IMG/VR virus record: IMGVR_UViG_3300022744_000003
Span: 1-64,000 of that record
Length of the DNA: 64,000 nucleotides
Reading direction: 5' to 3' (one strand)
From: a virus
In this document: positions 1 to 64,000 of the stretch, one piece after another
How positions within the stretch are numbered: position 1 is the first letter of the stretch
Layout of the letters: the number at the start of each line of letters is the position of its first letter
Translations under genes and position numbers: made by a program
The notes under the pieces: generated by a model
The model's input: the letters and a program-made list of their open reading frames with translations, nothing else
What the model was told of the DNA's origin: nothing
The model's database searches: none

Positions 1-1026
1 AAGGCCGGGAAGACCAAGGCGGCCGGGTGGGGGGACCTCGCGCTCGACGGCAAGGTCGGACGTCACAGCCCGGTAAACGTCCGTCGCATCCCGACGTTCC
101 CCAAGACCCGCGGCGCTGCGGTGGGTGCGGCTGTTGGCGGCGCGGCGTTCGGGGCGTACGGGGCCGGCGTCGGGGCGCTGCTCGAGCACAAGCCCAAGAA
201 GAAGGGCAAGAAGGTCTCCAAGGCCTTCTTCGAGGACGTCTCCAAGCTCGGGGAGTGGAAGACGATCGAGCAGCGCGAGCGCGCGCAGCGCGGGAACCGC
301 AAGGTCAAGAACAACGCGATCGCGCTGGGTGCCGGCGGTGCCCTGGCGGTCGGCGGAACGACCGAGCTGATGCGCCCCGGTGCCACAGAGAAGCTCATCC
401 GTGGAGCGCGTGGCATCGCCCGCCAGGACAAGAACCTCCGCAGCCTCAACCACGCGGCCAAGGGTGCGATCGTCGACTTCCCCAAGCACGACCGCGCGAA
501 GTACGCGCTCCGCTCGGCCAAGGCCCTCCCCGGCCCCGCGAAGGTCGTCGGCGGGGCCGCGCTCGCAGGAGGTGCCGCCCTCGGCGTGGCCGGCGGCGCT
601 CGAGGCATGGAGGCCTACCACCAGAAGAAGATCAACCAGCGGCGCCGGGCGAACAAGGCCCGGGGCGTCTCCAAGGCCTTCTCCGAGCCGGTCGAGAAGT
701 TCAACCCCGTCCGCGCGGCCAACCTCTCGGTCGGCGTCGGCCGGATGATGGGCGCCAAGGCTCTGACCGGCACGTCCAGCATGGGGCAGAAGGCCCGTGC
801 GGGCGGTCTCGCCCTCAAGCGTCAGGCGCGCGGAGCGGTCGCGAACACCCCGACCCCGTTCAAGCCGCCGTCGCCGCTCAAGGTCGGCGCGCAGGCCAAG
901 GCGGGCGGGGCCGCGGCCTCGGCGGGCAAGTTCGTCCAGCAGAACCCCGGCAAGGCCCTGGGCCTGGCGGGCGGGACGATCGGCGTCGGCGGCACCGCCG
1001 GCGTGGTGGGAGCCAAGAGGAAGTGA
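1..1026 (+). CDS. basic Gly/Ala-rich protein, 5' partial (frame open to window edge), SKAF/ISK-motif family
   Basis: Frame 1 has no stop from nt 1. Matches ORF 121..1026 with high GC3. Gly-zipper stretches, KKKGKK and two VSKAF motifs. Stop overlaps the next start as GTGA. Confidence 0.6.
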   Translation, partial: KAGKTKAAGWGDLALDGKVGRHSPVNVRRIPTFPKTRGAAVGAAVGGAAFGAYGAGVGALLEHKPKKKGKKVSKAFFEDVSKLGEWKTIEQRERAQRGNRKVKNNAIALGAGGALAVGGTTELMRPGATEKLIRGARGIARQDKNLRSLNHAAKGAIVDFPKHDRAKYALRSAKALPGPAKVVGGAALAGGAALGVAGGARGMEAYHQKKINQRRRANKARGVSKAFSEPVEKFNPVRAANLSVGVGRMMGAKALTGTSSMGQKARAGGLALKRQARGAVANTPTPFKPPSPLKVGAQAKAGGAAASAGKFVQQNPGKALGLAGGTIGVGGTAGVVGAKRK

Positions 1027-2021
1027 TCTCCAAGCGCCGCCTCTCCGACACCGAGCTCGCTCACCGCAAGCGGGTCCAGGCCGGGACGTCCATGGCGGGA
1101 AGCGCAGCGGGCCTGACCTCGCTCGGCCTGCTCGGTGGTTCGGTCGTCGCACGGAAGAAGGGGCTCAAGGTGGCACCCAAGCTGAAGAACGCCTCGACCA
1201 ACGCCGCGATCACCGGCGCCGGCATCGGCGGCCTGAGCGGGTTCAACTTCGCCTCGATCCAGAACGAGGAGTCCAAGCGCCGCCAGCCGGTCTCCAAGAT
1301 GGGCGAGAAGATCGCCGCGCGGTACACCGCGACGATGCTGCACGGCGCGAAGCAGATGGAGCGCGGCAAGCACGCCAAGGGGTACAAGCTGCGCAAGATC
1401 GGTGCGGACGTCACCCGGTCGCTGGCCACCGACGCCACTCCGATCGCGCACGGTTTCTCCCGCGCCGCCAGCTCCTTGGCCAAGGCGTACGACCCGGAGA
1501 AGCGCCGCGAGCAGCGCGCCAAGGGCTACACCGCAGGCCTGGCCGCCGGGTCCGCCGGCGCCGCCGGGGCGAGCGGCGTGCTCGCGCTGCGCGCGGTGAA
1601 GAACCCCGCGGCCAAGGAGGCGGCCAACCTCAAGCGCAGCGAGGCCGCCTTCCGCGCGCAGGGCGACGCCCAGGCCGCGCTCGCGCCCAAGGTCGAGCGC
1701 CAGGGCAAGGCCGCCCAGACGTACGTCCCGAACATGCCGGCGAGGAACCGCGGCGGCCAGGCGTCCAAGGCCAAGGCCGAGATCGCCCAGGGCGAGAAGC
1801 TGGCGCAGGCCGCGGCCCGCAGCCGCAACGCGGCCGAGGGGGCCAAGTCGCTCGGCGAGGCGGCGACCCGCCGGTCCAAGGTGCTGCGCGGCGTCGGGCT
1901 CAAGCGCGCAGGCATCGCCGCGGGCGCATCGGTGGCCCTCGCGGGCGCCTCCGCAGCCAACGAGCACCACCGCAAGCGGGGCGGGAAGACGTACAACGGC
2001 TGGTGGGAGCACCGGTACTAG
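1023..2021 (+). CDS. basic Ala/Gly/Lys-rich protein (332 aa), unknown function, virion module
   Basis: Sensible C-terminal two-thirds of ORF 27..2021. GTG 1023 overlaps the upstream TGA. N-terminus is VISKRRLS. The Arg-rich upstream part of the long ORF looks off-frame. Confidence 0.6.
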   Translation: MISKRRLSDTELAHRKRVQAGTSMAGSAAGLTSLGLLGGSVVARKKGLKVAPKLKNASTNAAITGAGIGGLSGFNFASIQNEESKRRQPVSKMGEKIAARYTATMLHGAKQMERGKHAKGYKLRKIGADVTRSLATDATPIAHGFSRAASSLAKAYDPEKRREQRAKGYTAGLAAGSAGAAGASGVLALRAVKNPAAKEAANLKRSEAAFRAQGDAQAALAPKVERQGKAAQTYVPNMPARNRGGQASKAKAEIAQGEKLAQAAARSRNAAEGAKSLGEAATRRSKVLRGVGLKRAGIAAGASVALAGASAANEHHRKRGGKTYNGWWEHRY

Positions 2022-2100
2022 ATGCGAATTCGGGGCTGACTTCGCATCAAAGAGCCCGTTGCGCCTCCCCCCACGATGGAGGGAAGGAGGCGATGCAGAC

Positions 2101-2895
2101 ATGGCACGTCGGGTGAGCCGGCTGATCGGCATGGAGATCGACGAGATCTCCCTGGTGGACACGCCCGCAGCTCCCGGCGCCCGGGTCGTCATCGCCAAGC
2201 GGGCTACCGAGGAGGACCACATGCCCGAGATCTTCGACAAGGACGGGAACCCGGTCGACCCGGAGACCCTGGAGCTCGGTCAGCAGGTGTTCACCGCCGA
2301 CGGTCAGGCCTACGAGGTCGTGGTCGACGACGGCGAGGACCTGGACGAGGAGGACTACGACGAGGACGCGACCGACCTCTCGGAGGACCTCGAGCTCGTC
2401 GGCAAGGCCTTCACGGACGAGCTCCGCACGTCGCTCTCCAAGGCCGTCACCGACATCGAGCGCGACGAGGTCGTGAGCAAGGCCCTGGGCCGCGCCGCCC
2501 AGGCCGAGGCCCGCGCCGAGCGCGCCGAGGCGATCGCCAAGAGCGAGCAGACCATCCGCCTCGAGCGCGAGTACGTCGAGGTGGCCAAGCGCTACAACAT
2601 CCCGGCCGCCCCGGGCGTCCTGGGCCCGGTGCTCATGCGCATGGCCGAGACCATGTCGGACGCGGACTGCTCCGTCATCCACAAGGCTCTCTCGACTGCG
2701 GGCTCCGCCCTCTTCGACGAGATCGGCCTGATCGGCGGGGGCGACAACAGCGACCCGTTCGCGCAGGTCGAGGCGGCCATCGAGGCCCAGGTCTCGAAGA
2801 GCGGCCAGACCATCAGCAAGGCCGAGGCGACCGAGGCGTACTTCCTCGAGCACCCCGAGGCCTACGACGCCTACCTGCGTGAGCAGAAGGTCTGA
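2101..2895 (+). CDS. capsid scaffolding protein (vestigial prohead-protease-like EISLVDTPA motif at N-terminus)
   Basis: AAGGAGG lies 10 nt upstream of ATG 2101. Contains MEIDEISLVDTPAAPGA, then an acidic and coiled-coil rich body. Sits directly upstream of the decoration and capsid genes. Confidence 0.6.
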   Translation: MARRVSRLIGMEIDEISLVDTPAAPGARVVIAKRATEEDHMPEIFDKDGNPVDPETLELGQQVFTADGQAYEVVVDDGEDLDEEDYDEDATDLSEDLELVGKAFTDELRTSLSKAVTDIERDEVVSKALGRAAQAEARAERAEAIAKSEQTIRLEREYVEVAKRYNIPAAPGVLGPVLMRMAETMSDADCSVIHKALSTAGSALFDEIGLIGGGDNSDPFAQVEAAIEAQVSKSGQTISKAEATEAYFLEHPEAYDAYLREQKV

Positions 2896-2906
2896 GGAGG
2901 GACACC

Positions 2907-3332
2907 ATGGCGTACGAGGAGAGCCTCCGCTCGATCACGCTGAAGGCCGACAGCAACCTGGCGGTCTACACCGGCGTGGCGGGTATGCCGGGAGCCCCTG
3001 CGGCTCACGGCGGCAAGCAGTACCGCTTCGTGAAGGTCACGGGCGTCGGCACCGCCGGCCCCGCGGACACCACGGCCAACGAGGTCGTCATCGGCGTCCT
3101 CCAGAACAAGCCGCAGTACGTGAACCAGCCGGCCACCATCGGCATCAGCGGGGTCACCCTCGTCGAGGCCGGTGGCGCGATCACCGCGGGCAACGCCCTC
3201 AAGGTGAACGCCTCGGGCCAGGCGGTGGCAGCCACGCTGCCGGCCGACGCCGCGCTCGTCGTCGGCGTTGCCCTGTCCACCGTCACCACGGCCACGCACC
3301 TGGTGACCGCGCTGCTCCGCGTCAAGGGCTGA
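2907..3332 (+). CDS. head decoration protein (DUF2190-like)
   Basis: GAGGAGGG RBS. 141 aa with a Gly/Ala/Val-rich beta pattern (GISGVTLVEAGGAITAGNALKV) typical of DUF2190 proteins. Located just before the major capsid gene. Confidence 0.65.
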   Translation: MAYEESLRSITLKADSNLAVYTGVAGMPGAPAAHGGKQYRFVKVTGVGTAGPADTTANEVVIGVLQNKPQYVNQPATIGISGVTLVEAGGAITAGNALKVNASGQAVAATLPADAALVVGVALSTVTTATHLVTALLRVKG

Positions 3333-3345
3333 GGAGGGACCTGAC

Positions 3346-4350
3346 ATGCCGAACCCCGTTCAGTCCGACCTGCACGTCAACCAGCCGCTCACGAACGTCT
3401 CGGTCGCGTACGTCCCGAAGAAGACGGACTACATCGCGGACAAGATCTTCCCGATCGTGCCGGTCGAGAAGCAGTCGGACCTGTACCACAAGTACACCAA
3501 GTCCGACTGGCGTCGCACGGACGCGCAGAAGCGCGCGCCCGGCACCGAGGTCGCGCGGACCGGCTACAAGACCACGACCGACACGTACTACGCGTCCGTC
3601 ACGGCTGTGGCCAAGGCCATCGACGACCAGACCCGCGCCAACGCGGACTCGAACTTCAAGCTCGAGTCCGAGGCGACGCAGTTCGTCACCAACCAGCTCC
3701 TGCTCGCTCGCGAGATCGAGTTCGTCTCGACCTTCCTCTCGAGCAGCTCGGGCTGGCTGACGACCTACACCGGCGTCGCGGCGGCCCCGACGACCAACCA
3801 GTTCCTGCAGTGGAACGACGCCGCGTCGGACCCGCTGTCGGACATCGCCGACTGGAAGCTCGCCTTCCGCCAGCTCAACGGCTTCGACGCCAACACGCTG
3901 GTCCTCGGCCCGGTGGTCCGCAAGGTCCTGAAGAACCACCCGGACATCATCGACCGCATCAAGTTCACCCAGAAGGGCATCCTCACCGATGACCTCCTGG
4001 CTGCGCTGCTCGACGTCGACCGGGTCTTCACGATGTACGCGACCCAGGCGTCCGGCCCGCAGATCAACGACCCGGAGGACCAGGACGCTGCGGCGACCTA
4101 CGCCTTCGTCGCTGACGGCGCGGGCAAGACCTGCTGGTTCGGGTACGTCAACCCGACCCCCTCGCTCATGCAGCCGACCGCGGGCTACACCTTCACCTGG
4201 AAGGGGTACGCCGGCAACGACCAGGGCCTGCGCATCAAGCGCTGGCGCGACGAGCGCGTGGAGTCGGAAATCATCGAGGGCGGCATGGCGTACGCCATGA
4301 AGCAGGTCGCGACCGACATGGGCGTCTACATCGCCTCGGCGGTCGCCTGA
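3346..4350 (+). CDS. major capsid protein (lambda gpE-like family)
   Basis: GAGGAGGG RBS. 334 aa. The N-terminus (LTNVSVAYVPKKTDYIADKIFPIVPVEKQSDLYHKY) resembles the Phage_cap_E consensus. Followed by a hairpin terminator. Confidence 0.8.
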   Translation: MPNPVQSDLHVNQPLTNVSVAYVPKKTDYIADKIFPIVPVEKQSDLYHKYTKSDWRRTDAQKRAPGTEVARTGYKTTTDTYYASVTAVAKAIDDQTRANADSNFKLESEATQFVTNQLLLAREIEFVSTFLSSSSGWLTTYTGVAAAPTTNQFLQWNDAASDPLSDIADWKLAFRQLNGFDANTLVLGPVVRKVLKNHPDIIDRIKFTQKGILTDDLLAALLDVDRVFTMYATQASGPQINDPEDQDAAATYAFVADGAGKTCWFGYVNPTPSLMQPTAGYTFTWKGYAGNDQGLRIKRWRDERVESEIIEGGMAYAMKQVATDMGVYIASAVA

Positions 4351-4360
4351 CGTAGGAGCT

Positions 4361-4394
4361 GGGGCCCGTTCCTGAGGCGGGCCCCGGCTTCTCT
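4361..4394 (+). terminator. hairpin terminator after capsid gene
   Basis: GGGGCCCG (4361..4368) pairs with CGGGCCCC (4378..4385). Followed by GGCTTCTCT. Confidence 0.5.
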
Positions 4395-4415
4395 CCCGAA
4401 GGAGGAGGAAGCTTC

Positions 4416-4718
4416 ATGGCGACTCTCGGATTCCGCAAGGGCCCGGCCCGCGGCGGCGCGCACATGCGCGGCACCGTCGCGATCGACCCTGCTTCCATCG
4501 CGGCCGGCGCGTCCGGCACGACCACCGTCACCCTGGCGGGGCTCAAGTCCACCGACATCCTCGTGCTCGAGCCCCCGGCCGCGCTCGAGGCGGGCCTGTA
4601 CCCCAAGGGCGTCATCGCGGGCAACGGCTCGTTCCAGCTCATCCTGGGCAACCCCACGGCCGGCGCCGTGGACGGGACCAGCCGCACCTGGACCTACAAG
4701 GTCTACCGGCTCGTCTGA
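4416..4718 (+). CDS. small beta-rich virion-module protein, unknown
   Basis: GGAGGAGGAAG RBS. 100 aa ORF with high GC3. Confidence 0.6.
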   Translation: MATLGFRKGPARGGAHMRGTVAIDPASIAAGASGTTTVTLAGLKSTDILVLEPPAALEAGLYPKGVIAGNGSFQLILGNPTAGAVDGTSRTWTYKVYRLV

Positions 4719-4728
4719 TCGGGCTTGT

Positions 4729-4765
4729 GGGGCCGGAGATGCTGTAACCGGGCATCCCCGGCCCC
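4729..4765 (+). terminator. nested hairpin (terminator-like)
   Basis: GGGGCCGG (4729..4736) pairs with CCGGCCCC (4758..4765). Contains an inner GATGC/GCATC stem. TTCCC follows. Confidence 0.4.
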
Positions 4766-4782
4766 TTCCCATAGGAGGACCC

Positions 4783-5106
4783 ATGTACGTCGCTCGCCGC
4801 CCCCGCACCATCCTCGGCGTGGCCTACGCCCCCGGTGACGTGATCCCGGACGAGGTCTTCGACGCGCTCCCGCGCGGCTCGGCCCTGATCCGCTCCGGCC
4901 TGGTCGACTACAAGGGTGACAAGAACTACGACCCGACCAGCGTCCGCGCCTCGCGCGCGGCCCGCGCGGCGAAGATCGAGGCTGCCAAGGCCAAGGTCGT
5001 CGAGCCCGCGCCGCCGGTCGCGAAGAAGCCGACGACCAAGGCGGCGGCCAAGAAGGCGGCGCCCAAGCCCAAGACTCTCGTCCCGGCGAAGAAGGTGGCC
5101 TCGTGA
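4783..5106 (+). CDS. protein with histone-H1-like Ala/Lys/Pro C-terminal tail
   Basis: TAGGAGG RBS. 107 aa. C-terminus is AAKIEAAKAKVVEPAPPVAKKPTTKAAAKKAAPKPK. Confidence 0.6.
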   Translation: MYVARRPRTILGVAYAPGDVIPDEVFDALPRGSALIRSGLVDYKGDKNYDPTSVRASRAARAAKIEAAKAKVVEPAPPVAKKPTTKAAAKKAAPKPKTLVPAKKVAS

Positions 5107-5252
5107 ACCCGTTCGGCGTCCAGCACACGCCCATCTCCAAGGGCTCGCCCAAGCTCGGCCTGCGTCTGATCGAGACGTACGGCAAGAAGCCGACCAAGAC
5201 CGTCAGCCAGGTCAAGGCGTCCATGGGTGGGAAGACGAAGAAGGCGTCGTGA
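5103..5252 (+). CDS. small basic protein (49 aa), FGVxH N-terminal motif family
   Basis: GTG overlaps the upstream TGA (GTGA). Translates as VNPFGVQHTPISKGSPKLG...KTKKAS. Too short for the ORF track. High GC3. Confidence 0.5.
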   Translation: MNPFGVQHTPISKGSPKLGLRLIETYGKKPTKTVSQVKASMGGKTKKAS

Positions 5253-5659
5253 TCTCGGCCTTCGGGGTCGAGCACGGAGAGGTCTCCAAGCTCCAGGACC
5301 CCAAGCGCAGGACGGTGCCGGACTGGCTCTCGCCGGTCCTGCCGGCCTCGACCGTGCGCGCGTACGACAAGTCGAAGAAGAACAAGCTCGAGGCGGCTGC
5401 AGGGAACCTCGGCGCCAAGACCATCGGCGGCGCAGCCGGCGCAGCGCTCGGGCTGGGCGCGGCCACCATCGCAGGGAAGAAGATCAAGGTCCTGCGCGAA
5501 GGGGTGAAGGTGGCCGGGCACTCCGTCGACGCCAAGACCCTGCGGGGCTGGACCCAGGCCACCGCATCCTCGGGCGCGGGCGGTGCAACCGGAGGAGTCC
5601 TGGGCGGCGCTCACCTGAGCCGCGTCAAGGAAGACAAGAAGCGCTACGACTACCAGTGA
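5249..5659 (+). CDS. basic Gly/Ala-rich protein (136 aa), SAFGVxH N-terminal motif family
   Basis: GTGA overlap start. Begins VISAFGVEHGEVSKLQDPK. Has a Gly-zipper GGAAGAALGLGAATIAG. Corresponds to the tail of ORF 4916..5659. Confidence 0.6.
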   Translation: MISAFGVEHGEVSKLQDPKRRTVPDWLSPVLPASTVRAYDKSKKNKLEAAAGNLGAKTIGGAAGAALGLGAATIAGKKIKVLREGVKVAGHSVDAKTLRGWTQATASSGAGGATGGVLGGAHLSRVKEDKKRYDYQ

Positions 5660-5705
5660 AGGTTGCTGGCACCCCTAGCCTGACAGTAGGACCACAGGAG
5701 GACAC

Positions 5706-6623
5706 ATGGACGGCAACGTCGGCATGAGCGGCGAGCTCGGCATTCAGCAGGTGGCGTTCGGCGCGCGCGGGCGTACCCCGCACCGCATCCGCCAGATCCG
5801 CACGCCCTTCGGCCGTGTCATGTTCTCCCGCGACCGCGGCGACAGCGTGATGCGCGGCCGCGAGCACTTCGCGACCAACCTGTGCGCGGTGCACCGCGAC
5901 GGCGACGGGCGCATCAAGGACGAGATCGACCTGGGCTCCGGCCTGGTGACCAACGTCGGCGTGCTCGCCATGGCCAACGACTGGGCCTGGCCGACCTCGG
6001 CCGCGACCATCGCGCTGAACACCCTGCGCGTGGCGAACTTCCACGCCACCGGCACCGGCGCCACCGCCGCGGCCGCCACCGACATCAAGCTGCAGACGCC
6101 CTCGACCCAGGGCGGCCAGACGGTCGTCACCGGCACCCAGTCGCTCGTCTCGGCCGCCAACAGCCAGAGCTACCGCACGGTCGCCACGATCTCCTACACC
6201 GGCACCGAGGCCGTGACCGAGTGGGGCCTGTTCACCACGCTCGGCGCGATCGGCGGCACGGCCCTGTCGAGCGCCACCGGCTCGCCGTTCACCGCGGGCT
6301 CTGCGACCACCGGCACCGTGACGGCCACCCCGCTCACCGCGTCCGGCAACGGCACCCAGGGCCAGACCCTGACGATCGTCGAGAACACCGGAAACGCGAC
6401 CCCGCACTGGGGCCTCATCACCTCGAACACGACCTCCGTGGTCACCGTGCCGGCCTGGTACAAGGTCTCGGACGGCACCGCGGCCGGCACCACCCCGGCG
6501 AACACGAACACCCTGGTGTTCCGCCCGGTGATGTGGGACCACAAGGTCTTCTCCGCGATCAACGTCGTCAACGGCGACTCGATCCAGTTCACCTACACGC
6601 TGCTGGTCAACTCCGGCGGCTGA
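5706..6623 (+). CDS. fibre/receptor-binding-like structural protein
   Basis: AGGAGG RBS. 305 aa, Thr/Gly/Ala-rich. The pattern GLVTNVGVLAMANDW...ATGTGATAAAATD...TEWGLFTT recalls the small fibre-module fold seen at 55208, 55645 and 62355. Confidence 0.6.
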   Translation: MDGNVGMSGELGIQQVAFGARGRTPHRIRQIRTPFGRVMFSRDRGDSVMRGREHFATNLCAVHRDGDGRIKDEIDLGSGLVTNVGVLAMANDWAWPTSAATIALNTLRVANFHATGTGATAAAATDIKLQTPSTQGGQTVVTGTQSLVSAANSQSYRTVATISYTGTEAVTEWGLFTTLGAIGGTALSSATGSPFTAGSATTGTVTATPLTASGNGTQGQTLTIVENTGNATPHWGLITSNTTSVVTVPAWYKVSDGTAAGTTPANTNTLVFRPVMWDHKVFSAINVVNGDSIQFTYTLLVNSGG

Positions 6624-6635
6624 TCGGAGCCTGGC

Positions 6636-7571
6636 ATGACGTTCGCCAGCGACGGCAAGCCCCACACCGACGCCCTCGACGCGTTCCTGGCGGCTGCGGA
6701 CTCCACCGTGGCTGCTAAGGACGCCGAGATCGCCGCGCTCAAGGCCAGGATCGCCGAGCTCACCACGCCCCCGCCGGTGGTCGTCCCGCCCACGGGGCTG
6801 CTGCCGTACGCCCCGCCCGCGGGCTGGCAGAACTACCCGAAGATCACGGTGCCCTCCACCGGAGTCGTCTCCGTGCCGGCCGGGACCGACGCGCTGATCG
6901 TCTGCCCGTCGACCATCACTGTGCCGGTCACCATCAAGGGCGGCCGCAACCGGGTGGTGTGGGACCTGCGCCTGGGCGGGCGCACCGCGGTGCCGTCCGG
7001 GTCGTACGACTCGACCAACCGCGGCATCCGCCTGTCCGACGGCGACGACGCGGGCATCGACCACCTCGAGGGGATCTACGGCCTGCCCGGCACGTACTTC
7101 TCGGACTTCATCCAGATCGCGATCCGGACCAACAACCGGCGCGTGGTGCAGATCCAGAACGCGCGCAACGACGGCACCACCTACGGAACCTCCGGCACGG
7201 TGCACGCCGACGTCATCCAGTGCTGGGGCGGCCCCTCGACCCTGCGGGTGCACAACCTCACCGCGAAGCGGATCGGCTACCAGGGCGCCTACATGGACGC
7301 CGGGGACGGGCGCACCCTGCCCGCGCAGCTGGACCCGTGGCGGTTCTCGAACATCAACTTCGTCGGCCTGTCCGGTGCGAAGTACCTGTTCGCCGACCGC
7401 CAGCCGGCCTTCACCCGCGCGACCGCGAGCGAGGTCTTGATCTCCGGCTCGCCGTACAACAACTCCGACTCCTTCGGCAACGCCCCGGCGGGGGTGAAGG
7501 TCGGCACCGTGGCGGACTTCGTGCCCGCCTCGCTGTTCGCTGGTCCGTACGTCTCGCCCGGCTACGTCTGA
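6636..7571 (+). CDS. tail-spike/fibre protein with coiled-coil neck and beta-helix-like C-terminal domain (putative depolymerase)
   Basis: 311 aa. Has an AKDAEIAALKARIAEL neck. The C-domain is paralogous to 56296..56976 (GGRNxVW...GGRTxVPSGSYDSxxRGIR...HADxIQxWGGP...YVSPGY). Confidence 0.65.
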   Translation: MTFASDGKPHTDALDAFLAAADSTVAAKDAEIAALKARIAELTTPPPVVVPPTGLLPYAPPAGWQNYPKITVPSTGVVSVPAGTDALIVCPSTITVPVTIKGGRNRVVWDLRLGGRTAVPSGSYDSTNRGIRLSDGDDAGIDHLEGIYGLPGTYFSDFIQIAIRTNNRRVVQIQNARNDGTTYGTSGTVHADVIQCWGGPSTLRVHNLTAKRIGYQGAYMDAGDGRTLPAQLDPWRFSNINFVGLSGAKYLFADRQPAFTRATASEVLISGSPYNNSDSFGNAPAGVKVGTVADFVPASLFAGPYVSPGYV

Positions 7572-7594
7572 TCCCGATCGCTGAGAGGTAGGCC

Positions 7595-8704
7595 GTGGCC
7601 GACGCAGACGTCACCATCACCGCAGGTACCGGGACCAAGATCGACACCCGGACCGTCGGCGCGGGAACGGACGAGCACCGTCAGGTGATGGTGATCGGCG
7701 ACCCGGTCACCGCGGCGAACGTCGCGTCGGTCACCGCCGCGGGCGAGCTCGAGGTCCGGGTCCCGAACACCATCGGCACCGGAACCATCACCGCGACCGA
7801 CGCCCTCGGTGGTACGCCCGCCCAGACCGGAACCCTGATCTCGACGGCTCCGACGGCATCGTCGTTCGTCGCCATGGCGCTCACGGGCGGCGAGTCCTCC
7901 GTCACCATCCAGGCCACCGGGACGTTCGGGTCGGGAAGCCTGTGGATCGAGGGGTCGCTGGACTCCACCAATGGCTCCGACGGCAACTGGTACCTGCTCC
8001 CGGTCCGCGCCATCGGCGATCTCTTCGCGCCCGGAACGGTCGGGAGCATCACCGCAGGCAGGGCGCTGAGGGTTCCCGGCGGTATGAACTACATTCGCGC
8101 TCGGCTCACGGGCGCCACCGCTCCGTCGGTGTCGATCAGGTTCAGCGCATCCGCCGGCACGCAGGCCGTGAGCCTGTCCGACTACTCCGCCGCGCCCTTC
8201 ATCACGAAGGGCTCGCAGGGCGCGTCGGGATACACCACCCAGGACCTCAAGGACGCCGGACGTACCTACGTCTCGTTCTGGGCCAACGCCGCAGCCGCTG
8301 GCGCGACCGGTGTCGAGACGGCGATCACGCTGACGCGATCCAATGCCACGTTCGGCGGCACTACCTCGACCGGCTCCTCGTTCACCCCGACCTCCGGCAA
8401 GCGGTTCCGCATCCAGCAGATCCTTGTCGGCAGCCGAGGCAACACCACGGCCACCGCGCAGATCACGACGTTCAACTTCCGTGTCAACACGGCGGGTGCG
8501 GTCACGACCACGTCGAACATCATCACCTCGACCGCGACCGCAACGCCGGCTACGGCTCTCGCATGGGACCGCGCGCAACTGATCATCCCGGACGGCCTGG
8601 AGTTCGCCGGAGACGGAACGCTCCAGTGGGGCATCACCGCCGCCGCCACGTTCACGACCAACGCACCGACCTGGTTCGTCAACGTCATCGGCTTCGAGTA
8701 CTGA
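7595..8704 (+). CDS. structural protein with two beta-sandwich-like halves, unknown
   Basis: GTG start after GAGAGGTAGG. 369 aa, Thr/Ala/Gly-rich. Ends WFVNVIGFEY. Confidence 0.6.
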   Translation: MADADVTITAGTGTKIDTRTVGAGTDEHRQVMVIGDPVTAANVASVTAAGELEVRVPNTIGTGTITATDALGGTPAQTGTLISTAPTASSFVAMALTGGESSVTIQATGTFGSGSLWIEGSLDSTNGSDGNWYLLPVRAIGDLFAPGTVGSITAGRALRVPGGMNYIRARLTGATAPSVSIRFSASAGTQAVSLSDYSAAPFITKGSQGASGYTTQDLKDAGRTYVSFWANAAAAGATGVETAITLTRSNATFGGTTSTGSSFTPTSGKRFRIQQILVGSRGNTTATAQITTFNFRVNTAGAVTTTSNIITSTATATPATALAWDRAQLIIPDGLEFAGDGTLQWGITAAATFTTNAPTWFVNVIGFEY

Positions 8705-8719
8705 TCCGGGAGGCCCTGC

Positions 8720-11700
8720 ATGAGCCTCCTCCTGCTGCTCAAGCCGCGGGGGCCGCTGGTCACCACGGGGTCCAGCAGCATCGCCGGCGCAGGCGCGTGC
8801 ACCATCACGCTCCCGACGTACGTGTCCCAGGACGGCTTCGTCTACGTCTTCGCCAGCCGGTCGTCGGTCGGCAACGCGCTGACCAGCATCACCGACACCT
8901 CGGGCGCGACCTGGACCGACATCACCAACAACGGTGCTGCCGGGCCCTTTGACGCGAACTCCTCGTCCCGGCACTACCTGTGGCGCGCGCCGTGGACCTC
9001 GGCGATGTCCGGCGCGGTGGTCACCGTCACCTTCGCCGGGACCAACCAGACCGCACTGGCCTACGCCCGGGTGGAGTGGACCGGCTGCACCCACGACCAG
9101 GTGGTCATCGCCGGTACCGGCGCGGACAGCACCCCGCCGATCAACCTGACCTCCCCGGCGGTGACTGCGGGCGGGTCCGACTCGATCGACATCGCGTTCC
9201 ACGGCGGCCGCGGCACCACGGTAGCCACCTTCACTCAGCCCACCATCAGCGTCACCGCGGCGGGCTGGGGTGGCACGAGCTCGGCGAGCTCGACCAGCAC
9301 CACCGCCACCAACGCCTTCGCGGGTGCGGGCTGGAAGTTGACCAACGGCTCGACCACCATCGCCTCGGCCTCCGACTGGGAGGCCAGCGATTCGGTCAAC
9401 GCCCGGGCCGCCGCCACCGTCACCCTGCTCTACAGCCCGACCGGGTCCACCGCCTACACCCAGGGCGTGTCCGGCACGCTGGGGTTCACTGGTGCCGCCC
9501 CCAAGCGCGCGAACAAGACGCTGGCCGCGACCAGCTCGTTCACCGGGACCGCGCGCAAGGCGACTACGCGCGCCCTGGCCGCCGCGCTCACCTTCGTCGG
9601 GGCCTTCCTGCGCGCCTTCCCCAAGACGCTCTCGGCGTCCCTGGGGTTCGTGGGGTCGACGGCGAAGCGCGCGAACAGGGCACTGACGGCCTCGTCCACG
9701 TTCACCGGCGCCGACACCGCACGGACCTCCCGGGCGCTCTCGGCCGCCGTGGGGTTCGCCGGGTCCACTGCGAAGCGGACGAGCCGCGAGCTGAGCGCCG
9801 CCCTGTCCTTCGTCGGCTCGATCGCCACCGCCCTGATCCCGGGGACCACCCAGTACACCAAGGACCTGGCCGCGACGCTGTCGTTCGCCGGGGCCGACGC
9901 CGCCCGGACGGCCCGCTCGCTGGCCGCGAGCCTGTCCTTCGCCGCGACCGACGCCTTCCGGACGAGCCGGGCGCTGAGCGCCGCCGTGGGCTTCGTGGGG
10001 ACGGCGTCCCGGCGTACCGCCAGGACGCTGGCGGCGGCACTGGGCTTCACCGGGTCGGACACCGCCCGGACCTCCCGCGCGCTGACGGCCTCGCTGTCGT
10101 TCGTCGGGACCACGACCAAGAGCATCCCGCGCGCGCTGGCGGCATCCCTGGGGTTTGCCGGGTCCGTCGCCAAGCGCACGGCGCGGTCGCTGTCGGCGAC
10201 CCTGACCTCGAGCGGGACGACGACCACCAGTTCGGTCCTGACCCGTGCCTTCAGTGCGGCGCTGTCGTTCGCCGGAACAGCGACGAGGCAGACCACCAGG
10301 CCGCTGAGCGCCGCCGCCGGGTTCACCGGGTCGCTGGCCCGCCGCACCTCCCGGAGCCTGTCCGCCGGCCTGAGCACCGCCGGGTCGCTGGCGCGCTCCA
10401 TCCCGTTCCGGCTGAGTGCGGCGCTCGGCTTCGTCGGGGCGGCGACCCGGCGCACGGCGCGCTCGCTGGGAGCCGGGCTCACGTTCACCGGAACCGTGTC
10501 CTCGGCCTCCGTGCTGACCCGCGCTCTCACCGCGAGCTTGTCCTTCACCGGGACGGCCGCGCGCAGCACCGCCCGGCCGCTGGCGGCCGCGCTGTCGTAC
10601 GCCGGGGCGATCTCGCGGCGCACCTCCCGCGCGCTGGCGGCCGGCCTGTCCTTCACCGGGGCGCTGGCCCGCTCGTTCCCGTACCGGCTCACCGCGGCGC
10701 TGTCGTTCACGGGCGCGACCGCCAAGCGGACCGCGCGCAGCCTGGGGGCAGGCCTGTCCTTCGTCGGGTCAGTGGTCTCGACCTCGGTGCTCACCCGGGC
10801 CTTCACCGCCGCGGTCGGGTTCGCCGGGTCGGTGTCCAAGCGCACTGGCAAGGCCCTGTCCGGCGGGCTGTCCTCGGGCGGGACGCTGTCCCGCGCGATC
10901 TCCCGACCGCTGGCTGCGGGCGTGTCGTTCGCCGGCGCGACGGCCCGGCGGACCTCTCGCGCGCTGTCCGCGGCAGCGACCTTCGCCGGGGCGACGGCCA
11001 AGCGGACGAGCAGGTCGCTGGCCGGGTCGTTGAGCTCGGCCGGCACCCTGGGCAAGCAGGCAGGCAAGGCTCTGGGCGCCGCGCTGTCGTTCGGCGGCTC
11101 GCTGGCCCGAACCACCGTCCGGGCTCTGAGCGCCGCCGTGTCCTTCGTCGGGGGGCTGGCCAGCAACCTGGTCGGCGGCCCGGTCTCGTACGTCCAGAAC
11201 CTCTCGGCCACCCTGGGGCTCACCGGGGCGTTGAGCCGCCGTACCTCGAGGAGCCTGGCTGCGGCCGGCGCGTTCACCGCCGCCCTGACCAAGCGGACTT
11301 CGAGGTCCCTGTCGGCGGCATCCGGGTTCGCCGGCGTGCTGGCCAAGCAGACCTGGAAGTCCCTGGCCGGAGCCGCGTCGTACGCCGGGTCCGTCGCGCG
11401 ACGTACCGGGAAGGCGCTCACGGCCGGGGCGGGTTTCACGGGGAACATCGTCCGGCGCACGGCACGGGGCCTGACGGCATCACTCGCCCCGAGCGGCGCG
11501 CTGGCCAAGCAGACCCGGAGGGCCCTGGGAGCCGCTGCGGGCTTCGTGGGCGCCCTGACGCGCTCGCGGACGTATCTCGCAGCCCTGAACGCCTCCATCG
11601 GCTTCACGGGCTCCCTGGCGCGCCGCACGGGGAAGTCCCTGGCGGCCGCCCTCACGTCGTCCGGGACGATCGTCCGGGCGGTCGGCAAGACGCTGGCCTC

Positions 11701-11902
11701 GGCCCTGAGCTTCACGGGAAGCCTGATTTACTCGGGCGGCCAGGCGGCCAAGATCGCAGCCGGGAAGGTCGCAGGCGCAGTGGGGCGGCTGTTCCGCGCC
11801 GACGCGACCGGCGGCCCGGACTCGACCGACGCCACCGGGCTCCCCGGGTCGGGCAAGGGCAAGGGCGGGCCCGGACGCTCCGGAGCCCGGAAGAGGTCTT
11901 GA
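8720..11902 (+). CDS. giant repeat fibre-like protein (1060 aa): globular N-domain plus about 41 x 18-aa basic repeats
   Basis: GGGAGG RBS. Repeat consensus is LSAALSFxGxxxKRTxRx. The opposite-strand ORF 9454..11715 is a shadow ORF. Confidence 0.8.
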   Translation: MSLLLLLKPRGPLVTTGSSSIAGAGACTITLPTYVSQDGFVYVFASRSSVGNALTSITDTSGATWTDITNNGAAGPFDANSSSRHYLWRAPWTSAMSGAVVTVTFAGTNQTALAYARVEWTGCTHDQVVIAGTGADSTPPINLTSPAVTAGGSDSIDIAFHGGRGTTVATFTQPTISVTAAGWGGTSSASSTSTTATNAFAGAGWKLTNGSTTIASASDWEASDSVNARAAATVTLLYSPTGSTAYTQGVSGTLGFTGAAPKRANKTLAATSSFTGTARKATTRALAAALTFVGAFLRAFPKTLSASLGFVGSTAKRANRALTASSTFTGADTARTSRALSAAVGFAGSTAKRTSRELSAALSFVGSIATALIPGTTQYTKDLAATLSFAGADAARTARSLAASLSFAATDAFRTSRALSAAVGFVGTASRRTARTLAAALGFTGSDTARTSRALTASLSFVGTTTKSIPRALAASLGFAGSVAKRTARSLSATLTSSGTTTTSSVLTRAFSAALSFAGTATRQTTRPLSAAAGFTGSLARRTSRSLSAGLSTAGSLARSIPFRLSAALGFVGAATRRTARSLGAGLTFTGTVSSASVLTRALTASLSFTGTAARSTARPLAAALSYAGAISRRTSRALAAGLSFTGALARSFPYRLTAALSFTGATAKRTARSLGAGLSFVGSVVSTSVLTRAFTAAVGFAGSVSKRTGKALSGGLSSGGTLSRAISRPLAAGVSFAGATARRTSRALSAAATFAGATAKRTSRSLAGSLSSAGTLGKQAGKALGAALSFGGSLARTTVRALSAAVSFVGGLASNLVGGPVSYVQNLSATLGLTGALSRRTSRSLAAAGAFTAALTKRTSRSLSAASGFAGVLAKQTWKSLAGAASYAGSVARRTGKALTAGAGFTGNIVRRTARGLTASLAPSGALAKQTRRALGAAAGFVGALTRSRTYLAALNASIGFTGSLARRTGKSLAAALTSSGTIVRAVGKTLASALSFTGSLIYSGGQAAKIAAGKVAGAVGRLFRADATGGPDSTDATGLPGSGKGKGGPGRSGARKRS
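9467..11730 (+). repeat. degenerate 54-bp tandem coding repeat with a 276-bp super-repeat
   Basis: About 41 units. SVLTRA(F/L) units recur at 10232, 10508 and 10784, exactly 276 bp apart. Confidence 0.85.
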
Positions 11903-11923
11903 TCGACAGGGGACGATGGAACT

Positions 11924-12709
11924 GTGACGCCTGACATCCTGCTCCGCTTCGGCAACCGCGCGCCCCTGCTGCAGCGGGTCCTCGAGGTCGACGGCATCGT
12001 CCTGGACCTCACCGACGCGACGGAGGTCCGGTTCAAGGCCTCGGGCGCCTCCGGGGTGGTCATCAGCGGAACCTGCACCATGGCGACCGACCGGACCACC
12101 GGCGAGGTCACCTACGCCTGGTCGGCCCAGGACGCGCTGGTCCCGGCCGGCTTCTACCAGTGCTGGTTCGAGGTCGACTTCCCCGGGTCGGTCGGGCTCA
12201 CCCTGCCCAACGCCACGTACCTCGTCCTGCAGATCACCGCGCTCCTGCAGGGGACCTGGTCCTACTCCGGCGACCCGTCGAGCTCCGACCGCGACGCCGT
12301 GCGGTACTACCTCGGGGACACCGACCCCGACGACCCCCTGGTCAGCGACGGCGAGATCGACTTCCTGCTGGCCGAGTGGCTGCCGGTGTCGAACTCCAAG
12401 CTGATCGTGGCGGCCGTGGCGGCCGAGAACCTCGCCTCGAGGTACGCGCGCGAGGTCGCCGTCTCCGCGGACGGCGTCACGGTCGCGCTCCAGGACCTCA
12501 TGGACCGCTTCCTCGCCCTGTCCGGGCGGCTGCGCTCCCAGGACGCCCAGCGCAACATCGGCGGCCCGGACGTCGGCGGGGTGGACCTCAACGACGTCTA
12601 CGACCCCTCCGTCAAGCCTCTGAACTTCTCGGTCGGGATGCACGACAACTACCGCGGCGGCGGCCAGGGCGACTACCGCGGCGACGAGTACTACGGGGGC
12701 GTGTGGTGA
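11924..12709 (+). CDS. head-tail connector/adaptor protein with N-terminal Ig-like extension
   Basis: GTG start. 261 aa. The C-half DAVRYYLGDTDPDDPLVSDGEIDFLLAEW...AAENLASRYA resembles gp6-like connectors. Confidence 0.55.
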   Translation: MTPDILLRFGNRAPLLQRVLEVDGIVLDLTDATEVRFKASGASGVVISGTCTMATDRTTGEVTYAWSAQDALVPAGFYQCWFEVDFPGSVGLTLPNATYLVLQITALLQGTWSYSGDPSSSDRDAVRYYLGDTDPDDPLVSDGEIDFLLAEWLPVSNSKLIVAAVAAENLASRYAREVAVSADGVTVALQDLMDRFLALSGRLRSQDAQRNIGGPDVGGVDLNDVYDPSVKPLNFSVGMHDNYRGGGQGDYRGDEYYGGVW

Positions 12710-13146
12710 CCTCGATGTCGGCGCGCCACGCCCGCGCCCGCGCCTATGTCCAGCGCCGCGCTGCGGCCGAGATGGACGTGAAGGTCGTCGTACGCCGGAT
12801 GTCCTCGGACGGCGTTCTCGACGAGGCCTCCCTGGTCGTCGTCCCGGTCGCCCAGCAGACCATCTACACCGGCTCCGCCTTCCTGCACTCGATCGGGAGC
12901 GGCGGGGAGATCATGGTCGGGGAGTCCCCGGTCCCGGTCCGCAGCACGGTGATCTCGCTCCCCGCATCGGCGCCGGCTCCCCGGCCGGACGACGTCGTGA
13001 CGATCACGGCCTGCCCCGAGGACGCCACGGTGGTGGGGCTGGGGTTCCGGGTCCGCAGCGTCGAGGGCGGCGGGATCTACCGCTCCACCCGCCAGCTCAC
13101 CTGCACGGTCTGGAGCGATTCTCAGGCATGGGAGCGCGAGGCATGA
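12706..13146 (+). CDS. head-tail joining (head closure-like) protein
   Basis: GTGA overlap start (alternative ATG at 12715). Sensible tail of ORF 12160..13146. Call rests on position between connector genes. Confidence 0.5.
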   Translation: MTSMSARHARARAYVQRRAAAEMDVKVVVRRMSSDGVLDEASLVVVPVAQQTIYTGSAFLHSIGSGGEIMVGESPVPVRSTVISLPASAPAPRPDDVVTITACPEDATVVGLGFRVRSVEGGGIYRSTRQLTCTVWSDSQAWEREA

Positions 13147-13253
13147 TCGCCATCTTCCTGCGGGCCTTCGCGGTCGGCCTGCTCACCGCCCTGGGTGCCG
13201 TGCTGGCGCTGCTGCTCGGCTGGGGCGCGTACGACCGGATCATGGGCCGATGA
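13143..13253 (+). CDS. small single-pass membrane protein (36 aa)
   Basis: ATGA overlaps at both ends. Translates as MIAIFLRAFAVGLLTALGAVLALLLGWGAYDRIMGR. Confidence 0.45.
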   Translation: MIAIFLRAFAVGLLTALGAVLALLLGWGAYDRIMGR

Positions 13254-13726
13254 CCGCGGCCAGCGCCGATCTGCGTCAGCTCGCGCAGGACCTCCGGGCC
13301 GCTACCGGCACACCCCTGGACATGGCGGCCGCCGAGGTCGTCCGACGCGCAGCCGTGCGCGTGCAGGCCTCGGCGATGCAGTTCGCCCCGGTCGCCACCG
13401 GCGCACTGAAGAACTCGATCACGATCCGGTTCGACACCCCCACCTCGGCCACGATCGGCCCCGGGGTGGAGTACGGCCCCTACCAGGAGTTCGGCACCGG
13501 CAGCCGCGGGGAGTTCCCCGGCGCGCCGTACGAGATCCGCCCGAAGAACGCCTCCGCGCTGTCCTTCACGGTCGACGGCAAGCGCGTCGTCACCCAGAAG
13601 GTCGTCCACCCCGGCGTCAGGGCCAAGCGCTACATGCGGCGCGCGGTCAAGGAGGCCCTGGAGCCGCTGACCGCCGACCTGGCCGCCACCGGCGCGCTGC
13701 TGATCACGAAGGGACCGAACGCCTGA
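13250..13726 (+). CDS. HK97 gp10-like head-tail joining protein
   Basis: 158 aa. The motif GVEYGPYQEFGTGSRG matches the gp10-family YA.y.EfGT signature. Confidence 0.7.
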   Translation: MTAASADLRQLAQDLRAATGTPLDMAAAEVVRRAAVRVQASAMQFAPVATGALKNSITIRFDTPTSATIGPGVEYGPYQEFGTGSRGEFPGAPYEIRPKNASALSFTVDGKRVVTQKVVHPGVRAKRYMRRAVKEALEPLTADLAATGALLITKGPNA

Positions 13727-14181
13727 TGGAGCGTCACCCCTTCACCCTGGCGATCACCGCGGGCCTCGAGGCGGCCGGCTTCCCGGTGGGCGTCGCCGAG
13801 CGCCCGGACGGCGGCGGCTGGGAGGGCGAGCCGAACACCCCCCTGGCCGGGCTCTTCCGCCCGTACGTCGTGGTCGTCCCGCTGACCGCCTCGACGAGCT
13901 CGGGGCCGATGGCGGTCGACAGCCAGGGCGACTGGCGCCTGCCCTACTCGGTGACGTCGTACGCCATCCGCGGCGACCAGGTCGAGCGGATCGCCGACCG
14001 CGTTCGCGCCGTCGTCCTTGCGCTCTCGCGGGCCGCGGTCACCACTAGCGGCGGCGGATACCGTGTAGTCAAGGTCAACCTGTCCGCCATCGGGCAGGTG
14101 AACAGGGCGGATCAGACCGACCCGCCGTTCTACGCCCAGACCGACAGCGTCGAGCTGTGGGCAAACAAGGAGCCGACGTGA
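13726..14181 (+). CDS. tail terminator-like protein
   Basis: TGATG overlap start. 151 aa. Lies between the gp10-like gene and the major tail gene. Confidence 0.5.
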   Translation: MERHPFTLAITAGLEAAGFPVGVAERPDGGGWEGEPNTPLAGLFRPYVVVVPLTASTSSGPMAVDSQGDWRLPYSVTSYAIRGDQVERIADRVRAVVLALSRAAVTTSGGGYRVVKVNLSAIGQVNRADQTDPPFYAQTDSVELWANKEPT

Positions 14182-14456
14182 GCGACATGACCTGGGTCTT
14201 CCACCCCACCCTCGTCCGCTGGTCCGAGATCGTGGACGAGTCCGTCCCCGTCTGGGAGGAGGCGGGCTGGGAGCACCGGCCCGAAGGCCCTGCGGTCGAC
14301 GAGTCCGGCCGCTACTCCGAGGTCGAGCTGGCCGCCCGTGCAGCCCAGCTCGGCATCGCGGCTGTCGAGCCCGAGGCCGGGGTTTCGATCGAAACTCCGG
14401 AGAAGGAGCCCTCGACAGAGCCCGCATCCTTGAAGAAGGACAGCGGAAAGCCGTAG
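14178..14456 (+). CDS. hypothetical acidic protein (92 aa)
   Basis: AAGGAG RBS. GTG overlaps the upstream TGA. In frame with ORF 14157..14456. Confidence 0.5.
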   Translation: MSDMTWVFHPTLVRWSEIVDESVPVWEEAGWEHRPEGPAVDESGRYSEVELAARAAQLGIAAVEPEAGVSIETPEKEPSTEPASLKKDSGKP

Positions 14457-14468
14457 GAGGACTGACCC

Positions 14469-14951
14469 ATGGCACGCATCATCCCGAACGACGCGAGCTA
14501 CATCTGCTTCGCGTCGTCTGGCGGCGTCGCTTCGGCGTCGCTCATCCCGACCGCCGCCGAGGTCACCGCGTCGGTGAACCTCACGCCGTTCATCATGAGC
14601 CTCACGGCCTCGACCCAGGGCAACGTGATCCCGACCCCGAGCTTCGACTCACTGTTCGAGACCTCGGCCGTGGGCACGAGCTCCGCGTCGTTCTCGATGG
14701 ACTGCTACCGCGACGACACCGCCGACACCGCGTGGACCACGCTTCCGCGCAAGACCAAGGGCTTCGTCATCATCTCGCGCTTCGGCGGCTCGGGCGCGCT
14801 GCGCAAGCCGACCACGGGCAACGTCGTCGAGGTCTGGCCGATCATCGTGACCAGCCGCTCGATGGCCGGCATGAGCAACAACACGGTCCAGAGCTTCACG
14901 GTGACCTGCGCGGTGCCGACCGAGCCCAACGAGGCGGCGACCGTCACCTGA
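14469..14951 (+). CDS. major tail (tube) protein
   Basis: AGGAGG RBS. 160 aa beta-rich protein immediately upstream of the chaperone pair and tape measure gene. Confidence 0.65.
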   Translation: MARIIPNDASYICFASSGGVASASLIPTAAEVTASVNLTPFIMSLTASTQGNVIPTPSFDSLFETSAVGTSSASFSMDCYRDDTADTAWTTLPRKTKGFVIISRFGGSGALRKPTTGNVVEVWPIIVTSRSMAGMSNNTVQSFTVTCAVPTEPNEAATVT

Positions 14952-15075
14952 TCGGGGCCGGTGGGGGCACCCAACTGGCGAGGGCAGTACTTCGGGCCGA
15001 GGGGACCCGAGGTGCTGTCCTCGTCGCTTTGCGGGCTCTACGATGCGATCAAGATCCCCCACCGAGGAGAACCCC

Positions 15076-15537
15076 ATGGCCAAGAACGACGTAATCGACG
15101 CGGACCTGGACGTCCGGACCGGCGACGCCGACGTGAAGAAGGACCCCATCACCAGCATCCCGCGCGCGACGCTGAACGACCTGCAGGGCAAGAAGCGCGC
15201 CGAGCGCGAGGTGGCGGTCGAGATCCCCACCGAGGCCGGGCCCAAGAAGGTCTCGTTCCTGTTCCGGGCGATCAGCCGCAAGGCGTACGACGCCCTGGTG
15301 GACGAGCACCCGCCGACCAAGACCCAGCAGGCCAAGGGCGAGTCGTTCAACGTGGACACCTTCGCCCCGGCGCTGCTCGCGGTGGTCTGCATCGAGCCCG
15401 AGCTCGAGGTGTCCGCCTGGGCGAAGTTCTGGAAGAGCCCCGACTGGTCCCCGGGCGAGCTCAGCGGCCTGTTCTACACCGCCGCCGGTCTGTGCAACAC
15501 GGGCTTCGAGCTGGTCCCTACTACCGCGGGCGACTGA
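15076..15537 (+). CDS. tail assembly chaperone (G-like)
   Basis: GGAGAA RBS before ATG 15076 (the ORF track start 15043 is less likely). Acidic 153 aa. Canonical position. Confidence 0.65.
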   Translation: MAKNDVIDADLDVRTGDADVKKDPITSIPRATLNDLQGKKRAEREVAVEIPTEAGPKKVSFLFRAISRKAYDALVDEHPPTKTQQAKGESFNVDTFAPALLAVVCIEPELEVSAWAKFWKSPDWSPGELSGLFYTAAGLCNTGFELVPTTAGD

Positions 15538-15563
15538 GGAGGGACGCGCAGCTCGCGCTCGAG

Positions 15564-15899
15564 ATGAGCGTGGCGGCGAAGTACTCCATCCCGCACAGCG
15601 AGTTCATGGCCTGGGACTCGGTCGACCAGGCCAAGGCGATCGCCTTCCACCTGCACGAGGCGGAGAAGTGCACCTTGTGCGGCACGGCAGACTGGGAGTG
15701 GGATCCCGAGCAGGGCGGGGCCCGCTTCGCTTACGAGCCGGTGGAGAAGGTCTGCATGGGCTGCTACACCAAGCACGACATGGGCGGGGGCGGCCCCGGC
15801 TCCTACCTGACCCTGCTCCCGGCCGGCACCCCCGAGGCCGCACGCCGCCACGTCGCGGCGGAGCGCTCCGCTCGAGTCCGGGCGGCGCGCAGTGAGTGA
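15564..15899 (+). CDS. tail assembly chaperone T-like segment with CxxC...CxxC zinc ribbon (possibly fused to G by -1 frameshift)
   Basis: -1 frame relative to the G gene and open through it. Contains EKCTLCGTADWEW...KVCMGCY. No SD before ATG 15564. Stop overlaps the tape measure start. Confidence 0.5.
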   Translation: MSVAAKYSIPHSEFMAWDSVDQAKAIAFHLHEAEKCTLCGTADWEWDPEQGGARFAYEPVEKVCMGCYTKHDMGGGGPGSYLTLLPAGTPEAARRHVAAERSARVRAARSE

Positions 15900-18800
15900 G
15901 GAGACCCGGGACGCCAACGTCCGCCTCACCGCGGACGTCCAGCCCTACCGCCAGGACGTCGCGGCGGCCGCGGACGACACCACCAAGCTCGCCGCGGCCG
16001 TCGACGTCCTGGCGTCCAAGCTCGACGGCCTGGGCAAGCGCACCGGCAAGAAGCTGACCCTGTTCGCCGCCGCCGACCTGGCGATGATGGGCGGCATGGT
16101 CGCCGTCACGGCGAACTACGAGAAGCAGCTCGGCACGCTGTCGGGCCAGGCCGCGGTCACCGGCAAGAACATCGGCGCGCTGAGCACCAGCATCCGCCAG
16201 GCGAGCCGGGACATGCCGGTCGCGCGCGACGAGGTCGTGGCGCTGACCACCGCCATCTCCAAGATGGGCGTGACCAGCCAGAAGGACCTCGCGTCGTTCA
16301 CCACGACGTTCCTGAAGGCCTCTGCGGCCACCGGGGACTCCGCGCAGGGCCTGGCGTCCTCCATGACCTCCCTGAGCCGCCAGATGGGCACCCTGGGCGG
16401 CGGGGGCAGCCAGATGCGGGCCTTCACCGACTCGCTGGTCAAGGTCTCGGCCACCGCCGGGGTCTCGGCGCAGAGCGTGGCCGACTTCGCGAACTCGATC
16501 GCGCCGTTCGCCCGGGTCGCCGGCATCGGCCAGAAGCAGGTCCTGGGCCTGTCCTCGGCCTTCGTCCAGGCCGGCAACGACGGCTTCGCCGCGGCGAACA
16601 CCTTCAACACGATGCTGGCCGACATCGTGCGCCAGACCTCGAGCGGCGGCCCCGGGCTGGCCAAGTACGCATCCCTGGTCGGGGTGACGGTCGACGAGTT
16701 CAAGAAGCTCGACTCGTCCCAGCAGGTCGTGAAGATCTTCAAGGCGATCAACGACGCCGGCCCCCAGGCCGTCCAGGTGCTCGACCAGATGGGCTTCGAC
16801 GGCATCCGCGCGGCCAAGGCGATCCAGACCATGGCGGCGCAGTCCGGCGGCCTGGAGAAGCTCGTCAACGCCGCGGTGGGCGGCTACGGCGACGACTCGA
16901 CGAACAAGGGCGCGGAGGCCGCGATGAGCGGCTTCGCGGACGAGATGATCCGCGCGGGGAACATCGCCAAGGACATGGCGACCTCGATCGGCTCGGGCAT
17001 CATCACCCCCCTGACCTACGGCCTGGGCGTCCTGAACAACATCACCGCCGAGGCGTCCAAGCTCACCGGCATCTTCGCCGCGGGCGGGGCGCTGGCGGCC
17101 GCGGGCGGGCTGGCCTCCGGCGCGGCCGGCGGCATCATGCAGGTCGCGAGCATGGCCGCGGTCCCCGCAGGCATCCGCTGGCTCTACAACTCCTCGCCCC
17201 TGGGAGCCTTCCGCGAGGGCCGCCGGGCCGCGGCCGCAGCCAAGAACGGGATGAGCATCCCGGACGGCCCCTACATCGACCGCTACACCGGCGGCCGCGC
17301 CGGGCGCCTCGAGGGGATGGGCTTCGCCTCCGGCGCCGCCGTGGGCGACATCTGGGGCGGGAACAACGGCGGCCGGGGCATCGTGCAGAAGGCGAGCTCG
17401 GCCTTGGGCTTCCTCCCGCGCATGGTCGCAGTGGGCGCGAACTTCCAGTCCGAGTTCTACGACGAGTCCCGCCAGCAGGGCTACCAGCGCGGCAACCAGA
17501 CCAGCCTGTGGTCGGGCATCCGCGCGGCCGCGAGCTCGACGGACTCCTTCACCCGCTCGACGCTCAAGGCCACCGCGGCGCTGGCCAAGTTCGAGTGGTC
17601 GGCGGCCAAGGCCGGCGTGAGCGCGGGCGGCGCCGTCGCCGGCAGGGCGCTGGGCAAGCTCGGCGGCGCGGCCATGGACTTCCTGGGCGGACCGATCGGC
17701 ATCGCGGCGATGGCCGGTATCGCGGCGATCCAGGTCAAGAGCATGAACGATGAGCAGCTCACCGCGCTGCGCGACCGCGCCAAGGACCCCAACGCCTACA
17801 ACCAGGCGTCGCCGTACGCCGCGGCGCTGGGGACCGCGTCCTCCTCGCTCTCGGACATGACCCTCATGGTCGGCAAGAGCTCCAAGGAACTCGACTCGCT
17901 CGCCGCTGCGGCCGCGAACGCCCGGAACGGGATCATCGCCGGCGGCGCGACCAACCCGAACACGGCGTCGATCACAAACAAGGACCAGGCGGTCTCCTAC
18001 CTGCGCTCGCTGGGGGCGAACAGCAGCCCGGAGACGATGAACCTCGCCTTCGCCGACGTCCGGCGCGCGCTGCCCGGCCAGGCGGGCAAGGACGCGATCG
18101 ACGCCTACATGCGGAACCCGACCTCCACGGTCACCCTGGGCGACATCTCCAACGCCGCGGGGAACATCGGCAACTCCGACGTCTCGGGCATCGGGGAGCG
18201 GCTGGGGTTCACCCTGTCCGGGGACGCCGACCGCAAGACCCAGATGGGCCTGGGCGCGGCGCTGCAGTACGTCTCGCAGTACTCCAAGTTCGGCGACGCG
18301 AACGTCCAGGAGCAGGCCAAGGTCAACGCCGCGGTCACGATGCTCGACGCCGCCCTCAAGGGCGGGACCGCCAACGACGACCCGGCCACCCGCAAGGCCC
18401 GCGTGGCGGCGGTCGCCCAGGTCGAGCAGCTCCTCGGGGTGGACTTCAAGTACAACGCGGCCAACGGCTACGGCTCGGCCGCCGAGCTCCTCGGCGCGCA
18501 GGACGCGGACTCGACCTTCGGGAACTACCGGACCAACAACCCGAACCTGGTCTTCTCCGGCGGCCAGGCGGGCCAGACGGCCCTGTACCGGCTCGCGGTC
18601 ACCAACACCGACCCGGGCGTGCTCGGGCTGCGCGGGCGGGGGGTGGACCTGCAGAGCGGCTACCTCGGGGACGCGGTCACCCGGATCGGGGACTCGACCG
18701 TCCAGAACAAGGCCGTGCTCGAGCTCTACAAGATGGCCAAGGAGAAGGGCGGCGGCTCGATCGCCAAGGCCGACAGCGTCCTGCAGGGGATCCTGGCCGA

Positions 18801-20064
18801 GGAGAGCACCAAGCCCGGCGCGAAGTTCGAGCAGATCGCCGCCCTGGCCAAGCAGGCCCAGGGGCTGCTCGGGGTGGACCAGCAGTTCGCCTCGGTCGGC
18901 CTGGGTCGCGTGGGACGCCTGCAGGCCGCGCAGGAGAAGTACACGACCGTCATGGGCGAGCCGGCCACCGACGAGTCGATCCCGCGCCAGGAGGCCGCCA
19001 AGCGTGCGCTGGAGTCGGAGAAGGCGAACTACCAGCAGTACCTGATGAGCATGGTCCAGGCGCAGAAGAACTTCGCCATCTCGATGGAGCGTTCGGACGA
19101 GGACTACTACCGCACCCGTAGCCAGTCGCAGGAGGACTTCCAGACCTCCATGGCCCGCTCGACCGAGGACTTCAACAAGTCCATGGCGCGCGCGCAGGAG
19201 GACTTCACCCAGGCCCAGAAGCGCCAGGGCGAGGACGCGGCCAAGAGCATCTACAACCCCTTCCGCCGCGTCCAGGCCTCCTACACCGCCGACGTCGGCA
19301 CGCTCAAGCAGAACCTCAAGGACCAGACCGGGCGGATCAAGAAGCAGATCGCGAACCTGCGCAAGCTCAAGCGCCTGGGCCTGAGCCAGCAGGCGATCGA
19401 CATGCTCGACCTGGCGAACCCGGCCAACGCCCAGCAGGTCGAGGAGCTCGCGGCCGAGATGAGCCGCAACGACGCCCGCCAGATCAACGGCATGGTGGGT
19501 GCGCGCCAGAGCGCCACGCTGGGGCTCACCCAGAGTGACCTGAGCCAGCAGTACCGCCGGGCGAACGAGGACTTCCGCAAGCAGATGAACCGGGCCTCGT
19601 CGGACTTCTCCACGTCGATCTCGCGCGCCACCGCGGACTTCAACAAGGGCCTGGGACGGATGGCCGCGGCGCACGCGCTGCAGACCAAGCGGGCCAAGGA
19701 GGACCTGGACCGCATGAGCGAGGAGCAGGCGGCCTCCTTCGGCGTCCTGTTCGACAAGGCCGTCACGCTGGTCACCAAGAACATCGGCAAGGCCGGCAAC
19801 GCCACCATCGAGGAGCTCAAGCGGGTCAAGGCCGCCTTCCCCGAACTCTTCGGCGAGGTCGCCAAGGTGGGCGACACCTCGCGGGTCATCTACGGCTCGA
19901 ACACCCCCCGTACGCCGTCGAGCTCGACCGGCGGCGGGGCGAACGCCTACCAGCAGAACAACGTCAACATCGGATCGGTCGCAGTCGCGGCGAGCGACCC
20001 GGTCGACTTCACCCAGCGGATGGCCGACCAGAGGCGCCTGCAGCGCCTCAAGGGATCGGGCTGA
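15892..20064 (+). CDS. tape measure protein
   Basis: 1390 aa, Ala/Gly-rich and helical. Follows the chaperones. GTGAGTGA overlap start. The long antisense ORF 15604..19674 is a shadow ORF. Confidence 0.85.
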   Translation: MSEETRDANVRLTADVQPYRQDVAAAADDTTKLAAAVDVLASKLDGLGKRTGKKLTLFAAADLAMMGGMVAVTANYEKQLGTLSGQAAVTGKNIGALSTSIRQASRDMPVARDEVVALTTAISKMGVTSQKDLASFTTTFLKASAATGDSAQGLASSMTSLSRQMGTLGGGGSQMRAFTDSLVKVSATAGVSAQSVADFANSIAPFARVAGIGQKQVLGLSSAFVQAGNDGFAAANTFNTMLADIVRQTSSGGPGLAKYASLVGVTVDEFKKLDSSQQVVKIFKAINDAGPQAVQVLDQMGFDGIRAAKAIQTMAAQSGGLEKLVNAAVGGYGDDSTNKGAEAAMSGFADEMIRAGNIAKDMATSIGSGIITPLTYGLGVLNNITAEASKLTGIFAAGGALAAAGGLASGAAGGIMQVASMAAVPAGIRWLYNSSPLGAFREGRRAAAAAKNGMSIPDGPYIDRYTGGRAGRLEGMGFASGAAVGDIWGGNNGGRGIVQKASSALGFLPRMVAVGANFQSEFYDESRQQGYQRGNQTSLWSGIRAAASSTDSFTRSTLKATAALAKFEWSAAKAGVSAGGAVAGRALGKLGGAAMDFLGGPIGIAAMAGIAAIQVKSMNDEQLTALRDRAKDPNAYNQASPYAAALGTASSSLSDMTLMVGKSSKELDSLAAAAANARNGIIAGGATNPNTASITNKDQAVSYLRSLGANSSPETMNLAFADVRRALPGQAGKDAIDAYMRNPTSTVTLGDISNAAGNIGNSDVSGIGERLGFTLSGDADRKTQMGLGAALQYVSQYSKFGDANVQEQAKVNAAVTMLDAALKGGTANDDPATRKARVAAVAQVEQLLGVDFKYNAANGYGSAAELLGAQDADSTFGNYRTNNPNLVFSGGQAGQTALYRLAVTNTDPGVLGLRGRGVDLQSGYLGDAVTRIGDSTVQNKAVLELYKMAKEKGGGSIAKADSVLQGILAEESTKPGAKFEQIAALAKQAQGLLGVDQQFASVGLGRVGRLQAAQEKYTTVMGEPATDESIPRQEAAKRALESEKANYQQYLMSMVQAQKNFAISMERSDEDYYRTRSQSQEDFQTSMARSTEDFNKSMARAQEDFTQAQKRQGEDAAKSIYNPFRRVQASYTADVGTLKQNLKDQTGRIKKQIANLRKLKRLGLSQQAIDMLDLANPANAQQVEELAAEMSRNDARQINGMVGARQSATLGLTQSDLSQQYRRANEDFRKQMNRASSDFSTSISRATADFNKGLGRMAAAHALQTKRAKEDLDRMSEEQAASFGVLFDKAVTLVTKNIGKAGNATIEELKRVKAAFPELFGEVAKVGDTSRVIYGSNTPRTPSSSTGGGANAYQQNNVNIGSVAVAASDPVDFTQRMADQRRLQRLKGSG

Positions 20065-20083
20065 CCGGATCCGGGCATGGCAA

Positions 20084-20113
20084 AGCCCCGGCCCCCCGAA
20101 GGGGACCGGGGCT
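20084..20113. terminator. bidirectional hairpin between convergent tape measure gene and the - strand operon
   Basis: AGCCCCGGCCCC..GAA..GGGGACCGGGGCT between stops at 20064 (+) and 20119 (-). Confidence 0.6.
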
Positions 20114-20118
20114 CTGTG

Positions 20119-20427
20119 TCAGGGGTTGGGGGTGATCTCTTCGCCGATCTCGGTCTCGTGGACCATGTGGCCGAACGGGCCGATCTTCCCGTAGACGACC
20201 TCGTCGTCCAGCGGGAGCCCGGTCATCCCGGCCCGCATCGCGTAGTGCGATGCGGCCCAGTTGCCGTCCATGTCCATCCAGGACCTGCCGTCACCGCGCT
20301 CCATGGTGTCGACCCAGTCCTCGAGGACGAACTCCGTGCCGGCCACCACCTGGCCCTGGACGGGGTCCTGGGCGTTGACCAGCCGGACGGTCCTACCCGC
20401 CAGCGGGTGGCTGGATGAGTGCGCCAC
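20119..20427 (-). CDS. hypothetical protein (102 aa)
   Basis: ORF track entry with high GC3. Ends GKIGPFGHMVHETEIGEEITPNP. Last gene of the - operon. Confidence 0.55.
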   Translation of the reverse strand: MAHSSSHPLAGRTVRLVNAQDPVQGQVVAGTEFVLEDWVDTMERGDGRSWMDMDGNWAASHYAMRAGMTGLPLDDEVVYGKIGPFGHMVHETEIGEEITPNP

Positions 20428-20656
20428 TGAGTGCTCCCTCCACGTCCGGGGTGACCATGTAGCCGTCCGTGGACAGGCTCTCCGCGATGCGCCGGAGCGC
20501 GATCGTCGCGTCCTCGTTCGGCATGTTGGTGTTCAGGACGACCGGGATCGCCCCGTGCTCGCCGACGTCCACCTTCTCGCCGAAGCGGATCAGGATGTAG
20601 TCGCCGTCGATGAACGCGTCGAGGAGGCGCTGGACGGCCTCGGTGCTCGCGCTCAC
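20393..20656 (-). CDS. hypothetical protein (87 aa)
   Basis: GTG 20656 overlaps the upstream TGA (GTGA). Sensible tail (VSASTEAVQRLLDAFIDGDYILIRFGEK...) of ORF 20393..21457. Confidence 0.5.
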   Translation of the reverse strand: MSASTEAVQRLLDAFIDGDYILIRFGEKVDVGEHGAIPVVLNTNMPNEDATIALRRIAESLSTDGYMVTPDVEGALSGALIQPPAGG

Positions 20657-21216
20657 GACTCCAGCTCCTTCGGCTCCTCGATCGAGGCCGTGAACAGGCT
20701 CGCGGCCGGCGGGATGGCGTTCAGGACGTCGAGCGCCTCCTGGCTCCCGATACCCTTGACCAGCACGGTGCGCTTGGCCTCGAGCTCGGCGGCGTTGAGG
20801 TCCTCGTGCGCCTTGTCGTAGGCCTTCTTGGCCTCGTCGCGGCGCCCCTGGAGCCAGGCGTCCTTCTCCCGGTAGTAGACCTGGGCGTTGGGCATCGTCA
20901 GGCCGTTGTAGAGGCGGGTGTCGTCCTCGCGCTCGACCCCGATGCCGATCTTGTCGGTGCGCTGCTCCTCGAGGAACTCCTGCCACAGCGCGTCGAGCGT
21001 CTCGAACCTGGTCCTGAGGGCGAGCCGGACCCGGTCGAGCTCGGCGTCGGGGAAGAGCTCGTCCGCCTCGGCGACCAGCGCCTCGTCGTGCTCCCGGTAG
21101 GCGGTGTTCAGCGCGAGCCGGGCGCGGGCGTAGTCGTTCCTGATCAGCGCCTCGAGGTTGCTCTGCTCGCTCTTGGTGAGCGCCTTGGCGGGCGCGCGGT
21201 TCATCATCTCGGTCAC
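20653..21216 (-). CDS. hypothetical helical protein (187 aa)
   Basis: ORF track entry. GTG 21216 overlaps the TGA of the +1 frame of the upstream gene. Confidence 0.65.
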   Translation of the reverse strand: MTEMMNRAPAKALTKSEQSNLEALIRNDYARARLALNTAYREHDEALVAEADELFPDAELDRVRLALRTRFETLDALWQEFLEEQRTDKIGIGVEREDDTRLYNGLTMPNAQVYYREKDAWLQGRRDEAKKAYDKAHEDLNAAELEAKRTVLVKGIGSQEALDVLNAIPPAASLFTASIEEPKELES

Positions 21217-21546
21217 GAATCTTCTCCTTGATCAGCCAGGCAGGTGGGCCAGGCGTCTTCGGGGATGAGGTCGAGGATCTTCCCGGCCTCGTGGGACACC
21301 AGGTGGCGGAACTGGTTCTTGTCCGCCGTCTCCTGGCGCATCGTCTTGCTGGTGGTGTTCGGGTAGGGCAGGGGGGGTGGTCATCTGGACCCACCGCTCG
21401 TACGTGTGCACGCGGCAGTCGCACTTCGCCGTGAGGTCGAGGCGCTCGTCCCGCCACTGCTTCCAGGAAACAGCGGCGGGACGAGCAAGGATCCCAGCGA
21501 GGAAGTCGGCCGCCGTGGGCTCGTGCTCCACGGCGGCCTCGCTCAT
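21213..21546 (-). CDS. early protein needing a +1 frame change at a C7 run (about 110 aa if fused)
   Basis: The 0 frame (ORF 21232..21546) becomes Pro/Arg-rich after MTT. The +1 frame from 21371 has high GC3 and ends in a GTGA-coupled stop at 21213. Confidence 0.5.
21369..21377 (-). other. candidate +1 frameshift site CCC_CCU_G (or homopolymer indel)
   Basis: mRNA reads ACC ACC CCC CCU GCC. The plus strand has G7 at 21371..21377. Confidence 0.4.
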
Positions 21547-21809
21547 GCTGCGGCCCTCTCCTTCTCGATGGCGGCCATGACCTCCGCGATCTCCTCGGGG
21601 AGGAGGTCGAACCAGACCTTGAGCCCGTTGACGAGCTCGGGGTCGTCCCAGGTCCAGCCCATGCCCAGGAGGTCGTCGATCGCCCGGTAGCAGCGGCGGC
21701 AGACGATCCCGCCCTCGCTACCCTTCGCGCTGGCCTCGCAGCATTCGGTCAGCGGGTAGACCATCTTGTCCTGGACCGCGAAGGTGAAGTCGCCGACCTC
21801 GATCTTCAC
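21543..21809 (-). CDS. small Cys-rich (zinc-ribbon-like) protein (88 aa)
   Basis: GTGA overlap start. Translates as VKIEVGDFTFAVQDKMVYPLTECCEAS...IVCRRCY. Tail of ORF 21543..23024. Confidence 0.55.
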   Translation of the reverse strand: MKIEVGDFTFAVQDKMVYPLTECCEASAKGSEGGIVCRRCYRAIDDLLGMGWTWDDPELVNGLKVWFDLLPEEIAEVMAAIEKERAAA

Positions 21810-23275
21810 TGGACCTCGGCGACCGCGGCCGCCGCCTCCGAGCGCACCAGCTCGCGGTACGTCTGCTCGAAGGTGGCCTTGTCCTCGCGGCCCGAGGAGG
21901 CCATGTAGGCCTCCCAGTCCGGGCGGTAGGCCGCCACGGCGTCGAGCAGGTCGGCCGTGGTCAGGTGGGGCTCCGGGTGGGCCAGGGCGATGCTCTTGGC
22001 GAACTCCTGGACCTTGCGGATGTACGAGTTGCCCCAGCCGTCCAGCGCGCGGGTGACCTTGGCGTAGTTCAGGGTCTCGTAGTCGTCCTTGTCGTAGGTG
22101 GCCGACAGGACCGCGTCGCCCTCGATGCTCTCCCCGGCGTCCGGCGCCGCGGTGTCCATGAGCTGCAGGCGCAGGAGGCTCTCGACGCCCTGGGTGTCCA
22201 GCGGGCCGAAGTAGATCTCCTTGAAGAAGCGCCGGCGGGCCGCCTGGTGGACGTTGAGGTCCTCCAGGAAGTTCGTCGTCGCGATGAGCAGGACCTCCGA
22301 GCCCTTGCTCGTGGCGCCGTCGAGCTCCTCGAGCAGGTCCGTGCGGTCCTGCTGGCTGGCGTCGTTGATGAGGCGCTCGAAGTCCTCGACCGCGACGACG
22401 TGGCGGCCCTGCCTGCGGCCGTAGCGCAGCGTGCGGATCACGTCGCGCAGCGAGCCGTTGCACTGGATGAACGACCAGCCGTTCTCCAGGGCCTCCTGCG
22501 CGACGATGTTCATCGTCTCGGTCTTGCCGTTGCCGGGCTCGCCGTACCACAGGACCGGGCGGTGCAGGTCGATGCCCCGGTCCTTGGCGCGCTCGGTGTG
22601 GCGGATGATGTTGATGACCGACCCGAACAGCGCCGCGCGCGTCTCGGCCGACCACACGATGGCGTGGCGGTCCGTGACGTACGGGTTGAGGAACCGCGGG
22701 GTGTCGTCCGCGGTGATCGCCTTGCCCCGGTAGATCGAGTGGGCCATGAGCTCGGCCGCGATCTCCATGTTCAGGGCGCGGGCGGCGTCCTCGTAGAGCT
22801 TGGGGAGCTGGATCTCGGTGAAGCCCACCAGGCCGTTGCCGTCCTCGTGGTCCATCTGGCCGATCTCCAGCGAGCCCTTGATCGCCGGGATCGAGATGAC
22901 GCCCCAGGGGACGTAGGTGACCTTGTCGTAGTCCACCTGGACCTCGATCGAGCCGCCGGAGCGGGTCGGGGTGATGCCGAACCGGCGCGCGAGCACGCGG
23001 GCCACGGCGTTCGCGACGTCCCACGGCTTGTAGCCGTAGTCCTCCTTGCGGACCGTCACGATGGTCTTCTTGGCCGAGAAGTGCGCCGAGAGCACGTCCA
23101 GGGCGACCGCATCGCTCATGCCCTCGGGCAGGACGATCTGGACGCCGGGGGCGTAGGCGACCGGGTCGGCGTAGTCGCCGGCCGAGCCCTGCTTGCCGAT
23201 CGAGACCAGCTCGTCGACGATGCTCGCGAAGTGCGCTGCCTTGTTCTGGGTGTAGAGGTCACTCATCTTGTTCAC
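21806..23275 (-). CDS. AAA+ ATPase with about 230-aa N-terminal domain of unknown function
   Basis: Walker A is GEPGNGKT. Walker B is HVVAVEDFE. Sensor-like LLIATTN. 489 aa. GTGA overlap start. Confidence 0.8.
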   Translation of the reverse strand: MNKMSDLYTQNKAAHFASIVDELVSIGKQGSAGDYADPVAYAPGVQIVLPEGMSDAVALDVLSAHFSAKKTIVTVRKEDYGYKPWDVANAVARVLARRFGITPTRSGGSIEVQVDYDKVTYVPWGVISIPAIKGSLEIGQMDHEDGNGLVGFTEIQLPKLYEDAARALNMEIAAELMAHSIYRGKAITADDTPRFLNPYVTDRHAIVWSAETRAALFGSVINIIRHTERAKDRGIDLHRPVLWYGEPGNGKTETMNIVAQEALENGWSFIQCNGSLRDVIRTLRYGRRQGRHVVAVEDFERLINDASQQDRTDLLEELDGATSKGSEVLLIATTNFLEDLNVHQAARRRFFKEIYFGPLDTQGVESLLRLQLMDTAAPDAGESIEGDAVLSATYDKDDYETLNYAKVTRALDGWGNSYIRKVQEFAKSIALAHPEPHLTTADLLDAVAAYRPDWEAYMASSGREDKATFEQTYRELVRSEAAAAVAEVQ

Positions 23276-23697
23276 GCTCCGATGGACTCGTTGTAGGTGG
23301 GGGCGGTGCTGTTGATGTCGGCCGGCATGAGCCGGTAGGCGAAGTCCCGGCAGACGATGCAGCCGGGACCCTTCTCCTCGTCGAGCTCCTCGTCGTGGAA
23401 CTCGAAGAGCATCTTCACGTCCTCGTCGAAGAAGACGATCGGGATGATGCTGAGCTCGAAGTACCGCATCATCAGGTGCGGGACGCGCCTGTCCTGGATG
23501 CTGCTGGTGGTGTCCTCGAACTCGATGTGCAGCATCGAGGGCCCGCAGAAGTGGACCTCGGCCGCGTTCCAGTCGCCCAGGCCGGTCTCGATCGCCTCGA
23601 GGTGCTCGGTGTGGAAGACCTTGTACTTGTCGATCACCTGCTGCATCTGCAGCCGGGTCAGGCCGGCGTCGAAGCCGACGTGGAAGTGCGTGCTCAC
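23272..23697 (-). CDS. hypothetical protein (141 aa)
   Basis: GTGA overlap start. Sensible tail (VSTHFHVGFDAGLTRLQMQQVIDKYK...) of ORF 23272..23916. Confidence 0.5.
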   Translation of the reverse strand: MSTHFHVGFDAGLTRLQMQQVIDKYKVFHTEHLEAIETGLGDWNAAEVHFCGPSMLHIEFEDTTSSIQDRRVPHLMMRYFELSIIPIVFFDEDVKMLFEFHDEELDEEKGPGCIVCRDFAYRLMPADINSTAPTYNESIGA

Positions 23698-23939
23698 TCG
23701 TCTTGTCCCTTCACACTGGTCAGTGGCCTGAGCGCCGCCGGTTCCATGACGGGGTGCGGCGGGTCGTCCAGGTCGATGAACACGAGCTTCACGTTGAGGG
23801 TCCGAGCGCCGATGTAGCCCTGCGGATGCCTCGCGGTGTCGTACCCGATCTCCGCGACGGCGAGCTCGGAGCCTTCGGGGACCTTGACCGTGAGTCCCGG
23901 CCAGTCCCCCTCCCACTTGAGCTCGTAGTCGCGGCTCAC
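23694..23939 (-). CDS. hypothetical protein (81 aa)
   Basis: ORF track entry. GTGA overlap at both ends. Confidence 0.55.
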   Translation of the reverse strand: MSRDYELKWEGDWPGLTVKVPEGSELAVAEIGYDTARHPQGYIGARTLNVKLVFIDLDDPPHPVMEPAALRPLTSVKGQDE

Positions 23940-24166
23940 GCGGGGGATCCCGCGCTGGTGCTCAGCCGCTCGACCTCGGCCTTGGCCTCGTCGAGCGTGC
24001 TGAAGTTCCCCTCGAGCAGCTCTCCTGTGGTGATCTCGAAGACCCGCCAGCCCGCGTAGGCGGGCGAGTTCTCCATCACCGGGAGCAGGGCGAACCGCAG
24101 ATCCTCGGAGAGGTGGACTGCGAACCCGCTCGCTGCGTCCCAGATGCGGCGGAACCTGACCTTCAT
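23936..24166 (-). CDS. hypothetical protein (76 aa)
   Basis: ATGA overlap start. Translates as MKVRFRRIWDAASGFAVHLSEDL... Tail of ORF 23936..24454. Confidence 0.5.
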   Translation of the reverse strand: MKVRFRRIWDAASGFAVHLSEDLRFALLPVMENSPAYAGWRVFEITTGELLEGNFSTLDEAKAEVERLSTSAGSPA

Positions 24167-24696
24167 CCGGTGCCTCCCTGCTGCCACTTCTTGGTCACGA
24201 AGGTGTTCCAGCGGTCCGCGCACTGCATGTAGGCCGGGACGTCGATGTGAACGAGGTTCTCCATCAGCCACTCGGCCTTGCGCGCGGACTCGAACGCCTC
24301 CGGGGTGATCTCGACGATGGTCGAGAGGTGGACGTCGCCGAGCTCGCCGGTGGGCATCCACGCGGAGAAGGTCTCCGCGAAGGCGAACCCGCGCGAGCGG
24401 AGGTCGGCGTACGACTCGATCTGGTCCTCGACGGGGCCGTCCTCGGGGTCCCACCTGGCGCGGGTCTCCGCGGCGAGCTCGTCGAGCGACTTGACCTTCC
24501 CGAACAGCGAGAGCTCCTCGCCGGCCATGTACCGGAAGAAGCAGAACGCCCGACCGTCGAGGAGTGCTCGCTGGTCGGGCGTGAGGGCCGCGAGTGCGGC
24601 CTCCTGGTTCTTCCTCTCGAACTCGGCCAGGTCCTCGAAGGACCCTGTGGCGATGTAGTCGCCGTCGCCGAGCTGCGTTACCTCTACCTCACTCAT
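24163..24696 (-). CDS. hypothetical acidic protein (177 aa)
   Basis: ORF track entry with high GC3. Confidence 0.6.
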   Translation of the reverse strand: MSEVEVTQLGDGDYIATGSFEDLAEFERKNQEAALAALTPDQRALLDGRAFCFFRYMAGEELSLFGKVKSLDELAAETRARWDPEDGPVEDQIESYADLRSRGFAFAETFSAWMPTGELGDVHLSTIVEITPEAFESARKAEWLMENLVHIDVPAYMQCADRWNTFVTKKWQQGGTG

Positions 24697-24862
24697 GCTT
24701 CTCCACTTCGATGATGAGCTGCGAGGCGGGGATGAACATGAGGAGGTCGTACCGCGCCACCCACGACACGCAGACCAGGGGGTCTGCGCGCCACTTCGTG
24801 GACAGCGCGGCCGTCTCCTCCTCGTTCACCAGCGCTTCGAGCCCGTTGTAGGTGAGCCTCAT
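24689..24862 (-). CDS. hypothetical small protein (57 aa)
   Basis: Hand-translated as MRLTYNGLEALVNEEETAALSTKWRADPLVCVSW... Starts 2 nt after the upstream TAG and overlaps the next gene by 8 nt. Confidence 0.4.
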   Translation of the reverse strand: MRLTYNGLEALVNEEETAALSTKWRADPLVCVSWVARYDLLMFIPASQLIIEVEKHE

Positions 24863-24864
24863 GG

Positions 24865-25152
24865 CTACACCGAGATGACCGCTGCCAGCCTCGTCATGAA
24901 GTCGACGAGGGGGTAGGACAGGGCCGGGGACACCCAGGGGACGAACGCGAGCACCATCGCAGCCGCCGCCAGGATGTAGGCGGCGACGTTGCGGGCGAAC
25001 GCGTCCATCTCGGTGACCGGCTCGCCGCCCTCCTGCCCGGTGAGGGCCAGCGGGCTCGCTGCCGGTACCGGGAGCGCCTTCATGTAGGTCGCCAACTGCT
25101 CGGTGATCCAGTCGATCAGACCTGCGAGGGCGTTGCGGATGGAAGCGAGCAT
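24865..25152 (-). CDS. membrane protein (95 aa)
   Basis: AGGAGGAGAAC RBS. Hydrophobic segment AAYILAAAAMVLAFVPWV. Confidence 0.6.
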   Translation of the reverse strand: MLASIRNALAGLIDWITEQLATYMKALPVPAASPLALTGQEGGEPVTEMDAFARNVAAYILAAAAMVLAFVPWVSPALSYPLVDFMTRLAAVISV

Positions 25153-25161
25153 GTTCTCCTC

Positions 25162-25512
25162 CTAGGAGCCGGTGTTCTGGTCGCGGACGACCGTGAACGT
25201 GATGGTGGTGCCGTTGCCGATCAGGCCCTGCATGATGCGCAGCGCCTCCTCGGGGTCGAGCGGGACGATGAGGTCCGTCGCCGGCGCCTCCTCGCCCGAT
25301 CCGAGGATCAGGCCCATGGTCAGTACCATGAGCAGCAGCTCGTCGAACTGCTCGTCCGTGAACGTGTACGTCCCGAACTCGGCGTCGAACTGCTCCCCGA
25401 GCGCGGCCTTGTAGGCGGCGAGCTCGGGGACGATCTCGGCGAGGGCCTCGGCGGTGAGGCCCCGCATCTGCTCGATCGCGCTCTCGAAGAGGCGCGCGTT
25501 CTCGTCACTCAT
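25162..25512 (-). CDS. hypothetical acidic protein (116 aa)
   Basis: ORF track entry. ATG lies directly after the upstream TAG. Confidence 0.6.
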   Translation of the reverse strand: MSDENARLFESAIEQMRGLTAEALAEIVPELAAYKAALGEQFDAEFGTYTFTDEQFDELLLMVLTMGLILGSGEEAPATDLIVPLDPEEALRIMQGLIGNGTTITFTVVRDQNTGS

Positions 25513-25953
25513 CTAGTTCTCCTTCACGGGGATCGGTGGTGCGAGGTGGTCACTGGTGTGCCACCACTTGGGGTCTCGCTCGGTGAACGTCCAGCCGCTC
25601 TCCTCGAGGATGTCGTAGACGTTGTCGGAGTCCTCGAGGAACAGGTCGACGTAGTTGGCCAGGCCCCGGGTGTTCCGGACCCCGGCGGTGCCCGACGTGA
25701 GCGCGGAGAGCAGGTCCTGGAAGAACAGGTACCACTGCTCCGCTCCCTTGTCGTCGGTCACCTTCCACAGCGCCGAGGCCTGGCCGTACACCTGGGTGGT
25801 GAACAGCCAGCGGACGCGGAAGGCCTCCGCGTCGTAGGGGTAAGCCTCGGTCATCTTCTCGACCCACGTCCGGTCGTTGGAGTAGATCGTGACCTGGGGC
25901 TTCTTGGGGCCGGGCTGCTCCTCGGCAGTCCCGATCATCAGCTCGTCGGCCAT
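25513..25953 (-). CDS. hypothetical protein (146 aa)
   Basis: ORF track entry. TGATG overlap start. Confidence 0.6.
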   Translation of the reverse strand: MADELMIGTAEEQPGPKKPQVTIYSNDRTWVEKMTEAYPYDAEAFRVRWLFTTQVYGQASALWKVTDDKGAEQWYLFFQDLLSALTSGTAGVRNTRGLANYVDLFLEDSDNVYDILEESGWTFTERDPKWWHTSDHLAPPIPVKEN

Positions 25954-26066
25954 CAGTCCTCCTCGGGCTCGTGCTCGAAGCAGTAGCCGGCCTGCTCGCC
26001 GTCCCGCTGAGGATCCGGATGCCAGACCTCAGCGGGACGGTCGCAGACACAGCAGGCGATGCTCAC
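25953..26066 (-). CDS. small Cys-rich protein (37 aa)
   Basis: GTGA overlap start. Translates as VSIACCVCDRPAEVWHPDPQRDGEQAGYCFEHEPEED. Confidence 0.4.
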   Translation of the reverse strand: MSIACCVCDRPAEVWHPDPQRDGEQAGYCFEHEPEED

Positions 26067-26593
26067 ACCGCCACCGGGGCGAAGCCGCCGGCCGGACGGG
26101 CCGGGCGGCGCTTGCGCTGCTTCGGGGTGGGACGGCCCTTGACCTGGCTGGCCGGGACGCTCTCCACGACGACCTCGACCGTCTCCTTCGCGGCCCTGCG
26201 CTCCTCGAGGATCATCGTGCCGGCGTGGATGGTGTCGGCAGACCAGTGGGTGAGGATGTTGAGCCCGGTCTGCAGGGCGTTCTTGGTGACGCTCCAGCCG
26301 AAGAGGAACAGGAACGGCAGGCAGATCGCGATGGTGACCAGGGCGAGCGCCTTGGACAGCAGGGTGCTGACGACGTCGATCGACCAGACCACCACCGAGG
26401 CGGCCATGTAGAGCGTGACCACCAGGCCGGTGCCCACGCCGACGAAGACCCAGCCGACCGCCTTGAGGGTGAAGCGGATCGGCGGGTGGATGACCTTGTC
26501 CCACGTCCAGGCGGCAGCGGTGCCGACCCAGTGGGCGACCTTGCTGATGACCTTGCGGACGGAGTTCGCGAACTCCGAGAGCATCTTGCGCAT
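26063..26593 (-). CDS. multi-pass membrane protein with basic C-terminal tail
   Basis: GGAGG RBS. 176 aa with 3 to 4 hydrophobic helices. Ends KQRKRRPARPAGG. Confidence 0.65.
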   Translation of the reverse strand: MRKMLSEFANSVRKVISKVAHWVGTAAAWTWDKVIHPPIRFTLKAVGWVFVGVGTGLVVTLYMAASVVVWSIDVVSTLLSKALALVTIAICLPFLFLFGWSVTKNALQTGLNILTHWSADTIHAGTMILEERRAAKETVEVVVESVPASQVKGRPTPKQRKRRPARPAGGFAPVAV

Positions 26594-26625
26594 GACGTTC
26601 CTCCACGGTTCGGTAACACGAAGAA

Positions 26626-26652
26626 GCCCCGGCCGGCGGTTCCGGTCGGGGC
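26626..26652 (-). terminator. GC hairpin with U-rich tail on the - strand (terminator/attenuator)
   Basis: - strand reads GCCCCGACCGGAACCGCCGGCCGGGGC followed by TTCTTCGTGTT. A second 11-bp stem lies at 26656..26699. Confidence 0.5.
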
Positions 26653-26706
26653 AGCGAGGTGGGGGATCGGTGACGGGGGATGCACGTCTCCCCCACCTCG
26701 GGGTCT

Positions 26707-26739
26707 ATCTTACCCGACCTTCAGATCAAAGGTCAAGAC
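26707..26739 (-). promoter_or_regulatory. conserved intergenic motif with sigma70-like TTGACC-18-TAAGAT
   Basis: - strand reads GTCTTGACCTTTGATCTGAAGGT. Shares 20 of about 23 nt with the site at 29526..29549. The -35 element overlaps the stop of 26733..27635. Confidence 0.45.
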
Positions 26740-27635
26740 TTGGTGGTCGCCCTCTCCAGGGCACGGATCAGGCCCAGGCTGTGGTACAGCTCGTGGAGCC
26801 GGAGTGTCTCCTTCGGATTCCTCGACTGCTCGCGCAGCCCTTCGATCCGATCGGACAGGTCGGCCGGCCAGGGGTACGCGGCATCGAGCCGCTGGTAGAT
26901 GTTCCCCAGCGCGTTCTGCCGGTAGCCGATGGTCAGCAGCGCTGCCGCCGCGTGCAGGACGTAGGTGCTCGAGGACGAGCGGACCAGGTCGATGACGTTG
27001 TCCGCGAGCCAGGTGTGGAGCTGGACGTCGGCCACGAAGTCGTCGACCTTGTCCTTCGTGGTGAGTGCCCGGGTGATCGCCAGGGCAGCGGTGGGGTCCA
27101 GGCCGCGGGGGTCGCGCATCGCGTCCGCCAGGGCCGTGTCGTCGCGCTGGATCCCCAGCGCCGCGACCGGGTCCGCGTCCCGGGTGAACGAGGCGTCGTA
27201 GGCGAACCTCGACATCCACGCGTCCCGGTCGGGGGAGATGGTGAAGCCGACCTCCTGCTTCGGCTCGTAGGGGTGGAAGTGCATGTTCGTCCACCCGCAG
27301 GAGTAGAGGCCGTTGAAGCCCTCCTGCCGGATGGTCACGATCTCGGCCCAGTCCTCCGAGCGCGCTACGCCGACGCACATGGCCTGGAAGGCGATGTTGC
27401 TGACCGCGGACAGCGCGCCGGGGTCCTTGCAGTAGGCCACCATCACCGAGCCGGTCCCCTCGCTGCGGTGGCGGGTCTGCCACTGCGTGAGATGGACCGG
27501 CTCGCGGACCTCGTGCATCGTGACCATGTTCCAGTCCTGGTCCACGTCGACCGTGATCACGCTCAGGTCGGGCATGTACCCCAGGAAGCCGGGGATCTCC
27601 TCGAGCAGGTGCCTTGTCCAACGACGGTCACTCAC
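26733..27635 (-). CDS. hypothetical protein (300 aa), possibly DUF4192-like
   Basis: ORF track entry. The N-terminus LLEEIPGFLGYMPDLSVITVDV recalls the DUF4192 consensus (weak, from memory). Confidence 0.6.
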   Translation of the reverse strand: MSDRRWTRHLLEEIPGFLGYMPDLSVITVDVDQDWNMVTMHEVREPVHLTQWQTRHRSEGTGSVMVAYCKDPGALSAVSNIAFQAMCVGVARSEDWAEIVTIRQEGFNGLYSCGWTNMHFHPYEPKQEVGFTISPDRDAWMSRFAYDASFTRDADPVAALGIQRDDTALADAMRDPRGLDPTAALAITRALTTKDKVDDFVADVQLHTWLADNVIDLVRSSSSTYVLHAAAALLTIGYRQNALGNIYQRLDAAYPWPADLSDRIEGLREQSRNPKETLRLHELYHSLGLIRALERATTKS

Positions 27636-27843
27636 GGACCATCACCCCTTCGTTCATCATGGCCACGACCAGGTCGTGGGCCAGTCGGCGATCGACGGCG
27701 AAGGAGGCCGGGCCCAACTGCTGCCAGGCCTCCATCTCGACGTTGTCCCGCACCCAAGCATGGGCCACGGGGGTGACGGCCGTGAAGACCACGATGGAAC
27801 CATCGCGGTAGACCGTCATGTCGGGGACCAGGGAGCGCGTCAC
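27628..27843 (-). CDS. hypothetical protein (71 aa)
   Basis: GTGA overlap start. Translates as VTRSLVPDMTVYRDGSIVVFTAVTPVAHAW... Tail of ORF 27628..28197. Confidence 0.5.
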   Translation of the reverse strand: MTRSLVPDMTVYRDGSIVVFTAVTPVAHAWVRDNVEMEAWQQLGPASFAVDRRLAHDLVVAMMNEGVMVRE

Positions 27844-28307
27844 AGCCCCCATGGCGCCCGCTCGTAACGCTCGAGCTTCTCCGGGTCGTCGGCGAGGAGG
27901 GTCTTGGGCCCGTTCTCGTGCCACGCGGTCGGGTCGTACCCGAGCTCCTCGGCGATCGCGCAGTCGAGCATCCGTGTCCAGCTCTCGGCCTCGCTCGGGT
28001 ACCAGCCGCCGTGCTCGCACGACTGGTAGCGGTAGCAGCGGATCAGCTTGACGAGCTGGAGCACGTCGTCCGGGTCGTAGTCGTCCTTCGACTCGGGGTA
28101 GACGGCGGCGCTGGGAACCGGGCGCGCGTAGCTGTACTCGGGAGGGGTCTGGGACAGGCCGTAGCGGGCGTTGACGCTGGCGTGGTTCTCCAGCCACAGG
28201 ATCGTGCCCAGCGTGTCCGGGTCGATCTCCAGCGAGGGGATCCCCCGCTGGCCCAGCCCGCGCACCAGTGCGTCGATGTCCCTCTTGGAGACGATCCAGG
28301 CGCTCAC
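27840..28307 (-). CDS. hypothetical protein (155 aa)
   Basis: GTGA overlap start inside ORF 27840..28322. Confidence 0.55.
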   Translation of the reverse strand: MSAWIVSKRDIDALVRGLGQRGIPSLEIDPDTLGTILWLENHASVNARYGLSQTPPEYSYARPVPSAAVYPESKDDYDPDDVLQLVKLIRCYRYQSCEHGGWYPSEAESWTRMLDCAIAEELGYDPTAWHENGPKTLLADDPEKLERYERAPWGL

Positions 28308-28657
28308 ACCGCCTCCAGGCACTGCTTGGGGATGCCGGCGAGGCGGTGCTCGGTCTCGGACTCGGGGATGAAGCGCTTGGACGTGTAGCGGTACTGGTCC
28401 GTGCTCGCGGGGTCCAGGATCACGGTGACCGAGTTGCCCTTGGGCTCGAAGGCCGTGGGCTCGACGACCACGCCGGTGAGGCCGACGAGGTACTTCGGCT
28501 TGATGTTGATGATCTTGACCTTCATGCCGACCTTGATCTCGGACGCGCGGATCGCGCCGAGGGTCTTGTGCCGGGTCTTGTACGCCTCGAAGACGCTGGT
28601 GAGGTCGGCCTCGTTGTCGATCTGGTGGATGGCTGCGACGAGCTCGGAGATGGTCAT
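28304..28657 (-). CDS. hypothetical protein (117 aa)
   Basis: ATGA overlap start (MTISELVAAIHQ...) inside ORF 28304..28687. Confidence 0.55.
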   Translation of the reverse strand: MTISELVAAIHQIDNEADLTSVFEAYKTRHKTLGAIRASEIKVGMKVKIINIKPKYLVGLTGVVVEPTAFEPKGNSVTVILDPASTDQYRYTSKRFIPESETEHRLAGIPKQCLEAV

Positions 28658-28917
28658 GCGTCTGTCCCTTCGGGGGTCGTGAACCACTTCTCGTACGCCT
28701 CGACGTGCGAGGGGAACACCAGGCGGATGGCCGCCCGGTGCGCGGGGTCGCTCTTGGCGATCAGGCGGAGCATCTGCGCGCTCCAGTTCGTGCCGGCCTG
28801 CATCGCGTGGCCGACGTTCTCGCGGTCGAAGTCCGTGATCTGCAGGTCGGGGCTCTCACGAGCCCGGATGACGCCCGCGACGACGGCGACGAGCCCGAGC
28901 TCGTCCGGAGTCATCAT
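28654..28917 (-). CDS. hypothetical protein (87 aa)
   Basis: TGATG overlap start (MMTPDELGLVAVVAG...) inside ORF 28654..29031. Confidence 0.5.
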   Translation of the reverse strand: MMTPDELGLVAVVAGVIRARESPDLQITDFDRENVGHAMQAGTNWSAQMLRLIAKSDPAHRAAIRLVFPSHVEAYEKWFTTPEGTDA

Positions 28918-29186
28918 CAGTACTCCGGGTCGATCTCGAAGGTGGGCATAAGCAGGAACCCATCGTGGCCGGTGGAGGCCAGCGAGAAGTCCCAGCCGCG
29001 CTCGCCGGCCTTGATCTTCGTGGGCGACCACTCGATGCCCTGGTAGGCCAGGAAGCGGTTGCCCTCGGGGTCGGCCGAGGTGACGAACGCGTCGTCGGCC
29101 TTGATGTCGCCCTGCGCCACCATGGCGCCGAGCGTGGCGATGAGCTGGCCGACGGTCAGGAAGTCGGCGGGGGTCTTGTCGGTCAT
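28917..29186 (-). CDS. hypothetical protein (89 aa)
   Basis: ATGA overlap start (MTDKTPADFLTVGQ...) inside ORF 28917..29261. Confidence 0.5.
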   Translation of the reverse strand: MTDKTPADFLTVGQLIATLGAMVAQGDIKADDAFVTSADPEGNRFLAYQGIEWSPTKIKAGERGWDFSLASTGHDGFLLMPTFEIDPEY

Positions 29187-29365
29187 GCCACTCTCCAGTT
29201 CAGGTAGGCCCGCCGCGCGATCGCGACGGGGAGGAGCAGGATCGCCGCCATGAGGATCCACGGCAGCATGATCGGGAGAAGGAGGCCTGCGACGATGACG
29301 CAGGCGTACGACGCCCAGATGAAGAAGGTCCAGAGGTAGAGCCAGATCTGCTCGAAGAACGTCAT
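29183..29365 (-). CDS. small two-helix membrane protein (60 aa)
   Basis: GAGGGGTGAAG RBS. Translates as MTFFEQIWLYLWTFFIWASYACVIVAGLLLPIMLPWILMAAILLLPVAI. Confidence 0.55.
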   Translation of the reverse strand: MTFFEQIWLYLWTFFIWASYACVIVAGLLLPIMLPWILMAAILLLPVAIARRAYLNWRVA

Positions 29366-29386
29366 CACTTCACCCCTCACAGAGAA

Positions 29387-29412
29387 AGCCCCCGACCAGG
29401 CGGCCGGGGGCT
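29387..29412 (-). terminator. GC hairpin with U-rich tail on the - strand (terminator/attenuator)
   Basis: - strand reads AGCCCCCGGCCGCCTGGTCGGGGGCT followed by TTCTCTGTG. A second hairpin lies at 29424..29453. Confidence 0.5.
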
Positions 29413-29517
29413 GAACATGGAACGAGCCCCGCCTCATCAGGAGGTCGGGGCTCTTCGAGCGTCTTGCGGTAGTGCTTGGAAGCAGAGCAGGCGACCTGTT
29501 GCTTCCCGAACACTCAC

Positions 29518-29549
29518 AGTATGGCACCTTACGATCAAAGTGTCAAGAC
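29518..29549 (-). promoter_or_regulatory. conserved intergenic motif with sigma70-like TTGACA-17-CATACT
   Basis: - strand reads GTCTTGACACTTTGATCGTAAGGT. The -35 element overlaps the stop of 29543..30136. Confidence 0.45.
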
Positions 29550-30136
29550 CAGGAGATTCGGCTCGTCATGGCCCTCTTACGGGCGTCCAGCGCCTCGCTG
29601 CCCTGGGCCCAGGCCGTGTCGAAGGACGCCTTGTCCATGACGAGCCAGTCGGGGAAGTGATCCATCACCCAGTACGAGATCAGGACGTCGAAGTCCTCCT
29701 CCTGGATCTCATGGGTGTTCTTGCGGATCAGCTTCCAGGTGGCGTCATCCGCCTTGCGATCGCTCCCGTTCGCATCCCACCAGGCCTTGAAGGCCTCGGC
29801 GAACGCCGCGGGCTCGTTCTGCACGATCATCTCGTGCAACTGCATGGTCGGGTGGTTCGTCCACTTCCGCGCCCGCTCGAGCTCCTGGAGCCCGAACAGG
29901 TGCATCCCGACCACCATGTTGGACCGGTCCTCGTAGTACGAGTCCATGATCCAGTCCTCATGGTGGTCATGCAGGTACTCCACGACCTCGGCGTAGAAGA
30001 CGTGGACCGAGCGAGCGACGTGCGCGGCCCAGGACTTCTGGGTGTCACGCAGGCTCTTGTACTTCTCCGTGATGCTCAGGGGGATCCACCTCCTCGATGG
30101 CGTCGAGAGCAACAGCCAGCCGCAGCGCCGGCACAT
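29543..30136 (-). CDS. hypothetical protein; true start unclear (no good start codon; may be reached by +1 shift from 30045..30365)
   Basis: The frame is clearly coding from SITEKYKSLRDTQKSWAAHV (about 30076) onward. The first 19 codons of the ORF (MCRRCGWLLLSTPSRRW) look off-frame. Confidence 0.55.
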   Translation of the reverse strand: MCRRCGWLLLSTPSRRWIPLSITEKYKSLRDTQKSWAAHVARSVHVFYAEVVEYLHDHHEDWIMDSYYEDRSNMVVGMHLFGLQELERARKWTNHPTMQLHEMIVQNEPAAFAEAFKAWWDANGSDRKADDATWKLIRKNTHEIQEEDFDVLISYWVMDHFPDWLVMDKASFDTAWAQGSEALDARKRAMTSRISWS

Positions 30137-30365
30137 CGGTCTTGTGCAGGTCGAAGTAGCCCCTGCACAGGGCCTGGCCCCCAGATCCGTAGAACGGGAG
30201 CGTCTGGTGACATGAGAAGGCCGCCTCGGCTGCGAGGTTCTCCTCGATCAGCGCCTTGAGGCGGCCGGGTGGCAGGTGCATGAGATTGCCTGGTCGGAGA
30301 ACGCAGGTCGTGCACTTCTCCTTCAGGACGTGCACCTTGCCGTCGCGGTACGGAGGGGCGTTCAT
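30045..30365 (-). CDS. Cys-containing small protein (106 aa in the 0 frame)
   Basis: ATGA overlap start. Translates as MNAPPYRDGKVHVLKEKCTTCVLRPGN...SCHQTL...ALCRGYF. The last 13 codons have poor GC3. Confidence 0.55.
   Translation of the reverse strand: MNAPPYRDGKVHVLKEKCTTCVLRPGNLMHLPPGRLKALIEENLAAEAAFSCHQTLPFYGSGGQALCRGYFDLHKTDVPALRLAVALDAIEEVDPPEHHGEVQEPA
30077..30083 (-). other. candidate +1 frameshift site CCC_CCU_G preceded by an SD-like GAGGAGGUG
   Basis: mRNA reads GAG GAG GUG GAU CCC CCU GAG. The +1 frame reads CCC CUG AGC AUC ACG. Confidence 0.4.
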
Positions 30366-30670
30366 CCCGCACCCACGTAGTGAGCCCCCCACTCTCTGCG
30401 CATGGCAGATCGCAGGGGGCTCGGTATGGGCAATTCTACCCCCAGGGTGACGAGGGTGGAAGAGGGGAACCGCCGGCGGATCCAGGTGGCGGTCCGCTCG
30501 GTCAGGACCCGCTTGCGCAGTTCCTGCTCGGTGTGGCCGATCAGGACCCGGCTGATCCGCTGCCCCTGCGGGGAGACGATGATCGCCCGGACGTGGCTGG
30601 CGTGGTCGCGGAAGACGATCCAGACCGGGGAGTTCCCGATCTCGGCGTCCTCGCTGTACTCGACGAACAT
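30362..30670 (-). CDS. hypothetical protein (102 aa)
   Basis: TGATG overlap start (MFVEYSEDAEIGNSPVWIVFRDH...) inside ORF 30362..30862. Confidence 0.5.
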   Translation of the reverse strand: MFVEYSEDAEIGNSPVWIVFRDHASHVRAIIVSPQGQRISRVLIGHTEQELRKRVLTERTATWIRRRFPSSTLVTLGVELPIPSPLRSAMRREWGAHYVGAG

Positions 30671-31353
30671 CACGCCTCCCCGGTGATCGCACGGTCCACG
30701 GCGTCGAGGACGCGCAGGAGGCGACGGCGCAGCACGGTGCTGTGCGTCGCTTCCGGCGTCGCCTCGGCAGCCGCCCGCAGGGTGTCCACGTCGTCCTTGC
30801 TTGCCCGCAGAGCGGCGAGCGCGGCACGGGCCTCGTCCCGCTGGCGGCGCATCTCGCGCCATGCATCCGACTCGCGCCCGAGCCCGCGCAGGTGCTCAAC
30901 CTCGGCACGCTGGTCCTCCACCTCGCGGCGCAGCGCGTCCGTCTCGGCGGCGAGCGCGGCACGGGCCTCGTCCCGCTGGTCGATCATGTCGCGGGCGATC
31001 TGCCGGGCCTCGTCCCGCTCGGCGGTCAGGTCGGCGTTGTCGGCCACCTGCTCGTCGTAGTGCTGCCACGCCGAGTCGCGGGCCTCGGTCAGCCGCTCCA
31101 CGTCGCGGCGTAGCGCCTCCGTCTCGGCCAGCAGTCCCTCGTACACCGCCTTGGACGCGCCCCCGTTGTAGGTCCGGCGCAGGGCCTCCGTCTCGGCGGC
31201 GATGCGGGCGGCGATGTACGGCTCCAGCGCTGCGACAGCGGTGCGGGCCTCCGCGAAGTGCCCAACGACGTAGGGCTGCTCCGTCCGGGCGCACCCTGGG
31301 CAGTCGGCGGCCAGCGTCTCGGCCACGGCGGTCACGGCGTCGTCACGGTTCAT
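30670..31353 (-). CDS. coiled-coil protein with internal duplication
   Basis: 227 aa. Repeated RDEARAALAA and ETEALRR segments. A 32-bp perfect direct repeat lies at 30813..30844 and 30948..30979. Confidence 0.65.
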   Translation of the reverse strand: MNRDDAVTAVAETLAADCPGCARTEQPYVVGHFAEARTAVAALEPYIAARIAAETEALRRTYNGGASKAVYEGLLAETEALRRDVERLTEARDSAWQHYDEQVADNADLTAERDEARQIARDMIDQRDEARAALAAETDALRREVEDQRAEVEHLRGLGRESDAWREMRRQRDEARAALAALRASKDDVDTLRAAAEATPEATHSTVLRRRLLRVLDAVDRAITGEA

Positions 31354-31592
31354 GCGTTCCTCGCAAGCCGGCCGAGCGAGTCGGCCATGATCTCGATGTC
31401 GCGCCCGAGGTTGTCGTGACGCTCGATCGTGATGATGAGCGAGTCGATGAGCATCGCCACCGCGAGGGTGGCCTCGACCTGCGCCATCATGATCAGGTCG
31501 GTCGAGCTCATCAACTCGGGCCTACCCTTCGCGTGGCGCAGCCGGGTCCTCGCCTCGTCGTAGTGGTGCTCAGCGCTCTCTGCGAACCCCAT
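31350..31592 (-). CDS. hypothetical protein (80 aa)
   Basis: ORF track entry. ATGA overlap with the next gene. Confidence 0.55.
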   Translation of the reverse strand: MGFAESAEHHYDEARTRLRHAKGRPELMSSTDLIMMAQVEATLAVAMLIDSLIITIERHDNLGRDIEIMADSLGRLARNA

Positions 31593-31761
31593 GGAAGATC
31601 ACCTGTCCTGTCTCGATGAAGTAGTCCATCTGCCTCTGGTAGTGACCCTGACCAGGAGGGCCGCCCATCTCGTCCAGCATGAACTGGAACAGGTGGGCGG
31701 CCTCGGCCTCGGTCATGTCACCTTGCTCGTACCGCATGATGTCCTCGGTGAAGGCGTCCAT
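31570..31761 (-). CDS. hypothetical protein (63 aa)
   Basis: TGATG overlap start (MDAFTEDIMRYEQGDMTEAEAAHLF...) inside ORF 31570..31914. Confidence 0.45.
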   Translation of the reverse strand: MDAFTEDIMRYEQGDMTEAEAAHLFQFMLDEMGGPPGQGHYQRQMDYFIETGQVIFHGVRRER

Positions 31762-32132
31762 CAGGCCTCCCTGCAGAGCAGGAGGGCCCACGCCTCGCCC
31801 GAGGTCGCCAGCGCCCAGGCCTGGTCGAAGGGGAGCCCCTCGACCTGCCCATCGCGCCGGACGACCACGTAGGTGGCGACGAACTGCTGGCGCCAGGCCT
31901 TGGTCGGGACGCACTCGTAGCCGATCGTCTCCTCGAGGATCCGGTAGGGCTCATCGGCCTGGGCCGCCTGCCCCTTCGTGATCCCCTCCTGCTCGTCGTA
32001 GCAGCGCTGGAGGGGGTCGGTGCTCTGCATATGCCCGGCGCACGGGTCGTCGTAGGACTCGCGCGCGCCGATCGCGCCGATAGGGAGCATCAGCGCCAGG
32101 GCGATGGTCGGGACCATCGCGGCGATCCTCAT
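31761..32132 (-). CDS. secreted/exported protein (123 aa, N-terminal signal-like helix)
   Basis: ATGA overlap start. Translates as MRIAAMVPTIALALMLPIGAIGARESYDDPC... Tail of ORF 31761..32495. Confidence 0.5.
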   Translation of the reverse strand: MRIAAMVPTIALALMLPIGAIGARESYDDPCAGHMQSTDPLQRCYDEQEGITKGQAAQADEPYRILEETIGYECVPTKAWRQQFVATYVVVRRDGQVEGLPFDQAWALATSGEAWALLLCREA

Positions 32133-32542
32133 GTCCGGTCGTCCACGACGAAGAGGGCGGCGTGGCCGTCCTCGGGGTCCACGTTGTGGTTGAAGTACGG
32201 CTCGAGGTCGCTCTCGAGGGGGACGAACCGCGTGAGCGCCCCACTGCAGATCGTGCACAGCAGCTCCTGGTAGAGAGCCCCGCGAGCGAGGTTGGGGTGC
32301 TCGGCCTGCTCGTCCGTGAGCTTCGAGTACTGCGTCCGAAGGAACCACCGGACGGTGAAGGGCAGGTCGGTGCCGTCGATCTCGTCCAGGGTCGCACTGA
32401 CCTCGGGATCGGCGGGGTCCCCGAAGACCTCGACGCCCGAGAGCCCTCCCCTGACCATGACCATCTTCTCGGGCGGCGGCCAGGGGCCGGTCCATCCGAG
32501 GTTCTGTGCGGCAGGGACGCCCTTGAAGCGCAGGAAGTCCAT
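32129..32542 (-). CDS. hypothetical protein (137 aa)
   Basis: TGATG overlap start (MDFLRFKGVPAAQNLGWTGPW...) inside ORF 32129..32845. Confidence 0.5.
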   Translation of the reverse strand: MDFLRFKGVPAAQNLGWTGPWPPPEKMVMVRGGLSGVEVFGDPADPEVSATLDEIDGTDLPFTVRWFLRTQYSKLTDEQAEHPNLARGALYQELLCTICSGALTRFVPLESDLEPYFNHNVDPEDGHAALFVVDDRT

Positions 32543-32850
32543 CACGACACCTCCGCCTCGTCCTCGAACTGCTCGACGAGATCGGTCCAGTCCGTCCCGC
32601 CGCCCTGGTCGGTCGAGACCAGGGAGATGAAGCGCAGGAAGCACGACTGCTCCCACCAGTCCGACACCATCGGGAAGGCCTCGTCCCCGAGGTCCTCCGT
32701 CCCGTGGATCTCGGACTCGCCCTCGCCGTAGCCGAGCTCGTGGAAGCGCTGCGCCTGGTCGAGGTCGGCCAGGATGTAGATCTTGTGGCAGCCGTCCCAG
32801 GCGATCGCGACGGACTTCTCGACGGCCTCCTGGACCTTCGTCCACTCCAT
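32542..32850 (-). CDS. hypothetical acidic protein (102 aa)
   Basis: TGATG overlap start (MEWTKVQEAVEKSVAIAWDGCHK...) inside ORF 32542..32982. Confidence 0.5.
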   Translation of the reverse strand: MEWTKVQEAVEKSVAIAWDGCHKIYILADLDQAQRFHELGYGEGESEIHGTEDLGDEAFPMVSDWWEQSCFLRFISLVSTDQGGGTDWTDLVEQFEDEAEVS

Positions 32851-33434
32851 CACAGCACCTCCATCTCGGTGACGATGCAGACCTCGGCGGCCTGGAGCAG
32901 GTGCTGCTCCACGAGGTAGTCGAAGGTCCTGGCGTTTCCGGACTCCCGCGACCCGCTGATGTACCAGACGTTCCGCCCGCACTTCGCGGCGGTGTAGGTG
33001 TACGCCTTCGGGGAGCCGCGGTACTTCATCGTGAAGACGATGATCGAGCCGATCTCGTAGTCGTCGTCGGTCAGGAAGCGCTGGGCCTTCTCGGCCTCCT
33101 CGTAGAGCGAGCCGAGCACGCGCTCGGCCGCCTTGATGCGGGCGTTGATGTTCACCATCTTCTCCTCACTGGTCAGAAGGCTCGGGCACACGGCGTGCCC
33201 GAACTCGTCGTCGACGTACTGTGCGGGGTCGCCGGCCTCGATCCGGTATCCGCAGCGGCTGCACCAGCCGCCGTAGCGGGCCGGGAAGACCGGACCGCTC
33301 TCCCTGGTCTCGTACTCCACCTTCACGACCTCGAGGCCGAGCAGCGACCGGGCCCTGAAGTCGGGCTTGTCGGTGTCCCAGACCTCGTAGCAGAGGGCGT
33401 TGTCGCCCTCGCGGTACCCGAAGATCGTCGCCAT
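32850..33434 (-). CDS. hypothetical protein (194 aa) with CxxC pair
   Basis: GGAG RBS. Translates as MATIFGYREGDNALCYEVW...GGWCSRCGYRIEAGD. Lies inside ORF 32850..33497. Confidence 0.55.
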   Translation of the reverse strand: MATIFGYREGDNALCYEVWDTDKPDFRARSLLGLEVVKVEYETRESGPVFPARYGGWCSRCGYRIEAGDPAQYVDDEFGHAVCPSLLTSEEKMVNINARIKAAERVLGSLYEEAEKAQRFLTDDDYEIGSIIVFTMKYRGSPKAYTYTAAKCGRNVWYISGSRESGNARTFDYLVEQHLLQAAEVCIVTEMEVL

Positions 33435-33435
33435 C

Positions 33436-33570
33436 TCAGCGCTCCGGGAACTGGGCCGCGCAGGCGGCGGGGTCGTCGGCGTTCGCGCACGGGTCACCCT
33501 GCATGAGCAAGATCCCGATCGCCGCGGCGATGATCATCAGCAGCATCAGGGTCCCCTTGTTCATCCTCAT
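33436..33570 (-). CDS. small membrane/secreted peptide (44 aa)
   Basis: AGGAGTGACC RBS. Translates as MRMNKGTLMLLMIIAAAIGILLMQGDPCANADDPAACAAQFPER. Overlaps the 3' end of the upstream gene. Confidence 0.4.
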   Translation of the reverse strand: MRMNKGTLMLLMIIAAAIGILLMQGDPCANADDPAACAAQFPER

Positions 33571-34351
33571 GGTCACTCCTCATCTTCCGGATCCGGTAGA
33601 GCGTCCTGCTGGTCACCCCGAGGCGGGGAGCAGCTTCTTCGATGGTGAGCCCCTCGTAGCGCTCGAGGTGCTCGAAGTCCGCCCACAGGAGGTCCTGCGG
33701 GTTCTCCTCATCGGTCGAGGGGACATGGGCGGGGTCGTCGATGGTGTCGTCGTCCCACCAGATGGGAGCCAGGTAGCCCCGCTTGCGGGCCCAGCCCCTG
33801 CTCAGGTGCGAGGGGCCGGGCGTGCTGCTCAGCTCGTCGTAGAGCCTCGCGACCCGTACGTGGTTCCGCACGGTGATGGTGTCGCCGCGCTGGTTGAGCA
33901 GGACGGCGGTGGTGACGCCCGAGCGCCGGTACATCTCCGCATGCGTCCAACCGATCGCCAGCAGCGCCTGGATGCGCCGGCACGCCCCGATCCGGGGTAC
34001 GAAGGTCTCGTCCTGGTCGTCGCTCGGGGAGTAGACCGGCCCGGTCACCGACAGGATCGCCTCGACGACCGCGCGCTTGGCCTGGTTGCTGCTGCCCCGC
34101 GTGACGTGGTGCAGCGTCGACCTGCTGAGACCCGCGGCCTTGGCGATCGAGGAGTACGACATGCCGACCGCGTGGAGCCGGTCGGCATGCTCCCTCGCCG
34201 CGGTGGAGTCCACCAGGCGGGTGATGCCCTGCGCGCGCTGGTGGCGCCACCGCTTCTGGTAGCGGGTCATGGCGGCCGCGCAGGGCTCGCACGGATCCGA
34301 CCCCTCCTTGCGGTGCCGCTGGAAGCCCGCCGTGGTCCCGTGCCCGCTCAT
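33494..34351 (-). CDS. putative DNA-binding regulator (N-terminal Cys motif plus HTH segments)
   Basis: ATGA overlap start. Translates as MSGHGTTAGFQRHRKEGSDPCEPCAAAMTRY... Has HTH-like SYSSIAKAAGLSRSTLHHV and LGVTSRTLYRIRK. Confidence 0.55.
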   Translation of the reverse strand: MSGHGTTAGFQRHRKEGSDPCEPCAAAMTRYQKRWRHQRAQGITRLVDSTAAREHADRLHAVGMSYSSIAKAAGLSRSTLHHVTRGSSNQAKRAVVEAILSVTGPVYSPSDDQDETFVPRIGACRRIQALLAIGWTHAEMYRRSGVTTAVLLNQRGDTITVRNHVRVARLYDELSSTPGPSHLSRGWARKRGYLAPIWWDDDTIDDPAHVPSTDEENPQDLLWADFEHLERYEGLTIEEAAPRLGVTSRTLYRIRKMRSDHEDEQGDPDAADDHRRGDRDLAHAG

Positions 34352-34713
34352 CGCGCTCCGGCGATCATGACCGCGAGCTGGACGAGCATCTCGTCCGGGC
34401 AGCGGCCGATCGCGTTGAGCACCGTCTGGCGGTACGCGGGCGCCTCGTGCTCGCGCGGGAACAGTCCGACGTAGCCGGCGTCCCGGTACGAGAGGCCGTA
34501 GGCGCTGCGCCGGTCGCTGATCGACCGGGCGATGGGGTGGAGCTGCTCGGCGGTCATACCGGCGACGGTGTAGCCGAGGTTGACGCGCTGCTGGCCGGGG
34601 GTCTCCGGACGGCGGGGCTCGCTCTCGACCATCTGGGCGAACGTGGTGTCGGCCATGGCGAGCGTGCCGCCGATGGCGAGGGCGAGCATCAGGTTGCGGG
34701 TGCTGGTCTTCAT
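34348..34713 (-). CDS. secreted protein (121 aa, signal peptide)
   Basis: GGAGG RBS. Translates as MKTSTRNLMLALAIGGTLAMADTTFAQ... Lies inside ORF 34348..34755. Confidence 0.55.
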   Translation of the reverse strand: MKTSTRNLMLALAIGGTLAMADTTFAQMVESEPRRPETPGQQRVNLGYTVAGMTAEQLHPIARSISDRRSAYGLSYRDAGYVGLFPREHEAPAYRQTVLNAIGRCPDEMLVQLAVMIAGAR

Positions 34714-34731
34714 GACTACCTCCACTAATCG

Positions 34732-34772
34732 CAGAAGGCCCGCCCCGAGAGTCACTCGGAACGGGCCTTCTG
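34732..34772 (-). promoter_or_regulatory. 11-bp-stem hairpin in the leader of 34348..34713
   Basis: CAGAAGGCCCG (34732..34742) pairs with CGGGCCTTCTG (34762..34772) and has an inner CCGAG/CTCGG stem. A second hairpin lies at 34783..34799. Confidence 0.45.
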
Positions 34773-34809
34773 GGCTTGTTTCGGGGCATACCTTGCCCCA
34801 CCTTCGGAT

Positions 34810-34956
34810 CTAATGGTACAGGAGGTCGAGGGTGATCTGCAAGCGGTGCACGCAGTCGGCGCAGACGAGGTCGCCGTTGTGCATGGCGACGAGAGTGCCG
34901 GGGAACAGCAGCTCACCGCCGGCACCGCACTCCGCGAAGTCCTCGATCTCGAACAT
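34810..34956 (-). CDS. small Cys-containing protein (48 aa), first gene of the - strand block, probably leaderless
   Basis: Hand-translated as MFEIEDFAECGAGGELLFPGTLVAMHNGDLVCADCVHRLQITLDLLYH. TATCCT lies 6 nt upstream of the ATG and there is no SD. Confidence 0.45.
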   Translation of the reverse strand: MFEIEDFAECGAGGELLFPGTLVAMHNGDLVCADCVHRLQITLDLLYH

Positions 34957-35279
34957 ACGTACAGGATAGGACGCAAAGGTTCCAGAAGGTAGCCCATAGA
35001 CGCGCGTGATCCTGTGGCTATAGGACCGATGGGTCCATGGGCTGTACTGCCGTACGGCTGGTACCTCCGGACCATCCTTCGGATGGAGTGGAGCCCTGCA
35101 GCGGAAGAGCGGTAGGGCTTGAGTGTAGCCAGGGCCTCGGGACGGTCAATAGTCACTTCGGGTGGTTCGGAGATGGTCATCCCAGGAGGTGCACGGAGAG
35201 GACGCGCGGGGCTACGTTGTCCCTCCGATCCGCGACCAGCCCTTGACGTGAACTACTACCGAGGGTGTAGGAAGGTGCC

Positions 35280-36518
35280 ATGCCCCGCTACTCCTCAGAG
35301 GCCTACCTCCTCTCCGCCCTGCTCACCAGCCGCGACGCCCACGGAGCCGAGAAGCGCGGCATCACCCCTGAGATGTTCGCCGGGTACGGCACGGAGTACC
35401 GGTGGTTCCTGTCCTACGTGAAGACCTACTCCGAGGTCCCGTCGATCGAGACGTTCAAGCAGAGGTTCCCCGGCTTCCCGCTGACCCCGAACGAGGACGT
35501 GCGCTTCTCGGCCGACGAGGTCCGCGAGGACTTCAACCGCCGCCAGCTCGCGAAGTCGATCAGAGGGGCGGCCGAGCACCTGCGCCAGGGCGACCTGGAC
35601 TCCGCGCTGCTGGAGTGGGGCGGGTTCTCCCCGAACAGGGCCGGGGTCGAGCTGCTGGACACCCTCGGGGACGACGCCTTCCTGGAGTTCTACGACTCAC
35701 CCAGGCTCCTGATCCCCACGCCGTGGGAGACCCTCACCACGCTGACCGGAGGCGGGATCCGGGTCGGGGACTACTGGGTGATCGCGGCCCGGCTGGGCCA
35801 GGGGAAGTCCTGGACGATGGCGGTGATGGCCTGCTTGGCGATCATGTCGGGGTTCAGAGTGATCATCTACTCCCTCGAGATGACCAAGGAGGACGTGCAT
35901 CAGCGGATGCACGCTCTGCTCGCGGTGCTCCTGGGCTACGAGGTCTCCTACTCCGAACTGCGCGACCGCACGTTCTCCCGCCGCGAGTACAAGGCGCTGC
36001 TGGCCGACATCCGCGACAACGTGCCGGGGAAGTTCTTCGTGGTCGACTCGACCTCGGGACCCATCTCGCCGGCCACCGTCGCCGCCCACTCCGAGGCGGC
36101 CGACCTGCACTTCGTCGACTACATCGGCCTCATGCGCAACACCGACGGAACCCGCAGCGTGGACGACTGGCGCAACGCGGCCTCGATCTCCAACCAGCTC
36201 AAGGAGGTCGCGCAGGCCAAGAGCACCCGGGTGGTGGCGCTGAGCCAGATCAACCGCGAGGGCGACACCGGGGGGTGGAAGCCGCCCAAGTCCAAGCACC
36301 TGTCCCAGGCCGACGCGATCGGGCAGGACGCCGACGTCATCATCACCGCGAAGAAGTACTCCGAGTCCGCGATGACCTACCTGTTGGACAAGAACCGCGG
36401 CGGCATCGGCAACCGGCTCTTCTGGACCAACTTCAGCCTGGACGGCGCGGCCAACTTCGACGAGATCAGCCGCGACCGCGCCGACGCGATCCGCGAGAGG
36501 GAGCAGACCGATGACTGA
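35280..36518 (+). CDS. dnaB: DnaB-family replicative helicase
   Basis: 412 aa. Walker A-like ARLGQGKSW. Contains IYSLEMTKED, VDYIGLM and LSQINREG. Confidence 0.85.
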   Translation: MPRYSSEAYLLSALLTSRDAHGAEKRGITPEMFAGYGTEYRWFLSYVKTYSEVPSIETFKQRFPGFPLTPNEDVRFSADEVREDFNRRQLAKSIRGAAEHLRQGDLDSALLEWGGFSPNRAGVELLDTLGDDAFLEFYDSPRLLIPTPWETLTTLTGGGIRVGDYWVIAARLGQGKSWTMAVMACLAIMSGFRVIIYSLEMTKEDVHQRMHALLAVLLGYEVSYSELRDRTFSRREYKALLADIRDNVPGKFFVVDSTSGPISPATVAAHSEAADLHFVDYIGLMRNTDGTRSVDDWRNAASISNQLKEVAQAKSTRVVALSQINREGDTGGWKPPKSKHLSQADAIGQDADVIITAKKYSESAMTYLLDKNRGGIGNRLFWTNFSLDGAANFDEISRDRADAIREREQTDD

Positions 36519-36669
36519 GCGAAACCCGCGCTGGAGGGTCTACCGCGGCAAGGTCTCCGGGATGTGGTGGGCCTCGCCGGTGGCGTACGACGACCGCGAG
36601 CGCCTGGCCGCCTTCTTCATCGACTGGGAAGACGCGTACGCGTACGCCTATGCGATGGCGTCGGCATGA
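36511..36669 (+). CDS. hypothetical small protein (52 aa)
   Basis: Hand-translated as MTERNPRWRVYRGKVSGMWWASPVAYDDRERLAAFFIDWEDAYAYAYAMASA. ATGA overlap with the next gene. Confidence 0.45.
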   Translation: MTERNPRWRVYRGKVSGMWWASPVAYDDRERLAAFFIDWEDAYAYAYAMASA

Positions 36670-37127
36670 CCTGGCTGCAGAACCTCCTGGTGTTCCTGGC
36701 CTGCTTCGCGATCGCACGCACCGCGCTCTACGCCCGGGACCGGATCGCCTGGCGCGGGTACGAGAGGAAGGCCGAGCTCTACCGGTCGCAGGCTGCGGCC
36801 GAGCACGCGCACGCGTACCGGGTCCGGATGATGGAGCATGAGTGCGACATCAGGGACGCCACCGGGGAGCCGGTCGAGCACGAGAACTGCCAGGCCTGCA
36901 ACGAGCGCCGGGACCGGCGGGACATCGCCCGGCTCAAGGACCGTACCCGCGCGCTGTCCGGTCCGCGCGTGCTGCCCCCCTGGGAGCGCGGAGAGGTCTG
37001 GTTCACCCTCGACGAGCAGGGCCGCCGCCACTACGGGGTCCTGCCGGCGCAGGTACCCGAGGTCGAGGTCCGGCGCATGGACCAGGCCGAGAGCGAGAAG
37101 TGGCGCGCTGACGGGAGGATCGGATGA
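36666..37127 (+). CDS. membrane-anchored protein (153 aa)
   Basis: ATGA overlap start. Has the N-terminal helix MTWLQNLLVFLACFAIARTALY. Lies inside ORF 36564..37127. Confidence 0.55.
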   Translation: MTWLQNLLVFLACFAIARTALYARDRIAWRGYERKAELYRSQAAAEHAHAYRVRMMEHECDIRDATGEPVEHENCQACNERRDRRDIARLKDRTRALSGPRVLPPWERGEVWFTLDEQGRRHYGVLPAQVPEVEVRRMDQAESEKWRADGRIG

Positions 37128-37972
37128 TCACCCTCGAGGAGGCCCTGGCCAAGGGCTACGGGACGTGGCGCTCGTTCACCTGCCCGGTGCACGACGACTC
37201 CTCCCCCTCCGCGCGCGTGAACACCCTCACGGGCCGCTGGGTCTGCATGGTGTGCGGGGCCAAGGGCAGCGCGGAGAACTACGAGCCCGACCCCGACAAG
37301 GTGCTGGACGCCGCGCTGTGGGCCGTCGACCAGCTCGACCGCGACGACATCTACCCCGAGTCCTGGCTCGACCAGTTCGACGCCCTCACCCCCGGGGACT
37401 ACTGGCTCTCGCGGTTCAGCGAGGAGACGTGCCGCAAGTACCGGTTCGGCTGGGACTCCCTGGAGATGCAGGCCGTCTACCCGTTCCGCGACGACGAGGG
37501 CCGGTGCCGCGGCGTCGTACGCCGGGCCCGTCCGGGGGAGAAGCCCAAGTACAAGTACCCCCAGGGGGTCGATGCGTCCAAGCACCTGTTCGGCTACCAC
37601 CTCGCCCACGGCGTCGACATCCTCGTGCTCACCGAGGGAGCACCGGACGCGGCTGCCGTTACCGACGTTTCCGGCATCCTGGAAACGCTCACCGGCCTGG
37701 TCTGGGCGCCGGGCGGGTGCTACGGCAAGACGTTGCACAAGGCCCAGGCGCGGCTGATCCACCGCCTGAACCCCACGGCTGTGATGCTGGGCTTCAACGC
37801 GGACGAGGCCGGGGAGAAGGGCCAGTGGCTGGCCGACCGCCGCCTGGGATACCAGGGGATCATCACGCACCAGACCGTCCTGCCGCCCGGCAAGGACCTC
37901 GCCGACCTGCGACCCTCCGTACGCATCGGCACCCTCCTGCACGCCCTTGAAACTTCCTCACTAAGCATCTAG
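37124..37972 (+). CDS. dnaG: DNA primase (zinc finger plus TOPRIM)
   Basis: 282 aa. Zinc finger is CPVHDDSSPSARV...WVCMVCG. TOPRIM-like ILVLTEGAPDAAAV. Confidence 0.75.
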   Translation: MITLEEALAKGYGTWRSFTCPVHDDSSPSARVNTLTGRWVCMVCGAKGSAENYEPDPDKVLDAALWAVDQLDRDDIYPESWLDQFDALTPGDYWLSRFSEETCRKYRFGWDSLEMQAVYPFRDDEGRCRGVVRRARPGEKPKYKYPQGVDASKHLFGYHLAHGVDILVLTEGAPDAAAVTDVSGILETLTGLVWAPGGCYGKTLHKAQARLIHRLNPTAVMLGFNADEAGEKGQWLADRRLGYQGIITHQTVLPPGKDLADLRPSVRIGTLLHALETSSLSI

Positions 37973-37982
37973 GTTGGCGGAC

Positions 37983-38384
37983 ATGGACGACATCATCAGA
38001 GAGCTCACCGAGTGGACGCTGGAGTTCGAGGCGGCCAAGCAGGCCGAGAGCGCGGCGATCGAGCGCCGGCAGGACGCCCAGGACCGCGTGTCCCGGCTGC
38101 TCGAGCAGCTCGGCGCCAAGACCCGGACGCTGGAGGACGGCGACCGCAAGGTCAAGGTCACCCGCTCCACCTCGGACTACGTCGCGAACGTGGACGAGAA
38201 GGGCCTGAAGAAGGCCGTGGGGGCGAAGGTCTGGCGGCTCATCACCGACGTGAAGCTCTCCCAGCCCAAGCTCAAGTCCGCGATCGAGAACGGCGAGGTC
38301 GACGCCCTGGTGGCGTCCAAGTACCTCGAGGTCAAGCAGAAGAAGCCGACGATCACCGTGACCGTCGTGAAGGAGGAGGACTGA
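37983..38384 (+). CDS. coiled-coil protein, weakly Gam/Gp157-like
   Basis: ATG 37983 (ORF track offers TTG 37974 as an alternative). N-terminal coiled coil, then KVKVTRSTSDYVANVDEKGLKKAVG. Confidence 0.5.
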   Translation: MDDIIRELTEWTLEFEAAKQAESAAIERRQDAQDRVSRLLEQLGAKTRTLEDGDRKVKVTRSTSDYVANVDEKGLKKAVGAKVWRLITDVKLSQPKLKSAIENGEVDALVASKYLEVKQKKPTITVTVVKEED

Positions 38385-38836
38385 TGGACCCTGCCACCCG
38401 GCTGGTCCGCACGCTGCCCGGCAACTACAAGAAGCTCAGCGAGGCGGCCGAGATCCTCGGCGTCAGCGACGACACGCTGCGCACGCTGCTCCAGGAGGCG
38501 GTCAGCAAGGGCGACGCCTCGGGGGCGCCGAGCAAGTTCGCGATGATGGGCCGCACGCGGATCTACCTCTACACCGACGAGGACATCGAGCGCATCCGCG
38601 GCATCCTCGCCGAGCGCCGCGAGGTCCGCTCGTTCGACCTCACCGCCGTCACCGGCCGCCCTCCGCTCTACACCAAGGAGGAGCGCGCCCATCGGACCCG
38701 GCTCAACGCCCGGGCCTGGTACTACCGCAACCGCATCAAGAAGCTCACAGAGACGGGCGCTCCTCGCAAGGAGGTCACCGCGGCCAAGAAGCGGCTGCGC
38801 GAGATCGAGGACGAGCTCGTCGAGACCGCGAAGTAG
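38384..38836 (+). CDS. HTH DNA-binding protein (MerR/excisionase-like fold)
   Basis: TGATG overlap start. Contains KKLSEAAEILGVSDDTLRTLLQEAV and a basic C-terminus. Confidence 0.55.
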   Translation: MDPATRLVRTLPGNYKKLSEAAEILGVSDDTLRTLLQEAVSKGDASGAPSKFAMMGRTRIYLYTDEDIERIRGILAERREVRSFDLTAVTGRPPLYTKEERAHRTRLNARAWYYRNRIKKLTETGAPRKEVTAAKKRLREIEDELVETAK

Positions 38837-38843
38837 GAGAACC

Positions 38844-39080
38844 ATGGCAGCCGCACGCACCACCACCGTCACCCAGGACTACATCAGCATGGGCGCGTCC
38901 CACGAGATCACCGTGGGCCGGCACCGCGACAAGGCATGGCCCAAGGCCGAGGTAGGCCGGTCGGTCCGTCCGGGCGAGTCCTTCGAGGACGCGCTGTCGG
39001 AGACGGCTGCTCTACTGGACCAGGCCATGACGGCCTCGATCCAGCAGGTCGTCGACCGGATCGAGAACCACTCGAACTGA
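38844..39080 (+). CDS. hypothetical protein (78 aa)
   Basis: ORF track entry. GGAGAACC RBS. Confidence 0.55.
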   Translation: MAAARTTTVTQDYISMGASHEITVGRHRDKAWPKAEVGRSVRPGESFEDALSETAALLDQAMTASIQQVVDRIENHSN

Positions 39081-39091
39081 CCACCGAAGTA

Positions 39092-39139
39092 GTCCTTTCT
39101 AGTCATAGACACCTTCCGGTCTAGGCGACTAGAAAGTAC
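39092..39139. promoter_or_regulatory. AT-rich 13-bp inverted repeat (operator/terminator candidate)
   Basis: GTCCTTTCTAGTC (39092..39104) pairs with GACTAGAAAGTAC (39127..39139), 12 of 13 complementary, with a 22-nt spacer. GCCACCGGCA occurs twice downstream. Confidence 0.45.
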
Positions 39140-39204
39140 CCAGGCACCGCCACCGGCAAGCCACCAGGGCAACGCCACCGGCACCGCACACACAGGAGAC
39201 ACAG

Positions 39205-40044
39205 ATGCAGTTCGGAACCCCCGCCAAGGACGTCGTCGAGTCGTCGGGCAACTACCTCCGCAGCTTCGGAGCCGGAGACACCAAGGTCCGCTTCTACGAG
39301 GACATCCCGGAGTGGATCGCCTACTGGGAGCACTTCCTGGGCAAGAAGTCCTTCCCCTGCACCGGGGACCGCAACTCCTGCCCGGGCTGCGTCCACGAGG
39401 ACGAGAAGGTCCGCAAGGCCTCCCGCCGCTACGCCGCCAACGTCCTGCTGGTCGACCGCGGCGTGGTCCTGCCGTTCAAGCTCCCCTCGACGGTGAAGAA
39501 GCGCTGCGAGGCGCGCGCCGCCCGCAACGACGGCTCGATCACCACCCGCGACTACACGGTCATCAAGACCGGCCAGAACCTCGACACCGAGTACGACGTC
39601 GAGCAGGAGGAGAAGTACGAGGTCGACTGGGACAAGTACGAGGAGTCCCTGTCGGACCTGCAGGACATCCTGCGCGAGTCGTTCGAGGAGGTCTGGGGCG
39701 AGGGCTCGGCGGAGGAGTACTTCGCCAAGGCCTCCCGCGCCGGCGACAAGCCCGCGGCCACGGTCCAGAAGCGCCGCAACGAGACGGTCGACGACCAGCT
39801 CGACCGCTGGGCCGAGGAGGGCAAGACCAAGCCCAAGACCACCCGGACCAAGAAGGCCGAGCCGGAGGTCGAGCCGGAGGAGGACGAGGTCAAGGGCGAG
39901 GACATCGAGATCGACGAGGACACCCTGCGCAGCATGGGCCTCATCGACCTCATCGCCCTGGCCGACAAGGGCGGGGTCGACATCAAGGGCCTGAGCAGCG
40001 CGGACGAGATCATCGCCCGCATCCTCGACGAGCCCCCGTACTAG
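39205..40044 (+). CDS. putative ssDNA-binding protein (gp32-like, Zn-binding Cys cluster, acidic C-tail)
   Basis: AGGAGA RBS. Contains FPCTGDRNSCPGCVHEDEK. Long acidic tail ending ILDEPPY. Sits within the replication module. Confidence 0.5.
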   Translation: MQFGTPAKDVVESSGNYLRSFGAGDTKVRFYEDIPEWIAYWEHFLGKKSFPCTGDRNSCPGCVHEDEKVRKASRRYAANVLLVDRGVVLPFKLPSTVKKRCEARAARNDGSITTRDYTVIKTGQNLDTEYDVEQEEKYEVDWDKYEESLSDLQDILRESFEEVWGEGSAEEYFAKASRAGDKPAATVQKRRNETVDDQLDRWAEEGKTKPKTTRTKKAEPEVEPEEDEVKGEDIEIDEDTLRSMGLIDLIALADKGGVDIKGLSSADEIIARILDEPPY

Positions 40045-40047
40045 GAG

Positions 40048-40275
40048 ATGGACATGGACGACATCGAGCGCCGGTTCTCGTACCACCCGCCCTCGACAGG
40101 AGAGGTCGTGGCCGCCCACCAGGAGGTCCGCACGGCCTGCTCGGACGTGGCCACGCGGTTCAACGCCACCCTCCCCGAGGGGCGCGAGAAGGCCCTCGCG
40201 CTGACCAAGCTCGAGGAGGCGATGTTCTGGGCCAACGCCGCGATCGCGCGGAACCCCTCGAACATCACCCACTGA
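40048..40275 (+). CDS. conserved small phage protein (75 aa), unknown
   Basis: Contains RFSYHPPS...LPEGREKALALTKLEEAMFWANAAI, a motif I recognise from many phage ORFs of unknown role. Confidence 0.55.
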   Translation: MDMDDIERRFSYHPPSTGEVVAAHQEVRTACSDVATRFNATLPEGREKALALTKLEEAMFWANAAIARNPSNITH

Positions 40276-40375
40276 TCCGATCTTCGCCCCCCTTCGCCGC
40301 GCGGCAGGGGGCGGAGGTCCAGGACTGATCACCCTGGTCCGGCTCAGCCCTGGCGGGCAGCCCCATAGCGGGGCG

Positions 40376-40400
40376 GCGGGTTCGATCCCCGCGAGTCGAC
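40376..40400 (+). other. tRNA 3'-half-like fragment (T-arm plus acceptor-like strand)
   Basis: Reads GCGGG TTCGATC CCCGC GAGTCGA C. No matching 5' acceptor strand and no 7-nt anticodon loop upstream. Confidence 0.35.
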
Positions 40401-40440
40401 GTTAGGAGCATCGCTCCCCCACGAGAAAGGCCCTCCCCCC

Positions 40441-43206
40441 ATGGGCATCACGGTCATCCGCAAGCCGGTCCCGCAGGACCTCTGGAACCTGCACGTCCAC
40501 TCGAAGTACTCGGCCACCGACGCCCTGCCCGAGCCCGCCGACCTCGTCGCCCGGGCCAAGGCGATGCGCCAGCCCGCGCTGGGCATGACCGACCACGGCA
40601 ACTCGGCCGCCACGGTGAAGTTCTACAAGGCCGCCATGGCCGCGGGGATCAAGCCGTTCCCCGGCAGCGAGCTCTACGTCGTGCGCGACCGCGCGGCGCA
40701 CGCGGCCGCGGTGAAGAAGCGGATCGCGGACCGCGACCCCATCGACGCGCAGAACGCCAAGCGCTACCACATGTGCGTGGCGGCCTTCACGTCCGAGGGC
40801 TACGTCAACCTCGTCAACCTGCAGACGATGACCCACGCGAACTTCCACGGCAAGCCCATCATCGACTTCCGCGACATCGCGGCCCTGGGCGAGGCGGGCT
40901 TCCTCAAGGGGATCGCCGGGACCTCGGGCTGCTACTTCGGCCTGCCCGTCACCCTGCTCACCCAGGGCGACACGGTCGGGACCAAGACCATCCTGACCAC
41001 GATGGCCCGGGCGTTCGACCGCTTCTACGTCGAGCTCCAGAACCACAACATCGTCCACGACGACGGGTACTGGACCGACGACCTCGTGGCCGACGCGATG
41101 CACCTCGTCGCGCAGGACCTCGGGCTCCCGTGCATCCTCACCCAGGACTCCCACTACACGATCCCAGGAGACCGTCATGACCACGAATCCCTCAAGCGCC
41201 TGGTCGCCTTCGGCCCCGACCCCGACGAGGCCGTCTTCCCCGGCGACGGCTTCCACCTGGCCGACGCCGAGTGGTTCCTTTCGCATCACGAAGGCGATCG
41301 TCTTCGGGCCGGCCGGGAAGGCCTCGCCGACCTTCTCGAAGCCCACGACCTGAGCATCCCGGCTCTGGACAACTACGCCTACAACATCCCGATCACGGTC
41401 GCGGATCCGGACGCCGACCTCGCGCTGCGCTGCCACGAGGCGCTCGACGCGATGCACGACAGCAAGCGCAGGCTCGTCGGCCAGCGGCACTACGACCGGC
41501 TTCTCGACGAGCTGGAGATCATCAAGGACACCGGCATGGCCGGGTACATCCTGCTCGTGGGGGAGTGCACGGACTGGCTGCGCGAGAACCACGTCTTCTA
41601 CCAGGCGAGGGGATCGGCCTCGGGGTCGATCGTCTGCTGGCTGATGGGGATCACGCAGTTGGACCCGCTGCGCTGGGGCCTGTCCTTCGAGCGCTTCATC
41701 AGCCGTGACCGGACCAAGCCCCCGGACATCGACCTCGACATCGAGCACGACCGCCGGGCCGAGTTCATCACCTGGCTCTCGGGCCGGTTCTCCGTGCACC
41801 AGATCGGAACCTGGACGAAGTTCTCCCTCAAGGGCGACTACGACGAGGGCGGCGAGCCCACCGGCGCCGGGTCGCTGCTGCGCCGCTACTTCACCCGCCT
41901 GAACGCGACCGGCGCGGAGAAGATGGAGTGGAACGACATCCCGGACGAGGACAAGGCCGACATGTACCGGCTCTCGGACCGCAAGCTCCTGAGCCACTAC
42001 GGCGTCCACCCCGCAGGCCTGGTGCTCACCTCGAGCGAGGCCGAGCTGCGCGACCTCGTCCCGCTCATGCAGGTCGCCTCGAGCAGCACGATGGTGACCC
42101 AGTACGACATGAAGGACGTCGAGGCCCTGGGCCTGGTCAAGCTCGACGTCCTCGGGCTCAAGACCCTCACGGTGCTGCACCGCGCGCTGGACAATCTGGG
42201 CCGGGACTACGCGGACGGCTTCGACTGGATCCCGCTGACCGACTCTCCGACCTACACGATGATCGGCAAGGGCGTCACGGACGGGGTGTTCCAGTTGGAG
42301 GGCTACGCCGCCCGCCGCGGCTGCGGTGACCTCAAGCCCACGAAGATCGGCGACGTGATCGCGGCCATGGCGCTGTTCCGGCCGGCCACCATGAACAGCG
42401 GGATGACCGAGTCCTACATCTCGCGCAAGAAGGGCCGCGAGTCGCTGCCCAAGCGGCACGACATCATCATGCGCCACACCAAGGACACCTACGGGATCCC
42501 GCTCTACCAGGAGCAGATCATCTCGATCCTGCGCGACCTGGGGATGAGCCCCGACGACCTCACCCTGTTCCTCAAGGCTGTGAAGTCCTCGAACGACAAC
42601 GTCGAGTGGGCCCGCGGGATCATCGAGCACTTCAAGCCCCAGCTCCAGGACGAGGCGAACCGGCTCGGCTTCTCGACGCCGGACTGGGCGTGGCTCTGGA
42701 ACGCGATCGAGGGCTTCGGCGAGTACGGCTTCAACGCCGCGCACGCCACGGCGTACGGGCTCACCGCGTACCGCTGCGCCTACCTGCTCAAGCACCACCC
42801 GGTCGAGTTCTACGCCGCCCTGCTGTCCGTAGCGGCGGGCCAGAGCAAGGCCAAGAACGAGAAGCAGTCCAAGGAGCAGCGCTACGCCTCGGCCGCGCGC
42901 CGCGACGGCATCCGGCTGCTGCGCCCGGACGTGAACTACTCCGGCGTCACGTACTCGGTGGACCCCCGGGGGCGTGGGATCCGCCGCGGGCTGGTGGCGA
43001 TCAAGGGCATCGGGGAGACCAACGCCAGGGCGATCGTCGAGGCGCGGGCGGACGGCCCGTTCACCTCGCTGGAGGACTTCGCCCAGCGCGTCGACCACCG
43101 CAAGGTGAACGGCATCAAGCCCTTCCTGCTCGAGGGGGACAAGACCGTGGGGAAGTTCGGGATCCTGGTCGACACCGGGGCCTTCGACAGCATCGAGGAG
43201 ATGTGA
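40441..43206 (+). CDS. dnaE: DNA polymerase III alpha subunit (PHP plus polymerase core)
   Basis: 921 aa. PHP motif is LHVHSKYSATDA...GMTDHGN. Also FERFISRDRTKPPDIDLDIEHDRR and GLVKLDVLGLKTL. Confidence 0.9.
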   Translation: MGITVIRKPVPQDLWNLHVHSKYSATDALPEPADLVARAKAMRQPALGMTDHGNSAATVKFYKAAMAAGIKPFPGSELYVVRDRAAHAAAVKKRIADRDPIDAQNAKRYHMCVAAFTSEGYVNLVNLQTMTHANFHGKPIIDFRDIAALGEAGFLKGIAGTSGCYFGLPVTLLTQGDTVGTKTILTTMARAFDRFYVELQNHNIVHDDGYWTDDLVADAMHLVAQDLGLPCILTQDSHYTIPGDRHDHESLKRLVAFGPDPDEAVFPGDGFHLADAEWFLSHHEGDRLRAGREGLADLLEAHDLSIPALDNYAYNIPITVADPDADLALRCHEALDAMHDSKRRLVGQRHYDRLLDELEIIKDTGMAGYILLVGECTDWLRENHVFYQARGSASGSIVCWLMGITQLDPLRWGLSFERFISRDRTKPPDIDLDIEHDRRAEFITWLSGRFSVHQIGTWTKFSLKGDYDEGGEPTGAGSLLRRYFTRLNATGAEKMEWNDIPDEDKADMYRLSDRKLLSHYGVHPAGLVLTSSEAELRDLVPLMQVASSSTMVTQYDMKDVEALGLVKLDVLGLKTLTVLHRALDNLGRDYADGFDWIPLTDSPTYTMIGKGVTDGVFQLEGYAARRGCGDLKPTKIGDVIAAMALFRPATMNSGMTESYISRKKGRESLPKRHDIIMRHTKDTYGIPLYQEQIISILRDLGMSPDDLTLFLKAVKSSNDNVEWARGIIEHFKPQLQDEANRLGFSTPDWAWLWNAIEGFGEYGFNAAHATAYGLTAYRCAYLLKHHPVEFYAALLSVAAGQSKAKNEKQSKEQRYASAARRDGIRLLRPDVNYSGVTYSVDPRGRGIRRGLVAIKGIGETNARAIVEARADGPFTSLEDFAQRVDHRKVNGIKPFLLEGDKTVGKFGILVDTGAFDSIEEM

Positions 43207-43625
43207 TGGCCGACTCCCTGAGCGAGAAACAGCGCCGGCGCGTAGCGCAGCGCTCCCACGGACGCTGCGAGGCCCTGGTGCTGGTGGGGGCGGCCAAGAT
43301 CCGCCGCGGCCTGCAGACCGAGGACGAGGAGGTCTGGGTCCGCTGCTACGACTGGGCGACCGAGATCCACCACCTGCTCAAGCGGAGCCAGGGCGGCGAC
43401 CTTCTGGACCGCGTGAACGAGGTTTACCACCTGGCCCACCTGTGCTCGAAGTGCCATCGTGACACCGAGGGCGCCGAGGCCTACGAGACCGGGGCGCTGA
43501 TCGCAGGGCAGGTCCACTGGGACGCCTTCCGTTCGCTGCCCTACTACGTCGGCCCTGACGAGTACCTGACCCTGACCTATCCGCCCGACCTCATTGGGAG
43601 ACACCGTGCCGACCCTGACCGATGA
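43206..43625 (+). CDS. HNH endonuclease
   Basis: TGATG overlap start. Contains HGRCE...EIHHLLKRSQGG...NEVYHLAHLCSKCH. Confidence 0.7.
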   Translation: MADSLSEKQRRRVAQRSHGRCEALVLVGAAKIRRGLQTEDEEVWVRCYDWATEIHHLLKRSQGGDLLDRVNEVYHLAHLCSKCHRDTEGAEAYETGALIAGQVHWDAFRSLPYYVGPDEYLTLTYPPDLIGRHRADPDR

Positions 43626-44766
43626 CAAGACCGTCCTGTCCTGGGCATCCACCCTCGAGCCCCAGGCGCTCGAGCAGGCCCAGCGCACCGCCTCGATGCC
43701 CTTCGTGGTGAAGCCGCTCGCCCTCATGCCCGACGCCCACCTGGGCAAGGGCTCGACGGTGGGCTCGGTCATCGCGACCGAGGGCGCGATCATCCCGGCG
43801 GCGGTCGGGGTCGACATCGGCTGCGGCATGGCCGCGGTCGAGACGCGCCTGACCAGCCACGACCTGCCGGACAACCTCGACGAGCTGCACCGCCGCATCC
43901 GCCAGGCCGTCCCGGCCGGCGTGGGCCAGGGGCACGAGTTCCACAACGTCGACGTCTTCGACGTGCTCAAGCGCCCTGCTCCGGACCTCAACGACAAGCA
44001 GGTGGCCACGGCGCGCTCGCAGTACGGGACGCTGGGCTCGGGCAACCACTTCGTCGAGGTCTGCCTCGACGAGCGCGACCGGGTCTGGATCGTCCTGCAC
44101 TCGGGCTCGCGCGGCATCGGCAACCAGCTCGCGGTCGGCCACATCAAGAAGGCCACGGGCCTGATGAAGGACTACTTCATCAACCTGCCGGACCCCGACC
44201 TCGCCTACCTCGTGCACGGCACCGACGAGTTCTGGGCCTACATCCGCGACCTGCTCTGGGCGCAGGAGTATGCCTTCGCCAACCGCGCGCGGATGCTGGC
44301 GCGCGTCCTCGAGGAGTTCGAGGACTTCCTGCACCTGAGCGACACCCAGGTGAGCCAGGTGAACTGCCACCACAACTTCACCCAGCAGGAGAACCACCGC
44401 GGCCGCAACCTCTGGATCACCCGCAAGGGCGCGATCCAGGCCAAGACCGGGCAGAAGGGCATCATCCCCGGCTCGATGGGGACGCGCTCCTACATCGTCG
44501 AGGGCCTGGGCAACGTCGCCTCGTTCGAGTCGTGCTCGCACGGCGCCGGCCGACGCCTGTCGCGCACCGCGGCGAACAAGACGCTGTCGGTGGCCTCGCT
44601 GCGCGACGCGATGGAGGGCAAGACCTGGAACGAGTCCCAGGCTGAGGCCTTGGTCGACGAGCACCCGCTCGCCTACAAGGACATCGACCAGGTGATGGAG
44701 GACCAGAAGGACCTCGTCCGCCCGCTGCACACGCTGCGCCAGATCCTCAACTACAAGGGAGTCTGA
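43606..44766 (+). CDS. rtcB: RtcB-family RNA ligase
   Basis: GGGAG RBS before GTG 43606 (ORF track offers TTG 43594). Contains MPDAHLGKGSTVG, DIGCGM, GSGNHF, HSGSRG and SCSHGAGR. Confidence 0.9.
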   Translation: MPTLTDDKTVLSWASTLEPQALEQAQRTASMPFVVKPLALMPDAHLGKGSTVGSVIATEGAIIPAAVGVDIGCGMAAVETRLTSHDLPDNLDELHRRIRQAVPAGVGQGHEFHNVDVFDVLKRPAPDLNDKQVATARSQYGTLGSGNHFVEVCLDERDRVWIVLHSGSRGIGNQLAVGHIKKATGLMKDYFINLPDPDLAYLVHGTDEFWAYIRDLLWAQEYAFANRARMLARVLEEFEDFLHLSDTQVSQVNCHHNFTQQENHRGRNLWITRKGAIQAKTGQKGIIPGSMGTRSYIVEGLGNVASFESCSHGAGRRLSRTAANKTLSVASLRDAMEGKTWNESQAEALVDEHPLAYKDIDQVMEDQKDLVRPLHTLRQILNYKGV

Positions 44767-44767
44767 G

Positions 44768-45550
44768 ATGTACTGCTCCGACCCGGAGAACTTCGAGGCG
44801 GCGATGGCCAACCTGATCCTGCGCACCGAGGTCGGCTCCACGGTCTACGGCACCGGGCTGCCCGGCGGCGAGGACCACGACGAGATGGCGATCGCGATCA
44901 TGCCGCGCGAGGACGTCCTAGGCACCAGGCCCTTCGAGGGTCTGCAGTGGCGCACGGCGGACGAGGGGGTGCGTTCCACCCCCGAGGACACCGACCTGAG
45001 CGTCTACTCGCTGCGCAAGTACCTCAAGCTCGCGGCCGCGGGGAACCCGTCGATCCTGGTGCCGCTGTTCGTCCCCGAGGAGAAGGTGTTCGAGAAGACC
45101 TGGCAGGGCGAGGTCCTGCTGGCCCACCGGGCGCTGTTCGCCTCCAAAGGCGCCGGTCACCGGTTCCTGGGGTACATGAGCGCCCAGCGCAATCGCCTGC
45201 AGGACTCCAAGGAGGGCCTGCGCGCGCCCCGGAGCAACCGGCCTGAGCTCACCAAGCAGCACGGCTACGACACCAAGTTCGCCATGCACATGCTGCGCCT
45301 GGGCTACCAGGGCCGGGAGTTCATGGACACCTCGAGCATCACCCTGCCGATGCCGGACGCCGAGCGGGAGTTCTTGCTCTCGGTCCGGCGCGGGGAGGTG
45401 GCGTACGGGTCGGTCATCTCGGCCGCGAACCTGTTGGAGAACCAACTCGAACTCGCGATCGAGGCCAGCGGGCTGCCCGACCGCCCGGACCGCGCCCGGG
45501 TCGACGCCCTCTCGGCCGAGCTCCACCTCGACGCCTGGGGACTGCTGTGA
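44768..45550 (+). CDS. Pol-beta-superfamily nucleotidyltransferase (RNA-repair-associated, RlaP/PF10127-like)
   Basis: Contains GSTVYGTGLPGGEDHDEM (GSxxYG plus DxD). 260 aa. Starts 1 nt after the rtcB stop. Confidence 0.65.
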   Translation: MYCSDPENFEAAMANLILRTEVGSTVYGTGLPGGEDHDEMAIAIMPREDVLGTRPFEGLQWRTADEGVRSTPEDTDLSVYSLRKYLKLAAAGNPSILVPLFVPEEKVFEKTWQGEVLLAHRALFASKGAGHRFLGYMSAQRNRLQDSKEGLRAPRSNRPELTKQHGYDTKFAMHMLRLGYQGREFMDTSSITLPMPDAEREFLLSVRRGEVAYGSVISAANLLENQLELAIEASGLPDRPDRARVDALSAELHLDAWGLL

Positions 45551-45804
45551 CCGAGCTGCTGAAGGAGCTGCTGAACCGCATCAACGCGCACTACGCGCGT
45601 ACCTCGCGGAGACCTCGCACCGTGTACGTGACCATCGACCAGCTCCGTTACCTCAAGACGAACGACACGTACCTCGCCGACGCCTACCGGTACGTGGCCC
45701 AGGGGATCACCTTCGACCAGCTCCTGTGCGCCGTCCTGCGCGTCGAGGACGTCGTGGTCATCGACCGCCAGACCAGCATCGACGGAACGGACATCAGCGC
45801 ATGA
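45547..45804 (+). CDS. hypothetical protein (85 aa)
   Basis: ORF track entry. GTGA overlap start. Confidence 0.55.
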   Translation: MTELLKELLNRINAHYARTSRRPRTVYVTIDQLRYLKTNDTYLADAYRYVAQGITFDQLLCAVLRVEDVVVIDRQTSIDGTDISA

Positions 45805-46586
45805 GCCTGGCCAAGATGATCAAGGCGGCAGATCTCCCGGTCACCTCGAGGTACGAGAAGTACCTCTCGGCCGGGGACCCCGTGCACTCCCCCGAGGCGC
45901 TCCAGTTCGCCGCCGACGTGCTCAGCGGGAAGATCGGCGGCCAGCGCAAGGGCCGCGAGCGAAAGTTCCGCGCCTCGGGGATGGGCACCTGCCTGCGCCG
46001 GCGGATGTTCGCCGTCATGGGGGTGCCGGAGACGAAGAAGAACGAGACCACCCTGCAGAACATCTTCAACAACGGGAACTTCGCCCACCTGCGCTGGCAG
46101 ATGGCCGGGCTCAGCACCGGCTTCCTCACCGCGTGCGAGGTGCCGGCCGACACCCCCGAGCTCGGCTCCACCCTGGACGGCGTGTGCGACGACGACTCCA
46201 TCTTTGAGTTCAAGTCGATCAACACTCGGGGTTATCGACAGGTGCTGGAGTATGGGGCAGACTACAAGCACGTCATGCAGGTCCACGCGATGTTCATCAC
46301 GACGGGCAGGCAGGCGGCCTCGGTGGTCTACGAGGACAAGGACCGCCAGGAGTGGACCGAGGTCCGGATCGTGCGTACCGACGAGGTCGAGGAGGACGTG
46401 CGCAAGGAGCTCGACGCGCTGGTCAAGGGCCGGGAGAGCGAGTCGCTTCCGCCCATGAAGCCTTACTGCACCACGAAGGAGGGTGCTGAGTGGCGAAACT
46501 GTCCCTTCCGGGACGTATGTCCGCTGCTCACGACGTGGAAGAGGATGCTCCGTGAAGCGCAGCCGGCTCAGGCAGAGGGTGGGTGA
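45801..46586 (+). CDS. Cas4/RecB-like PD-(D/E)xK exonuclease with 4-Cys cluster
   Basis: ATGA overlap start. Contains GMGTCLRR, DGVCDDDSIFEFKS, VYEDK and the C-terminal CTTKEGAEWRNCPFRDVC. Confidence 0.7.
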   Translation: MSLAKMIKAADLPVTSRYEKYLSAGDPVHSPEALQFAADVLSGKIGGQRKGRERKFRASGMGTCLRRRMFAVMGVPETKKNETTLQNIFNNGNFAHLRWQMAGLSTGFLTACEVPADTPELGSTLDGVCDDDSIFEFKSINTRGYRQVLEYGADYKHVMQVHAMFITTGRQAASVVYEDKDRQEWTEVRIVRTDEVEEDVRKELDALVKGRESESLPPMKPYCTTKEGAEWRNCPFRDVCPLLTTWKRMLREAQPAQAEGG

Positions 46587-46803
46587 GTGCCACTACTGCA
46601 ACAGGATCAGGGAGATGACGAGCGACCACGTCGTCCCTCGTTCCAAGGGCGGTCCCAACCAGATCTGGAACCTCAAGCCCTGCTGCTACGACTGCAACCA
46701 GCTCAAGGCCGACAGCGAGTGGCGCGAGCACTGCGAGGACTGCAACCGGATCTGGCGCCACTTCGACTACGTGTTCGCCCCTCAGAACCTGGAGAGAAGA
46801 TGA
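46552..46803 (+). CDS. HNH endonuclease (83 aa)
   Basis: GAAGAGGA RBS before GTG 46552. Contains CHYCNR...TSDHVVPRSKGGPNQIWNLKPCCYDCNQLK. Confidence 0.7.
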   Translation: MKRSRLRQRVGECHYCNRIREMTSDHVVPRSKGGPNQIWNLKPCCYDCNQLKADSEWREHCEDCNRIWRHFDYVFAPQNLERR

Positions 46804-47096
46804 CCGACACCACCGGCACCGTCGAGATCCCCGAGTCCATCATCGAGGACTTCGGCATCCCCGACGCCTGGGCCGTCTGCACGATCACCGTCCCGGAGAG
46901 CAACGACCTGCACTGGCGCACGATGGGCTACACGTCCGTCCTGCGCTCGCTGGAGTCCCAGCTCCGGGAGAAGGGCAAGGACGTCCTGAGCGGGGAGTGG
47001 CGGGTCTACGAGTTCGACTACGACCTCATGGGCATCGAGCACGACGAGGTGCGCTGCGTGGTGGTCGTGGCCAGGGACGTGAAGGACGCCTCGTGA
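46800..47096 (+). CDS. hypothetical protein (98 aa)
   Basis: ATGA overlap start inside ORF 46587..47096. Confidence 0.5.
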   Translation: MTDTTGTVEIPESIIEDFGIPDAWAVCTITVPESNDLHWRTMGYTSVLRSLESQLREKGKDVLSGEWRVYEFDYDLMGIEHDEVRCVVVVARDVKDAS

Positions 47097-47245
47097 CCGG
47101 CCCGGTGCCCTGGGGGTTCTGCCCGGAGTGCGGGAAACGACTCGCGCTGCGCAAGGACGGCACGGTCCGCTCGCACAAGGTCCAGGCCCTGTTCGAGCTG
47201 ATCCCCTGCCCGGGCGTCGGCCAGATAGCGCTGGTGCGGCGATGA
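47093..47245 (+). CDS. small zinc-ribbon-like protein (50 aa)
   Basis: GTGA overlap start. Translates as VTGPVPWGFCPECGKRLALRKDGTVRSHK...CPG. Confidence 0.45.
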   Translation: MTGPVPWGFCPECGKRLALRKDGTVRSHKVQALFELIPCPGVGQIALVRR

Positions 47246-47562
47246 GCGACGTGAAGCCGGTCGACATCAACATGCTGCGGGCGAGGTACTCGACCCTGAC
47301 CCCGCTCACCGCGCTGATGGCCCAGCCGGGGCGGCTCACCCGGGTGGCCGCAGCCGAGGCCAGCATCGCCACGCTCGGCGAGCTCGCCAGCGCCATCCCT
47401 GCGCTGTGTGACGAGGTGGAGCGGCTGCGTGCTGATCGAAGCCAACTGGTGGCGGCCGTGGAGGCCAAGCACGCCAGCATCGGCTGGAACCGGGAGTACA
47501 CCGCGGGGTGGAACAACGCCATCGGCGTCGTCGCCAGTCTCATCCGAGGGGAGGCGCCGTGA
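47242..47562 (+). CDS. hypothetical protein (106 aa)
   Basis: ATGA overlap start inside ORF 47128..47562. Confidence 0.5.
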   Translation: MSDVKPVDINMLRARYSTLTPLTALMAQPGRLTRVAAAEASIATLGELASAIPALCDEVERLRADRSQLVAAVEAKHASIGWNREYTAGWNNAIGVVASLIRGEAP

Positions 47563-47699
47563 GCGTCTTCACTGCGTTCGCCTTCTGGGTCGATGGAGTC
47601 AGGCGCATGGGTCGCTGTACGTGCGGGGAGCCCGAGGGCCATGCCGGATGGCTGGTCTGCTTCCACACCGACACTTCTACCGAGAGTGAGAGCGCATGA
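47559..47699 (+). CDS. small Cys/His-containing protein (46 aa)
   Basis: GTGA overlap start. Translates as VSVFTAFAFWVDGVRRMGRCTCGEPEGHAGWLVCFH. Confidence 0.4.
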   Translation: MSVFTAFAFWVDGVRRMGRCTCGEPEGHAGWLVCFHTDTSTESESA

Positions 47700-48022
47700 C
47701 CGTCGTCGCACCTGAGCTGCTGCCCAAGGCCGGCGCCCGCTCGAGCAAGGCCGTCTTCACCGTCGAGGATGACGCGGGGACCGTCCACCACACCCAGGAG
47801 TGCCGCTACCGGGTCATGGCGGTCAAGCCCAAGGGCTTCGCCATCAAGCTCGTGCTCGACGACCCCAAGGTCTTTGTCAAGCCCGACCTCCCCGAGGGCG
47901 AGCAGCGCAAGGTGCGCTGGGCCCTGTTCAGCACGGAGGGCGAGGCGCTCTACTACTCGGAGTGGCTCGCGAACATGATGCGCGGCGACGCCCTGACGCT
48001 CACCTTCGAGGCGGTGGTCTGA
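47696..48022 (+). CDS. hypothetical protein (108 aa)
   Basis: ORF track entry. ATGA overlap start. Confidence 0.55.
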   Translation: MTVVAPELLPKAGARSSKAVFTVEDDAGTVHHTQECRYRVMAVKPKGFAIKLVLDDPKVFVKPDLPEGEQRKVRWALFSTEGEALYYSEWLANMMRGDALTLTFEAVV

Positions 48023-48417
48023 TGGTCATCAAGATCCAGCGCAAGCCGCACGTCCAGTTCGGCCAGGCTGCGATCAACACCCCGGTGGGGCGGAACCTGC
48101 CCGACGTCGAGGACCTCTCGGACGAGCTCAAGGAGTACGTCGACATCATCCTGGGCAGGGAGCCGGCGCCGATCGAGACCGTGGGCTACCTGGCCCTGGG
48201 GGAGCTCGCGACCGCGTACTACTCGCGGGGCAAGGAGATCGAGATGCTCATCCACGAGGCCGAGCGCAAGGGCGTCGTGGTGCGGGGGAGCCAGCTCTAC
48301 CAGTTCAGGACCGGCGAGCTCCGCTCGTTCCTGGAGATGGCCAAGCGAGCCGCCGAACTGGGCAGTCGCCGACTGACCCAGGAGCAGCTCCTGTTCGAGA
48401 TGAGGCACGAGGACTGA
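48022..48417 (+). CDS. hypothetical protein (131 aa)
   Basis: TGATG overlap start inside ORF 47800..48417. Confidence 0.5.
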   Translation: MVIKIQRKPHVQFGQAAINTPVGRNLPDVEDLSDELKEYVDIILGREPAPIETVGYLALGELATAYYSRGKEIEMLIHEAERKGVVVRGSQLYQFRTGELRSFLEMAKRAAELGSRRLTQEQLLFEMRHED

Positions 48418-48593
48418 TGGACAAGACCACCGTGTTCAAGGGCGGCGACGGCTGGCGCTGGCACCGCAAGAGCGAGAACGGCGAGATCGTCTCCACCTCC
48501 GGCGAGGGGTACCAGGACCGCGACCACGCGATCCACATGGCGTCCGAGCTCAACTCGGACACCGAGATCACGGTCGAGATCGAGGAGGGCTGA
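48417..48593 (+). CDS. YegP/DUF1508-like small protein (58 aa)
   Basis: TGATG overlaps at both ends. WRWHRKSENGEIVSTSGEGYQDRDHAIHMA matches the NGEvi..S.gY motif of DUF1508. Confidence 0.5.
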   Translation: MDKTTVFKGGDGWRWHRKSENGEIVSTSGEGYQDRDHAIHMASELNSDTEITVEIEEG

Positions 48594-48967
48594 TGGACTT
48601 CGGGGACGCGCTGCACGCGCTCAAGCGAGGGGCGAAGGTCACCCGCTCGGGGTGGAACGGCAGGGGCCAGCACCTCGAGCTCCAGCGGCCCGACGAGCTG
48701 TCGAAGATGACGCTGCCGTACATCTTCATCACCACGGTCCAGGGCGACCGGGTGCCGTGGCTGGCGAGCCAGAGCGACATGCTCGCGAACGACTGGTGCT
48801 TCGTCGAGGAGCCGGAGGAGGCCGAGTCGCTGGCCATGACGCTGGCCCGCGCGGGCGAGCTGTTCTCGGTCCTCGGGAAGAACATCTCCGCGACGGGCGT
48901 CAACGACGTCTACCGCACCGCGGCCGCGGACATGGCCGAGAAGATGCGCCGGTGGGCCGGGCAGTGA
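48593..48967 (+). CDS. DUF2829-family protein (Tad2-like, candidate anti-Thoeris sponge) with C-terminal extension
   Basis: MDFGDALHALKRGAKVTRSGWNGRGQHL...VPWLASQSDMLANDWCFV closely follows the DUF2829 consensus as I recall it. Confidence 0.7.
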   Translation: MDFGDALHALKRGAKVTRSGWNGRGQHLELQRPDELSKMTLPYIFITTVQGDRVPWLASQSDMLANDWCFVEEPEEAESLAMTLARAGELFSVLGKNISATGVNDVYRTAAADMAEKMRRWAGQ

Positions 48968-49119
48968 CCAGGACCCTGGTGGGGACGCCCGACCCCGATC
49001 CTGAGCCCGTGCACGCCGACAGCATCCTGCTCTGGCAGCCCACGATTACCACGAACAGCGTGCTTGGGATGTCGACCTACTCGATCTATGTCGGCCCGCT
49101 CACGGAGCCGCAGCGATGA
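48964..49119 (+). CDS. hypothetical small protein (51 aa)
   Basis: GTGA overlap start and ATGA overlap end. Tail of ORF 48652..49119. Confidence 0.4.
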   Translation: MTRTLVGTPDPDPEPVHADSILLWQPTITTNSVLGMSTYSIYVGPLTEPQR

Positions 49120-49658
49120 TCGAGGAGTCCAAGGACACGATCTGCGGGATGCCGGTGTTCGCGCTCCGGGTGTTCTTCATCGTGCTGATCGGGGTCGGGG
49201 CCTTGATGTACGCCTACGGCTCGGGGCAGAAGAGCGTGAGCCCGGCCCCGTCACCCACAGTGACCGCTACGGCATACGCCACCGTCACCGCGAGTCCCGA
49301 GCCCGCCCCCACCGTGACCGTGACCAAGAAGGTCGAGGTCACCGTGACGGCGCGGCCCACCCAGGCCTCGAGGTCCGTGCAGCGCGGCTCGGCGTGGGTG
49401 GAGCAGGTCAGGGCCTGCATCATGCACCGGGAGAGCCGCGGCGACTACAAGGCGATCGGCGTCTGGATCGAGAGCCTGAAGGACCGGGCGACCGGGGCCT
49501 ACCAGTTCCTGCGCAGCACCTGGCACAACGTCACGGGGCTGCCGGGCGAGGCCAGGGACTACCCGCCGGCGGTGCAGGACGCCGCCTTCTACAAGCTCTT
49601 CGCGAACGGCGCGGGGAGGAACCACTGGTACCTCAGAGGAGCCACACAGTGCTGGTAG
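49116..49658 (+). CDS. membrane-anchored transglycosylase-like (Rpf-like) protein
   Basis: N-terminal TM helix, Pro/Thr/Val linker, then ACIMHRESRGDYKAIG...GAYQFLRSTW (transglycosylase-like domain signature). Confidence 0.65.
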   Translation: MIEESKDTICGMPVFALRVFFIVLIGVGALMYAYGSGQKSVSPAPSPTVTATAYATVTASPEPAPTVTVTKKVEVTVTARPTQASRSVQRGSAWVEQVRACIMHRESRGDYKAIGVWIESLKDRATGAYQFLRSTWHNVTGLPGEARDYPPAVQDAAFYKLFANGAGRNHWYLRGATQCW

Positions 49659-49972
49659 ACGCGATCATCATGCTCCAGGACGCCACGGAGACGGTCTTCG
49701 ACACCGTGGCCACCCGCCTCGAGCAGGACGAGGACGGGCTGTTCAACCCCAAGGACATCGTCCTGCAGACCCCGGCGGTCCCCACCGAGACCATCATCGG
49801 CGGGCCGCGCATCATCCCGCCGCTGACCATCCGGGTGTTCCTGCCCGCGCTGGACATGCTCATCGGGGACCTCCCTCCTGCGGGGAGCAACATCCAACTC
49901 TCGGCCGGCCTGCTGGCCACCAACCACCCCACCCCCACCGACGAAGAGGACGACGAAGATGGCACAGAATGA
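49649..49972 (+). CDS. hypothetical protein (107 aa)
   Basis: AGAGGAG RBS before GTG 49649. Sensible tail of ORF 49064..49972. Confidence 0.5.
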   Translation: MLVDAIIMLQDATETVFDTVATRLEQDEDGLFNPKDIVLQTPAVPTETIIGGPRIIPPLTIRVFLPALDMLIGDLPPAGSNIQLSAGLLATNHPTPTDEEDDEDGTE

Positions 49973-50309
49973 GATCGGGCTGAACCTCAAGAACGAGGCC
50001 GTGCAGGAGGCCGTGGACGCCGCGGCTGCATCCGGTCTGGGACAGACCACCAAGCTGCTCATCAGCGAGGCGGTGACCACGAGCTCCCACTTCCAGGTCG
50101 TCGAGCGCGAGCTCGAGCGCGTACCGAACGACCTGGACTACCGCCACCTGGCGCTGACGACCGCGGTCCAGGCGCGCTCGTACCGGGAGGCCGACGCCGC
50201 CGAGGGTGCCTTCACGACGCTGATCCAGCGCGCGCAGGTCTACGAGCACTACCTGCGCACGGGCGAGCTGCTCACCCTCGTCGAGGTGAAGGAGGGCGAG
50301 GCGCCGTGA
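49959..50309 (+). CDS. hypothetical protein (116 aa)
   Basis: ORF track entry with high GC3. Confidence 0.55.
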   Translation: MAQNEIGLNLKNEAVQEAVDAAAASGLGQTTKLLISEAVTTSSHFQVVERELERVPNDLDYRHLALTTAVQARSYREADAAEGAFTTLIQRAQVYEHYLRTGELLTLVEVKEGEAP

Positions 50310-50872
50310 AGAAGATCCCGACGCTGTTCGAGCGCGACTGGGAGGCCCAGGGCAACCCGGTCAAGGATGTGATCAACCCCGAGTGCGAGTGGGCCCTGGA
50401 CCCCCAGGGCTCGTACCCCACGCGCAAGTACGACGGCACCTGCGTGATGCACGACGGGGAGCAGTGGTGGGCGCGGCGCGAGGTGAAACCGGGCAAGCAG
50501 CCCCCGCCCAACTTCCGACCGATGGAGGAGGACCTGGTCACCGGCAAGACCATGGGCTGGGAGCCGATGGAGCAGTCGGGGTGGCACAAGTACCTCCTCG
50601 AGGCGCTGGAGCCCGGCGGATCCATGCAGTGGGCGACGGGCACCTACGAGCTCATGGGGCCGGCGATCAACGGCAACCCCGAGGGCTTCAGCCGCCATGT
50701 GCTGCTCCGGCACGTCGTGGCCGAGGTCCTCCCGCTCACCGACCGGTCGTACGAGGGGATCCGGGACTTCCTGGCCGAGCGTCCGGGTATGGAGGGCGTC
50801 GTCTTCCACGGCGTCGGGGAGAACACGGGGAAGTTCGCCAAGATCAAGGCCAAGGACTTCCCCCGTGGCTGA
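50306..50872 (+). CDS. minimal ATP-dependent polynucleotide (RNA/DNA) ligase-like nucleotidyltransferase
   Basis: GTGA overlap start. Contains KIPTLFERD, the KxDG motif RKYDGTC, ELMGPAINGNPEG, EGVVFH and KIKAKDF. Confidence 0.6.
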   Translation: MKKIPTLFERDWEAQGNPVKDVINPECEWALDPQGSYPTRKYDGTCVMHDGEQWWARREVKPGKQPPPNFRPMEEDLVTGKTMGWEPMEQSGWHKYLLEALEPGGSMQWATGTYELMGPAINGNPEGFSRHVLLRHVVAEVLPLTDRSYEGIRDFLAERPGMEGVVFHGVGENTGKFAKIKAKDFPRG

Positions 50873-51083
50873 GGCAGCGCTGACGCCGGCGCTGGAGGAC
50901 TCCGTCCGGTGGGCGATGGTCGACTTCATCTTCGACGCGATGGGGATCCTCCCGGCCAGCAGGGCCGTTCCTCAGGTCCTGGTCGCGGACGGCCTGACGT
51001 ACGACATCGAATCAGCAGAGGTCATCGAGCTGGAGGATGGCGAGACGATGCGCTGCAACCTCCGTCTCGCTCCAAGGCCCTAA
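50865..51083 (+). CDS. hypothetical protein (72 aa)
   Basis: GTG 50865 overlaps the upstream end by 8 nt. Sensible tail of ORF 50697..51083. Confidence 0.45.
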   Translation: MAEAALTPALEDSVRWAMVDFIFDAMGILPASRAVPQVLVADGLTYDIESAEVIELEDGETMRCNLRLAPRP

Positions 51084-51224
51084 GACCAAACTCCGGGGTA
51101 TCGGAGGTTGCAGTTACGCCAGGAGGGTCGGGCTGGACCTGACGGGTAGCCTTCAGGTAGGTCGGGTTGGGCCAGAAGCCCCCTCGCAGCCTCTCCTCCA
51201 TCCCATCGCTCGAGAGGCATCGCC

Positions 51225-51473
51225 ATGTCCGTCGTCGCCAAGTTCTTCGTCCAGACCATCACCGAGCACTCGCACACCCAGGGGGCCAAGCAGGTCACGC
51301 TGCGTGCGGTCTCGCGGGGCGAGGAGAACAAGGAGTGGTCGAAGTACACCCCGTCCGGGGAGATCACCATGCAGATCCTCAACGAGGTCGCGGCCGAGGA
51401 GTTCGTGCTCGGCAAGGAGTACCTCGTGCGCTTCAGCCCGGCCGAGATCCCGGTGGACGAGCGTCAGGGGTAG
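51225..51473 (+). CDS. hypothetical protein (82 aa)
   Basis: ORF track entry. GAGAGG RBS. Followed by a G/C hairpin. Confidence 0.55.
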   Translation: MSVVAKFFVQTITEHSHTQGAKQVTLRAVSRGEENKEWSKYTPSGEITMQILNEVAAEEFVLGKEYLVRFSPAEIPVDERQG

Positions 51474-51490
51474 GCACTAGATTCTGGATG

Positions 51491-51519
51491 GCTCGGGGGG
51501 GCTAACCCCCTCCCGGGCC
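51491..51519 (+). terminator. GC hairpin after 51225..51473
   Basis: A GGGGG run and a CCCCC run flank the loop GCTAA, with imperfect flanking pairing. Confidence 0.4.
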
Positions 51520-51764
51520 TGCTGCGACAGAGCGAAGAACGAGGCGTCGAACGGCACGCCTACTCCATCCCACCGGTGGAGCTCGACCGCAGGCCAAGGT
51601 TCCGCCCGGCCCTACATGGCTGGGCGGCCGGACACCCCCGCTGGTTCACTGGCGGGGGTTCCGTGCGTCTGGGTACTCTTCAACCGCTGGTGGAAGATGA
51701 TGGCCCCCGGGGCAGGCCGGGGATTGACGAGAGCGCGGTGCGAGTCCGCCACCGCCAGCATCTC

Positions 51765-51836
51765 GCCGTTGTGGTCTAGTGGCTTGGGCCCCTGCCTTCC
51801 AAGCAGGAGACGGGAGTTCGATTCTCCCCAGCGGCT
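51765..51836 (+). tRNA. tRNA-Gly (anticodon UCC)
   Basis: Hand-folded. Acceptor GCCGTTG/CAGCGGC. Anticodon arm CCTGC-CTTCCAA-GCAGG. T-arm GGGAG-TTCGATT-CTCCC. No encoded CCA. Confidence 0.8.
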
Positions 51837-51837
51837 C

Positions 51838-51913
51838 TACGCGGTGGGTTGCCGGCATCCCGCCCTGATTCTGGATCAGGAGCACGCAGGTTCGACTCCT
51901 GCCCGCGTAGCCA
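51838..51913 (+). tRNA. tRNA-Gln (anticodon CUG), CCA encoded
   Basis: Acceptor TACGCGG/CCGCGTA. Anticodon arm CCTGA-TTCTGGA-TCAGG. T-arm GCAGG-TTCGACT-CCTGC. The D-arm is atypical (3 bp). Confidence 0.7.
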
Positions 51914-51961
51914 CTTGCCGCCCTCCGTAGCCTGGGAGCAGGCCCAACCAGGAGGAATCCC

Positions 51962-52294
51962 ATGGCACTGATCTCGGCTCAGACCCCCGTCCGCGGCGGA
52001 GTCGCGCTCACCTTCTCGGCGGCCAACGCCGGTGGTGACACCGTCCGCACGGGCGACCGCGTCTACCTGCTCGTCCGCAACAGCGACGCGTCGGCGAAGA
52101 CGGTCACCATCGACGTCCCGGGCAACACCAGCTACGGCCAGGCCAACCCCGACGTCTCCCTCTCGGTGGCGGCCGGCGCGACGGCGATCTTCGGCCCGAT
52201 CGACTCCGTGTTCGTCCAGCCCGGCACCAACCCGCCCACGGCGAACATCACCTACTCGGCGGTCACCAGCGTGACCGTCGCCGTCATCTCCTGA
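51962..52294 (+). CDS. small beta-sandwich-like protein (110 aa)
   Basis: AGGAGG RBS. ORF track entry. Confidence 0.6.
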   Translation: MALISAQTPVRGGVALTFSAANAGGDTVRTGDRVYLLVRNSDASAKTVTIDVPGNTSYGQANPDVSLSVAAGATAIFGPIDSVFVQPGTNPPTANITYSAVTSVTVAVIS

Positions 52295-52298
52295 TCCG

Positions 52299-53093
52299 AT
52301 GACGAACGCCTTCGGCGTGGTCCACAAGCGCCAGCAGCGCAGCGCCACCGAGCGCCAGGCTGCTGGCGCCGTGGTGGGCGGAGCCGCCGCGCAGGGCGTG
52401 TACCAGGGCTCGGGGTACGCGGCCAAGCACGTCATGGACTCGACGAAGTTCCGGTCCAAGATGACCAACCGCGACTCCAAGCGGGTGAACTCGGCGAAGA
52501 AGGCCGCGGGCATCCCGGTGGGCCAGGCGGTGCGTGCCCAGGACTACGGGCGCAACTACGTCGACTTCTTCCGCTCCTACCCCCGCGACGTGCCGGGGTG
52601 GAGGGCGCGCCGGCTCATGGCCCGCACGCACGGGGGCAAGACCGGCACCATCGTGGGCGGGGCGGTCACCGCGGCGGGAGCCGTGGGCGGGGTCAAGCTG
52701 GCCCAGACCACCCAGAAGAAGCCCAAGAGGCAGAAGATCCGGGTCACCCCGGTGAAGAAGTCCTTCGAGCGGGGCGAGGAGCGCTGGGCGCCGCCGTGGG
52801 AGGTCAGCAAGGGGCTGCCCAGCTCCCTGCGACGCGGCGTCGACAAGGACGCGCTGATGATGATCCCCCGCGACCCCAAGAGGCCGTTCGACGGCGCCAG
52901 CCGGCTCGGTGACGGGATCTCCTACAGCCAGTCCCGTGTGATGGCCAACCAGCTCGGCCAGCGGGCGGCGAAGCGCATCAAGAACACCCGCCTGGCCCGC
53001 AAGCCCGCCGCGCAGCAGGAGTGGGCCCGCCAGGCCGCACGGGACATCGACGAGGGAGAGGCGTTCCGGAACATCTCTCGAGGGAAGAAGTGA
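52299..53093 (+). CDS. basic protein (264 aa), AFGVVHK N-terminal motif family
   Basis: Begins MTNAFGVVHKRQQRS. Has the Gly-rich hydrophobic segment GGAVTAAGAVGGV. Lys/Arg-rich. Confidence 0.65.
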   Translation: MTNAFGVVHKRQQRSATERQAAGAVVGGAAAQGVYQGSGYAAKHVMDSTKFRSKMTNRDSKRVNSAKKAAGIPVGQAVRAQDYGRNYVDFFRSYPRDVPGWRARRLMARTHGGKTGTIVGGAVTAAGAVGGVKLAQTTQKKPKRQKIRVTPVKKSFERGEERWAPPWEVSKGLPSSLRRGVDKDALMMIPRDPKRPFDGASRLGDGISYSQSRVMANQLGQRAAKRIKNTRLARKPAAQQEWARQAARDIDEGEAFRNISRGKK

Positions 53094-53314
53094 TCAGCGC
53101 CTTCGGGGTCGTGCACAAGGGGATGCCGCCCAAGAAGCTGAAGGCGCTCGGCGGCGTCATAGGCGGCGGCTCCCCCCTCATCGGGTACGGGCGGGTCGCC
53201 CGCAAGCCGTTCGATCCCGACCCGCTGACCAAGGACCCGTTCAACCGCGAGGTCAGGCGGCTGGCTCGGCAGAAGCGCGCGGTCGAGGCCCTGAAGCTGC
53301 CGAGGAAGCGATGA
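53090..53314 (+). CDS. small basic protein (74 aa), SAFGVVHK N-terminal motif family
   Basis: GTGA overlap start. Translates as VISAFGVVHKGMPPKKLKALGGVIGGGSPLIG. Tail of ORF 53021..53314. Confidence 0.55.
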   Translation: MISAFGVVHKGMPPKKLKALGGVIGGGSPLIGYGRVARKPFDPDPLTKDPFNREVRRLARQKRAVEALKLPRKR

Positions 53315-53775
53315 TCTGGGGGATCGACCTGGGGGTCAGGACCGCCCACCTGGCCGGCTTCGAGGACGACGAGCTCGTGCACCTGGTCTCCATCGGCTAC
53401 GCGAAGAAGCTCCCGCACCGCTCGATGGAGCTCATGGGCATCCAGGCCCAGGCCCAGGAGTACATCGCCCCAGAGGACGACGTCTGGGTGGAGCGCCCTC
53501 CCCTGGCCGGTCCCAAGAACCTCACCACCTTCGCCGACCTCAACCAGGTCTTCGGGGTGCTCATGGCCGCCGTGGGAGGCCGCGAGGCCATCGTCCCGGT
53601 CTGGAAGCACGACGTCTGCGGCAACGGGCGCATGACCAAGGCCGAGGTGTCGCACTGGCTCAAAGATCATCACCGCCCCTACTCTGACGAGTGTGGTGGC
53701 GACCAGAACCTCGTCGATGCGGTCTGCATCGCCCTCTACGGACGGCAGGTCGCTGCTCGAGCGCAGGCGCTCTGA
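53311..53775 (+). CDS. ruvC: RuvC-like Holliday junction resolvase
   Basis: Contains MIWGIDLGVRT (catalytic D), WVERPP and DAVCIALYG. 154 aa. Confidence 0.7.
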   Translation: MIWGIDLGVRTAHLAGFEDDELVHLVSIGYAKKLPHRSMELMGIQAQAQEYIAPEDDVWVERPPLAGPKNLTTFADLNQVFGVLMAAVGGREAIVPVWKHDVCGNGRMTKAEVSHWLKDHHRPYSDECGGDQNLVDAVCIALYGRQVAARAQAL

Positions 53776-53800
53776 GCACCATCTGGGCGAGGGGGTATGG

Positions 53801-54277
53801 GTGGTCGAGCACTCCCGATGGGTGTCGATCGACCTCGTGATCGTCGAGGAGCACGCCGGTATCGACCCCGAGCTCTGGGGCATGGACGAGCCTTCGATGA
53901 GCCCGCGGTGGCAGGACTACATGCCCCTGTGGCACACCGAGGCGCACTGCAAGCAGATCGTGGACTGGGACGAGACCTACTTCGGGGACACGCCCGAGTC
54001 CAGGGCCAGCCTGAGCACGGCCCGCTTCCGCAAGGCCCAGGCCGTGTGCTCGACCTGCCCGGTGATCGAGAGCTGCGCGATCCACGCGATCAGCCAGCCG
54101 GAGGAGTACGGCATCTGGGCCGGGACGACCCCGATGATGAGGCAGAAGGCCCGTGACCTGATCGAGGCTGGCATCATCTCCTTGGAGGAGACCGTCGAGG
54201 TCATCGTCGGGGGAGCCGTCCAGACGTTCAAGGAGCTCGCGGATGCGATCGACTCAGGCCTGCGGGACGTGATCTGA
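53801..54277 (+). CDS. whiB: WhiB-family transcription factor
   Basis: Four Cys in WhiB spacing (HCKQ...AVCSTCPVIESC) followed by GIWAGTT. The start is uncertain (GTG 53801 after GAGGGGG, or ATG 53882). Confidence 0.75.
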   Translation: MVEHSRWVSIDLVIVEEHAGIDPELWGMDEPSMSPRWQDYMPLWHTEAHCKQIVDWDETYFGDTPESRASLSTARFRKAQAVCSTCPVIESCAIHAISQPEEYGIWAGTTPMMRQKARDLIEAGIISLEETVEVIVGGAVQTFKELADAIDSGLRDVI

Positions 54278-54768
54278 TGCCTCCCCGCAAGAAGAAGGAG
54301 ACCCGCCCGGACGGCCAGCTCGTGGTCGTCCCGCCGGACGCCGGCGACGAGGAGCGGGCGCGCCAGGCCTACTGGCTGCGGGCCGAGAAGGGCCTGTCGT
54401 GGGAGGAGGTCGCCTCCCAGCTCGAGTACGCCAGCGCGGACAGCGCGCGGCTCACCGTGCACGGCTACCTGCAGCGAGCAGCCCTCCAGCTCGGCAGCGA
54501 GCGCCGGCGCGAGGTCCTGAACCACGAGCTCGGGCTGTTCGACAAGATCGAGCTGGTGCTCATGCCCCGTGTGCTCGACGGCGACCTCAAGGCCATCGAG
54601 TCCCTGATGAAGGCCTCGATGAACCGGGCCAAGCTCATGGGCCTGCTCGACGCGAACGGGGAGAAGAACACCACCAAGACCGTCGTGGTGACCTCGGAGA
54701 ACTTCGTCGAGACGATGCGGGCCGTCGCCCTGGGCGAGCACCCCGCGCAGATGGGAGAGGCCGGATGA
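54277..54768 (+). CDS. HTH protein resembling a terminase small subunit
   Basis: Contains AEKGLSWEEVASQLEYASADSARLTVHGYL, then an oligomerisation-like LDGDLKAIESLMKASMNRAKLMGLLD. No large terminase gene is adjacent. Confidence 0.45.
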   Translation: MPPRKKKETRPDGQLVVVPPDAGDEERARQAYWLRAEKGLSWEEVASQLEYASADSARLTVHGYLQRAALQLGSERRREVLNHELGLFDKIELVLMPRVLDGDLKAIESLMKASMNRAKLMGLLDANGEKNTTKTVVVTSENFVETMRAVALGEHPAQMGEAG

Positions 54769-55208
54769 CCGACATCACCCTGGTCGCGAAGGTCACCCGC
54801 ACCGCCCTGGGCCTGGCGGACCTCGACATCAACGACCACCTGAACTACTCCTGCGGCATCCCCATGCTCGGCGGGGAGAAGCGCTGGAAGCGGAACTCCA
54901 TCTCGAGCGCGTACCAGCGCGGCGAGGTCGAGAACAGCGCGACCCTGGGCGACGTCATCGAGACCGTGACCGTCGAGGTCAAGGGCTCCAGCTACGCGAA
55001 CATGATGGCAAACGTGGCTACTCTGCGTGAGGCCTTCGGGCAGGGGCAGTACCAGCTCAAGCTCACCATCGACGGCACCCAGCACACCTGGGCGTGCAAG
55101 CGGGCGGACGAGCAGTACGACATCGTCTCCGGGCGCATCGCCTCCCGCCAGGTGAAGTGGACCTTCTCCGTCCCCCGACTCCCCGACGCCGTGGCTGGAG
55201 CCTTCTGA
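54765..55208 (+). CDS. tail protein (distal-tail-like, 147 aa)
   Basis: ATGA overlap start. First gene of the tail-tip block. The function is inferred from position only. Confidence 0.5.
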   Translation: MTDITLVAKVTRTALGLADLDINDHLNYSCGIPMLGGEKRWKRNSISSAYQRGEVENSATLGDVIETVTVEVKGSSYANMMANVATLREAFGQGQYQLKLTIDGTQHTWACKRADEQYDIVSGRIASRQVKWTFSVPRLPDAVAGAF

Positions 55209-55645
55209 TGCCCACCTCGATCACGGACTACGGCGCGGACCTGGTGGCGAACATCATCACCGGGAACGCCACCATGCCCGCGACGCTCTACGTTGCCCTG
55301 TGCGCGGGCGTTCCGGACACCGGGTTCGACGGGACCGTCCTGGACACGATCGAGCCCCAGGACGCCTCCTACGGCCGCCAGAGCATCTCCATGGCCTCCT
55401 CGGCCTGGGACGTCTCCTCGGCGGGCGTGTGCACGTCCCTGGTGGCCGTGAACTACTCCGTGCCGGCGGCCGACTGGGGGATCATCACCCACTGGGCGCT
55501 GTGCACCGCGGCGACCAACGGCGAGGTGTTCGGCTACGGGGAGTTCGACGTCGCGCGCCGGGTGATCGCCGGTGCTGCCTTCTCCATCCCCATCGGCGGC
55601 CTGGCGATCGGCGTGGGCGGCCCTGAGAACCCGGTGGTGCTCTGA
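55208..55645 (+). CDS. small fibre-module protein (145 aa)
   Basis: TGATG overlap start. The pattern LYVALCAGVP...YGRQSI...DWGIITHWALCTAATNGEVFGYGEF is shared with the N-domain of 55645 and the C-domain of 62355. Confidence 0.55.
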   Translation: MPTSITDYGADLVANIITGNATMPATLYVALCAGVPDTGFDGTVLDTIEPQDASYGRQSISMASSAWDVSSAGVCTSLVAVNYSVPAADWGIITHWALCTAATNGEVFGYGEFDVARRVIAGAAFSIPIGGLAIGVGGPENPVVL

Positions 55646-56976
55646 TGGCCGGCATCCAGTCCCCGAAGTGGACCGAGGCGGGGCTGCGCCTGCTCATGGA
55701 CAGCGCGCTGAACATCGGCACGCCGGTCCTGAGCACGGGCGCCTACCTGGCCTTCTTCGACGACACCGACGCGGAGATCGCGCTGTCCGGCGGGCGGGTG
55801 GCGCTCACCGCGTGGACCGAGTCCGTGAGCACGAACCCCCTGGGCGTGTCCAAGGTGCTCTCGGGCTCCTACACCGCGACCTTCGCGGCGACCAGCGCAG
55901 TGGCCCGGCTCGCGGTGATGAACGCCTCGACGGGCGGCATCGAGCTGTTCTCCGGCGACTTCGTCAGCCCCTTCCCGGTGACCTCGGGTGACACCTTCGT
56001 GCTCAACAGCGGGGACATCGTGGTGCCCGCGCACAACCCCGACTCCTCGCCCTTCGTGTTCGAGACGATCACCGGCTCCGGCGTGGACGGCACGGGCGCG
56101 ACCCCCTCGGGCGGGTCGGGCGGCTACACCCCGTCCACCGGAACGCCGATCTCCGGCCTGACCTGGGCGCCGCCGAGCACCGCTGGGTACGAGCCCATCA
56201 CCGTGCCGGCCGATGGCGGCCCGATCAACATGCGCGCCGACACCGACTACGTGCTGTCCCCGCCCTCGGGCGACATCATCACCGGCCCGGTCACCCTCAA
56301 CGGCGGCCGCAACGTGGTGTGGAAGGACGGCGTGCACGGCGGCCGCACCAGCGTGCCCTCCGGGTCGTACGACAGCAGCCGGCGCGGGATCCGCATCAAC
56401 GACTCCTCGCTGGGAGCCTCGGCCCCCACCCGCGTGGTCTTCCTCGAGGGGCACTGGTTCAAGCCCGGGACGTACCTCTCGGACGGCATCCAGATCGGCC
56501 TGCGCAAGGAGAACAACACCATCGTCGTCCTGCAGAACATCAGGATCGACGCCTACCTGTACGGCAGCCAGGCCACCGTCCACGCCGACGCCATCCAGGC
56601 CTGGGGCGGGCCGATGCAGCTCCTGGTGGACGGCTTCACGGCCAAGCACTGCGGCTACCAGGGCGCCTACCTCGATCCCGGGGACGGCAGGAGCAACCCC
56701 ACCGGGACGCACTCGGGCTGGGTGTTCCGCCGGGTCAACCTCGAGGGCGACTCCGGCGCGCGCTACCTGCTGGCGATCCGCGAGCCCACCTACGCCAACA
56801 TCACCAACGACCGGGTCTACACCCTGGGCCAGGGAGCGAGCGCGACGGACGGCTTCGGCTCCTGGCCGAGCTCGGGCCTAACGCAGTCCAGCGCCCCTCC
56901 CGGCGGGGACTGGGTGCCGAGCAGCCTGTGGCCCACCGGCGTCGGCGGAGGCTACGTCAGCCCCGGCTACGGGTGA
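55645..56976 (+). CDS. tail fibre/spike with beta-helix-like C-domain (paralog of 6636..7571)
   Basis: 443 aa. The C-domain 56296..56976 aligns by eye with 6921..7571. Ends YVSPGYG. Confidence 0.7.
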   Translation: MAGIQSPKWTEAGLRLLMDSALNIGTPVLSTGAYLAFFDDTDAEIALSGGRVALTAWTESVSTNPLGVSKVLSGSYTATFAATSAVARLAVMNASTGGIELFSGDFVSPFPVTSGDTFVLNSGDIVVPAHNPDSSPFVFETITGSGVDGTGATPSGGSGGYTPSTGTPISGLTWAPPSTAGYEPITVPADGGPINMRADTDYVLSPPSGDIITGPVTLNGGRNVVWKDGVHGGRTSVPSGSYDSSRRGIRINDSSLGASAPTRVVFLEGHWFKPGTYLSDGIQIGLRKENNTIVVLQNIRIDAYLYGSQATVHADAIQAWGGPMQLLVDGFTAKHCGYQGAYLDPGDGRSNPTGTHSGWVFRRVNLEGDSGARYLLAIREPTYANITNDRVYTLGQGASATDGFGSWPSSGLTQSSAPPGGDWVPSSLWPTGVGGGYVSPGYG

Positions 56977-56981
56977 TCTGA

Positions 56982-58979
56982 GTGACCGCCTACACGCAGA
57001 GCCTGAGCGCGACGCTGGGCTTCCGCGCCACGCCGCTGACCTACCCGGATGCGGCGCTGGCCTACTCGCCGTCCGCCTACTGGCGGATGGGCGAGTCCTC
57101 GGGCACCCTGGCGGACTCCTCGGGGAACAGCCGCACCCTGACCGCCACGGGCTCCCCGACGTACGGCGTGGCAGGACTGCTGGCCGGGGACTCGAACACG
57201 GCGATCGCCTTCGGTCCCAGCGCGACCTACTTCTCGCGCACCGACACCACGCTGGCGCGGTACACCGCCGCGTGGAGCGTGGCCTGCCTGATCAAGCCCG
57301 ACGGCACGACCTTCGACGAGGGCGGCATCGTCTGCTCCAACTACGACGGCAGCGTGGTGCCGTGGGCGATCAGGACCGAGGCCGGCACCCGCAAGGTGCA
57401 GGCGGCGTTCTACACCGGCGGCTCCTGGTACGTGGCGCAGATCCCCTCGGACCTGACCGGAGGGCAGATCTACCACGTCGCGGGCACCTGGGACGGGACC
57501 ACGCTTCGGATCTACATCGACGGCGCACTGGCCGCCTCGAACGCTCCGGGCGCCAGCGTCAGCGGCCCGACGAACACCCTGGTCTACGTGGGTCGCCGGT
57601 GGGAGAACGACATCGGCTTCCCCGGCACGATCGACGAGGTCTCGATCTATCCGACGACCTTGACCGGCTCCCAGATCGCCGCGCTCTACAGCGCCACCGT
57701 GCCGGAGCTGAAGGGCCTGTCCAAGAGGACCGCGCGCAAGGTGAGCGCCACGCTGAACAGCGCAGGCACCCGGGCGGGCACCAAGCGCCGGAACCAGGCC
57801 CTGAGCGCGGCGCTGGGCTTCGCAGGGACGCTGGCGCGAGGCTTCCGCCTGAGCTCCCCGGGCAGCTTCGACGTCGACCTCGACGGCTCCACCGCGGGCT
57901 CGGGCGGCGGCGGCCCGGTCAGCTCCGGCAGCTCGAGCACCCCGCACATGGCCTCGGTGTCGTTCACGGGCAAGAGCGTCATCACCGTGCCCCCGATCGA
58001 CATCGGGGAGGCGCTCATCCAGGTGAGCTCGGGCGTGACGGTGGCGATCCCCTCGCCCGCGATCGTCTCCGGCCTGCCCCTGGTGCCCGACGTCTGGGTG
58101 AAGCCGGACTCGAACATGAGCATCAACGTGGGGCCGGCGGGCATCCGGGTGGTCCCGGACCCCGACCCGATCGACCCGGACAACCCCGCGCCCGGGGGAG
58201 TCGCGGCCTCGTACACCTGGAGCGTGAACACCCTCACGACGCCGGTGGCGGCCAACAGCTACCAGCTCCTGTCCTGGCCCACGACCACGGGGTCCGGGCC
58301 GTCGTGGAAGTCGAGCACGGCCTTCGCCCCGCGGGTGGCCCGGCACATCCACTACGGGCCGAACGGGAAGTACCGGACGTACTCCAAGGGCGTGCACTTC
58401 AACGCCAACGACATCGAGCACATGTGGCTGGACTGGGGCTCGGGGCTGGCCCAGCCCTTCACCGTGCTGGTCTGCGGGATCCTGCACGACTACCCGTTCC
58501 GGACGTACGGCCACTACGTGCTGGACGCCGGCAAGCCCACCTCGAGCACCCTCGCGGACGGGCAGGACCACACCATCGACGACGGCCTGGCCTACCGGTC
58601 CTTGATGCTCTACCAGTCGCGGACCTCGATCCTGGCCTCGCACACCGGCGCCGACGCGGTGCGCAACGGCAAGCACGTCATCGCCCGGAACAACTTCGTG
58701 CCCAGGCCCAGGATGATGTTCGGCCTGTTCAACGGGTCGAGCAGCTACATCGGGGCCTGGGACGTTCGCAACAAGTTCATCAAGCGCGGGACCATTGACG
58801 TCAAGACCCACCGCTACTTCGTGATGGGCCGGCGCACGGACGCGGTGAGCGACAACCTCGGTGCGTTCATGACCGTCTTCGAGATCAGGATGTTCACCTC
58901 GGCCCTGACCGGGGACCAGCTCCGCGCGCACTACAAGCAGCTCGCGTCGACCTGGAAGTTCAACCTGTACCACGTCTAG
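56982..58979 (+). CDS. LamG/ConA-like domain fibre protein carrying copies of the 18-aa basic repeat
   Basis: GTG start. LamG_3-like core (IYHVAGTWDGTTLRIYIDG...GTIDEVSIY). Repeat KRTARKVSATLNSAGT...NQALSAALGFAGTLARG at 57711..57850. Confidence 0.7.
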   Translation: MTAYTQSLSATLGFRATPLTYPDAALAYSPSAYWRMGESSGTLADSSGNSRTLTATGSPTYGVAGLLAGDSNTAIAFGPSATYFSRTDTTLARYTAAWSVACLIKPDGTTFDEGGIVCSNYDGSVVPWAIRTEAGTRKVQAAFYTGGSWYVAQIPSDLTGGQIYHVAGTWDGTTLRIYIDGALAASNAPGASVSGPTNTLVYVGRRWENDIGFPGTIDEVSIYPTTLTGSQIAALYSATVPELKGLSKRTARKVSATLNSAGTRAGTKRRNQALSAALGFAGTLARGFRLSSPGSFDVDLDGSTAGSGGGGPVSSGSSSTPHMASVSFTGKSVITVPPIDIGEALIQVSSGVTVAIPSPAIVSGLPLVPDVWVKPDSNMSINVGPAGIRVVPDPDPIDPDNPAPGGVAASYTWSVNTLTTPVAANSYQLLSWPTTTGSGPSWKSSTAFAPRVARHIHYGPNGKYRTYSKGVHFNANDIEHMWLDWGSGLAQPFTVLVCGILHDYPFRTYGHYVLDAGKPTSSTLADGQDHTIDDGLAYRSLMLYQSRTSILASHTGADAVRNGKHVIARNNFVPRPRMMFGLFNGSSSYIGAWDVRNKFIKRGTIDVKTHRYFVMGRRTDAVSDNLGAFMTVFEIRMFTSALTGDQLRAHYKQLASTWKFNLYHV

Positions 58980-58987
58980 GAGGCGTC

Positions 58988-61129
58988 GTGCCCTTGCCCT
59001 GGGGCTTCACCGAGACCTACACGGCCGCTGGGACGTGGCAGGTCGTCTTCACCGCGCCCGGGGGCTCTCCCACGGACGTGACCGTCTTCCGCGGTGCCAA
59101 GACGATCATCGACTCCTACTCCTACCTCGACCCCTTCGGGGAGGGCGTGGCCACGCTCAAGTTCCCCTCGATCACCGGGTACGACGACCTCGAGGGGCCG
59201 GACCTGCAGCGCTGGCTCACCGAGGAGTCCAACGTCGACATCTACTGGGTGCCGGCCGTCGCGGGCACCGACCTGATCAGCCCGATCACGGGCCGCAAGG
59301 ATCTGTCCTACGGCACCGAGCAGATCCTCTGGGAGGGCTTCGTCGCGAGCCTGGACATCGAGGAGACCGACACCGGCTCGGTCCTGGTGGTGAGCTGCCA
59401 GGGCGCGCTGCTGCAGGCCGACCGCTACCTGTCCAAGCCCGCCTTCCCGCCGAGGCCCTTCACCTACGAGTACATGATCCGGACCGAGCTCAGCCCCGTC
59501 CGGCGGCCGAACATGCGGACCAAGGGGCTGCGCATCGCCTGGCCCAAGGGCTGGAAGAAGCGCCAGCCGGGCGGCCAGACCACCCGCTTCACCGCGGTGG
59601 GGGCCAAGCCGGGGGAGAACATCACCGGCTACTCCTCGCGCGACACCGGCTCCTGGGACCGGGCGGGAACGGGCTTCATCCAGTCCCTGCTCGCGGTGAT
59701 GTTCACCCAGGAGGACTCCGGGGTCACCCCGGGCAACCAGTGGCGGCTGATGAACTACCCGGGCCGACAGCCCGTGCTCGAGGTGCGCGACCGCTTCCGC
59801 GACGCGGACTTCTCGTTCTGGTACGGGCAGGTCGGGGTCAAGACCGGCCGGCTCACCCGCGACTCCACCCAGAAGGCCAACGTCTACTACGGCGAGGGCA
59901 CCGGCGTGGACGGCACGGGCTGGCGCAACGCGGTCATCTCCAACGACGGCTCCCGCACGGACTACGCCCCGCTGGCCTGGCACCCCACGGTCTACCCGAC
60001 CCAGGAGAACCAGTTCTACGACAAGACCCGGATGGTCTACGAGACCTACCAGCGGTTCGGCTCCGGCTTCGACCAGAAGTCCGCCACGGGGGCTGCGGTC
60101 AAGCAGCTCGCGCGCGACAGCGACCCGGGCTGGGTGGGGCAGATCGTGGTGAGCGTCGACCCCACGACGCTGCTGAGCCGGTGGCAGATCCGCGCCGGCA
60201 TGACGATGCTGCTCAAGGGCTTCATGGGCACGGGCGAGACCGGGATGCGCTTCCACATCGCGGAGGTCACCGCGAACCCCGAGTCGGGCTCGGTCACCCT
60301 CAAGGTCGACACGAAGTTCCGCGACCTGCTCACGCTCGAGGAGGTCATCCAGCGCACGCGCGACCCGCTCACCCCGAGCCGGATGCTCCAGATCAACAAG
60401 CGCACGGTGCTCGTCGAGGACGTCATGGCGCCCTGGGACTACACCGCGGGCTCGGGCTTCATGCCCAAGCGGGCCAAGGACATGATCCACAACGCCGGGG
60501 CCAAGGGCAGCCTGTTCCCCTGGACGGCGCTCGCCCAGCAGCTCCCGCCCAAGAACTACCCGCAGTACTACGTCCGGGTGAAGACCGGCGCGTCGAGCCC
60601 GAACGGGCGCTGGGCGTTCTTCCCCATCCTGATGAGCCAGGCCGGGACCATCCGGCGCATCGAGATGGTGGCCTTCGACAAGAACGGGAACATCGACACC
60701 ACGGCCGAGTTCCACCTCTCGCTGTACTACGCCAACGCCACCCTGACCTACATGCCGATGTCGAACGGGCAGCACAGCGCCTTCTTCCCCGGGGCGTTCG
60801 AGAGCACCCAGCCCAACGGCGCGCCCTGGCCGGCGGGCAACTTCTTCGGCCCGGACGAGTCCTACATCGTGGGCTGGGGCAACTACGAGAACCGGGCCGG
60901 CTACTCCCCGGGCTCGTACGCCGCGGGCAACCCCAAGACCGGCAAGCTCGTCGACGAGGGAGGCTTCTCCTTCAACTGCACGAACAACCCGAACTGGATC
61001 GTCTCGGCCAAGCCGGGGCAGAAGCAGCCCACCAGCGCGATCACGATCCACGCCGCGATCTACGCCACCTCGAGCAACCCGAACACCTACTTCCTCGGGC
61101 GCATGTTCCGGCAGGAGCCGGGGACGTGA
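58988..61129 (+). CDS. large minor tail protein (Tal-like, 713 aa)
   Basis: AGGAGG RBS. Call rests on size and position in the tail-tip block. The antisense ORF 58976..61051 is a shadow ORF. Confidence 0.6.
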   Translation: MPLPWGFTETYTAAGTWQVVFTAPGGSPTDVTVFRGAKTIIDSYSYLDPFGEGVATLKFPSITGYDDLEGPDLQRWLTEESNVDIYWVPAVAGTDLISPITGRKDLSYGTEQILWEGFVASLDIEETDTGSVLVVSCQGALLQADRYLSKPAFPPRPFTYEYMIRTELSPVRRPNMRTKGLRIAWPKGWKKRQPGGQTTRFTAVGAKPGENITGYSSRDTGSWDRAGTGFIQSLLAVMFTQEDSGVTPGNQWRLMNYPGRQPVLEVRDRFRDADFSFWYGQVGVKTGRLTRDSTQKANVYYGEGTGVDGTGWRNAVISNDGSRTDYAPLAWHPTVYPTQENQFYDKTRMVYETYQRFGSGFDQKSATGAAVKQLARDSDPGWVGQIVVSVDPTTLLSRWQIRAGMTMLLKGFMGTGETGMRFHIAEVTANPESGSVTLKVDTKFRDLLTLEEVIQRTRDPLTPSRMLQINKRTVLVEDVMAPWDYTAGSGFMPKRAKDMIHNAGAKGSLFPWTALAQQLPPKNYPQYYVRVKTGASSPNGRWAFFPILMSQAGTIRRIEMVAFDKNGNIDTTAEFHLSLYYANATLTYMPMSNGQHSAFFPGAFESTQPNGAPWPAGNFFGPDESYIVGWGNYENRAGYSPGSYAAGNPKTGKLVDEGGFSFNCTNNPNWIVSAKPGQKQPTSAITIHAAIYATSSNPNTYFLGRMFRQEPGT

Positions 61130-62358
61130 CGATCACGCGCTGGAGCGACTGGTACCAGGCCCCCGACGAGGTCCTGGTCTACGACGCCACCACCGCGACC
61201 GGCGAGCGCTGGGGGCTGGCCGACCTGGACGTGCCCGGGGACGCGAAGGGCGTGAGCACCTCGGGCGTCTTCGGCGACGGCGTCCCGGCGGTGACGATCG
61301 ACTACATGTTCGAGCAGGCCCGCCTGGGCAACCGCGTGTCCGGCGACACCTGGAGCTCGTTCCTGGGGACCTACCAGCAGGTGCTGCCCGAGGACATGGT
61401 CATCGTCTCGAACCTCGCCTGGGACGAGTTCGGCGGCTGGGGGTCCGGTACCGCCGGGAAGGCCGGGAGCAGGACGGACTACATCTCGGGCTCCTTCCCC
61501 TTCGGGGACCCGTCCGTCCTGCACATCTGCGAGACCGAGCTCTGGACCGTCCAGGGGTGGTTCTTCCCCGGGTACGACATCGGCAACGTCAACGCGCGCC
61601 GCGACGCCACCTTCGCGCTCATCGACCCGCTGCTCGGCCCGGACGAGTACATCGTCGAGTACGAGTCCGCCCAGGCCATCTGGACCAGCGGGGCGTCGAA
61701 CCCCAGCGCGCGGATCATCTCCAGCGAGATCGACATCTCGATCGCCGGCGTTGCCACGAACACCACGGGCTTCACCGCGGACATCCGGCTCTACAACCCC
61801 GCACCCTTCGCGGTCTCCCCGTACGTCCCGTTCTTCGACCACCAGACCTTCCTGCACAACCACTCCTCGGCGGCCGCCAGCGTGGCCGTGTCCCCGAGCA
61901 CCTCGGAGGTCGTCACGCTCAGCGTCGCAGGCCTCCCCACCACGGCCCCCGAGCTCACCGCCGACCAGATCCCGCACGGCGGCTTCTTCCCCACCCAGGC
62001 GGACGTGCGCGCGTGGCTCCAGGACCCCGCGCACAACTTCTCCCGCGCGCTGTCGGTCAACCACGCGGGCGCGCTGGCCGGGGCATGGGACTACCAGGCC
62101 TCGATGTCGAGGCTCCTCAATCAGCAGTTCGTCAACGCCGCCCTGGTCGCCTCCCGGACCGTGCTGCGCCCGAGCGCCATGCGCTTCCTCATCGCGCGCG
62201 ACATCGAGCCCCCCTTGCGCCTGGGGCAGCGGGACGACACCTTGGGGAAGGTGGAGGCCGGCGCACGGATCACCGGGCAGCCCGGGCAGAACCCCCGCAG
62301 CGCCCAGTACCAGACCGCGCCCAGGATCACCCCGACCGGAGGGAACACCTACCGATGA
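61126..62358 (+). CDS. minor tail protein (410 aa)
   Basis: GTGA overlap start. Sensible tail of ORF 59035..62358. Confidence 0.55.
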   Translation: MTITRWSDWYQAPDEVLVYDATTATGERWGLADLDVPGDAKGVSTSGVFGDGVPAVTIDYMFEQARLGNRVSGDTWSSFLGTYQQVLPEDMVIVSNLAWDEFGGWGSGTAGKAGSRTDYISGSFPFGDPSVLHICETELWTVQGWFFPGYDIGNVNARRDATFALIDPLLGPDEYIVEYESAQAIWTSGASNPSARIISSEIDISIAGVATNTTGFTADIRLYNPAPFAVSPYVPFFDHQTFLHNHSSAAASVAVSPSTSEVVTLSVAGLPTTAPELTADQIPHGGFFPTQADVRAWLQDPAHNFSRALSVNHAGALAGAWDYQASMSRLLNQQFVNAALVASRTVLRPSAMRFLIARDIEPPLRLGQRDDTLGKVEAGARITGQPGQNPRSAQYQTAPRITPTGGNTYR

Positions 62359-63893
62359 GCGCCGTTCTTGGCGAGCCGTACACCTACCGGTTCATCGACT
62401 CCACCCTGGACCCCGGGGCCGGGTACGACCACGTCGCCCGATGCGCGGTCAAGGTCTCGGGAACCCGCTTCGTGCTCGGACGGGTGGTCGACGGGGAGTT
62501 CCGTCTCGCCTGCCTGGACTCGGACGGCGACCTGATCGGGACGTACACCTGGAGCTCGTACATCTCCGGCCAGGTGTTCGAGGAGTGCGACTTCGTCCTC
62601 CTCCCGATCGCCAGCGGGACCTTCGCCGTGGTCGTTCGCCAGTACAACCTCAACGTGTCGGGCGGCACGCTCACCGCCAGGACCCGCGTGGTGATCGTGA
62701 CCTGGACCGGGGCCGCCCCGACGCTGGGGACGCCGTACGACCTGACCAACGCGAGCCCGGCCAACGCCTACGACTGGTACGCCTACGCCTCGAGCAGCGG
62801 CCACATCCTGATCAACCGGCTGCACTACACCGCCGGGGTGGCCGACGCCGAGGACTACCTCACGCTCCAGGTGTCCGGCACCACCGTCTCGGCCGGCGGC
62901 ACGGCCCCGGTCGCCACGCTGCGCCGGTCCGGCTGGGGCGCGGTCAACCTGGGCGGGGGCTACTGGGTCGACGGCACCGAGGTCACCGGCGGCGGGGTGA
63001 AGATCCAGCTCGTGCAGATCACCGGGGCGACGGTGACCGTGCACTCGGAGGCCGCGATCACCGGGTCGACGGCCGACTGGTACTGGGACTCGGGCGGAGC
63101 GAGCGGGCTGGTCGCGGTGAACGCGTCCACCCTGGCGACCACGGTGGTCATCCCCTCGAGGTCGGGGACCACGCCCACCTACACCTCGTTCGCCGCCGCC
63201 GTCAGGATGGGCCACGGCGACGGGACCGCGCTCATCGACGGGTACCAGGTGGGCGTGGCGGGGGAGACGGCCAGCGTCGCGGACGGCGGGGACCCGCCGA
63301 CCTACACGGACGAGGCGGGCGACGCGCGCCTCTACGTGGGGAGCGTGGCCGTCTCGAGCACCGCCCGGCTCACCTTCGACTCGACCCGGACGCGCCGCGG
63401 CTGGTCGACCGTCCAGCTCACGGCGGATCTGATCATCCTGGCCTGGGCCGAGCGGGCCCAGGACGGAACGGACAGCCTCATCCAGATCCAGCCGGTCATC
63501 CCGGCCGTGGATACGACAGGAGTCGACGACGTGACCAGTGTGCTGACCAACTACCTCGGCGGGGACATCCTCCAGCGGTACTTCATCGACCAGCCCTCCT
63601 ACCTCGCGCTGCTGACCGCCGACCCCACCGCGCTGGGGTCGACCGCAAGCGAGGTCGTGGGCGGCGACTACGAGCGCCTGCCGTGCGTCTGGAGCGTCCC
63701 GGGGACCAAGACCATCGGGCTGGGCGCGCTGCGCTTCATCAACATGCCCGCGTGCACGGTCTCCTGGCTCGCGGTCATGGACGCCGCGGTCGGCGGGCAC
63801 ATGCTCACCGCCAAGGCCCTCCCGGCGCCCATCCCGGTGGTGGACTCGGCAGAGTTCCGGGTGGGGGCCAACGCCATCGTCCTCACGCTGTGA
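62355..63893 (+). CDS. minor tail/fibre protein (512 aa) with C-terminal small fibre module
   Basis: ATGA overlap start. The C-terminus LALLTADPTALGSTASEVVGGDYERLP...SWLAVMDAAVGGHML resembles 55208..55645. Confidence 0.6.
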   Translation: MSAVLGEPYTYRFIDSTLDPGAGYDHVARCAVKVSGTRFVLGRVVDGEFRLACLDSDGDLIGTYTWSSYISGQVFEECDFVLLPIASGTFAVVVRQYNLNVSGGTLTARTRVVIVTWTGAAPTLGTPYDLTNASPANAYDWYAYASSSGHILINRLHYTAGVADAEDYLTLQVSGTTVSAGGTAPVATLRRSGWGAVNLGGGYWVDGTEVTGGGVKIQLVQITGATVTVHSEAAITGSTADWYWDSGGASGLVAVNASTLATTVVIPSRSGTTPTYTSFAAAVRMGHGDGTALIDGYQVGVAGETASVADGGDPPTYTDEAGDARLYVGSVAVSSTARLTFDSTRTRRGWSTVQLTADLIILAWAERAQDGTDSLIQIQPVIPAVDTTGVDDVTSVLTNYLGGDILQRYFIDQPSYLALLTADPTALGSTASEVVGGDYERLPCVWSVPGTKTIGLGALRFINMPACTVSWLAVMDAAVGGHMLTAKALPAPIPVVDSAEFRVGANAIVLTL

Positions 63894-63921
63894 GGCTGGA
63901 CGGGGACCGGAGGATGGGGGC

Positions 63922-64000
63922 ATGAACCAGTTCATCCTGTGGGTGAGCCAGCTCCTGGCAGCCCTGCGTCTGGTCTGGGAGAAGATCCCCAAGCCCCTCC
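63922..64000 (+). CDS. hypothetical protein, 3' partial (hydrophobic N-terminus)
   Basis: GGAGG lies 9 nt upstream. Translates as MNQFILWVSQLLAALRLVWEKIPKPL and runs off the window. Confidence 0.4.
   Translation, partial: MNQFILWVSQLLAALRLVWEKIPKPL

Follow-up and report, generated by a model that had tools for sequence, protein, structure and literature searches.

Five putative proteins of this virus share a short N-terminal peptide built around the core AFGVxH, and the evidence below points to a signal that takes its carriers into the phage head. The reading we favor, with a probability of roughly 0.55, is that this tag serves as an excisable head-targeting propeptide on diverse proteins encoded in the head module, analogous but not homologous to the capsid-targeting sequence (CTS) of T4. 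The initial annotation of the window (the whole 64,000-nucleotide stretch of DNA that was analyzed) had compared the tag to the T4 CTS; as a suggestion of a targeting or propeptide function, this agrees with every computational test run on the sequences, whereas homology to T4 found no support. The principle itself is already known from the T4 CTS, the propeptides of giant phages, and the targeting peptides of encapsulins. What is new here is the AFGVxH tag, the carriers of which belong to no Pfam or PHROG family and which was found in no cultured phage.

The window has a G+C content of ~70% and matches the public contig pieces L009/L010 without a single difference in an overlap of 14,350 bases; a genome of ~75.6 kb was reconstructed by joining the window and these pieces end to end. 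This siphophage encodes a tape measure protein, and its late genes are arranged in the following order: (i) two tRNAs, B0, B1, B2, a RuvC-like gene, a WhiB-like gene, and genes for several virion-type proteins; (ii) TerL, a Mu-like portal, a 1099-aa protein, MuF, and an XkdF-type protease (Peptidase_S78_2); (iii) C1, C2, the scaffold, the cement protein, and the MCP; (iv) p100, p107, A1, and A2; and (v) four large proteins, the connector genes, the tail tube, and the tape measure protein. In tblastn searches against annotated MCPs, the identity of the MCP to those of Arthrobacter, Microbacterium, Pseudomonas, and Rhizobium phages was at most ~44%. No close cultured phage was found, as a megablast search of window positions 1 to 12000 against INPHARED returned only 41-bp matches to two Arthrobacter phages. 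The features on which the argument draws are as follows.

1..1026, plus strand: C1, a basic, Gly/Ala-rich protein of 415 aa, directly after the prohead protease; its C-terminal 341 aa are in the window
214..246, plus strand: degenerate internal tag VSKAFFEDVSK in C1, at a module boundary; aligns with the N-terminal tag MSANAFGVEHEVSK of the C1 homologue in locus L007
667..699, plus strand: second degenerate internal tag VSKAFSEPVEK in C1; aligns with the internal full tags VAKNAFGVEDSISK (L007) and VAKSAFGVEHGAPISK (L005)
1023..2021, plus strand: C2, a basic, Gly/Ala-rich protein of 332 aa that starts V-I-S-K-R; has the Lys site only, without the AFGV core
2101..2895, plus strand: scaffolding protein, acidic (pI 4.3); PHROG matches on the C-terminal parts of protease-scaffold fusions
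2907..3332, plus strand: head decoration/cement protein; weak Phage_cement_2 match, position kept in all related loci
3346..4350, plus strand: MCP, lambda gpE-like, from tblastn to annotated MCPs; N-terminus MPNPVQSDLHVNQPL
4783..5106, plus strand: p107, an untagged 107-aa protein and conserved neighbor, GTGA-coupled to A1
5103..5252, plus strand: A1, a basic protein of 49 aa with the tag VNPFGVQHTPISK at 5103-5141; from the ORF and the tag HMM
5249..5659, plus strand: A2, a basic protein of 136 aa with the tag VISAFGVEHGEVSK at 5249-5290; from the ORF and the tag HMM
52299..53093, plus strand: B1, a basic protein of 264 aa with the short tag MTNAFGVVHK at 52299-52328; from the ORF and the tag HMM
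53090..53314, plus strand: B2, a basic protein of 74 aa with the short tag VISAFGVVHK at 53090-53119; from the ORF and the tag HMM

The ORFs and N-termini that had been proposed for A1 (5103-5252, 49 aa), A2 (5249-5659, 136 aa), B1 (52299-53093, 264 aa), and B2 (53090-53314, 74 aa) were reproduced. The initial annotation had further described a third pair at the start of the window and, with it, a family of six. The left edge of the window falls within C1, so that this protein is truncated there; its true N-terminus is a full tag, MTTNAFGVEHDSPISK, located 222 nt upstream of the window (L009 6434), and the VSKAF stretches that had been noticed inside C1 do align with full tags of homologues. 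C2, in contrast, has V-I-S-K only, and its homologues begin TLAK-R or MTFSK-R or are fused to C1 via KVAK-R. Because C2 lacks the AFGV core, the group comprises five tagged proteins (C1, A1, A2, B1, and B2) and one relative and not six equal members. The Lys/Arg richness ascribed to all six was borne out, with a pI of 10.1 to 11.5 and a K+R content of 16 to 24% versus 10.8% for the proteome, and the Gly/Ala richness was seen in C1, C2, and A2 (30 to 35%). The GTGA coupling of the pairs, which had been presented as a distinguishing trait, proved to be ordinary here, since 4-bp GTGA/ATGA overlaps occur at 38 of the 109 same-strand neighboring gene pairs.

All of the tagged ORFs have coding-type GC3 values, 0.89 to 0.96 for A1, A2, B1, and B2 and 0.92 for C1. 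Pfam and PHROG searches with A1, A2, B1, B2, C1, and C2 assigned no family. A2 contains a conserved LPASTVRAYD motif and a Gly/Ala-rich hydrophobic segment, and its AlphaFold2 model, built on a 12-sequence alignment, was uninformative (pLDDT, 50). No full-length homologue was found for B1, and none but itself for B2. Our guess from these sequences, and the weakest step in the argument, is that A1, A2, B1, B2, and C1 may be internal head or ejection proteins whose helices bind DNA and/or insert into the membrane, and not enzymes.

The tag has the form [M-x]-S/N-A-F-G-V-x-H-(0-5 residues)-hydrophobic-S/A/H-K. In the six-frame translation of the window, the pattern [AP]FGV.H occurs exactly four times, always as residues 3 to 9 of A1, A2, B1, and B2, compared with 0.07 occurrences in mononucleotide shuffles. 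An HMM of the tag, run over the 75.6-kb genome, gave five matches of 19.8 to 27.3 bits, all of them at ORF starts (C1, A1, A2, B1, and B2), and the next best match scored 2.9 bits. The tag is also maintained in relatives. The 90%-clustered protein collection contained 11 relatives of A2, and a profile search of the 50%-clustered library retrieved 55 representative proteins at an E value of ≤0.001, the last two of which were evidently spurious. An N-terminal tag (M-x-S-A-F-G-[VI]-x-H...) was present in 52 of the 61 A2-family proteins retrieved, with body identities down to ~36 to 40%. Length variants of the tag include AFGVSK, AFGVEISK, AFGVVHK, AFGVEHGxISK, and AFGVEHTYNISK, and in the A2-family proteins the first Lys downstream of the core almost always follows a hydrophobic residue and S, A, or H. 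Homologues of A2 and A1 in related contigs retain both the tag and the tandem layout, in line with the expectation that the motif would be conserved in related phages, and the A1 slot holds tagged homologues in L003, L005, L007, L013, and L014.

The tag is conserved as protein and not as DNA. Across 19 tags, four different codons (TCG, AGC, TCC, and AGT) are used for the Ser, and there is free variation in the codons for Gly, Val, and Ala. Such synonymous codon turnover indicates that the N-terminal tags are under purifying selection at the amino acid level. A DNA- or RNA-level motif was ruled out on these grounds, as the Ser codons switch between TCN and AGY with the amino acids unchanged. 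In the window, the motif always overlaps a start codon, as would be expected of a translation-initiation or regulatory element at gene starts that acts as nucleic acid and not as peptide, but the free choice of codons and the presence of the motif at internal and C-terminal positions leave that explanation with a negligible probability.

These other positions are informative about how the core is attached. In the internal tags examined, a Lys stands 1 to 2 residues ahead of the core (FKS-AFGV, KKS-AFGV, RKS-AFGV, and VAKS-AFGV). In other phages the core was also found at protein C-termini, e.g., as ...RKSSVSGGALSAFGVDHGYVR* in L051, where the ORF with the C-terminal core is ATGA-coupled to a C2 homologue starting MTFSK-R, and in the five C-terminal cores examined a Lys is located 1 to 10 residues upstream. 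A Lys thus flanks the core in the N-terminal, internal, and C-terminal cases examined, suggesting that the core is joined to the protein body via a Lys site, which may be on either side.

A context-free scan of IMG/VR for DNA encoding AFGV[ED]HG gave at least 150 matches; among the matches listed, 64 combined a Ser in front of the core with a start codon precisely three codons upstream, and 62 were chance-like. A looser search of the matched loci identified at least 48 tag-bearing loci, at least 28 of which had two or more tags, with up to five tagged ORFs per locus. Long and short tags occur together in one locus, the short form being AFGV[VI]HK in L024/L121 and AFGIIHK in L053, and the same mixture is seen in the window. 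Homologues of head-module proteins (MCP, scaffold, cement protein, protease, MuF, portal, or TerL) were present in 43 of 48 tag loci among the matches listed, and the MCPs of these loci were 47 to 82% identical to that of the window, again among the matches listed. Within the same set, tagged ORFs recur in three gaps, namely, between TerL and the portal, just after the protease, and between the MCP and the connector genes. The tag-bearing lineage consists of uncultured siphophages, probably actinobacterial. Among cultured phages, those with the nearest MCPs (Salgado, ValentiniPuff, Kharcho, and KPP23) gave no match to the tag HMM in their head regions, tblastn searches with A2 and C2 produced no match, no prophage copy was found in GTDB representative genomes, and we found no published description of an AFGVxH tag.

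The association with head genes bears on the possibility that the tagged proteins are small nonvirion membrane proteins, involved in lysis control, superinfection exclusion, or membrane assembly chaperoning, with the tag acting in oligomerization or membrane delivery. Their Gly/Ala-rich segments reach Kyte-Doolittle means of 1.3 to 1.6 over 19 residues, as this explanation would predict, but such values are borderline for membrane spans and the tag does not look like a signal peptide in any of its features. In 43 of 48 loci (among the matches listed), moreover, the tagged genes lie within the block from TerL to the connector genes, and a tag-like motif is found on the prohead protease (see below). 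The position of B1 and B2 does fit the membrane explanation: both are found away from the head genes, where the late gene block begins, beside RuvC, WhiB, and a PHROG "tail protein" and ~12 kb upstream of TerL. The virion-gene neighborhoods that had been assumed for all of the pairs are therefore not head genes proper in the case of B1 and B2. We counted this position, together with the lack of homologues, against our own interpretation as well. On balance, we regard a purely membrane-related role as very unlikely.

The bodies attached to the tags are diverse. After removal of the tags, 98 tagged ORFs among the matches listed fell into 65 BLASTP clusters. Modules are exchanged among them: B1 residues 53 to 129 match a C1-C2 fusion of L013, B1 residues 89 to 182 match an A1-A2 fusion of L011, and an internal module of the L007 C1 homologue, which starts with an internal tag, matches the A1-slot protein of L013. 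Modules change slots and appear both fused and as separate genes, and the tag then marks the module boundary. The existence of one and the same module in joined and in separate form, with the motif where modules meet, is also what would be expected if the motif were a functionless remnant of junctions in an ancestral head polyprotein, and the internal copies in the window C1 are indeed degenerate. The N-terminal copies, on the other hand, are the best-conserved part of proteins whose bodies cannot be aligned, and their synonymous codon turnover reflects purifying selection, which makes a mere remnant highly improbable.

If the tag is instead a propeptide for head proteins, as we favor, the scaffold offers a candidate for the protease site. 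Scaffolds are the classic substrate of prohead proteases. In the scaffold of this phage, 7 of the 11 Lys residues are in the context [VIL][SA]K, versus 0.4 to 0.5 expected (P < 0.001), and an eighth is in VIHK, matching the VVHK of B1 and B2. In 15 related scaffolds (43 to 61% identical), 116 of 192 Lys residues are in the context hydrophobic-[SAEHT]-K, versus 16.4 expected. The tape measure protein showed a mild excess of the same context (7 versus 3.1). The tags end in hydrophobic-S/A/H-K, the context that also dominates the scaffold lysines, and from its sequence this context looks like a protease site, although the enrichment in the scaffold could reflect a structural repeat instead of cleavage sites.

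The prohead protease of this phage, located at L009 5185-6411, has a Peptidase_S78_2 domain at residues 266 to 399 (47 bits). PF14550 was matched at 47 to 58 bits, versus a cutoff of 24 bits, in the proteases of this phage, L005, and L007, which are encoded in the same module as the tagged genes. A PDB sequence search with the protease gave no match, and a literature search on the cleavage specificity of XkdF-type proteases found nothing relevant. The HK97 protease is known to cleave after Lys, at K103/S104 (PMC10275583).

Near its N-terminus, the protease of this phage itself carries a degenerate, stretched tag, EAFGGAIDPRELVSK, followed by MNDPSEVHVNGP (M-N-D-P-S-E-V-H-V-N). At the same position, the proteases of relatives have MNPTQSDL or LQDPSEVHVNQPL, a near-copy of the MCP N-terminus MPNP[TV]QSDLHVN.PL, i.e., the beginning of the MCP (in this phage, the N-terminus listed above) recurs in the protease after the Lys site of the latter. 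A copy of the MCP N-terminus after the Lys site was also seen in some tagged proteins. When an HMM of the MCP N-terminus was run against 1.9 million residues, 7 of the 20 best non-MCP matches, including the top four, were post-Lys segments of proteases or tagged proteins. The matches in the proteases are individually weak (E values of about 1 to 25), and in the proteome of this phage the protease ranked first with only 1.4 bits; the apparent copy is persuasive only when several phages are compared.

The resemblance between the tag ends and the scaffold lysines would equally be expected if the tag were a protease-recognition propeptide and nothing more, with the ~12 residues keeping basic, membrane-active or DNA-binding proteins inactive until removal and any incorporation into the head relying on other parts of the proteins. 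In addition, K|AFG is found inside scaffolds, as VVSK-AFG, so that AFG may merely be a preferred sequence after the cut. At true N-termini, however, there is nothing to cut ahead of AFGV, and yet AFGVxH is the most conserved part; at extreme C-termini, the core is present without a following Lys site. Both observations fit a binding epitope better than a cleavage determinant. We consider a role restricted to protease recognition unlikely.

A head-targeting propeptide could act as follows. The AFGVxH(G) core would dock the protein to the assembling procapsid, the candidate partners being the acidic scaffold, the inner face of the capsid protein, and the protease. The contrast in charge between the tagged proteins (pI 10 to 11.5) and the scaffold (pI 4.3) was counted in favor of this reading. 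Judging from the sequence pattern, the XkdF-type prohead protease would then cut after the Lys between the core and the body, and the scaffold would be taken apart by the protease at the same kind of Lys site. The trimmed basic proteins would remain with the DNA in the head, and at least some of them may exit with the DNA at infection.

In T4, the genes for the cargo are hypervariable, many of their products are basic, and the prohead protease cuts off the CTS at its consensus site. The T4 CTS is a short conserved N-terminal peptide that directs otherwise diverse internal proteins (IPI-III and Alt) into the prohead (PMC3012670). The likeness to the present system is that one short N-terminal peptide is found on unrelated proteins of one phage, here on five tagged ORFs. 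The differences are considerable: T4 is a myophage with a gp22 scaffold core and a gp21 protease that cuts after Glu, whereas this siphophage has a separate acidic scaffold and an XkdF/S78_2-type protease with a putative site after Lys, and the core occurs at internal and C-terminal positions as well. The AFGVxH sequence is presumably also unlike that of the T4 CTS. Homology to T4 was ruled out on the basis of the protease type and of tagged proteins that belong to no Pfam or PHROG family; the likeness is functional only.

The propeptides of giant phages vary in length and sequence and are not known to share more than the cleavage consensus, whereas here a defined core of 6 to 7 residues is conserved besides the site. 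In giant phages of the phiKZ-like kind (e.g., SPN3US gp245), a single prohead protease with a short consensus removes N-terminal propeptides from many head proteins (PMC10052503, PMC7411985). HK97 is similar to the system proposed here in that a coassembled prohead serine protease cuts after Lys and thereby ends scaffold function (PMC10275583). The differences from HK97 lie in the cargo and the scaffold. The scaffold of HK97 is the delta domain of the MCP, and separate tagged cargo proteins are not known from HK97.

Encapsulins offer a further comparison. Their targeting peptides are short, lie at a protein terminus, and bring diverse cargo into a shell of the HK97 fold; SDGSLGIGSLKRS is the consensus for Family 1, and there are also N-terminal TVGSL variants (PMC8346489). 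By eye, and only superficially, the pattern hydrophobic-G-hydrophobic...hydrophobic/S-K resembles AFGV..ISK. Encapsulin peptides, in contrast, are not excised, encapsulins have no portal, protease, or scaffold, and their shells bind the peptides via an N-terminal helix that phage MCPs lack (PMC8346489). The locus described here has portal, scaffold, protease, terminase, and tail genes, and the peptide is flanked by putative cleavage sites, which places it outside the encapsulin class. A bolder variant, which we consider quite unlikely, would make AFGVxH(G) a true cargo-loading peptide that binds as an extended strand to the inner face of the HK97-fold capsid or to the scaffold from either end of a protein. 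The copy of the MCP N-terminus after the Lys would then be a second, independent loading signal that mimics the N-arm, and the two signals would allow programmable loading of fast-evolving injected proteins, as a counterpart of encapsulin loading that is possibly related to it by descent.

Proteins that are carried in the head and injected form the front line of the conflict between phage and host, and it normally takes proteomics to see them. Should the tag prove to be a loading signal, such head-carried, probably injected, phage proteins could be recognized directly in the sequence. A head-targeting propeptide would, if confirmed, (i) extend a capsid-targeting principle known mainly from T4 to lambda/HK97-like siphophages with a different protease, (ii) provide a testable cleavage rule, hydrophobic-Ser/Ala-Lys, for XkdF-type prohead proteases, and (iii) offer a tag of ~12 residues usable to pack foreign proteins into phage capsids.

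The tagged proteins vary greatly from one to another; some contain HExxH, and others are without an assigned function. Some tagged proteins of other loci have an invariant HExxH...REE.RAD signature or ParB-like strings. Neither the HExxH nor the ParB assignment was supported by Pfam or PDB, including a profile search with the alignment of HExxH cargo, and Pfam searches with ten fused A2-family proteins and ten long tagged IMG/VR proteins gave nothing usable. These look-alikes recall the MuF-linked polyvalent proteins, which consist of diverse capsid-borne effector modules, with zincin-like HExxH and ParB-like modules being typical (PMC5512222), and MuF is also encoded here, next to the protease. 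In the polyvalent proteins, such modules form part of a single giant polypeptide, joined to MuF or to one another. In the phage described here, MuF is a gene of its own (757 aa) adjoining the protease, and the tagged proteins are separate ORFs of 49 to 415 aa without MuF, i.e., small genes that each have their own tag.

Nearly all lysines of the scaffold protein stand in a hydrophobic-Ser/Ala/His-Lys context, the same ending that closes the tag, and this context is kept in 15 divergent scaffold homologues. Judged from sequence, this context is a candidate rule for where XkdF-type prohead proteases cut. The regions treated here and in the next paragraph are as follows.

Window 2101-2895, scaffold protein, acidic (pI 4.3)
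Window 3346-3390, N-terminus of the major capsid protein (MCP)
L009 (contig piece overlapping or extending the window) 5185-6411, prohead protease, just upstream of the window

Directly behind the lysine site of the prohead protease (...ELVSK) comes a stretch that copies the N-terminal peptide of the MCP. The copy reads MNDPSEVHVNGP in this phage and MNPTQSDL or LQDPSEVHVNQPL at the matching place in the proteases of relatives, to be compared with the MCP pattern MPNP[TV]QSDLHVN.PL. The same peptide also follows a lysine site in three tagged proteins homologous to the 136-aa A2 of the window (P0037, P0042, and P0056), the site in P0056 being internal. Possibly the peptide imitates the N-arm of the capsid protein and so serves as a second signal for loading.

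The tag core, as AFGV[DE]HG, was also identified at the extreme C-terminus of proteins that either occupy the C1/C2 slot (just after the prohead protease) or precede the portal in five loci.

L051, about 2670-2700, C-terminal core
L044, about 9349-9375, C-terminal core
L027, about 488-515, C-terminal core
L119, about 1980-2006, C-terminal core
L024, about 9067-9091, C-terminal core

Every one of these cores has a lysine 1 to 10 residues upstream. The next gene in L051 is ATGA-coupled and begins MTFSK-R, an arrangement that looks as if one tag had been divided over two genes.

One family of tagged proteins, usually encoded between TerL and the portal, has invariant HExxH and REE.RAD motifs.

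L065 4912, family member
L099 7545, family member
L108 6353, family member
L130 6058, family member
L024 11162, family member
P0024, family member

On its motifs, the family looks like a zinc metallopeptidase; it had no match in Pfam or PDB.

The window also encodes, between the head and connector genes, a 1,060-aa protein (8720-11902) that consists almost wholly of one short Ala/Ser/Thr/Arg/Gly-rich unit repeated in tandem (...RRTSRALSAALSFVGS...) and has no PHROG match. Outside the window, a 1,099-aa protein without a Pfam family (L010 16160-19459) lies between portal and MuF and is conserved there in many tag-bearing loci. Virion-type paralogues occur at two distant sites: the products of 6636-7571 and 55645-56976 have a common C-terminal domain (...GGRN.VVW...GGRT.VPSGSYDS..RGIR...), and the 145-aa and 512-aa proteins of 55208-55645 and 62355-63893 both match PHROG 240 and Pfam Gp80.

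Directly upstream of B0-B1-B2, the genes for tRNA-Gly(TCC) and tRNA-Gln(CTG) stand right next to each other (51765-51913). The phage also encodes a tRNA-splicing ligase of the RtcB type and a second, distinct RNA ligase (43606-44766 and 50306-50872), and their presence together suggests an RNA-repair capacity against host anticodon nucleases.

Follow-up and report, generated by a model that had tools for sequence, protein, structure and literature searches.

The window analysed here, a stretch of 64,000 nucleotides of viral DNA (IMG/VR record IMGVR_UViG_3300022744_000003, positions 1 to 64,000), encodes a highly basic protein composed largely of 41 tandem 18-residue units; structure modelling predicts that these stack, one coil per unit, into a parallel β-solenoid made of a single chain. 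Judged by profile comparison, the basic repeat appears to represent a family without earlier description. We propose, with about even confidence, that the protein serves as the shaft in an external, modular fibre or adhesin of the virion.

Architecture of the repeat protein

The reading frame and its parts are as follows:

8720–11902, + strand: complete repeat-protein ORF, 1060 aa, net charge +91, pI 12.0; N-domain, then 41-unit array, then basic tail
8720–9448, + strand: N-terminal globular domain (aa 1–243), rare, fold without assignment
9449–9859, + strand: array segment A (aa 244–380), seven units, with the long-unit motif TAYTQGVSGTLGF first; delimited by unit HMM spacing
9812–9868, + strand: 25-aa punctuation VGSIATALIPGTTQYTKDL (...IPGTTQYTKDL, aa 365–383) at the boundary of segments A and B
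9860–11194, + strand: array segment B (aa 381–825), blocks of 7, 5, 5 and 7 units parted by 20-aa variant units; delimited by unit spacing
10244–11071, + strand: three 92-aa (276-bp) super-repeats (aa 509–600, 601–692 and 693–784), from identity comparison
11147–11203, + strand: second 25-aa punctuation VGGLASNLVGGPVSYVQNL (...GGPVSYVQNL, aa 810–828) at the boundary of segments B and C
11195–11740, + strand: array segment C (aa 826–1007), 7 + 3 units, more degenerate; delimited by unit spacing
11741–11899, + strand: Gly-rich basic C-terminal tail (aa 1008–1060), net +7, ending ...GRSGARKRS, predicted disordered (pLDDT <50)
9454–11715, − strand: antisense ORF, 753 aa, a GC-shadow artefact

GC3 is 0.94 along the whole sense frame, N-domain included, and the Logan contig SRR7614061_3289 (75,449 bp) encodes an identical protein. 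The antisense ORF was rejected as a gene and is regarded as a GC shadow, since its third codon positions coincide with those of the sense ORF and it is interrupted in lower-GC relatives, in which the sense ORF is open. For the N-domain, PDB and Pfam gave no relative, and only six were found among 1.84e9 representatives, with other repeat types fused there; it is probably a distal or variable module. The nearest relatives of the protein (P0004, P0005 and P0007) end similarly to its basic tail, in ...RSRARKP.

The units follow the 18-residue consensus [RK]-A-L-[TAS]-[AG]-x-L-S-F-[TVA]-G-[AS]-x-x-[KR]-R-T-x. A unit HMM locates 41 of them at residues 248–1007 (DNA ~9461–11740), in agreement with the sequence-only reading, which had counted about 41 units of 18 residues at 9467–11730. 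The start-to-start spacing is 18 residues apart from four spacings of 20 (units starting at residues 509, 601, 693 and 954) and two of 25 (units starting at residues 381 and 826); divided at the 25-residue units, the array has the layout 7 / 7, 5, 5, 7 / 7, 3. At a lag of 18 the residue autocorrelation reaches 0.339, compared to 0.126 ± 0.011 in shuffled sequences (z = 18.8), and the best lags at the DNA level are 54 and 276. All three longer units noticed earlier were recovered, namely TAYTQGVSGTLGF at residue 244 and the two punctuation units listed above. Across the family the 25-residue punctuation has the consensus VGNLATxxxGGAxxYTQxL (n = 21) and the 20-residue variant unit xGxLxxxxxFxRAL (n = 128); this family-wide conservation had not formed part of the sequence-only reading.

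The motif SVLTRA recurs precisely at 10232, 10508 and 10784, as had been reported. The 276-bp repeat had also been called exact, which holds for its register and spacing; in sequence, the super-repeat identities are 64, 46 and 42% for the protein and 67, 57 and 55% for the DNA. The DNA identity between single units is only 60–75% and TRF picks up no more than a two-copy stretch in the array, which suggests that the array is old and has been maintained at the protein level. Conservation over 679 units amounts to 94% for G11, 91% for F9, 89% for Lys/Arg at position 15 and 87% for Leu.

F9 is the sole aromatic residue of the unit. The repeat region holds 93 Lys/Arg and six Asp/Glu (net +87, ~2.3 Lys/Arg per unit), with only five Asp in 767 residues. 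In some family members the charge per unit is as low as +0.8.

Predicted fold

10298–10903, + strand: 11 units (aa 527–728), β-solenoid model obtained by AF2 with the in-register alignment A2

The AF2 model of these 11 units is all β (pLDDT 77.8, pTM 0.68), each unit contributing a single long, bent strand and a bridge, with a DSSP pattern of five E, two other, five E, three other, one E and two other residues. The model of the whole array has the same pattern, with pLDDT values of 70–80 over residues ~433–753. Hence a periodic fold is predicted in place of the disorder that the sequence-only reading had named as a possible refutation. The model is that of a monomer, and the alignment of in-register repeat windows does not tell intra-chain from inter-chain contacts, so an intertwined trimeric fibre might be formed instead. 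The 40 Foldseek matches listed from the PDB, a search that had been proposed beforehand, are mostly parallel β-helices and solenoids, none of them significant (best E 0.64, TM <0.4).

In such a coil L3, A5, L7, F9 and T17 would be packed inside with G11 at a corner, and an unbroken basic ridge would arise from the Lys/Arg residues of positions 15, 16 and 1. The usual rise of a β-solenoid is 4.8 Å per coil. With 41 coils the rod would measure ~20 nm, cut into three segments by the two conserved 25-residue units, with the 20-residue "stutter" units recurring inside the segments.

Comparison with known folds and fibres

The closest resemblance in fold class is to the β-helices of phage tailspikes and adhesins (pectate-lyase-like proteins, TPS/autotransporter passengers, tapirins). 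This is the class mostly returned by Foldseek; like the predicted rod, its members are rigid single-chain stacks of parallel coils, and they serve in surface-binding proteins. However, they have ~22–25 residues per coil instead of 18, while the present repeat is highly regular and polycationic and its family possesses the 20- and 25-residue punctuation and globular domains between coils. For right-handed parallel β-helices (Beta_helix, Pectate_lyase_3) there is no Pfam match in the window protein, and the best Foldseek match has E 1.1 and TM 0.29. The left-handed β-helices of GlmU and LpxD do share the 18 residues per coil and give weak Foldseek matches (E 2.8–9, TM <0.21), and the DSSP pattern is compatible with a triangular coil. 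Nevertheless, these proteins are trimeric enzymes and not fibres, and a hexapeptide repeat was rejected (lag-6 z = −0.5, no Hexapep Pfam match).

Triple β-spiral shafts, as in the adenovirus fibre and reovirus sigma1, are obligate intertwined homotrimers with a pseudo-repeat of ~15 residues. The sequence-only reading had likened the repeat to them in length, and a repeat of 15–18 residues, alternating hydrophobic residues, a conserved Gly and the occurrence in viral fibres are indeed common features. The monomer model, in contrast, is a single-chain β-solenoid with one coil per unit. The period is 18 and not ~15, no triple β-spiral family is matched in Pfam at E<=1, none is present among the 40 Foldseek PDB matches, and the known shafts are far less basic. 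RTX β-rolls consist of GGxGxDxUx nonapeptides with Ca-binding Asp residues; this fold was discarded in view of a lag-9 z of −3.1 and the five Asp residues mentioned above.

Choline- and cell-wall-binding repeats (CW_binding_1) offer a functional analogy only, as tandem solenoid units of ~20 residues with multivalent binding to teichoic-acid decorations. They are aromatic-rich β-hairpins that bind through aromatic cages, whereas the present repeat has a putative Lys/Arg ridge, and Pfam gives no CW_binding_1 match in the window protein. The functional amyloids CsgA and FapC likewise contain imperfect tandem repeats of ~20 residues that form one solenoid layer each, and FapC is among the weak Foldseek matches; unlike the present repeat, they have Gln/Asn ladders, few repeats and end-to-end polymerisation, and there is no sequence similarity.

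With respect to gene placement, T4 Hoc, phi29 gp8.5 and the gp77-docked fibres of GP4 are accessory, adsorption-promoting fibres encoded together with head or neck genes. Hoc consists of Ig domains in a string, gp8.5 of a helix-turn-helix supercoil, and neither is like the window repeat. As to the GP4-type neck fibre, a gp77 domain is present in the homolog P0012, and Gp80-type proteins are encoded by the window phage.

A family with spliced-in domains

The repeat has no match in Pfam (E<=1), PHROGs, NCBIfam or a sequence profile search of the PDB, which bears out the earlier impression that it belongs to no described family, nor is it found in 50,697 isolated phage genomes. Metagenomic data did yield 67 + 46 proteins with the same unit and punctuation, and 34 contigs of IMG/VR carry them as well. 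Taken together, the 67 homologs and the window protein contain 708 spacings of 18 residues, and the GC content of the repeat gene ranges from 30 to 72% across relatives. A comparison of repeat number among relatives, as suggested in the sequence-only reading, gives ~10 to 44 units, with inserts that differ even between near relatives.

Many homologs have arrays into which other domains are inserted: lectin (Laminin_G_3, 14 of the 67 homologs), GDPD (P0002 and P0007), β-helix (Beta_helix, P0048 and P0050) or FG-GAP (P0024) domains. One homolog alone, P0012, carries the GP4 gp77 fibre-tail adaptor domain, at its C-terminus (E 2e-7, 31.9 bits, cutoff 27); Pfam does not find this domain in the window repeat protein. 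The C-terminal ends vary among family members.

Genomic setting and the partner gene

At all loci the repeat gene belongs to the late virion operon. As a rule it has capsid or portal genes on one side and head-tail connectors on the other; the usual orders are MCP (major capsid protein)..cassette..head-tail adaptor, portal..cassette or cassette..T7 gp12-like tail protein. The cassette is found in siphovirus-like and podovirus-like genomes and accompanies at least three MCP families (phrog_1005, phrog_10 and phrog_617). In the window its surroundings are:

4783–5106: small Lys/Ala/Pro-rich basic protein just upstream of the cassette
5706–6623, + strand: partner gene o5706, 305 aa, no assigned function, conserved near the repeat gene
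6636–8704, + strand: two variable cassette genes between o5706 and the repeat gene
6636–7571, + strand: the first of these, 311 aa, by eye apparently paralogous to the Gp80-type protein 55645–56976, in the C-terminal half of the latter
7595–8704, + strand: the second, 369 aa, no assignment
11924–12709, + strand: downstream gene, 261 aa, acidic, phrog_1732, probably a head-tail connector, with DUF6093-like and HK97 gp10-like neck genes after it

Of the 44 family loci compared, 29 contain a homolog of o5706, encoded on the strand of the repeat gene and 0–4.5 kb from it, with zero to three genes in between depending on the locus. Wherever the flanking sequence sufficed, such a homolog was nearby; at most of the remaining loci the repeat gene is situated at the edge and the upstream flank is missing. 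The o5706 family comprises at least 1969 homolog clusters at 90% identity and is without representative in Pfam, PHROGs, NCBIfam, the PDB or the 50,697 isolated phage genomes. All 20 aligned sequences and 119 of 120 listed homologs end in Gly-Gly. This linked gene had escaped the sequence-only reading.

Computed charges reveal no acidic partner among the cassette genes. Without such a partner, a net charge of +91 is an extreme value for a fibre exposed on the virion and would fit a nucleic-acid binder too, and the position in the head module could equally indicate a decoration protein; both observations speak against a fibre.

Far from the cassette, the window contains a Gp80-type fibre region (55094–58979), where the Gp80 fibre I domain is found in ORF 55094–55645 (E 2e-20) and, below the cutoff, in ORF 55645–56976 (E 2e-5). 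Since the repeat gene is located in the head/neck part of the operon and the Gp80-type genes are located elsewhere, "tail fibre shaft" may name the wrong location. The fibre role put forward in the sequence-only reading is in keeping with the late-operon position and with the lectin, enzyme and adaptor domains fused in homologs.

Proposed function and alternatives

In the external fibre that we favour, the rod would act as a scaffold, with the Laminin_G_3, GDPD, β-helix and FG-GAP modules of the relatives spliced between stretches of units; in the window protein the rare 243-residue N-domain would fill the place of such a module. The polycationic ridge may bind polyanionic, teichoic-acid-like envelope polymers in a multivalent manner and with low specificity, and the globular modules would supply specificity or hydrolysis. 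Of the two ligands considered in the sequence-only reading, wall polymers and nucleic acid, the GDPD and lectin domains fused in homologs point rather to the cell surface. Furthermore, variable array length and differing inserts are typical of free-standing receptor-binding fibres, and a second window protein with these units is encoded among the Gp80-type fibre genes. The fibre would be assembled with the product of o5706 and mounted on the head or neck rather than at the tail tip, probably via its C-terminal end, a placement weakened by the diversity of these ends across the family.

The cells within reach of a phage are set by its fibres and adhesins, and the catalogue of fibre folds stems almost wholly from cultured phages; the repeat family and the linked o5706 family are widespread in uncultivated ones. 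If the prediction is true, the family would add a new type of β-solenoid with 18 residues per coil, a Lys/Arg ridge and programmed stutters, a scaffold that receives spliced lectins and hydrolases, and a new head/neck appendage system. Profiles of the unit and of o5706 could enable annotation pipelines to label thousands of "hypothetical" virion genes, and the rod is a candidate polyanion-binding module for engineering.

Alternatively, the protein could be attached to the tail tip or baseplate, as a distal tail fibre or receptor-binding protein of the conventional kind, with the array as its possibly homotrimeric shaft and the proximity to head genes uninformative. This we consider unlikely, though several loci speak for it: the repeat gene closes the late operon in L004/L119 and L125, which is the usual place of fibre genes, and in L095 a T7 gp12-like tail protein is encoded two genes downstream. 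Units also occur in a Laminin_G_3 protein that adjoins the Gp80 fibre genes, and lectin and GDPD modules are typical of receptor-binding proteins. However, in the siphovirus-type loci (the window, L003, L006 and L100) the gene precedes those for connector, tube and tape measure instead of following the latter, the window genes after the tape measure lie on the opposite strand, and the adaptor domain of P0012 is a neck-docking one.

Quite unlikely, in our estimation, is an internal or DNA-associated virion protein, in which the polycationic rod condenses or escorts the packaged genome and its ridge matches the phosphate backbone. The pI of 12.0, ~2.3 Lys/Arg per 4.8-Å coil, the near lack of acidic residues and the basic disordered tail would agree with this role, as would the position in the head module and the small basic protein encoded upstream (4783–5106). 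Yet the lectin, GDPD, pectate-lyase-like β-helix, FG-GAP and fibre-tail adaptor domains of homologs work outside the particle, the array length is very variable, the unit charge is low in some members, and a charge of +91 per copy would hardly count beside ~150,000 genome phosphates unless hundreds of copies are present.

A capsid cement or decoration protein, lying flat on the shell as an o5706-anchored, stabilising basic rod with any globular domains pointing outward as in T4 Hoc, is about as unlikely. The gene does follow that of the MCP, which is acidic (pI 5.2) where the rod is basic, and the partner gene is strictly conserved. On the other hand, the cassette accompanies several MCP families, and ~10–44 units plus large inserts among near relatives are hard to fit to a fixed lattice. 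The idea of a mis-framed GC-rich ORF or a disordered low-complexity Ala/Ser/Thr/Arg region, to which the antisense ORF with its equal GC3 and a composition of mostly A, S, T, L, G and R might lend some colour, is effectively refuted by the position-specific conservation of the units, the AF2 confidence (pLDDT 78) and the persistence of the sense ORF in relatives of 30–72% GC, in which the antisense frame is broken.

A second repeat-bearing protein, which was absent from the sequence-only reading, is encoded next to the Gp80-type fibre genes:

56982–58979, + strand: N-terminus TAYTQSLSATLGF, then Laminin_G_3, then units (one clear and two weak, aa ~250–290)

It also figures in a more far-reaching reading, a long shot in our view. 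Here, o5706 and the repeat gene would constitute a mobile appendage cassette independent of phage lineage, and the coils would be self-templating cross-β docking elements. Proteins with one to three units, such as that at 56982–58979 with a single "long unit" as its N-terminus, might add strands to the polycationic rod, capping or lengthening it, and in this way permit a plug-in exchange of receptor-binding modules; anchoring or a covalent link would require the Gly-Gly terminus of o5706.

Repeat gene and array architecture

The repeat protein comprises 1060 aa and is encoded by ORF 8720-11902(+). The window has a G+C content of 69%, and GC3 is 0.94 across the whole ORF in its own frame. The sense frame runs on without a break from the non-repetitive N-domain (aa 1-243) and has the same orientation as the neighbouring late genes. 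A second long frame spans the whole repeat array on the opposite strand:

9454-11715 (-): antisense ORF of 753 aa, GC3 0.94, third codon position shared with the sense frame

In lower-GC relatives the sense ORF remains open but the antisense ORF is broken up, its fragments measuring about 90-300 aa, and the + frame is therefore taken as the gene of 8720-11902. Judged from this comparison, the antisense ORF is a shadow of the sense frame, unconserved in the lower-GC relatives.

A unit HMM locates 41 units at aa 248-1007, which confirms the approximately 41 tandem basic 18-aa repeats proposed in the sequence-only reading; the residue identity at a lag of 18 is 0.339 versus 0.126 ± 0.011 in shuffles (z = 18.8). 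The spacing of the units is 18 aa, but 20 aa in four and 25 aa in two cases, and the resulting blocks contain 7; 7, 5, 5 and 7; and 7 and 3 units. The motif SVLTRA is indeed found at 10232, 10508 and 10784. Of the exact 276-bp repetition that had been claimed, the register holds but the sequence does not, as the three 92-aa super-repeats share only 64, 46 and 42% identity at the protein level and 67, 57 and 55% at the DNA level. The DNA identity between units is 60-75%, and the array is barely picked up by TRF. In view of this low DNA identity of units and super-repeats and the weak TRF signal, the array is considered old and kept at the protein level, and a recent slippage product is ruled out on these sequence grounds.

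The repeat region contains 93 K/R versus 6 D/E (net charge +87), and the whole protein has a pI of 12.0 and a net charge of +91. Disorder is predicted for the last 53 residues at the C-terminus.

Occurrence and conservation of the repeat

The repeat had not been recognised as any described fibre class, and profile searches agree: the protein is without match in NCBIfam, in Pfam at E<=1 and in PHROGs at E<=0.1, and a profile search of PDB sequences with the repeat alignment returned only a chance tubulin match (E 0.036). Among 50,697 isolated phage genomes, neither megablast nor tblastn matched the whole repeat protein, and tblastn with the less biased array of a homolog found nothing either. 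Homologs are found in metagenomes, with 67 proteins of 589-1758 aa in a collection of 5.8 billion proteins and 46 shorter ones (90-381 aa) added by a profile search, every one annotated as 'hypothetical'. A three-unit DNA pattern detected 34 true family members on IMG/VR contigs. On genome contigs it gave 69 matches, mostly due to chance; about six are true, all on MAG contigs, and none belongs to an isolate genome. Over all loci the G+C content of the repeat gene ranges from 30 to 72%, and the window protein is identical to one encoded on a 75.4-kb Logan contig.

The consensus of 679 canonical units is [RK]-A-L-[TAS]-[AG]-x-L-S-F-[TVA]-G-[AS]-x-x-[KR]-R-T-x, with L7 (87%), F9 (91%), G11 (94%) and K/R15 (89%) as conserved positions. 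Two longer variants punctuate the arrays family-wide, a 20-aa form (xGxLxxxxxFxRAL, 128 cases) and a 25-aa form (VGNLATxxxGGAxxYTQxL, 21 cases). Arrays are composed of about 10 to 44 units, and many family members carry globular inserts of about 225-290 aa within them.

Literature on 18-residue phage fibre repeats, basic beta-solenoid fibres and head fibres yielded no description of the repeat; the head-fibre proteins of phage 7-7-1 are still unidentified (PMC12796354).

Predicted fold

The AF2 model of aa 244-1060 is globally poor (mean pLDDT 54) and Foldseek with this whole-array model was uninformative; its segment from about aa 433 to 753 reaches a pLDDT of 70-80 with a strictly periodic beta pattern. 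A second run covered 11 units (aa 527-728), with an alignment assembled from in-register windows of 38 other arrays, and gave an all-beta model with a pLDDT of 77.8 and a pTM of 0.68. For the repeat, a periodic fold is thus predicted rather than disorder, in line with the earlier reading. In the 11-unit model, each unit shows either a single long bent strand or a pair of 5-residue strands, and in addition a bridge of one residue.

Foldseek matches of the 11-unit model in the PDB are mostly parallel beta-helices and solenoids (best E 0.64, TM <0.4), including pectinase 3lyc, tapirin and the TPS domains of HxuA and EtpA, furthermore the LbH enzymes GlmU and LpxD, an ice-binding protein and FapC. 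No match at E<=0.001 was obtained in either the PDB or BFVD, the best BFVD match having an E of 0.027. Unlike hexapeptide LbH and the RTX roll, the repeat has no sub-period of 6 or 9 residues, respectively, which speaks against a hexapeptide-type LbH and an RTX roll. The fold predicted from these monomer runs is a beta-solenoid of one chain, at 18 residues per coil, without a close relative among known structures; the alignment of shifted repeat windows behind the 11-unit model leaves intra-chain and inter-chain contacts indistinguishable.

Solenoids rise by 4.8 Å per coil, so that 41 stacked coils would extend over about 20 nm. The core would consist of the conserved residues at odd positions, L3, A5, L7, F9 and T17, and the K/R residues at positions 15, 16 and 1 could line up as an in-register basic ridge.

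Fused domains and a second repeat-bearing protein

Precomputed Pfam assignments place Laminin_G_3 in 14 of the 67 homologs, GDPD in P0002 and P0007, Beta_helix in P0048 and P0050, and FG-GAP/VCBS in P0024. A weak GH97_C match in P0009 lies inside the repeat array. Carbohydrate-binding and teichoic-acid-cleaving modules have the host surface as their target. In P0012, aa 735-821 match the fibre-tail adaptor domain of podophage GP4 gp77 (E 2e-7, above the Pfam cutoff); in GP4, 15 copies of this adaptor encircle the head-to-tail adaptor as a ring and mount the fibres (PMC11445570).

The N-domain of the window protein is rare, with six relatives in 1.84 billion representatives, in which it is fused with other repeat types and a beta-helix-like domain. 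It has no relative in the PDB or Pfam, nor among the 67 repeat homologs. By eye, the beta-helix-like domain of these relatives is also present in the 311-aa ORF 6636-7571(+) and in the C-terminal half of a 443-aa Gp80-type protein (55645-56976(+)), with the common motif …GGRN.VVW…GGR…PSGSYDS..RGIR…. The metagenomic protein P0070 combines this domain with two copies of the N-domain. The domain is likely to be an enzymatic or receptor-binding module of beta-helix-like type.

Proteins of Gp80 type (GP4 fibre I) and with Laminin_G_3 are encoded at 55094-58979, far from the repeat gene:

55094-56976 (+): two ORFs matching Pfam Gp80 (E 2e-20 and 2e-5)
56982-58979 (+): Laminin_G_3 protein of 665 aa, beside the Gp80-type fibre genes

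The N-terminus of the latter protein corresponds to the long-unit motif of the repeat family, TAYTQSLSATLGF, and one clear and two weak 18-aa units follow C-terminal of its lectin domain; the repeat is thus common to two proteins of one phage. Apart from the podophage-type Gp80 ORFs, the window phage has a siphovirus-type tail with tube protein and tape measure.

Genomic context and the partner gene

The repeat gene lies in the late operon, together with a partner gene, o5706:

2907-3332: scaffold-like gene, first listed in the operon
3346-4350: major capsid protein (phrog_1005, E 2e-86)
between the capsid gene and 5706: two small ORFs
5706-6623 (+): o5706, 305 aa
6636-7571 and 7595-8704: ORFs between o5706 and the repeat gene
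8720-11902 (+): repeat gene
next: 261-aa acidic protein (phrog_1732)
next: DUF6093-like gene
13250-13726: HK97 gp10-like gene
14469-14951: tail tube
15892-20064: tape measure, 1390 aa

Past the tape measure, the + strand of the window carries no distal tail genes.

Gene order around the cassette of o5706 and repeat gene in related loci

L003: synteny with the window
L100: protease, MCP (phrog_10), 124 aa, o5706, repeat, 104 aa, head-tail adaptor (weak match); tape measure farther on
L109: TerL, o5706, 248 aa, repeat, 90 aa, head-tail joining protein, portal, MCP (phrog_617)
L090: portal, o5706, repeat, with no intervening ORFs
L005: portal, o5706, three intervening ORFs, repeat
L095: o5706, intervening ORFs, repeat, 223 aa, T7 gp12-like tail protein
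L004 and L125: cassette at the end of the late operon
L006: cassette flanked by capsid-region genes and Phage_tail_S and tube genes

The repeat gene is always located within the virion module, usually at the head/neck junction, and co-occurs with at least three MCP families.

A comparison of 44 family loci places a homolog of o5706 at a distance of 0-4.5 kb from the repeat gene, and on its strand, in 29 of them; in most of the others the repeat gene sits at the locus edge, so that the flank is missing. The o5706 product is almost always encoded beside the repeat protein. In metagenomes its family forms at least 1969 clusters, of which the best 120 have identities of 59-100%; the identity of o5706 across relatives is 60-88%. 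The family is built from a core of about 150 aa and an optional insert of about 90 aa. A Gly-Gly C-terminus is present in 119 of the 120 listed homologs. No relative was found in Pfam, the PDB or isolated phages, and none of 239 retrieved proteins is an o5706-repeat fusion. An assignment as a Gp80-type domain was rejected (hhalign probability 0.2%; nothing found by an HMM search of the window), a Pfam Gp80 match being seen in one of 20 members tested (E 0.077). We infer that the o5706 product is an assembly or anchoring partner of the repeat protein.

In locus L101 (IMG/VR contig 3300037264_002801, 323-9514 (-)), two repeat-family genes of 309 and 935 aa flank an o5706 homolog; more than one repeat protein per cassette is therefore possible.

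Function of the repeat protein

For the repeat protein, we give about even chances to a modular external virion fibre or adhesin with a predicted polycationic solenoid shaft, in which specificity would come from the globular modules, while the basic ridge would bind anionic envelope polymers multivalently. The gene position and the gp77 fusion favour a mounting at the neck or head. A conventional distal tail fibre would differ from this reading solely in its location and is rather unlikely. An internal or DNA-binding protein, for which the extreme charge and the gene position in the head module speak, is improbable, since the domains fused to the homologs act at the surface. Capsid cement is still more doubtful, given that array length varies and that the gene co-occurs with several MCP families. 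An artefact or mere disorder has a negligible probability and is judged refuted. The small remaining probability falls to roles other than these.

A phage fibrous adhesin made from a beta-solenoid is a known kind of structure. The libraries and literature searched contain no description of this repeat family, of its charge and punctuation or of its use as a scaffold for inserted domains, nor of the o5706 family linked to it. That o5706 and the repeat gene constitute a lineage-independent plug-in appendage cassette, with single units docking onto the rod via strand addition, would be a long shot.

Further genes

Directly after the capsid gene, 4783-5106(+) encodes a basic 107-aa protein (pI 10.3) without family match, whose Lys/Ala/Pro-rich tail looks histone-H1-like (…AAKAKVVEPAPPVAKKPTTKAAAKKAAPKPK…). 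Gp31 of Arthrobacter phage Kovu, a large post-MCP protein, proved unrelated to window ORFs 5706, 6636 and 7595 when compared. Directly 3' of the repeat gene in L005, the contig of P0012, the segment 10822-15507 encodes a topoisomerase IB/InPase fusion, an ADP-ribosyltransferase toxin-like protein and a Mu F-like protein; as a group, these resemble virion effectors that are ejected or internal. Directly past the tape-measure gene of the window, on the opposite strand, lies a gene for a 489-aa AAA/nSTAND3-like NTPase (21806-23275(-)), an unusual phage gene that may be tied to defence or counter-defence. Farther on, the phage encodes a DnaB-like helicase (35280-36518(+)) and a 921-aa DNA polymerase III alpha subunit with PHP, NTPase, finger and HhH domains (40441-43206(+)).

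Follow-up and report, generated by a model that had tools for sequence, protein, structure and literature searches.

A conserved phage gene that changes reading frame at a C7 run, with replication slippage as the probable origin

Homopolymer-tract indels are a reversible class of mutation documented in high-GC Actinobacteria (bioRxiv 10.1101/717272; PMC10334774). In the phase variation of these bacteria, for example at the glpK tract of Mycobacterium tuberculosis, the insertion of one base into a C or G run switches a coding sequence off, and the phage locus described here would fit the same pattern. It differs from the actinobacterial tracts in that the gene comes from one metagenomic phage population and the reversibility of its slippage is only putative.

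Frame changes can also be brought about by the ribosome. In prfB and in Listeria phage PSA, the P-site tRNA shifts +1 onto an overlapping cognate codon, which in PSA is a proline codon beside a stop or a pseudoknot (PMC5009743), and the same kind of overlap is present at our locus. The prfB and PSA sites have a stop or pseudoknot as stimulator, with a Shine-Dalgarno (SD)-like element in addition in prfB, and they are conserved in relatives, whereas neither feature was found here. Unprogrammed slippage is a second possibility, as the quadruplet CCC-C is +1-prone for tRNA-Pro, at up to about 1% in Escherichia coli reporters (PMC4519876). This error process is suppressed by m1G37 and EF-P. Our locus has the same quadruplet, on which P-site tRNA-Pro pairs equally well in either frame (0 or +1), but the process was measured mostly at codon 2 of reporters, whereas here the quadruplet lies at codon 58 of a phage gene. 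Finally, the thymidine kinase of herpes simplex virus is rescued by compensatory frameshifting that occurs at a low level on a G7 ± 1 run (PMC5009743). Compared with that "savior" indel, both the full-length protein and an advantage of the indel are hypothetical here.

Layout of the frame change and the protein family

The window that we analyzed is a stretch of 64,000 nucleotides (positions 1 to 64,000 of IMG/VR record IMGVR_UViG_3300022744_000003). A sequence-only reading of it had proposed that an early gene needs a +1 frame change inside a C7 run, and the layout that it described agrees with the ORF list and with a GC3 frame plot. A minus-strand ORF of 104 amino acids (21546..21232) begins at ATG 21546 and reads sensibly in its first part (MSEAAVEH...YERWVQMTT). 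It then enters seven cytosines (21377..21371, minus strand; G7 on the plus strand) in the mRNA context ACC ACC CCC CCU GCC. The +1 frame is closed just 5' of the run by TGA 21383..21381, which limits where a shift could occur, and is then open until TGA 21215..21213. GC3 in the 0 frame is about 1.0 until about 21400 and 0.27 to 0.5 thereafter, where the tail is rich in Pro, Arg, and Gly and has an off-frame look; in the +1 frame, GC3 is 0.98 to 1.0 from 21375 onward. The frame switch is located at the C7 run, and this run holds the extra nucleotide.

The N-terminal half of the gene consists of codons 1 to 58 in the 0 frame (21373..21546; MSEAAVEH...CDCRVHTYERWVQMTTP), and the C-terminal half lies in the +1 frame (21213..21371; LPYPNTTSKTMRQE...DLIPEDAWPTCLADQGEDS), with a GC3 of 1.0. 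When the frames are fused at the run, the product is a protein of 110 amino acids with an expected junction peptide ...WVQMTTPLPYPNTTSK. Unshifted ribosomes would continue into an off-frame tail, PALPEHHQQDDAPGDGG...HLPG (21232..21372), which ends at TGA 21234..21232. The first canonical start of the +1 frame is ATG 21341, 12 codons past the start of the +1 coding signal, and the 42-amino-acid ORF that begins there (21213..21341) is the sole piece of the gene called in public assemblies.

Downstream on the same strand lies a gene for 187 amino acids (20653..21229, including its SD sequence). Its start, GTG 21216..21214, overlaps the TGA of the +1 frame as the sequence-only reading had stated, and the same overlap is seen in L001 and L007, two contigs that carry homologues of the split gene. 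The downstream gene has its own SD, AAGGAG (21229..21224), and the block of SD and GTGA is conserved in the same two contigs. With this SD present and the 0-frame stop only 16 nt before the GTG, a polar effect of the frame change on the 187-amino-acid gene is unlikely or small.

We searched for homologues by exhaustive HMMER over 1.84 billion representatives and by neighbourhood walking from the adjacent AAA-ATPase gene. Seven homologues of the fused protein were found on other phage contigs, with 25 to 62% identity, and all seven are uninterrupted single ORFs. The four closest are L001:7473-7802 (109 amino acids, 60% identity), L003:403-720 (105 amino acids, 62%), P0011, which is L007:1347-1676 (109 amino acids, 56%), and L010:4063-4389 (108 amino acids, about 55%), while P0013, P0014 (L008/L009), and P0015 are 75 to 94 amino acids long and 25 to 33% identical. 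The fused protein aligns with these single chains from end to end. The N-terminal half is 62 to 73% identical to the four closest orthologues and the C-terminal half aligns with every homologue, while none of them matches the 0-frame tail. Twelve alignment columns are invariant, six on either side of the junction: C42, C44, H47, T48, Y49, and R51 before it, and E72, L93, P95, W99, P100, and C102 after it. The flanking motifs are CxCxxHTYxRW and LIPxxxWPxC, so that a Cys/His motif appears to be divided across the junction. One protein is thus spread over two frames with the change inside the C run, as had been proposed, and the alignment places the gene in a conserved, unnamed family of predicted phage proteins of 75 to 110 amino acids, normally encoded by one ORF.

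Wherever the upstream flank was long enough (L001, L007, L009, and L010), and also in the window, an nSTAND3/AAA-ATPase gene precedes the family gene, either immediately or with one small ORF between them. An AlphaFold model made from a small alignment predicts, with moderate confidence, a helical protein (mean pLDDT of 77, with 83 to 89 for residues 31 to 100) with three main helices at residues 28 to 41, 45 to 56, and 67 to 92, the loop before the third of these containing the junction. Foldseek with this model gave no significant match in the PDB, and neither Pfam nor PHROGs has a family for the fused protein. For annotation, the locus is better described as one frameshifted gene of the CxCxxHTYxRW...LIPxxxWPxC family than as a 42-amino-acid ORF beside unannotated space.

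Closer relatives were looked for in several collections. No match was obtained by a near-identity DNA search of GenBank phages, by scans of IMG/VR and GTDB genomes with the fused protein, or by a gapped DNA pattern permitting C4 to C10 in IMG/VR, and tblastn of the fused protein against phages returned only noise. A word-indexed protein search did not find the fused protein among 5.8 billion clustered sequences, and the 104-amino-acid 0-frame product had no exact match in about 15 billion sequences. With the AAA-ATPase as query, the scan of GTDB genomes revealed no prophage relative, and the collections searched contained no relative above 74% identity in that protein.

A slippage insertion as the probable origin of the seventh cytosine

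The change to C7 exists in the DNA. In DNA alignments of the window with the four closest orthologues, the conserved interval measures 91 nt here but 90 nt in every orthologue, the difference being one gap of 1 nt that falls precisely on the C run. When one C is removed from the window, the sequence becomes ACC ACC CCC CTG CCC TAC CCG, with preferred codons throughout. An in-frame C6 run (CGC CCC CCG) occupies the same spot in L007 and L010, which suggests that this Pro-rich linker is prone to forming C runs.

The run is also unusually long for this genome. Two 7-nt C or G runs were observed in the window where 35.9 ± 8.4 were expected, a depletion of about 18-fold, and the one at 21377..21371 is the only one inside coding sequence. 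The other (51495..51501) is intergenic and lies about 260 nt upstream of the adjacent genes for tRNA-Gly(TCC) (51765..51837) and tRNA-Gln(CTG) (51838..51913). DNA slippage is expected at the longest run, while a ribosomal frameshift needs only CCC_C, so a break that falls on the C7 run fits an origin by slippage.

We therefore consider a natural slippage insertion from C6 to C7, either fixed or phase-variable, to be the best-supported account of the locus and probably the correct one; the comparison of sequences suggests a mutation rather than a recoding signal. A linker ACC ACC CCC CTG with its C6 run would have gained one C by replication slippage. Ribosomes reading normally would then make the first 58 residues followed by a nonsense tail of 46 residues, and the mutation would be tolerated since their stop lies 16 nt before a gene that has its own SD. 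The C7 tract could revert by slippage, which is how homopolymer tracts behave in Actinobacteria, and traces of the full-length protein may come from unprogrammed +1 slippage of tRNA-Pro on CCC-C. We found nothing to indicate selection for such slippage.

Three observations weigh against this account. The +1 frame has not decayed (GC3 of 0.98 to 1.0, no stop, and all six of its invariant residues kept), which would also fit continued translation; the synteny of the gene is conserved across a diverse group of phages, so that loss of its function might be costly; and CCC-C is genuinely prone to +1 slippage (PMC4519876). If the slippage account holds, the intact C-terminal half implies that the insertion arose recently, can revert, or is compensated in part. 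In estimates that rest on about 50 codons with saturated GC3, the C/N ratio of dN is 1.5 to 2.4 for pairs that include the window and 1.0 to 3.3 among intact pairs, and ω of the C-terminal half is about 0.8 to 1.3 for the former and 0.2 to 0.8 among the latter.

Ribosomal frameshifting and the second CCC_CCU_G

The main alternative is that +1 frameshifting, either programmed or selected as compensation, yields the 110-amino-acid protein alongside the truncated 0-frame product. Peptidyl-tRNA-Pro on CCC 21375..21373 would re-pair with CCC 21374..21372 while CCU stands in the A site, and CUG would be read next. The geometry that the sequence-only reading had proposed is correct, since CCC_C at 21375..21372 permits perfect re-pairing, and CCT is rare as it had noted (17 of 643 Pro codons, or 2.6%, in 53 confident genes). 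CC[C/U]-[C/U] motifs are +1-prone (PMC4519876), and precedents exist in the Pro codons of phage PSA and in the rescue of herpes simplex thymidine kinase on G7 ± 1 (PMC5009743). At our locus, two overlapping frames jointly encode one product recognizable by homology, and the +1 frame is undecayed with its invariant residues in place.

Other evidence speaks against frameshifting, which we consider unlikely. The G34 tRNA-Pro that reads the abundant codon CCC normally also decodes CCU, so CCU need not be slow. The only tRNAs of the phage are tRNA-Gly(TCC) and tRNA-Gln(CTG). No SD-like element was found about 3 nt upstream, which is the spacing of prfB, and no G-rich element within 10 nt; the closest such stretch, GGTGGG, lies about 15 nt before the run. 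Folding was no better than in shuffled controls for the 99 nt downstream and for a 141-nt segment around the site (z = -1.17 and +0.07). In-frame CCC_C occurs at 39 sites in ordinary genes of the phage without consequence, and the break nevertheless falls on the longest homopolymer in coding sequence.

The sequence-only reading had suggested aligning orthologous phages, and the alignment shows one uninterrupted ORF in seven of seven homologues and CCC_CCT_G in none of the four orthologue DNAs examined (L001, L003, L007, and L010); with no stimulator found either, its proposal of programmed frameshifting is not supported. The heptamer is the automatic outcome of adding one C to ACC-ACC-CCC-CTG and is thus not independent evidence for recoding. 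The 53 confident genes of the phage contain no in-frame CCC_CCT, as is expected if the CCT at the run is not a selected codon. Likewise, the TGA at 21383..21381 arises incidentally from the conserved codons [A/C]TG-ACC (ATG-ACC here), and an equivalent [A/C]TGACC is present in all four orthologues. More generally, heptamers of the CCC_CCU_G type at frame breaks in C runs should not be taken as recoding signals without comparative support, as a C inserted before CTG creates them.

A variant of the frameshifting account is that the C7 run has been retained as CCC_CCU_G because some ribosomes slip +1 on it, giving lineage-specific, down-tuned, compensatory expression of a Cys/His early protein. 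We regard this too as improbable. If so, the G-run case in herpesvirus thymidine kinase would have a counterpart in a bacteriophage, a rare documented +1 case in a nonstructural phage gene in a high-GC host and one possibly selected since less of the protein helps the phage, e.g., by avoiding a host sensor.

The sequence-only reading had also pointed to a second junction with the same heptamer. CCC_CCT_G does exist at 30083..30077; however, it sits in a C5 run where two separately conserved genes overlap. CCCCCTG shows no enrichment in the window, with 12 copies where 21 ± 4 would be expected. Gene B, on the minus strand (30045..30365), encodes a Cys-rich protein of 106 amino acids and reads through the heptamer in its own frame to TGA 30047..30045. 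Its homologues, P0003-5 and L006:512-835, each stand alone as proteins; V93 and the CCT-encoded P96 in the 0 frame are invariant, and the tail is shared with L006 (..EVDPPEHHGEVQEPA* against ..EVEPPDVDHRHLQEPP*; QEPA* and QEPP*). Gene A, also on the minus strand (29543..30079), overlaps gene B by about 35 nt and has CTG 30079..30077 where its orthologue has ATG. The homologue P0002 is a separate protein of 176 amino acids whose start, MSITDTYKSL, aligns with LSITEKYKSL of the window, and L006 has GGAGG and then ATG with the same 35-nt overlap of the two genes. The conserved overlap, the stand-alone homologues, and the invariant P96 rule out a frameshift site here, which removes the second site as support for frameshifting at the first.

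Some further features of this gene pair were observed. A GGAGG (30094..30090, minus strand) precedes the CTG of gene A, which may start at this noncanonical codon or, with an odd extension of its N terminus, upstream at TTG 30112 or ATG 30136. Gene B (KCTTCV...SCHQ...LCRG) has weak matches to DUF6283 and phrog_5443. It is uncalled in the public assembly, which instead has a 197-amino-acid ORF, starting at ATG 30136, across the 3' end of gene B.

Remaining explanations and other loci in the window

A sequencing or assembly artefact, with a true tract of C6 and an intact gene, would also account for a break in the longest type of homopolymer in the window, and we consider it very unlikely. The window is 100% identical to the MEGAHIT-style contig k141_716798 of ENA assembly ERZ27252002 (75,698 bp), which has C7, and the Logan assembly of SRR7614061 (75,449 bp) has C7 too. 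In the JGI contig (75,684 bp), the proteins are the same and the 42-amino-acid ORF is called separately. The three assemblies of this metagenomic phage of about 75.7 kb, whose proteins are identical, probably stem from one read set; two different assemblers nevertheless gave C7, and together with the separate ORF in the third source this makes an assembly error unlikely. The comparison of assemblies showed no disagreement among them. The k141 contig name points to short reads, with which a run of only 7 nt does not give rise to consensus-level error. Apart from a repeat region at about 30983..30804, no other unexplained frame break was found in the window.

Less probable still is a split gene in which both parts work, namely, the 104-amino-acid 0-frame product and a 42-amino-acid product initiated separately at ATG 21341. 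Gene callers annotate the smaller ORF, and L001 and L003 keep its ATG, as an internal Met (SKTM). The region from the run to ATG 21341, however, is conserved coding sequence with high GC3, in which P60, P62, T64, and S66 to M69 are shared with L001, and no SD-like sequence precedes the ATG. As coding signal and conservation begin at the run, independent initiation at ATG 21341 is rejected. The homologues are all single chains with invariant Cys and His residues in both halves (C42, C44, and H47 in one, C102 in the other), and the predicted loop at the junction lies within the better-modeled part of the AlphaFold structure. Bacterial transcriptional slippage, in which RNA polymerase realigns on a long A/T run, typically of 9 nt or more (PMC5009743 and, in part, general knowledge), does not match a C7 run.

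We scanned the whole window for high-GC3 segments that start before any start codon. Four loci were flagged, two of which are ordinary gene overlaps and two of which such overlap does not explain, namely, the C7 site and the repeat-containing region at about 30983..30804. The flags at 23963 and 33576 and the cases with long tails proved on inspection to be ordinary overlapping genes with their own starts, and a tape-measure flag at 15829 probably reflects overlap with the ORF upstream of it. The repeat region holds an exact 33-bp direct repeat (30812..30844 and 30947..30979, copies 135 bp apart) within 30670..31353, where high-GC3 patches occur in three minus-strand frames. An HTH-like gene (..LTIEEAAPRLGVTSRTLYRIRK..) that ends at 33494 on the minus strand overlaps by about 80 nt a hydrophobic ORF of 46 amino acids (33576..33436, minus strand; MRMNKGTLMLLMIIAAAIGILLM..) with its own AGGAG and ATG, and its long low-GC3 tail is due to this overlap and not to a frameshift. 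On the plus strand, a pair of ORFs at 15043..15899, the second of them in the -1 frame, occupies the position of the tail assembly chaperones G/GT immediately upstream of the tape-measure gene (15892..20064). No obvious X_XXY_YYZ heptamer was seen in the pair before TGA 15535..15537, and the second ORF encodes a CxxC...CxxC protein that could start at ATG 15565.
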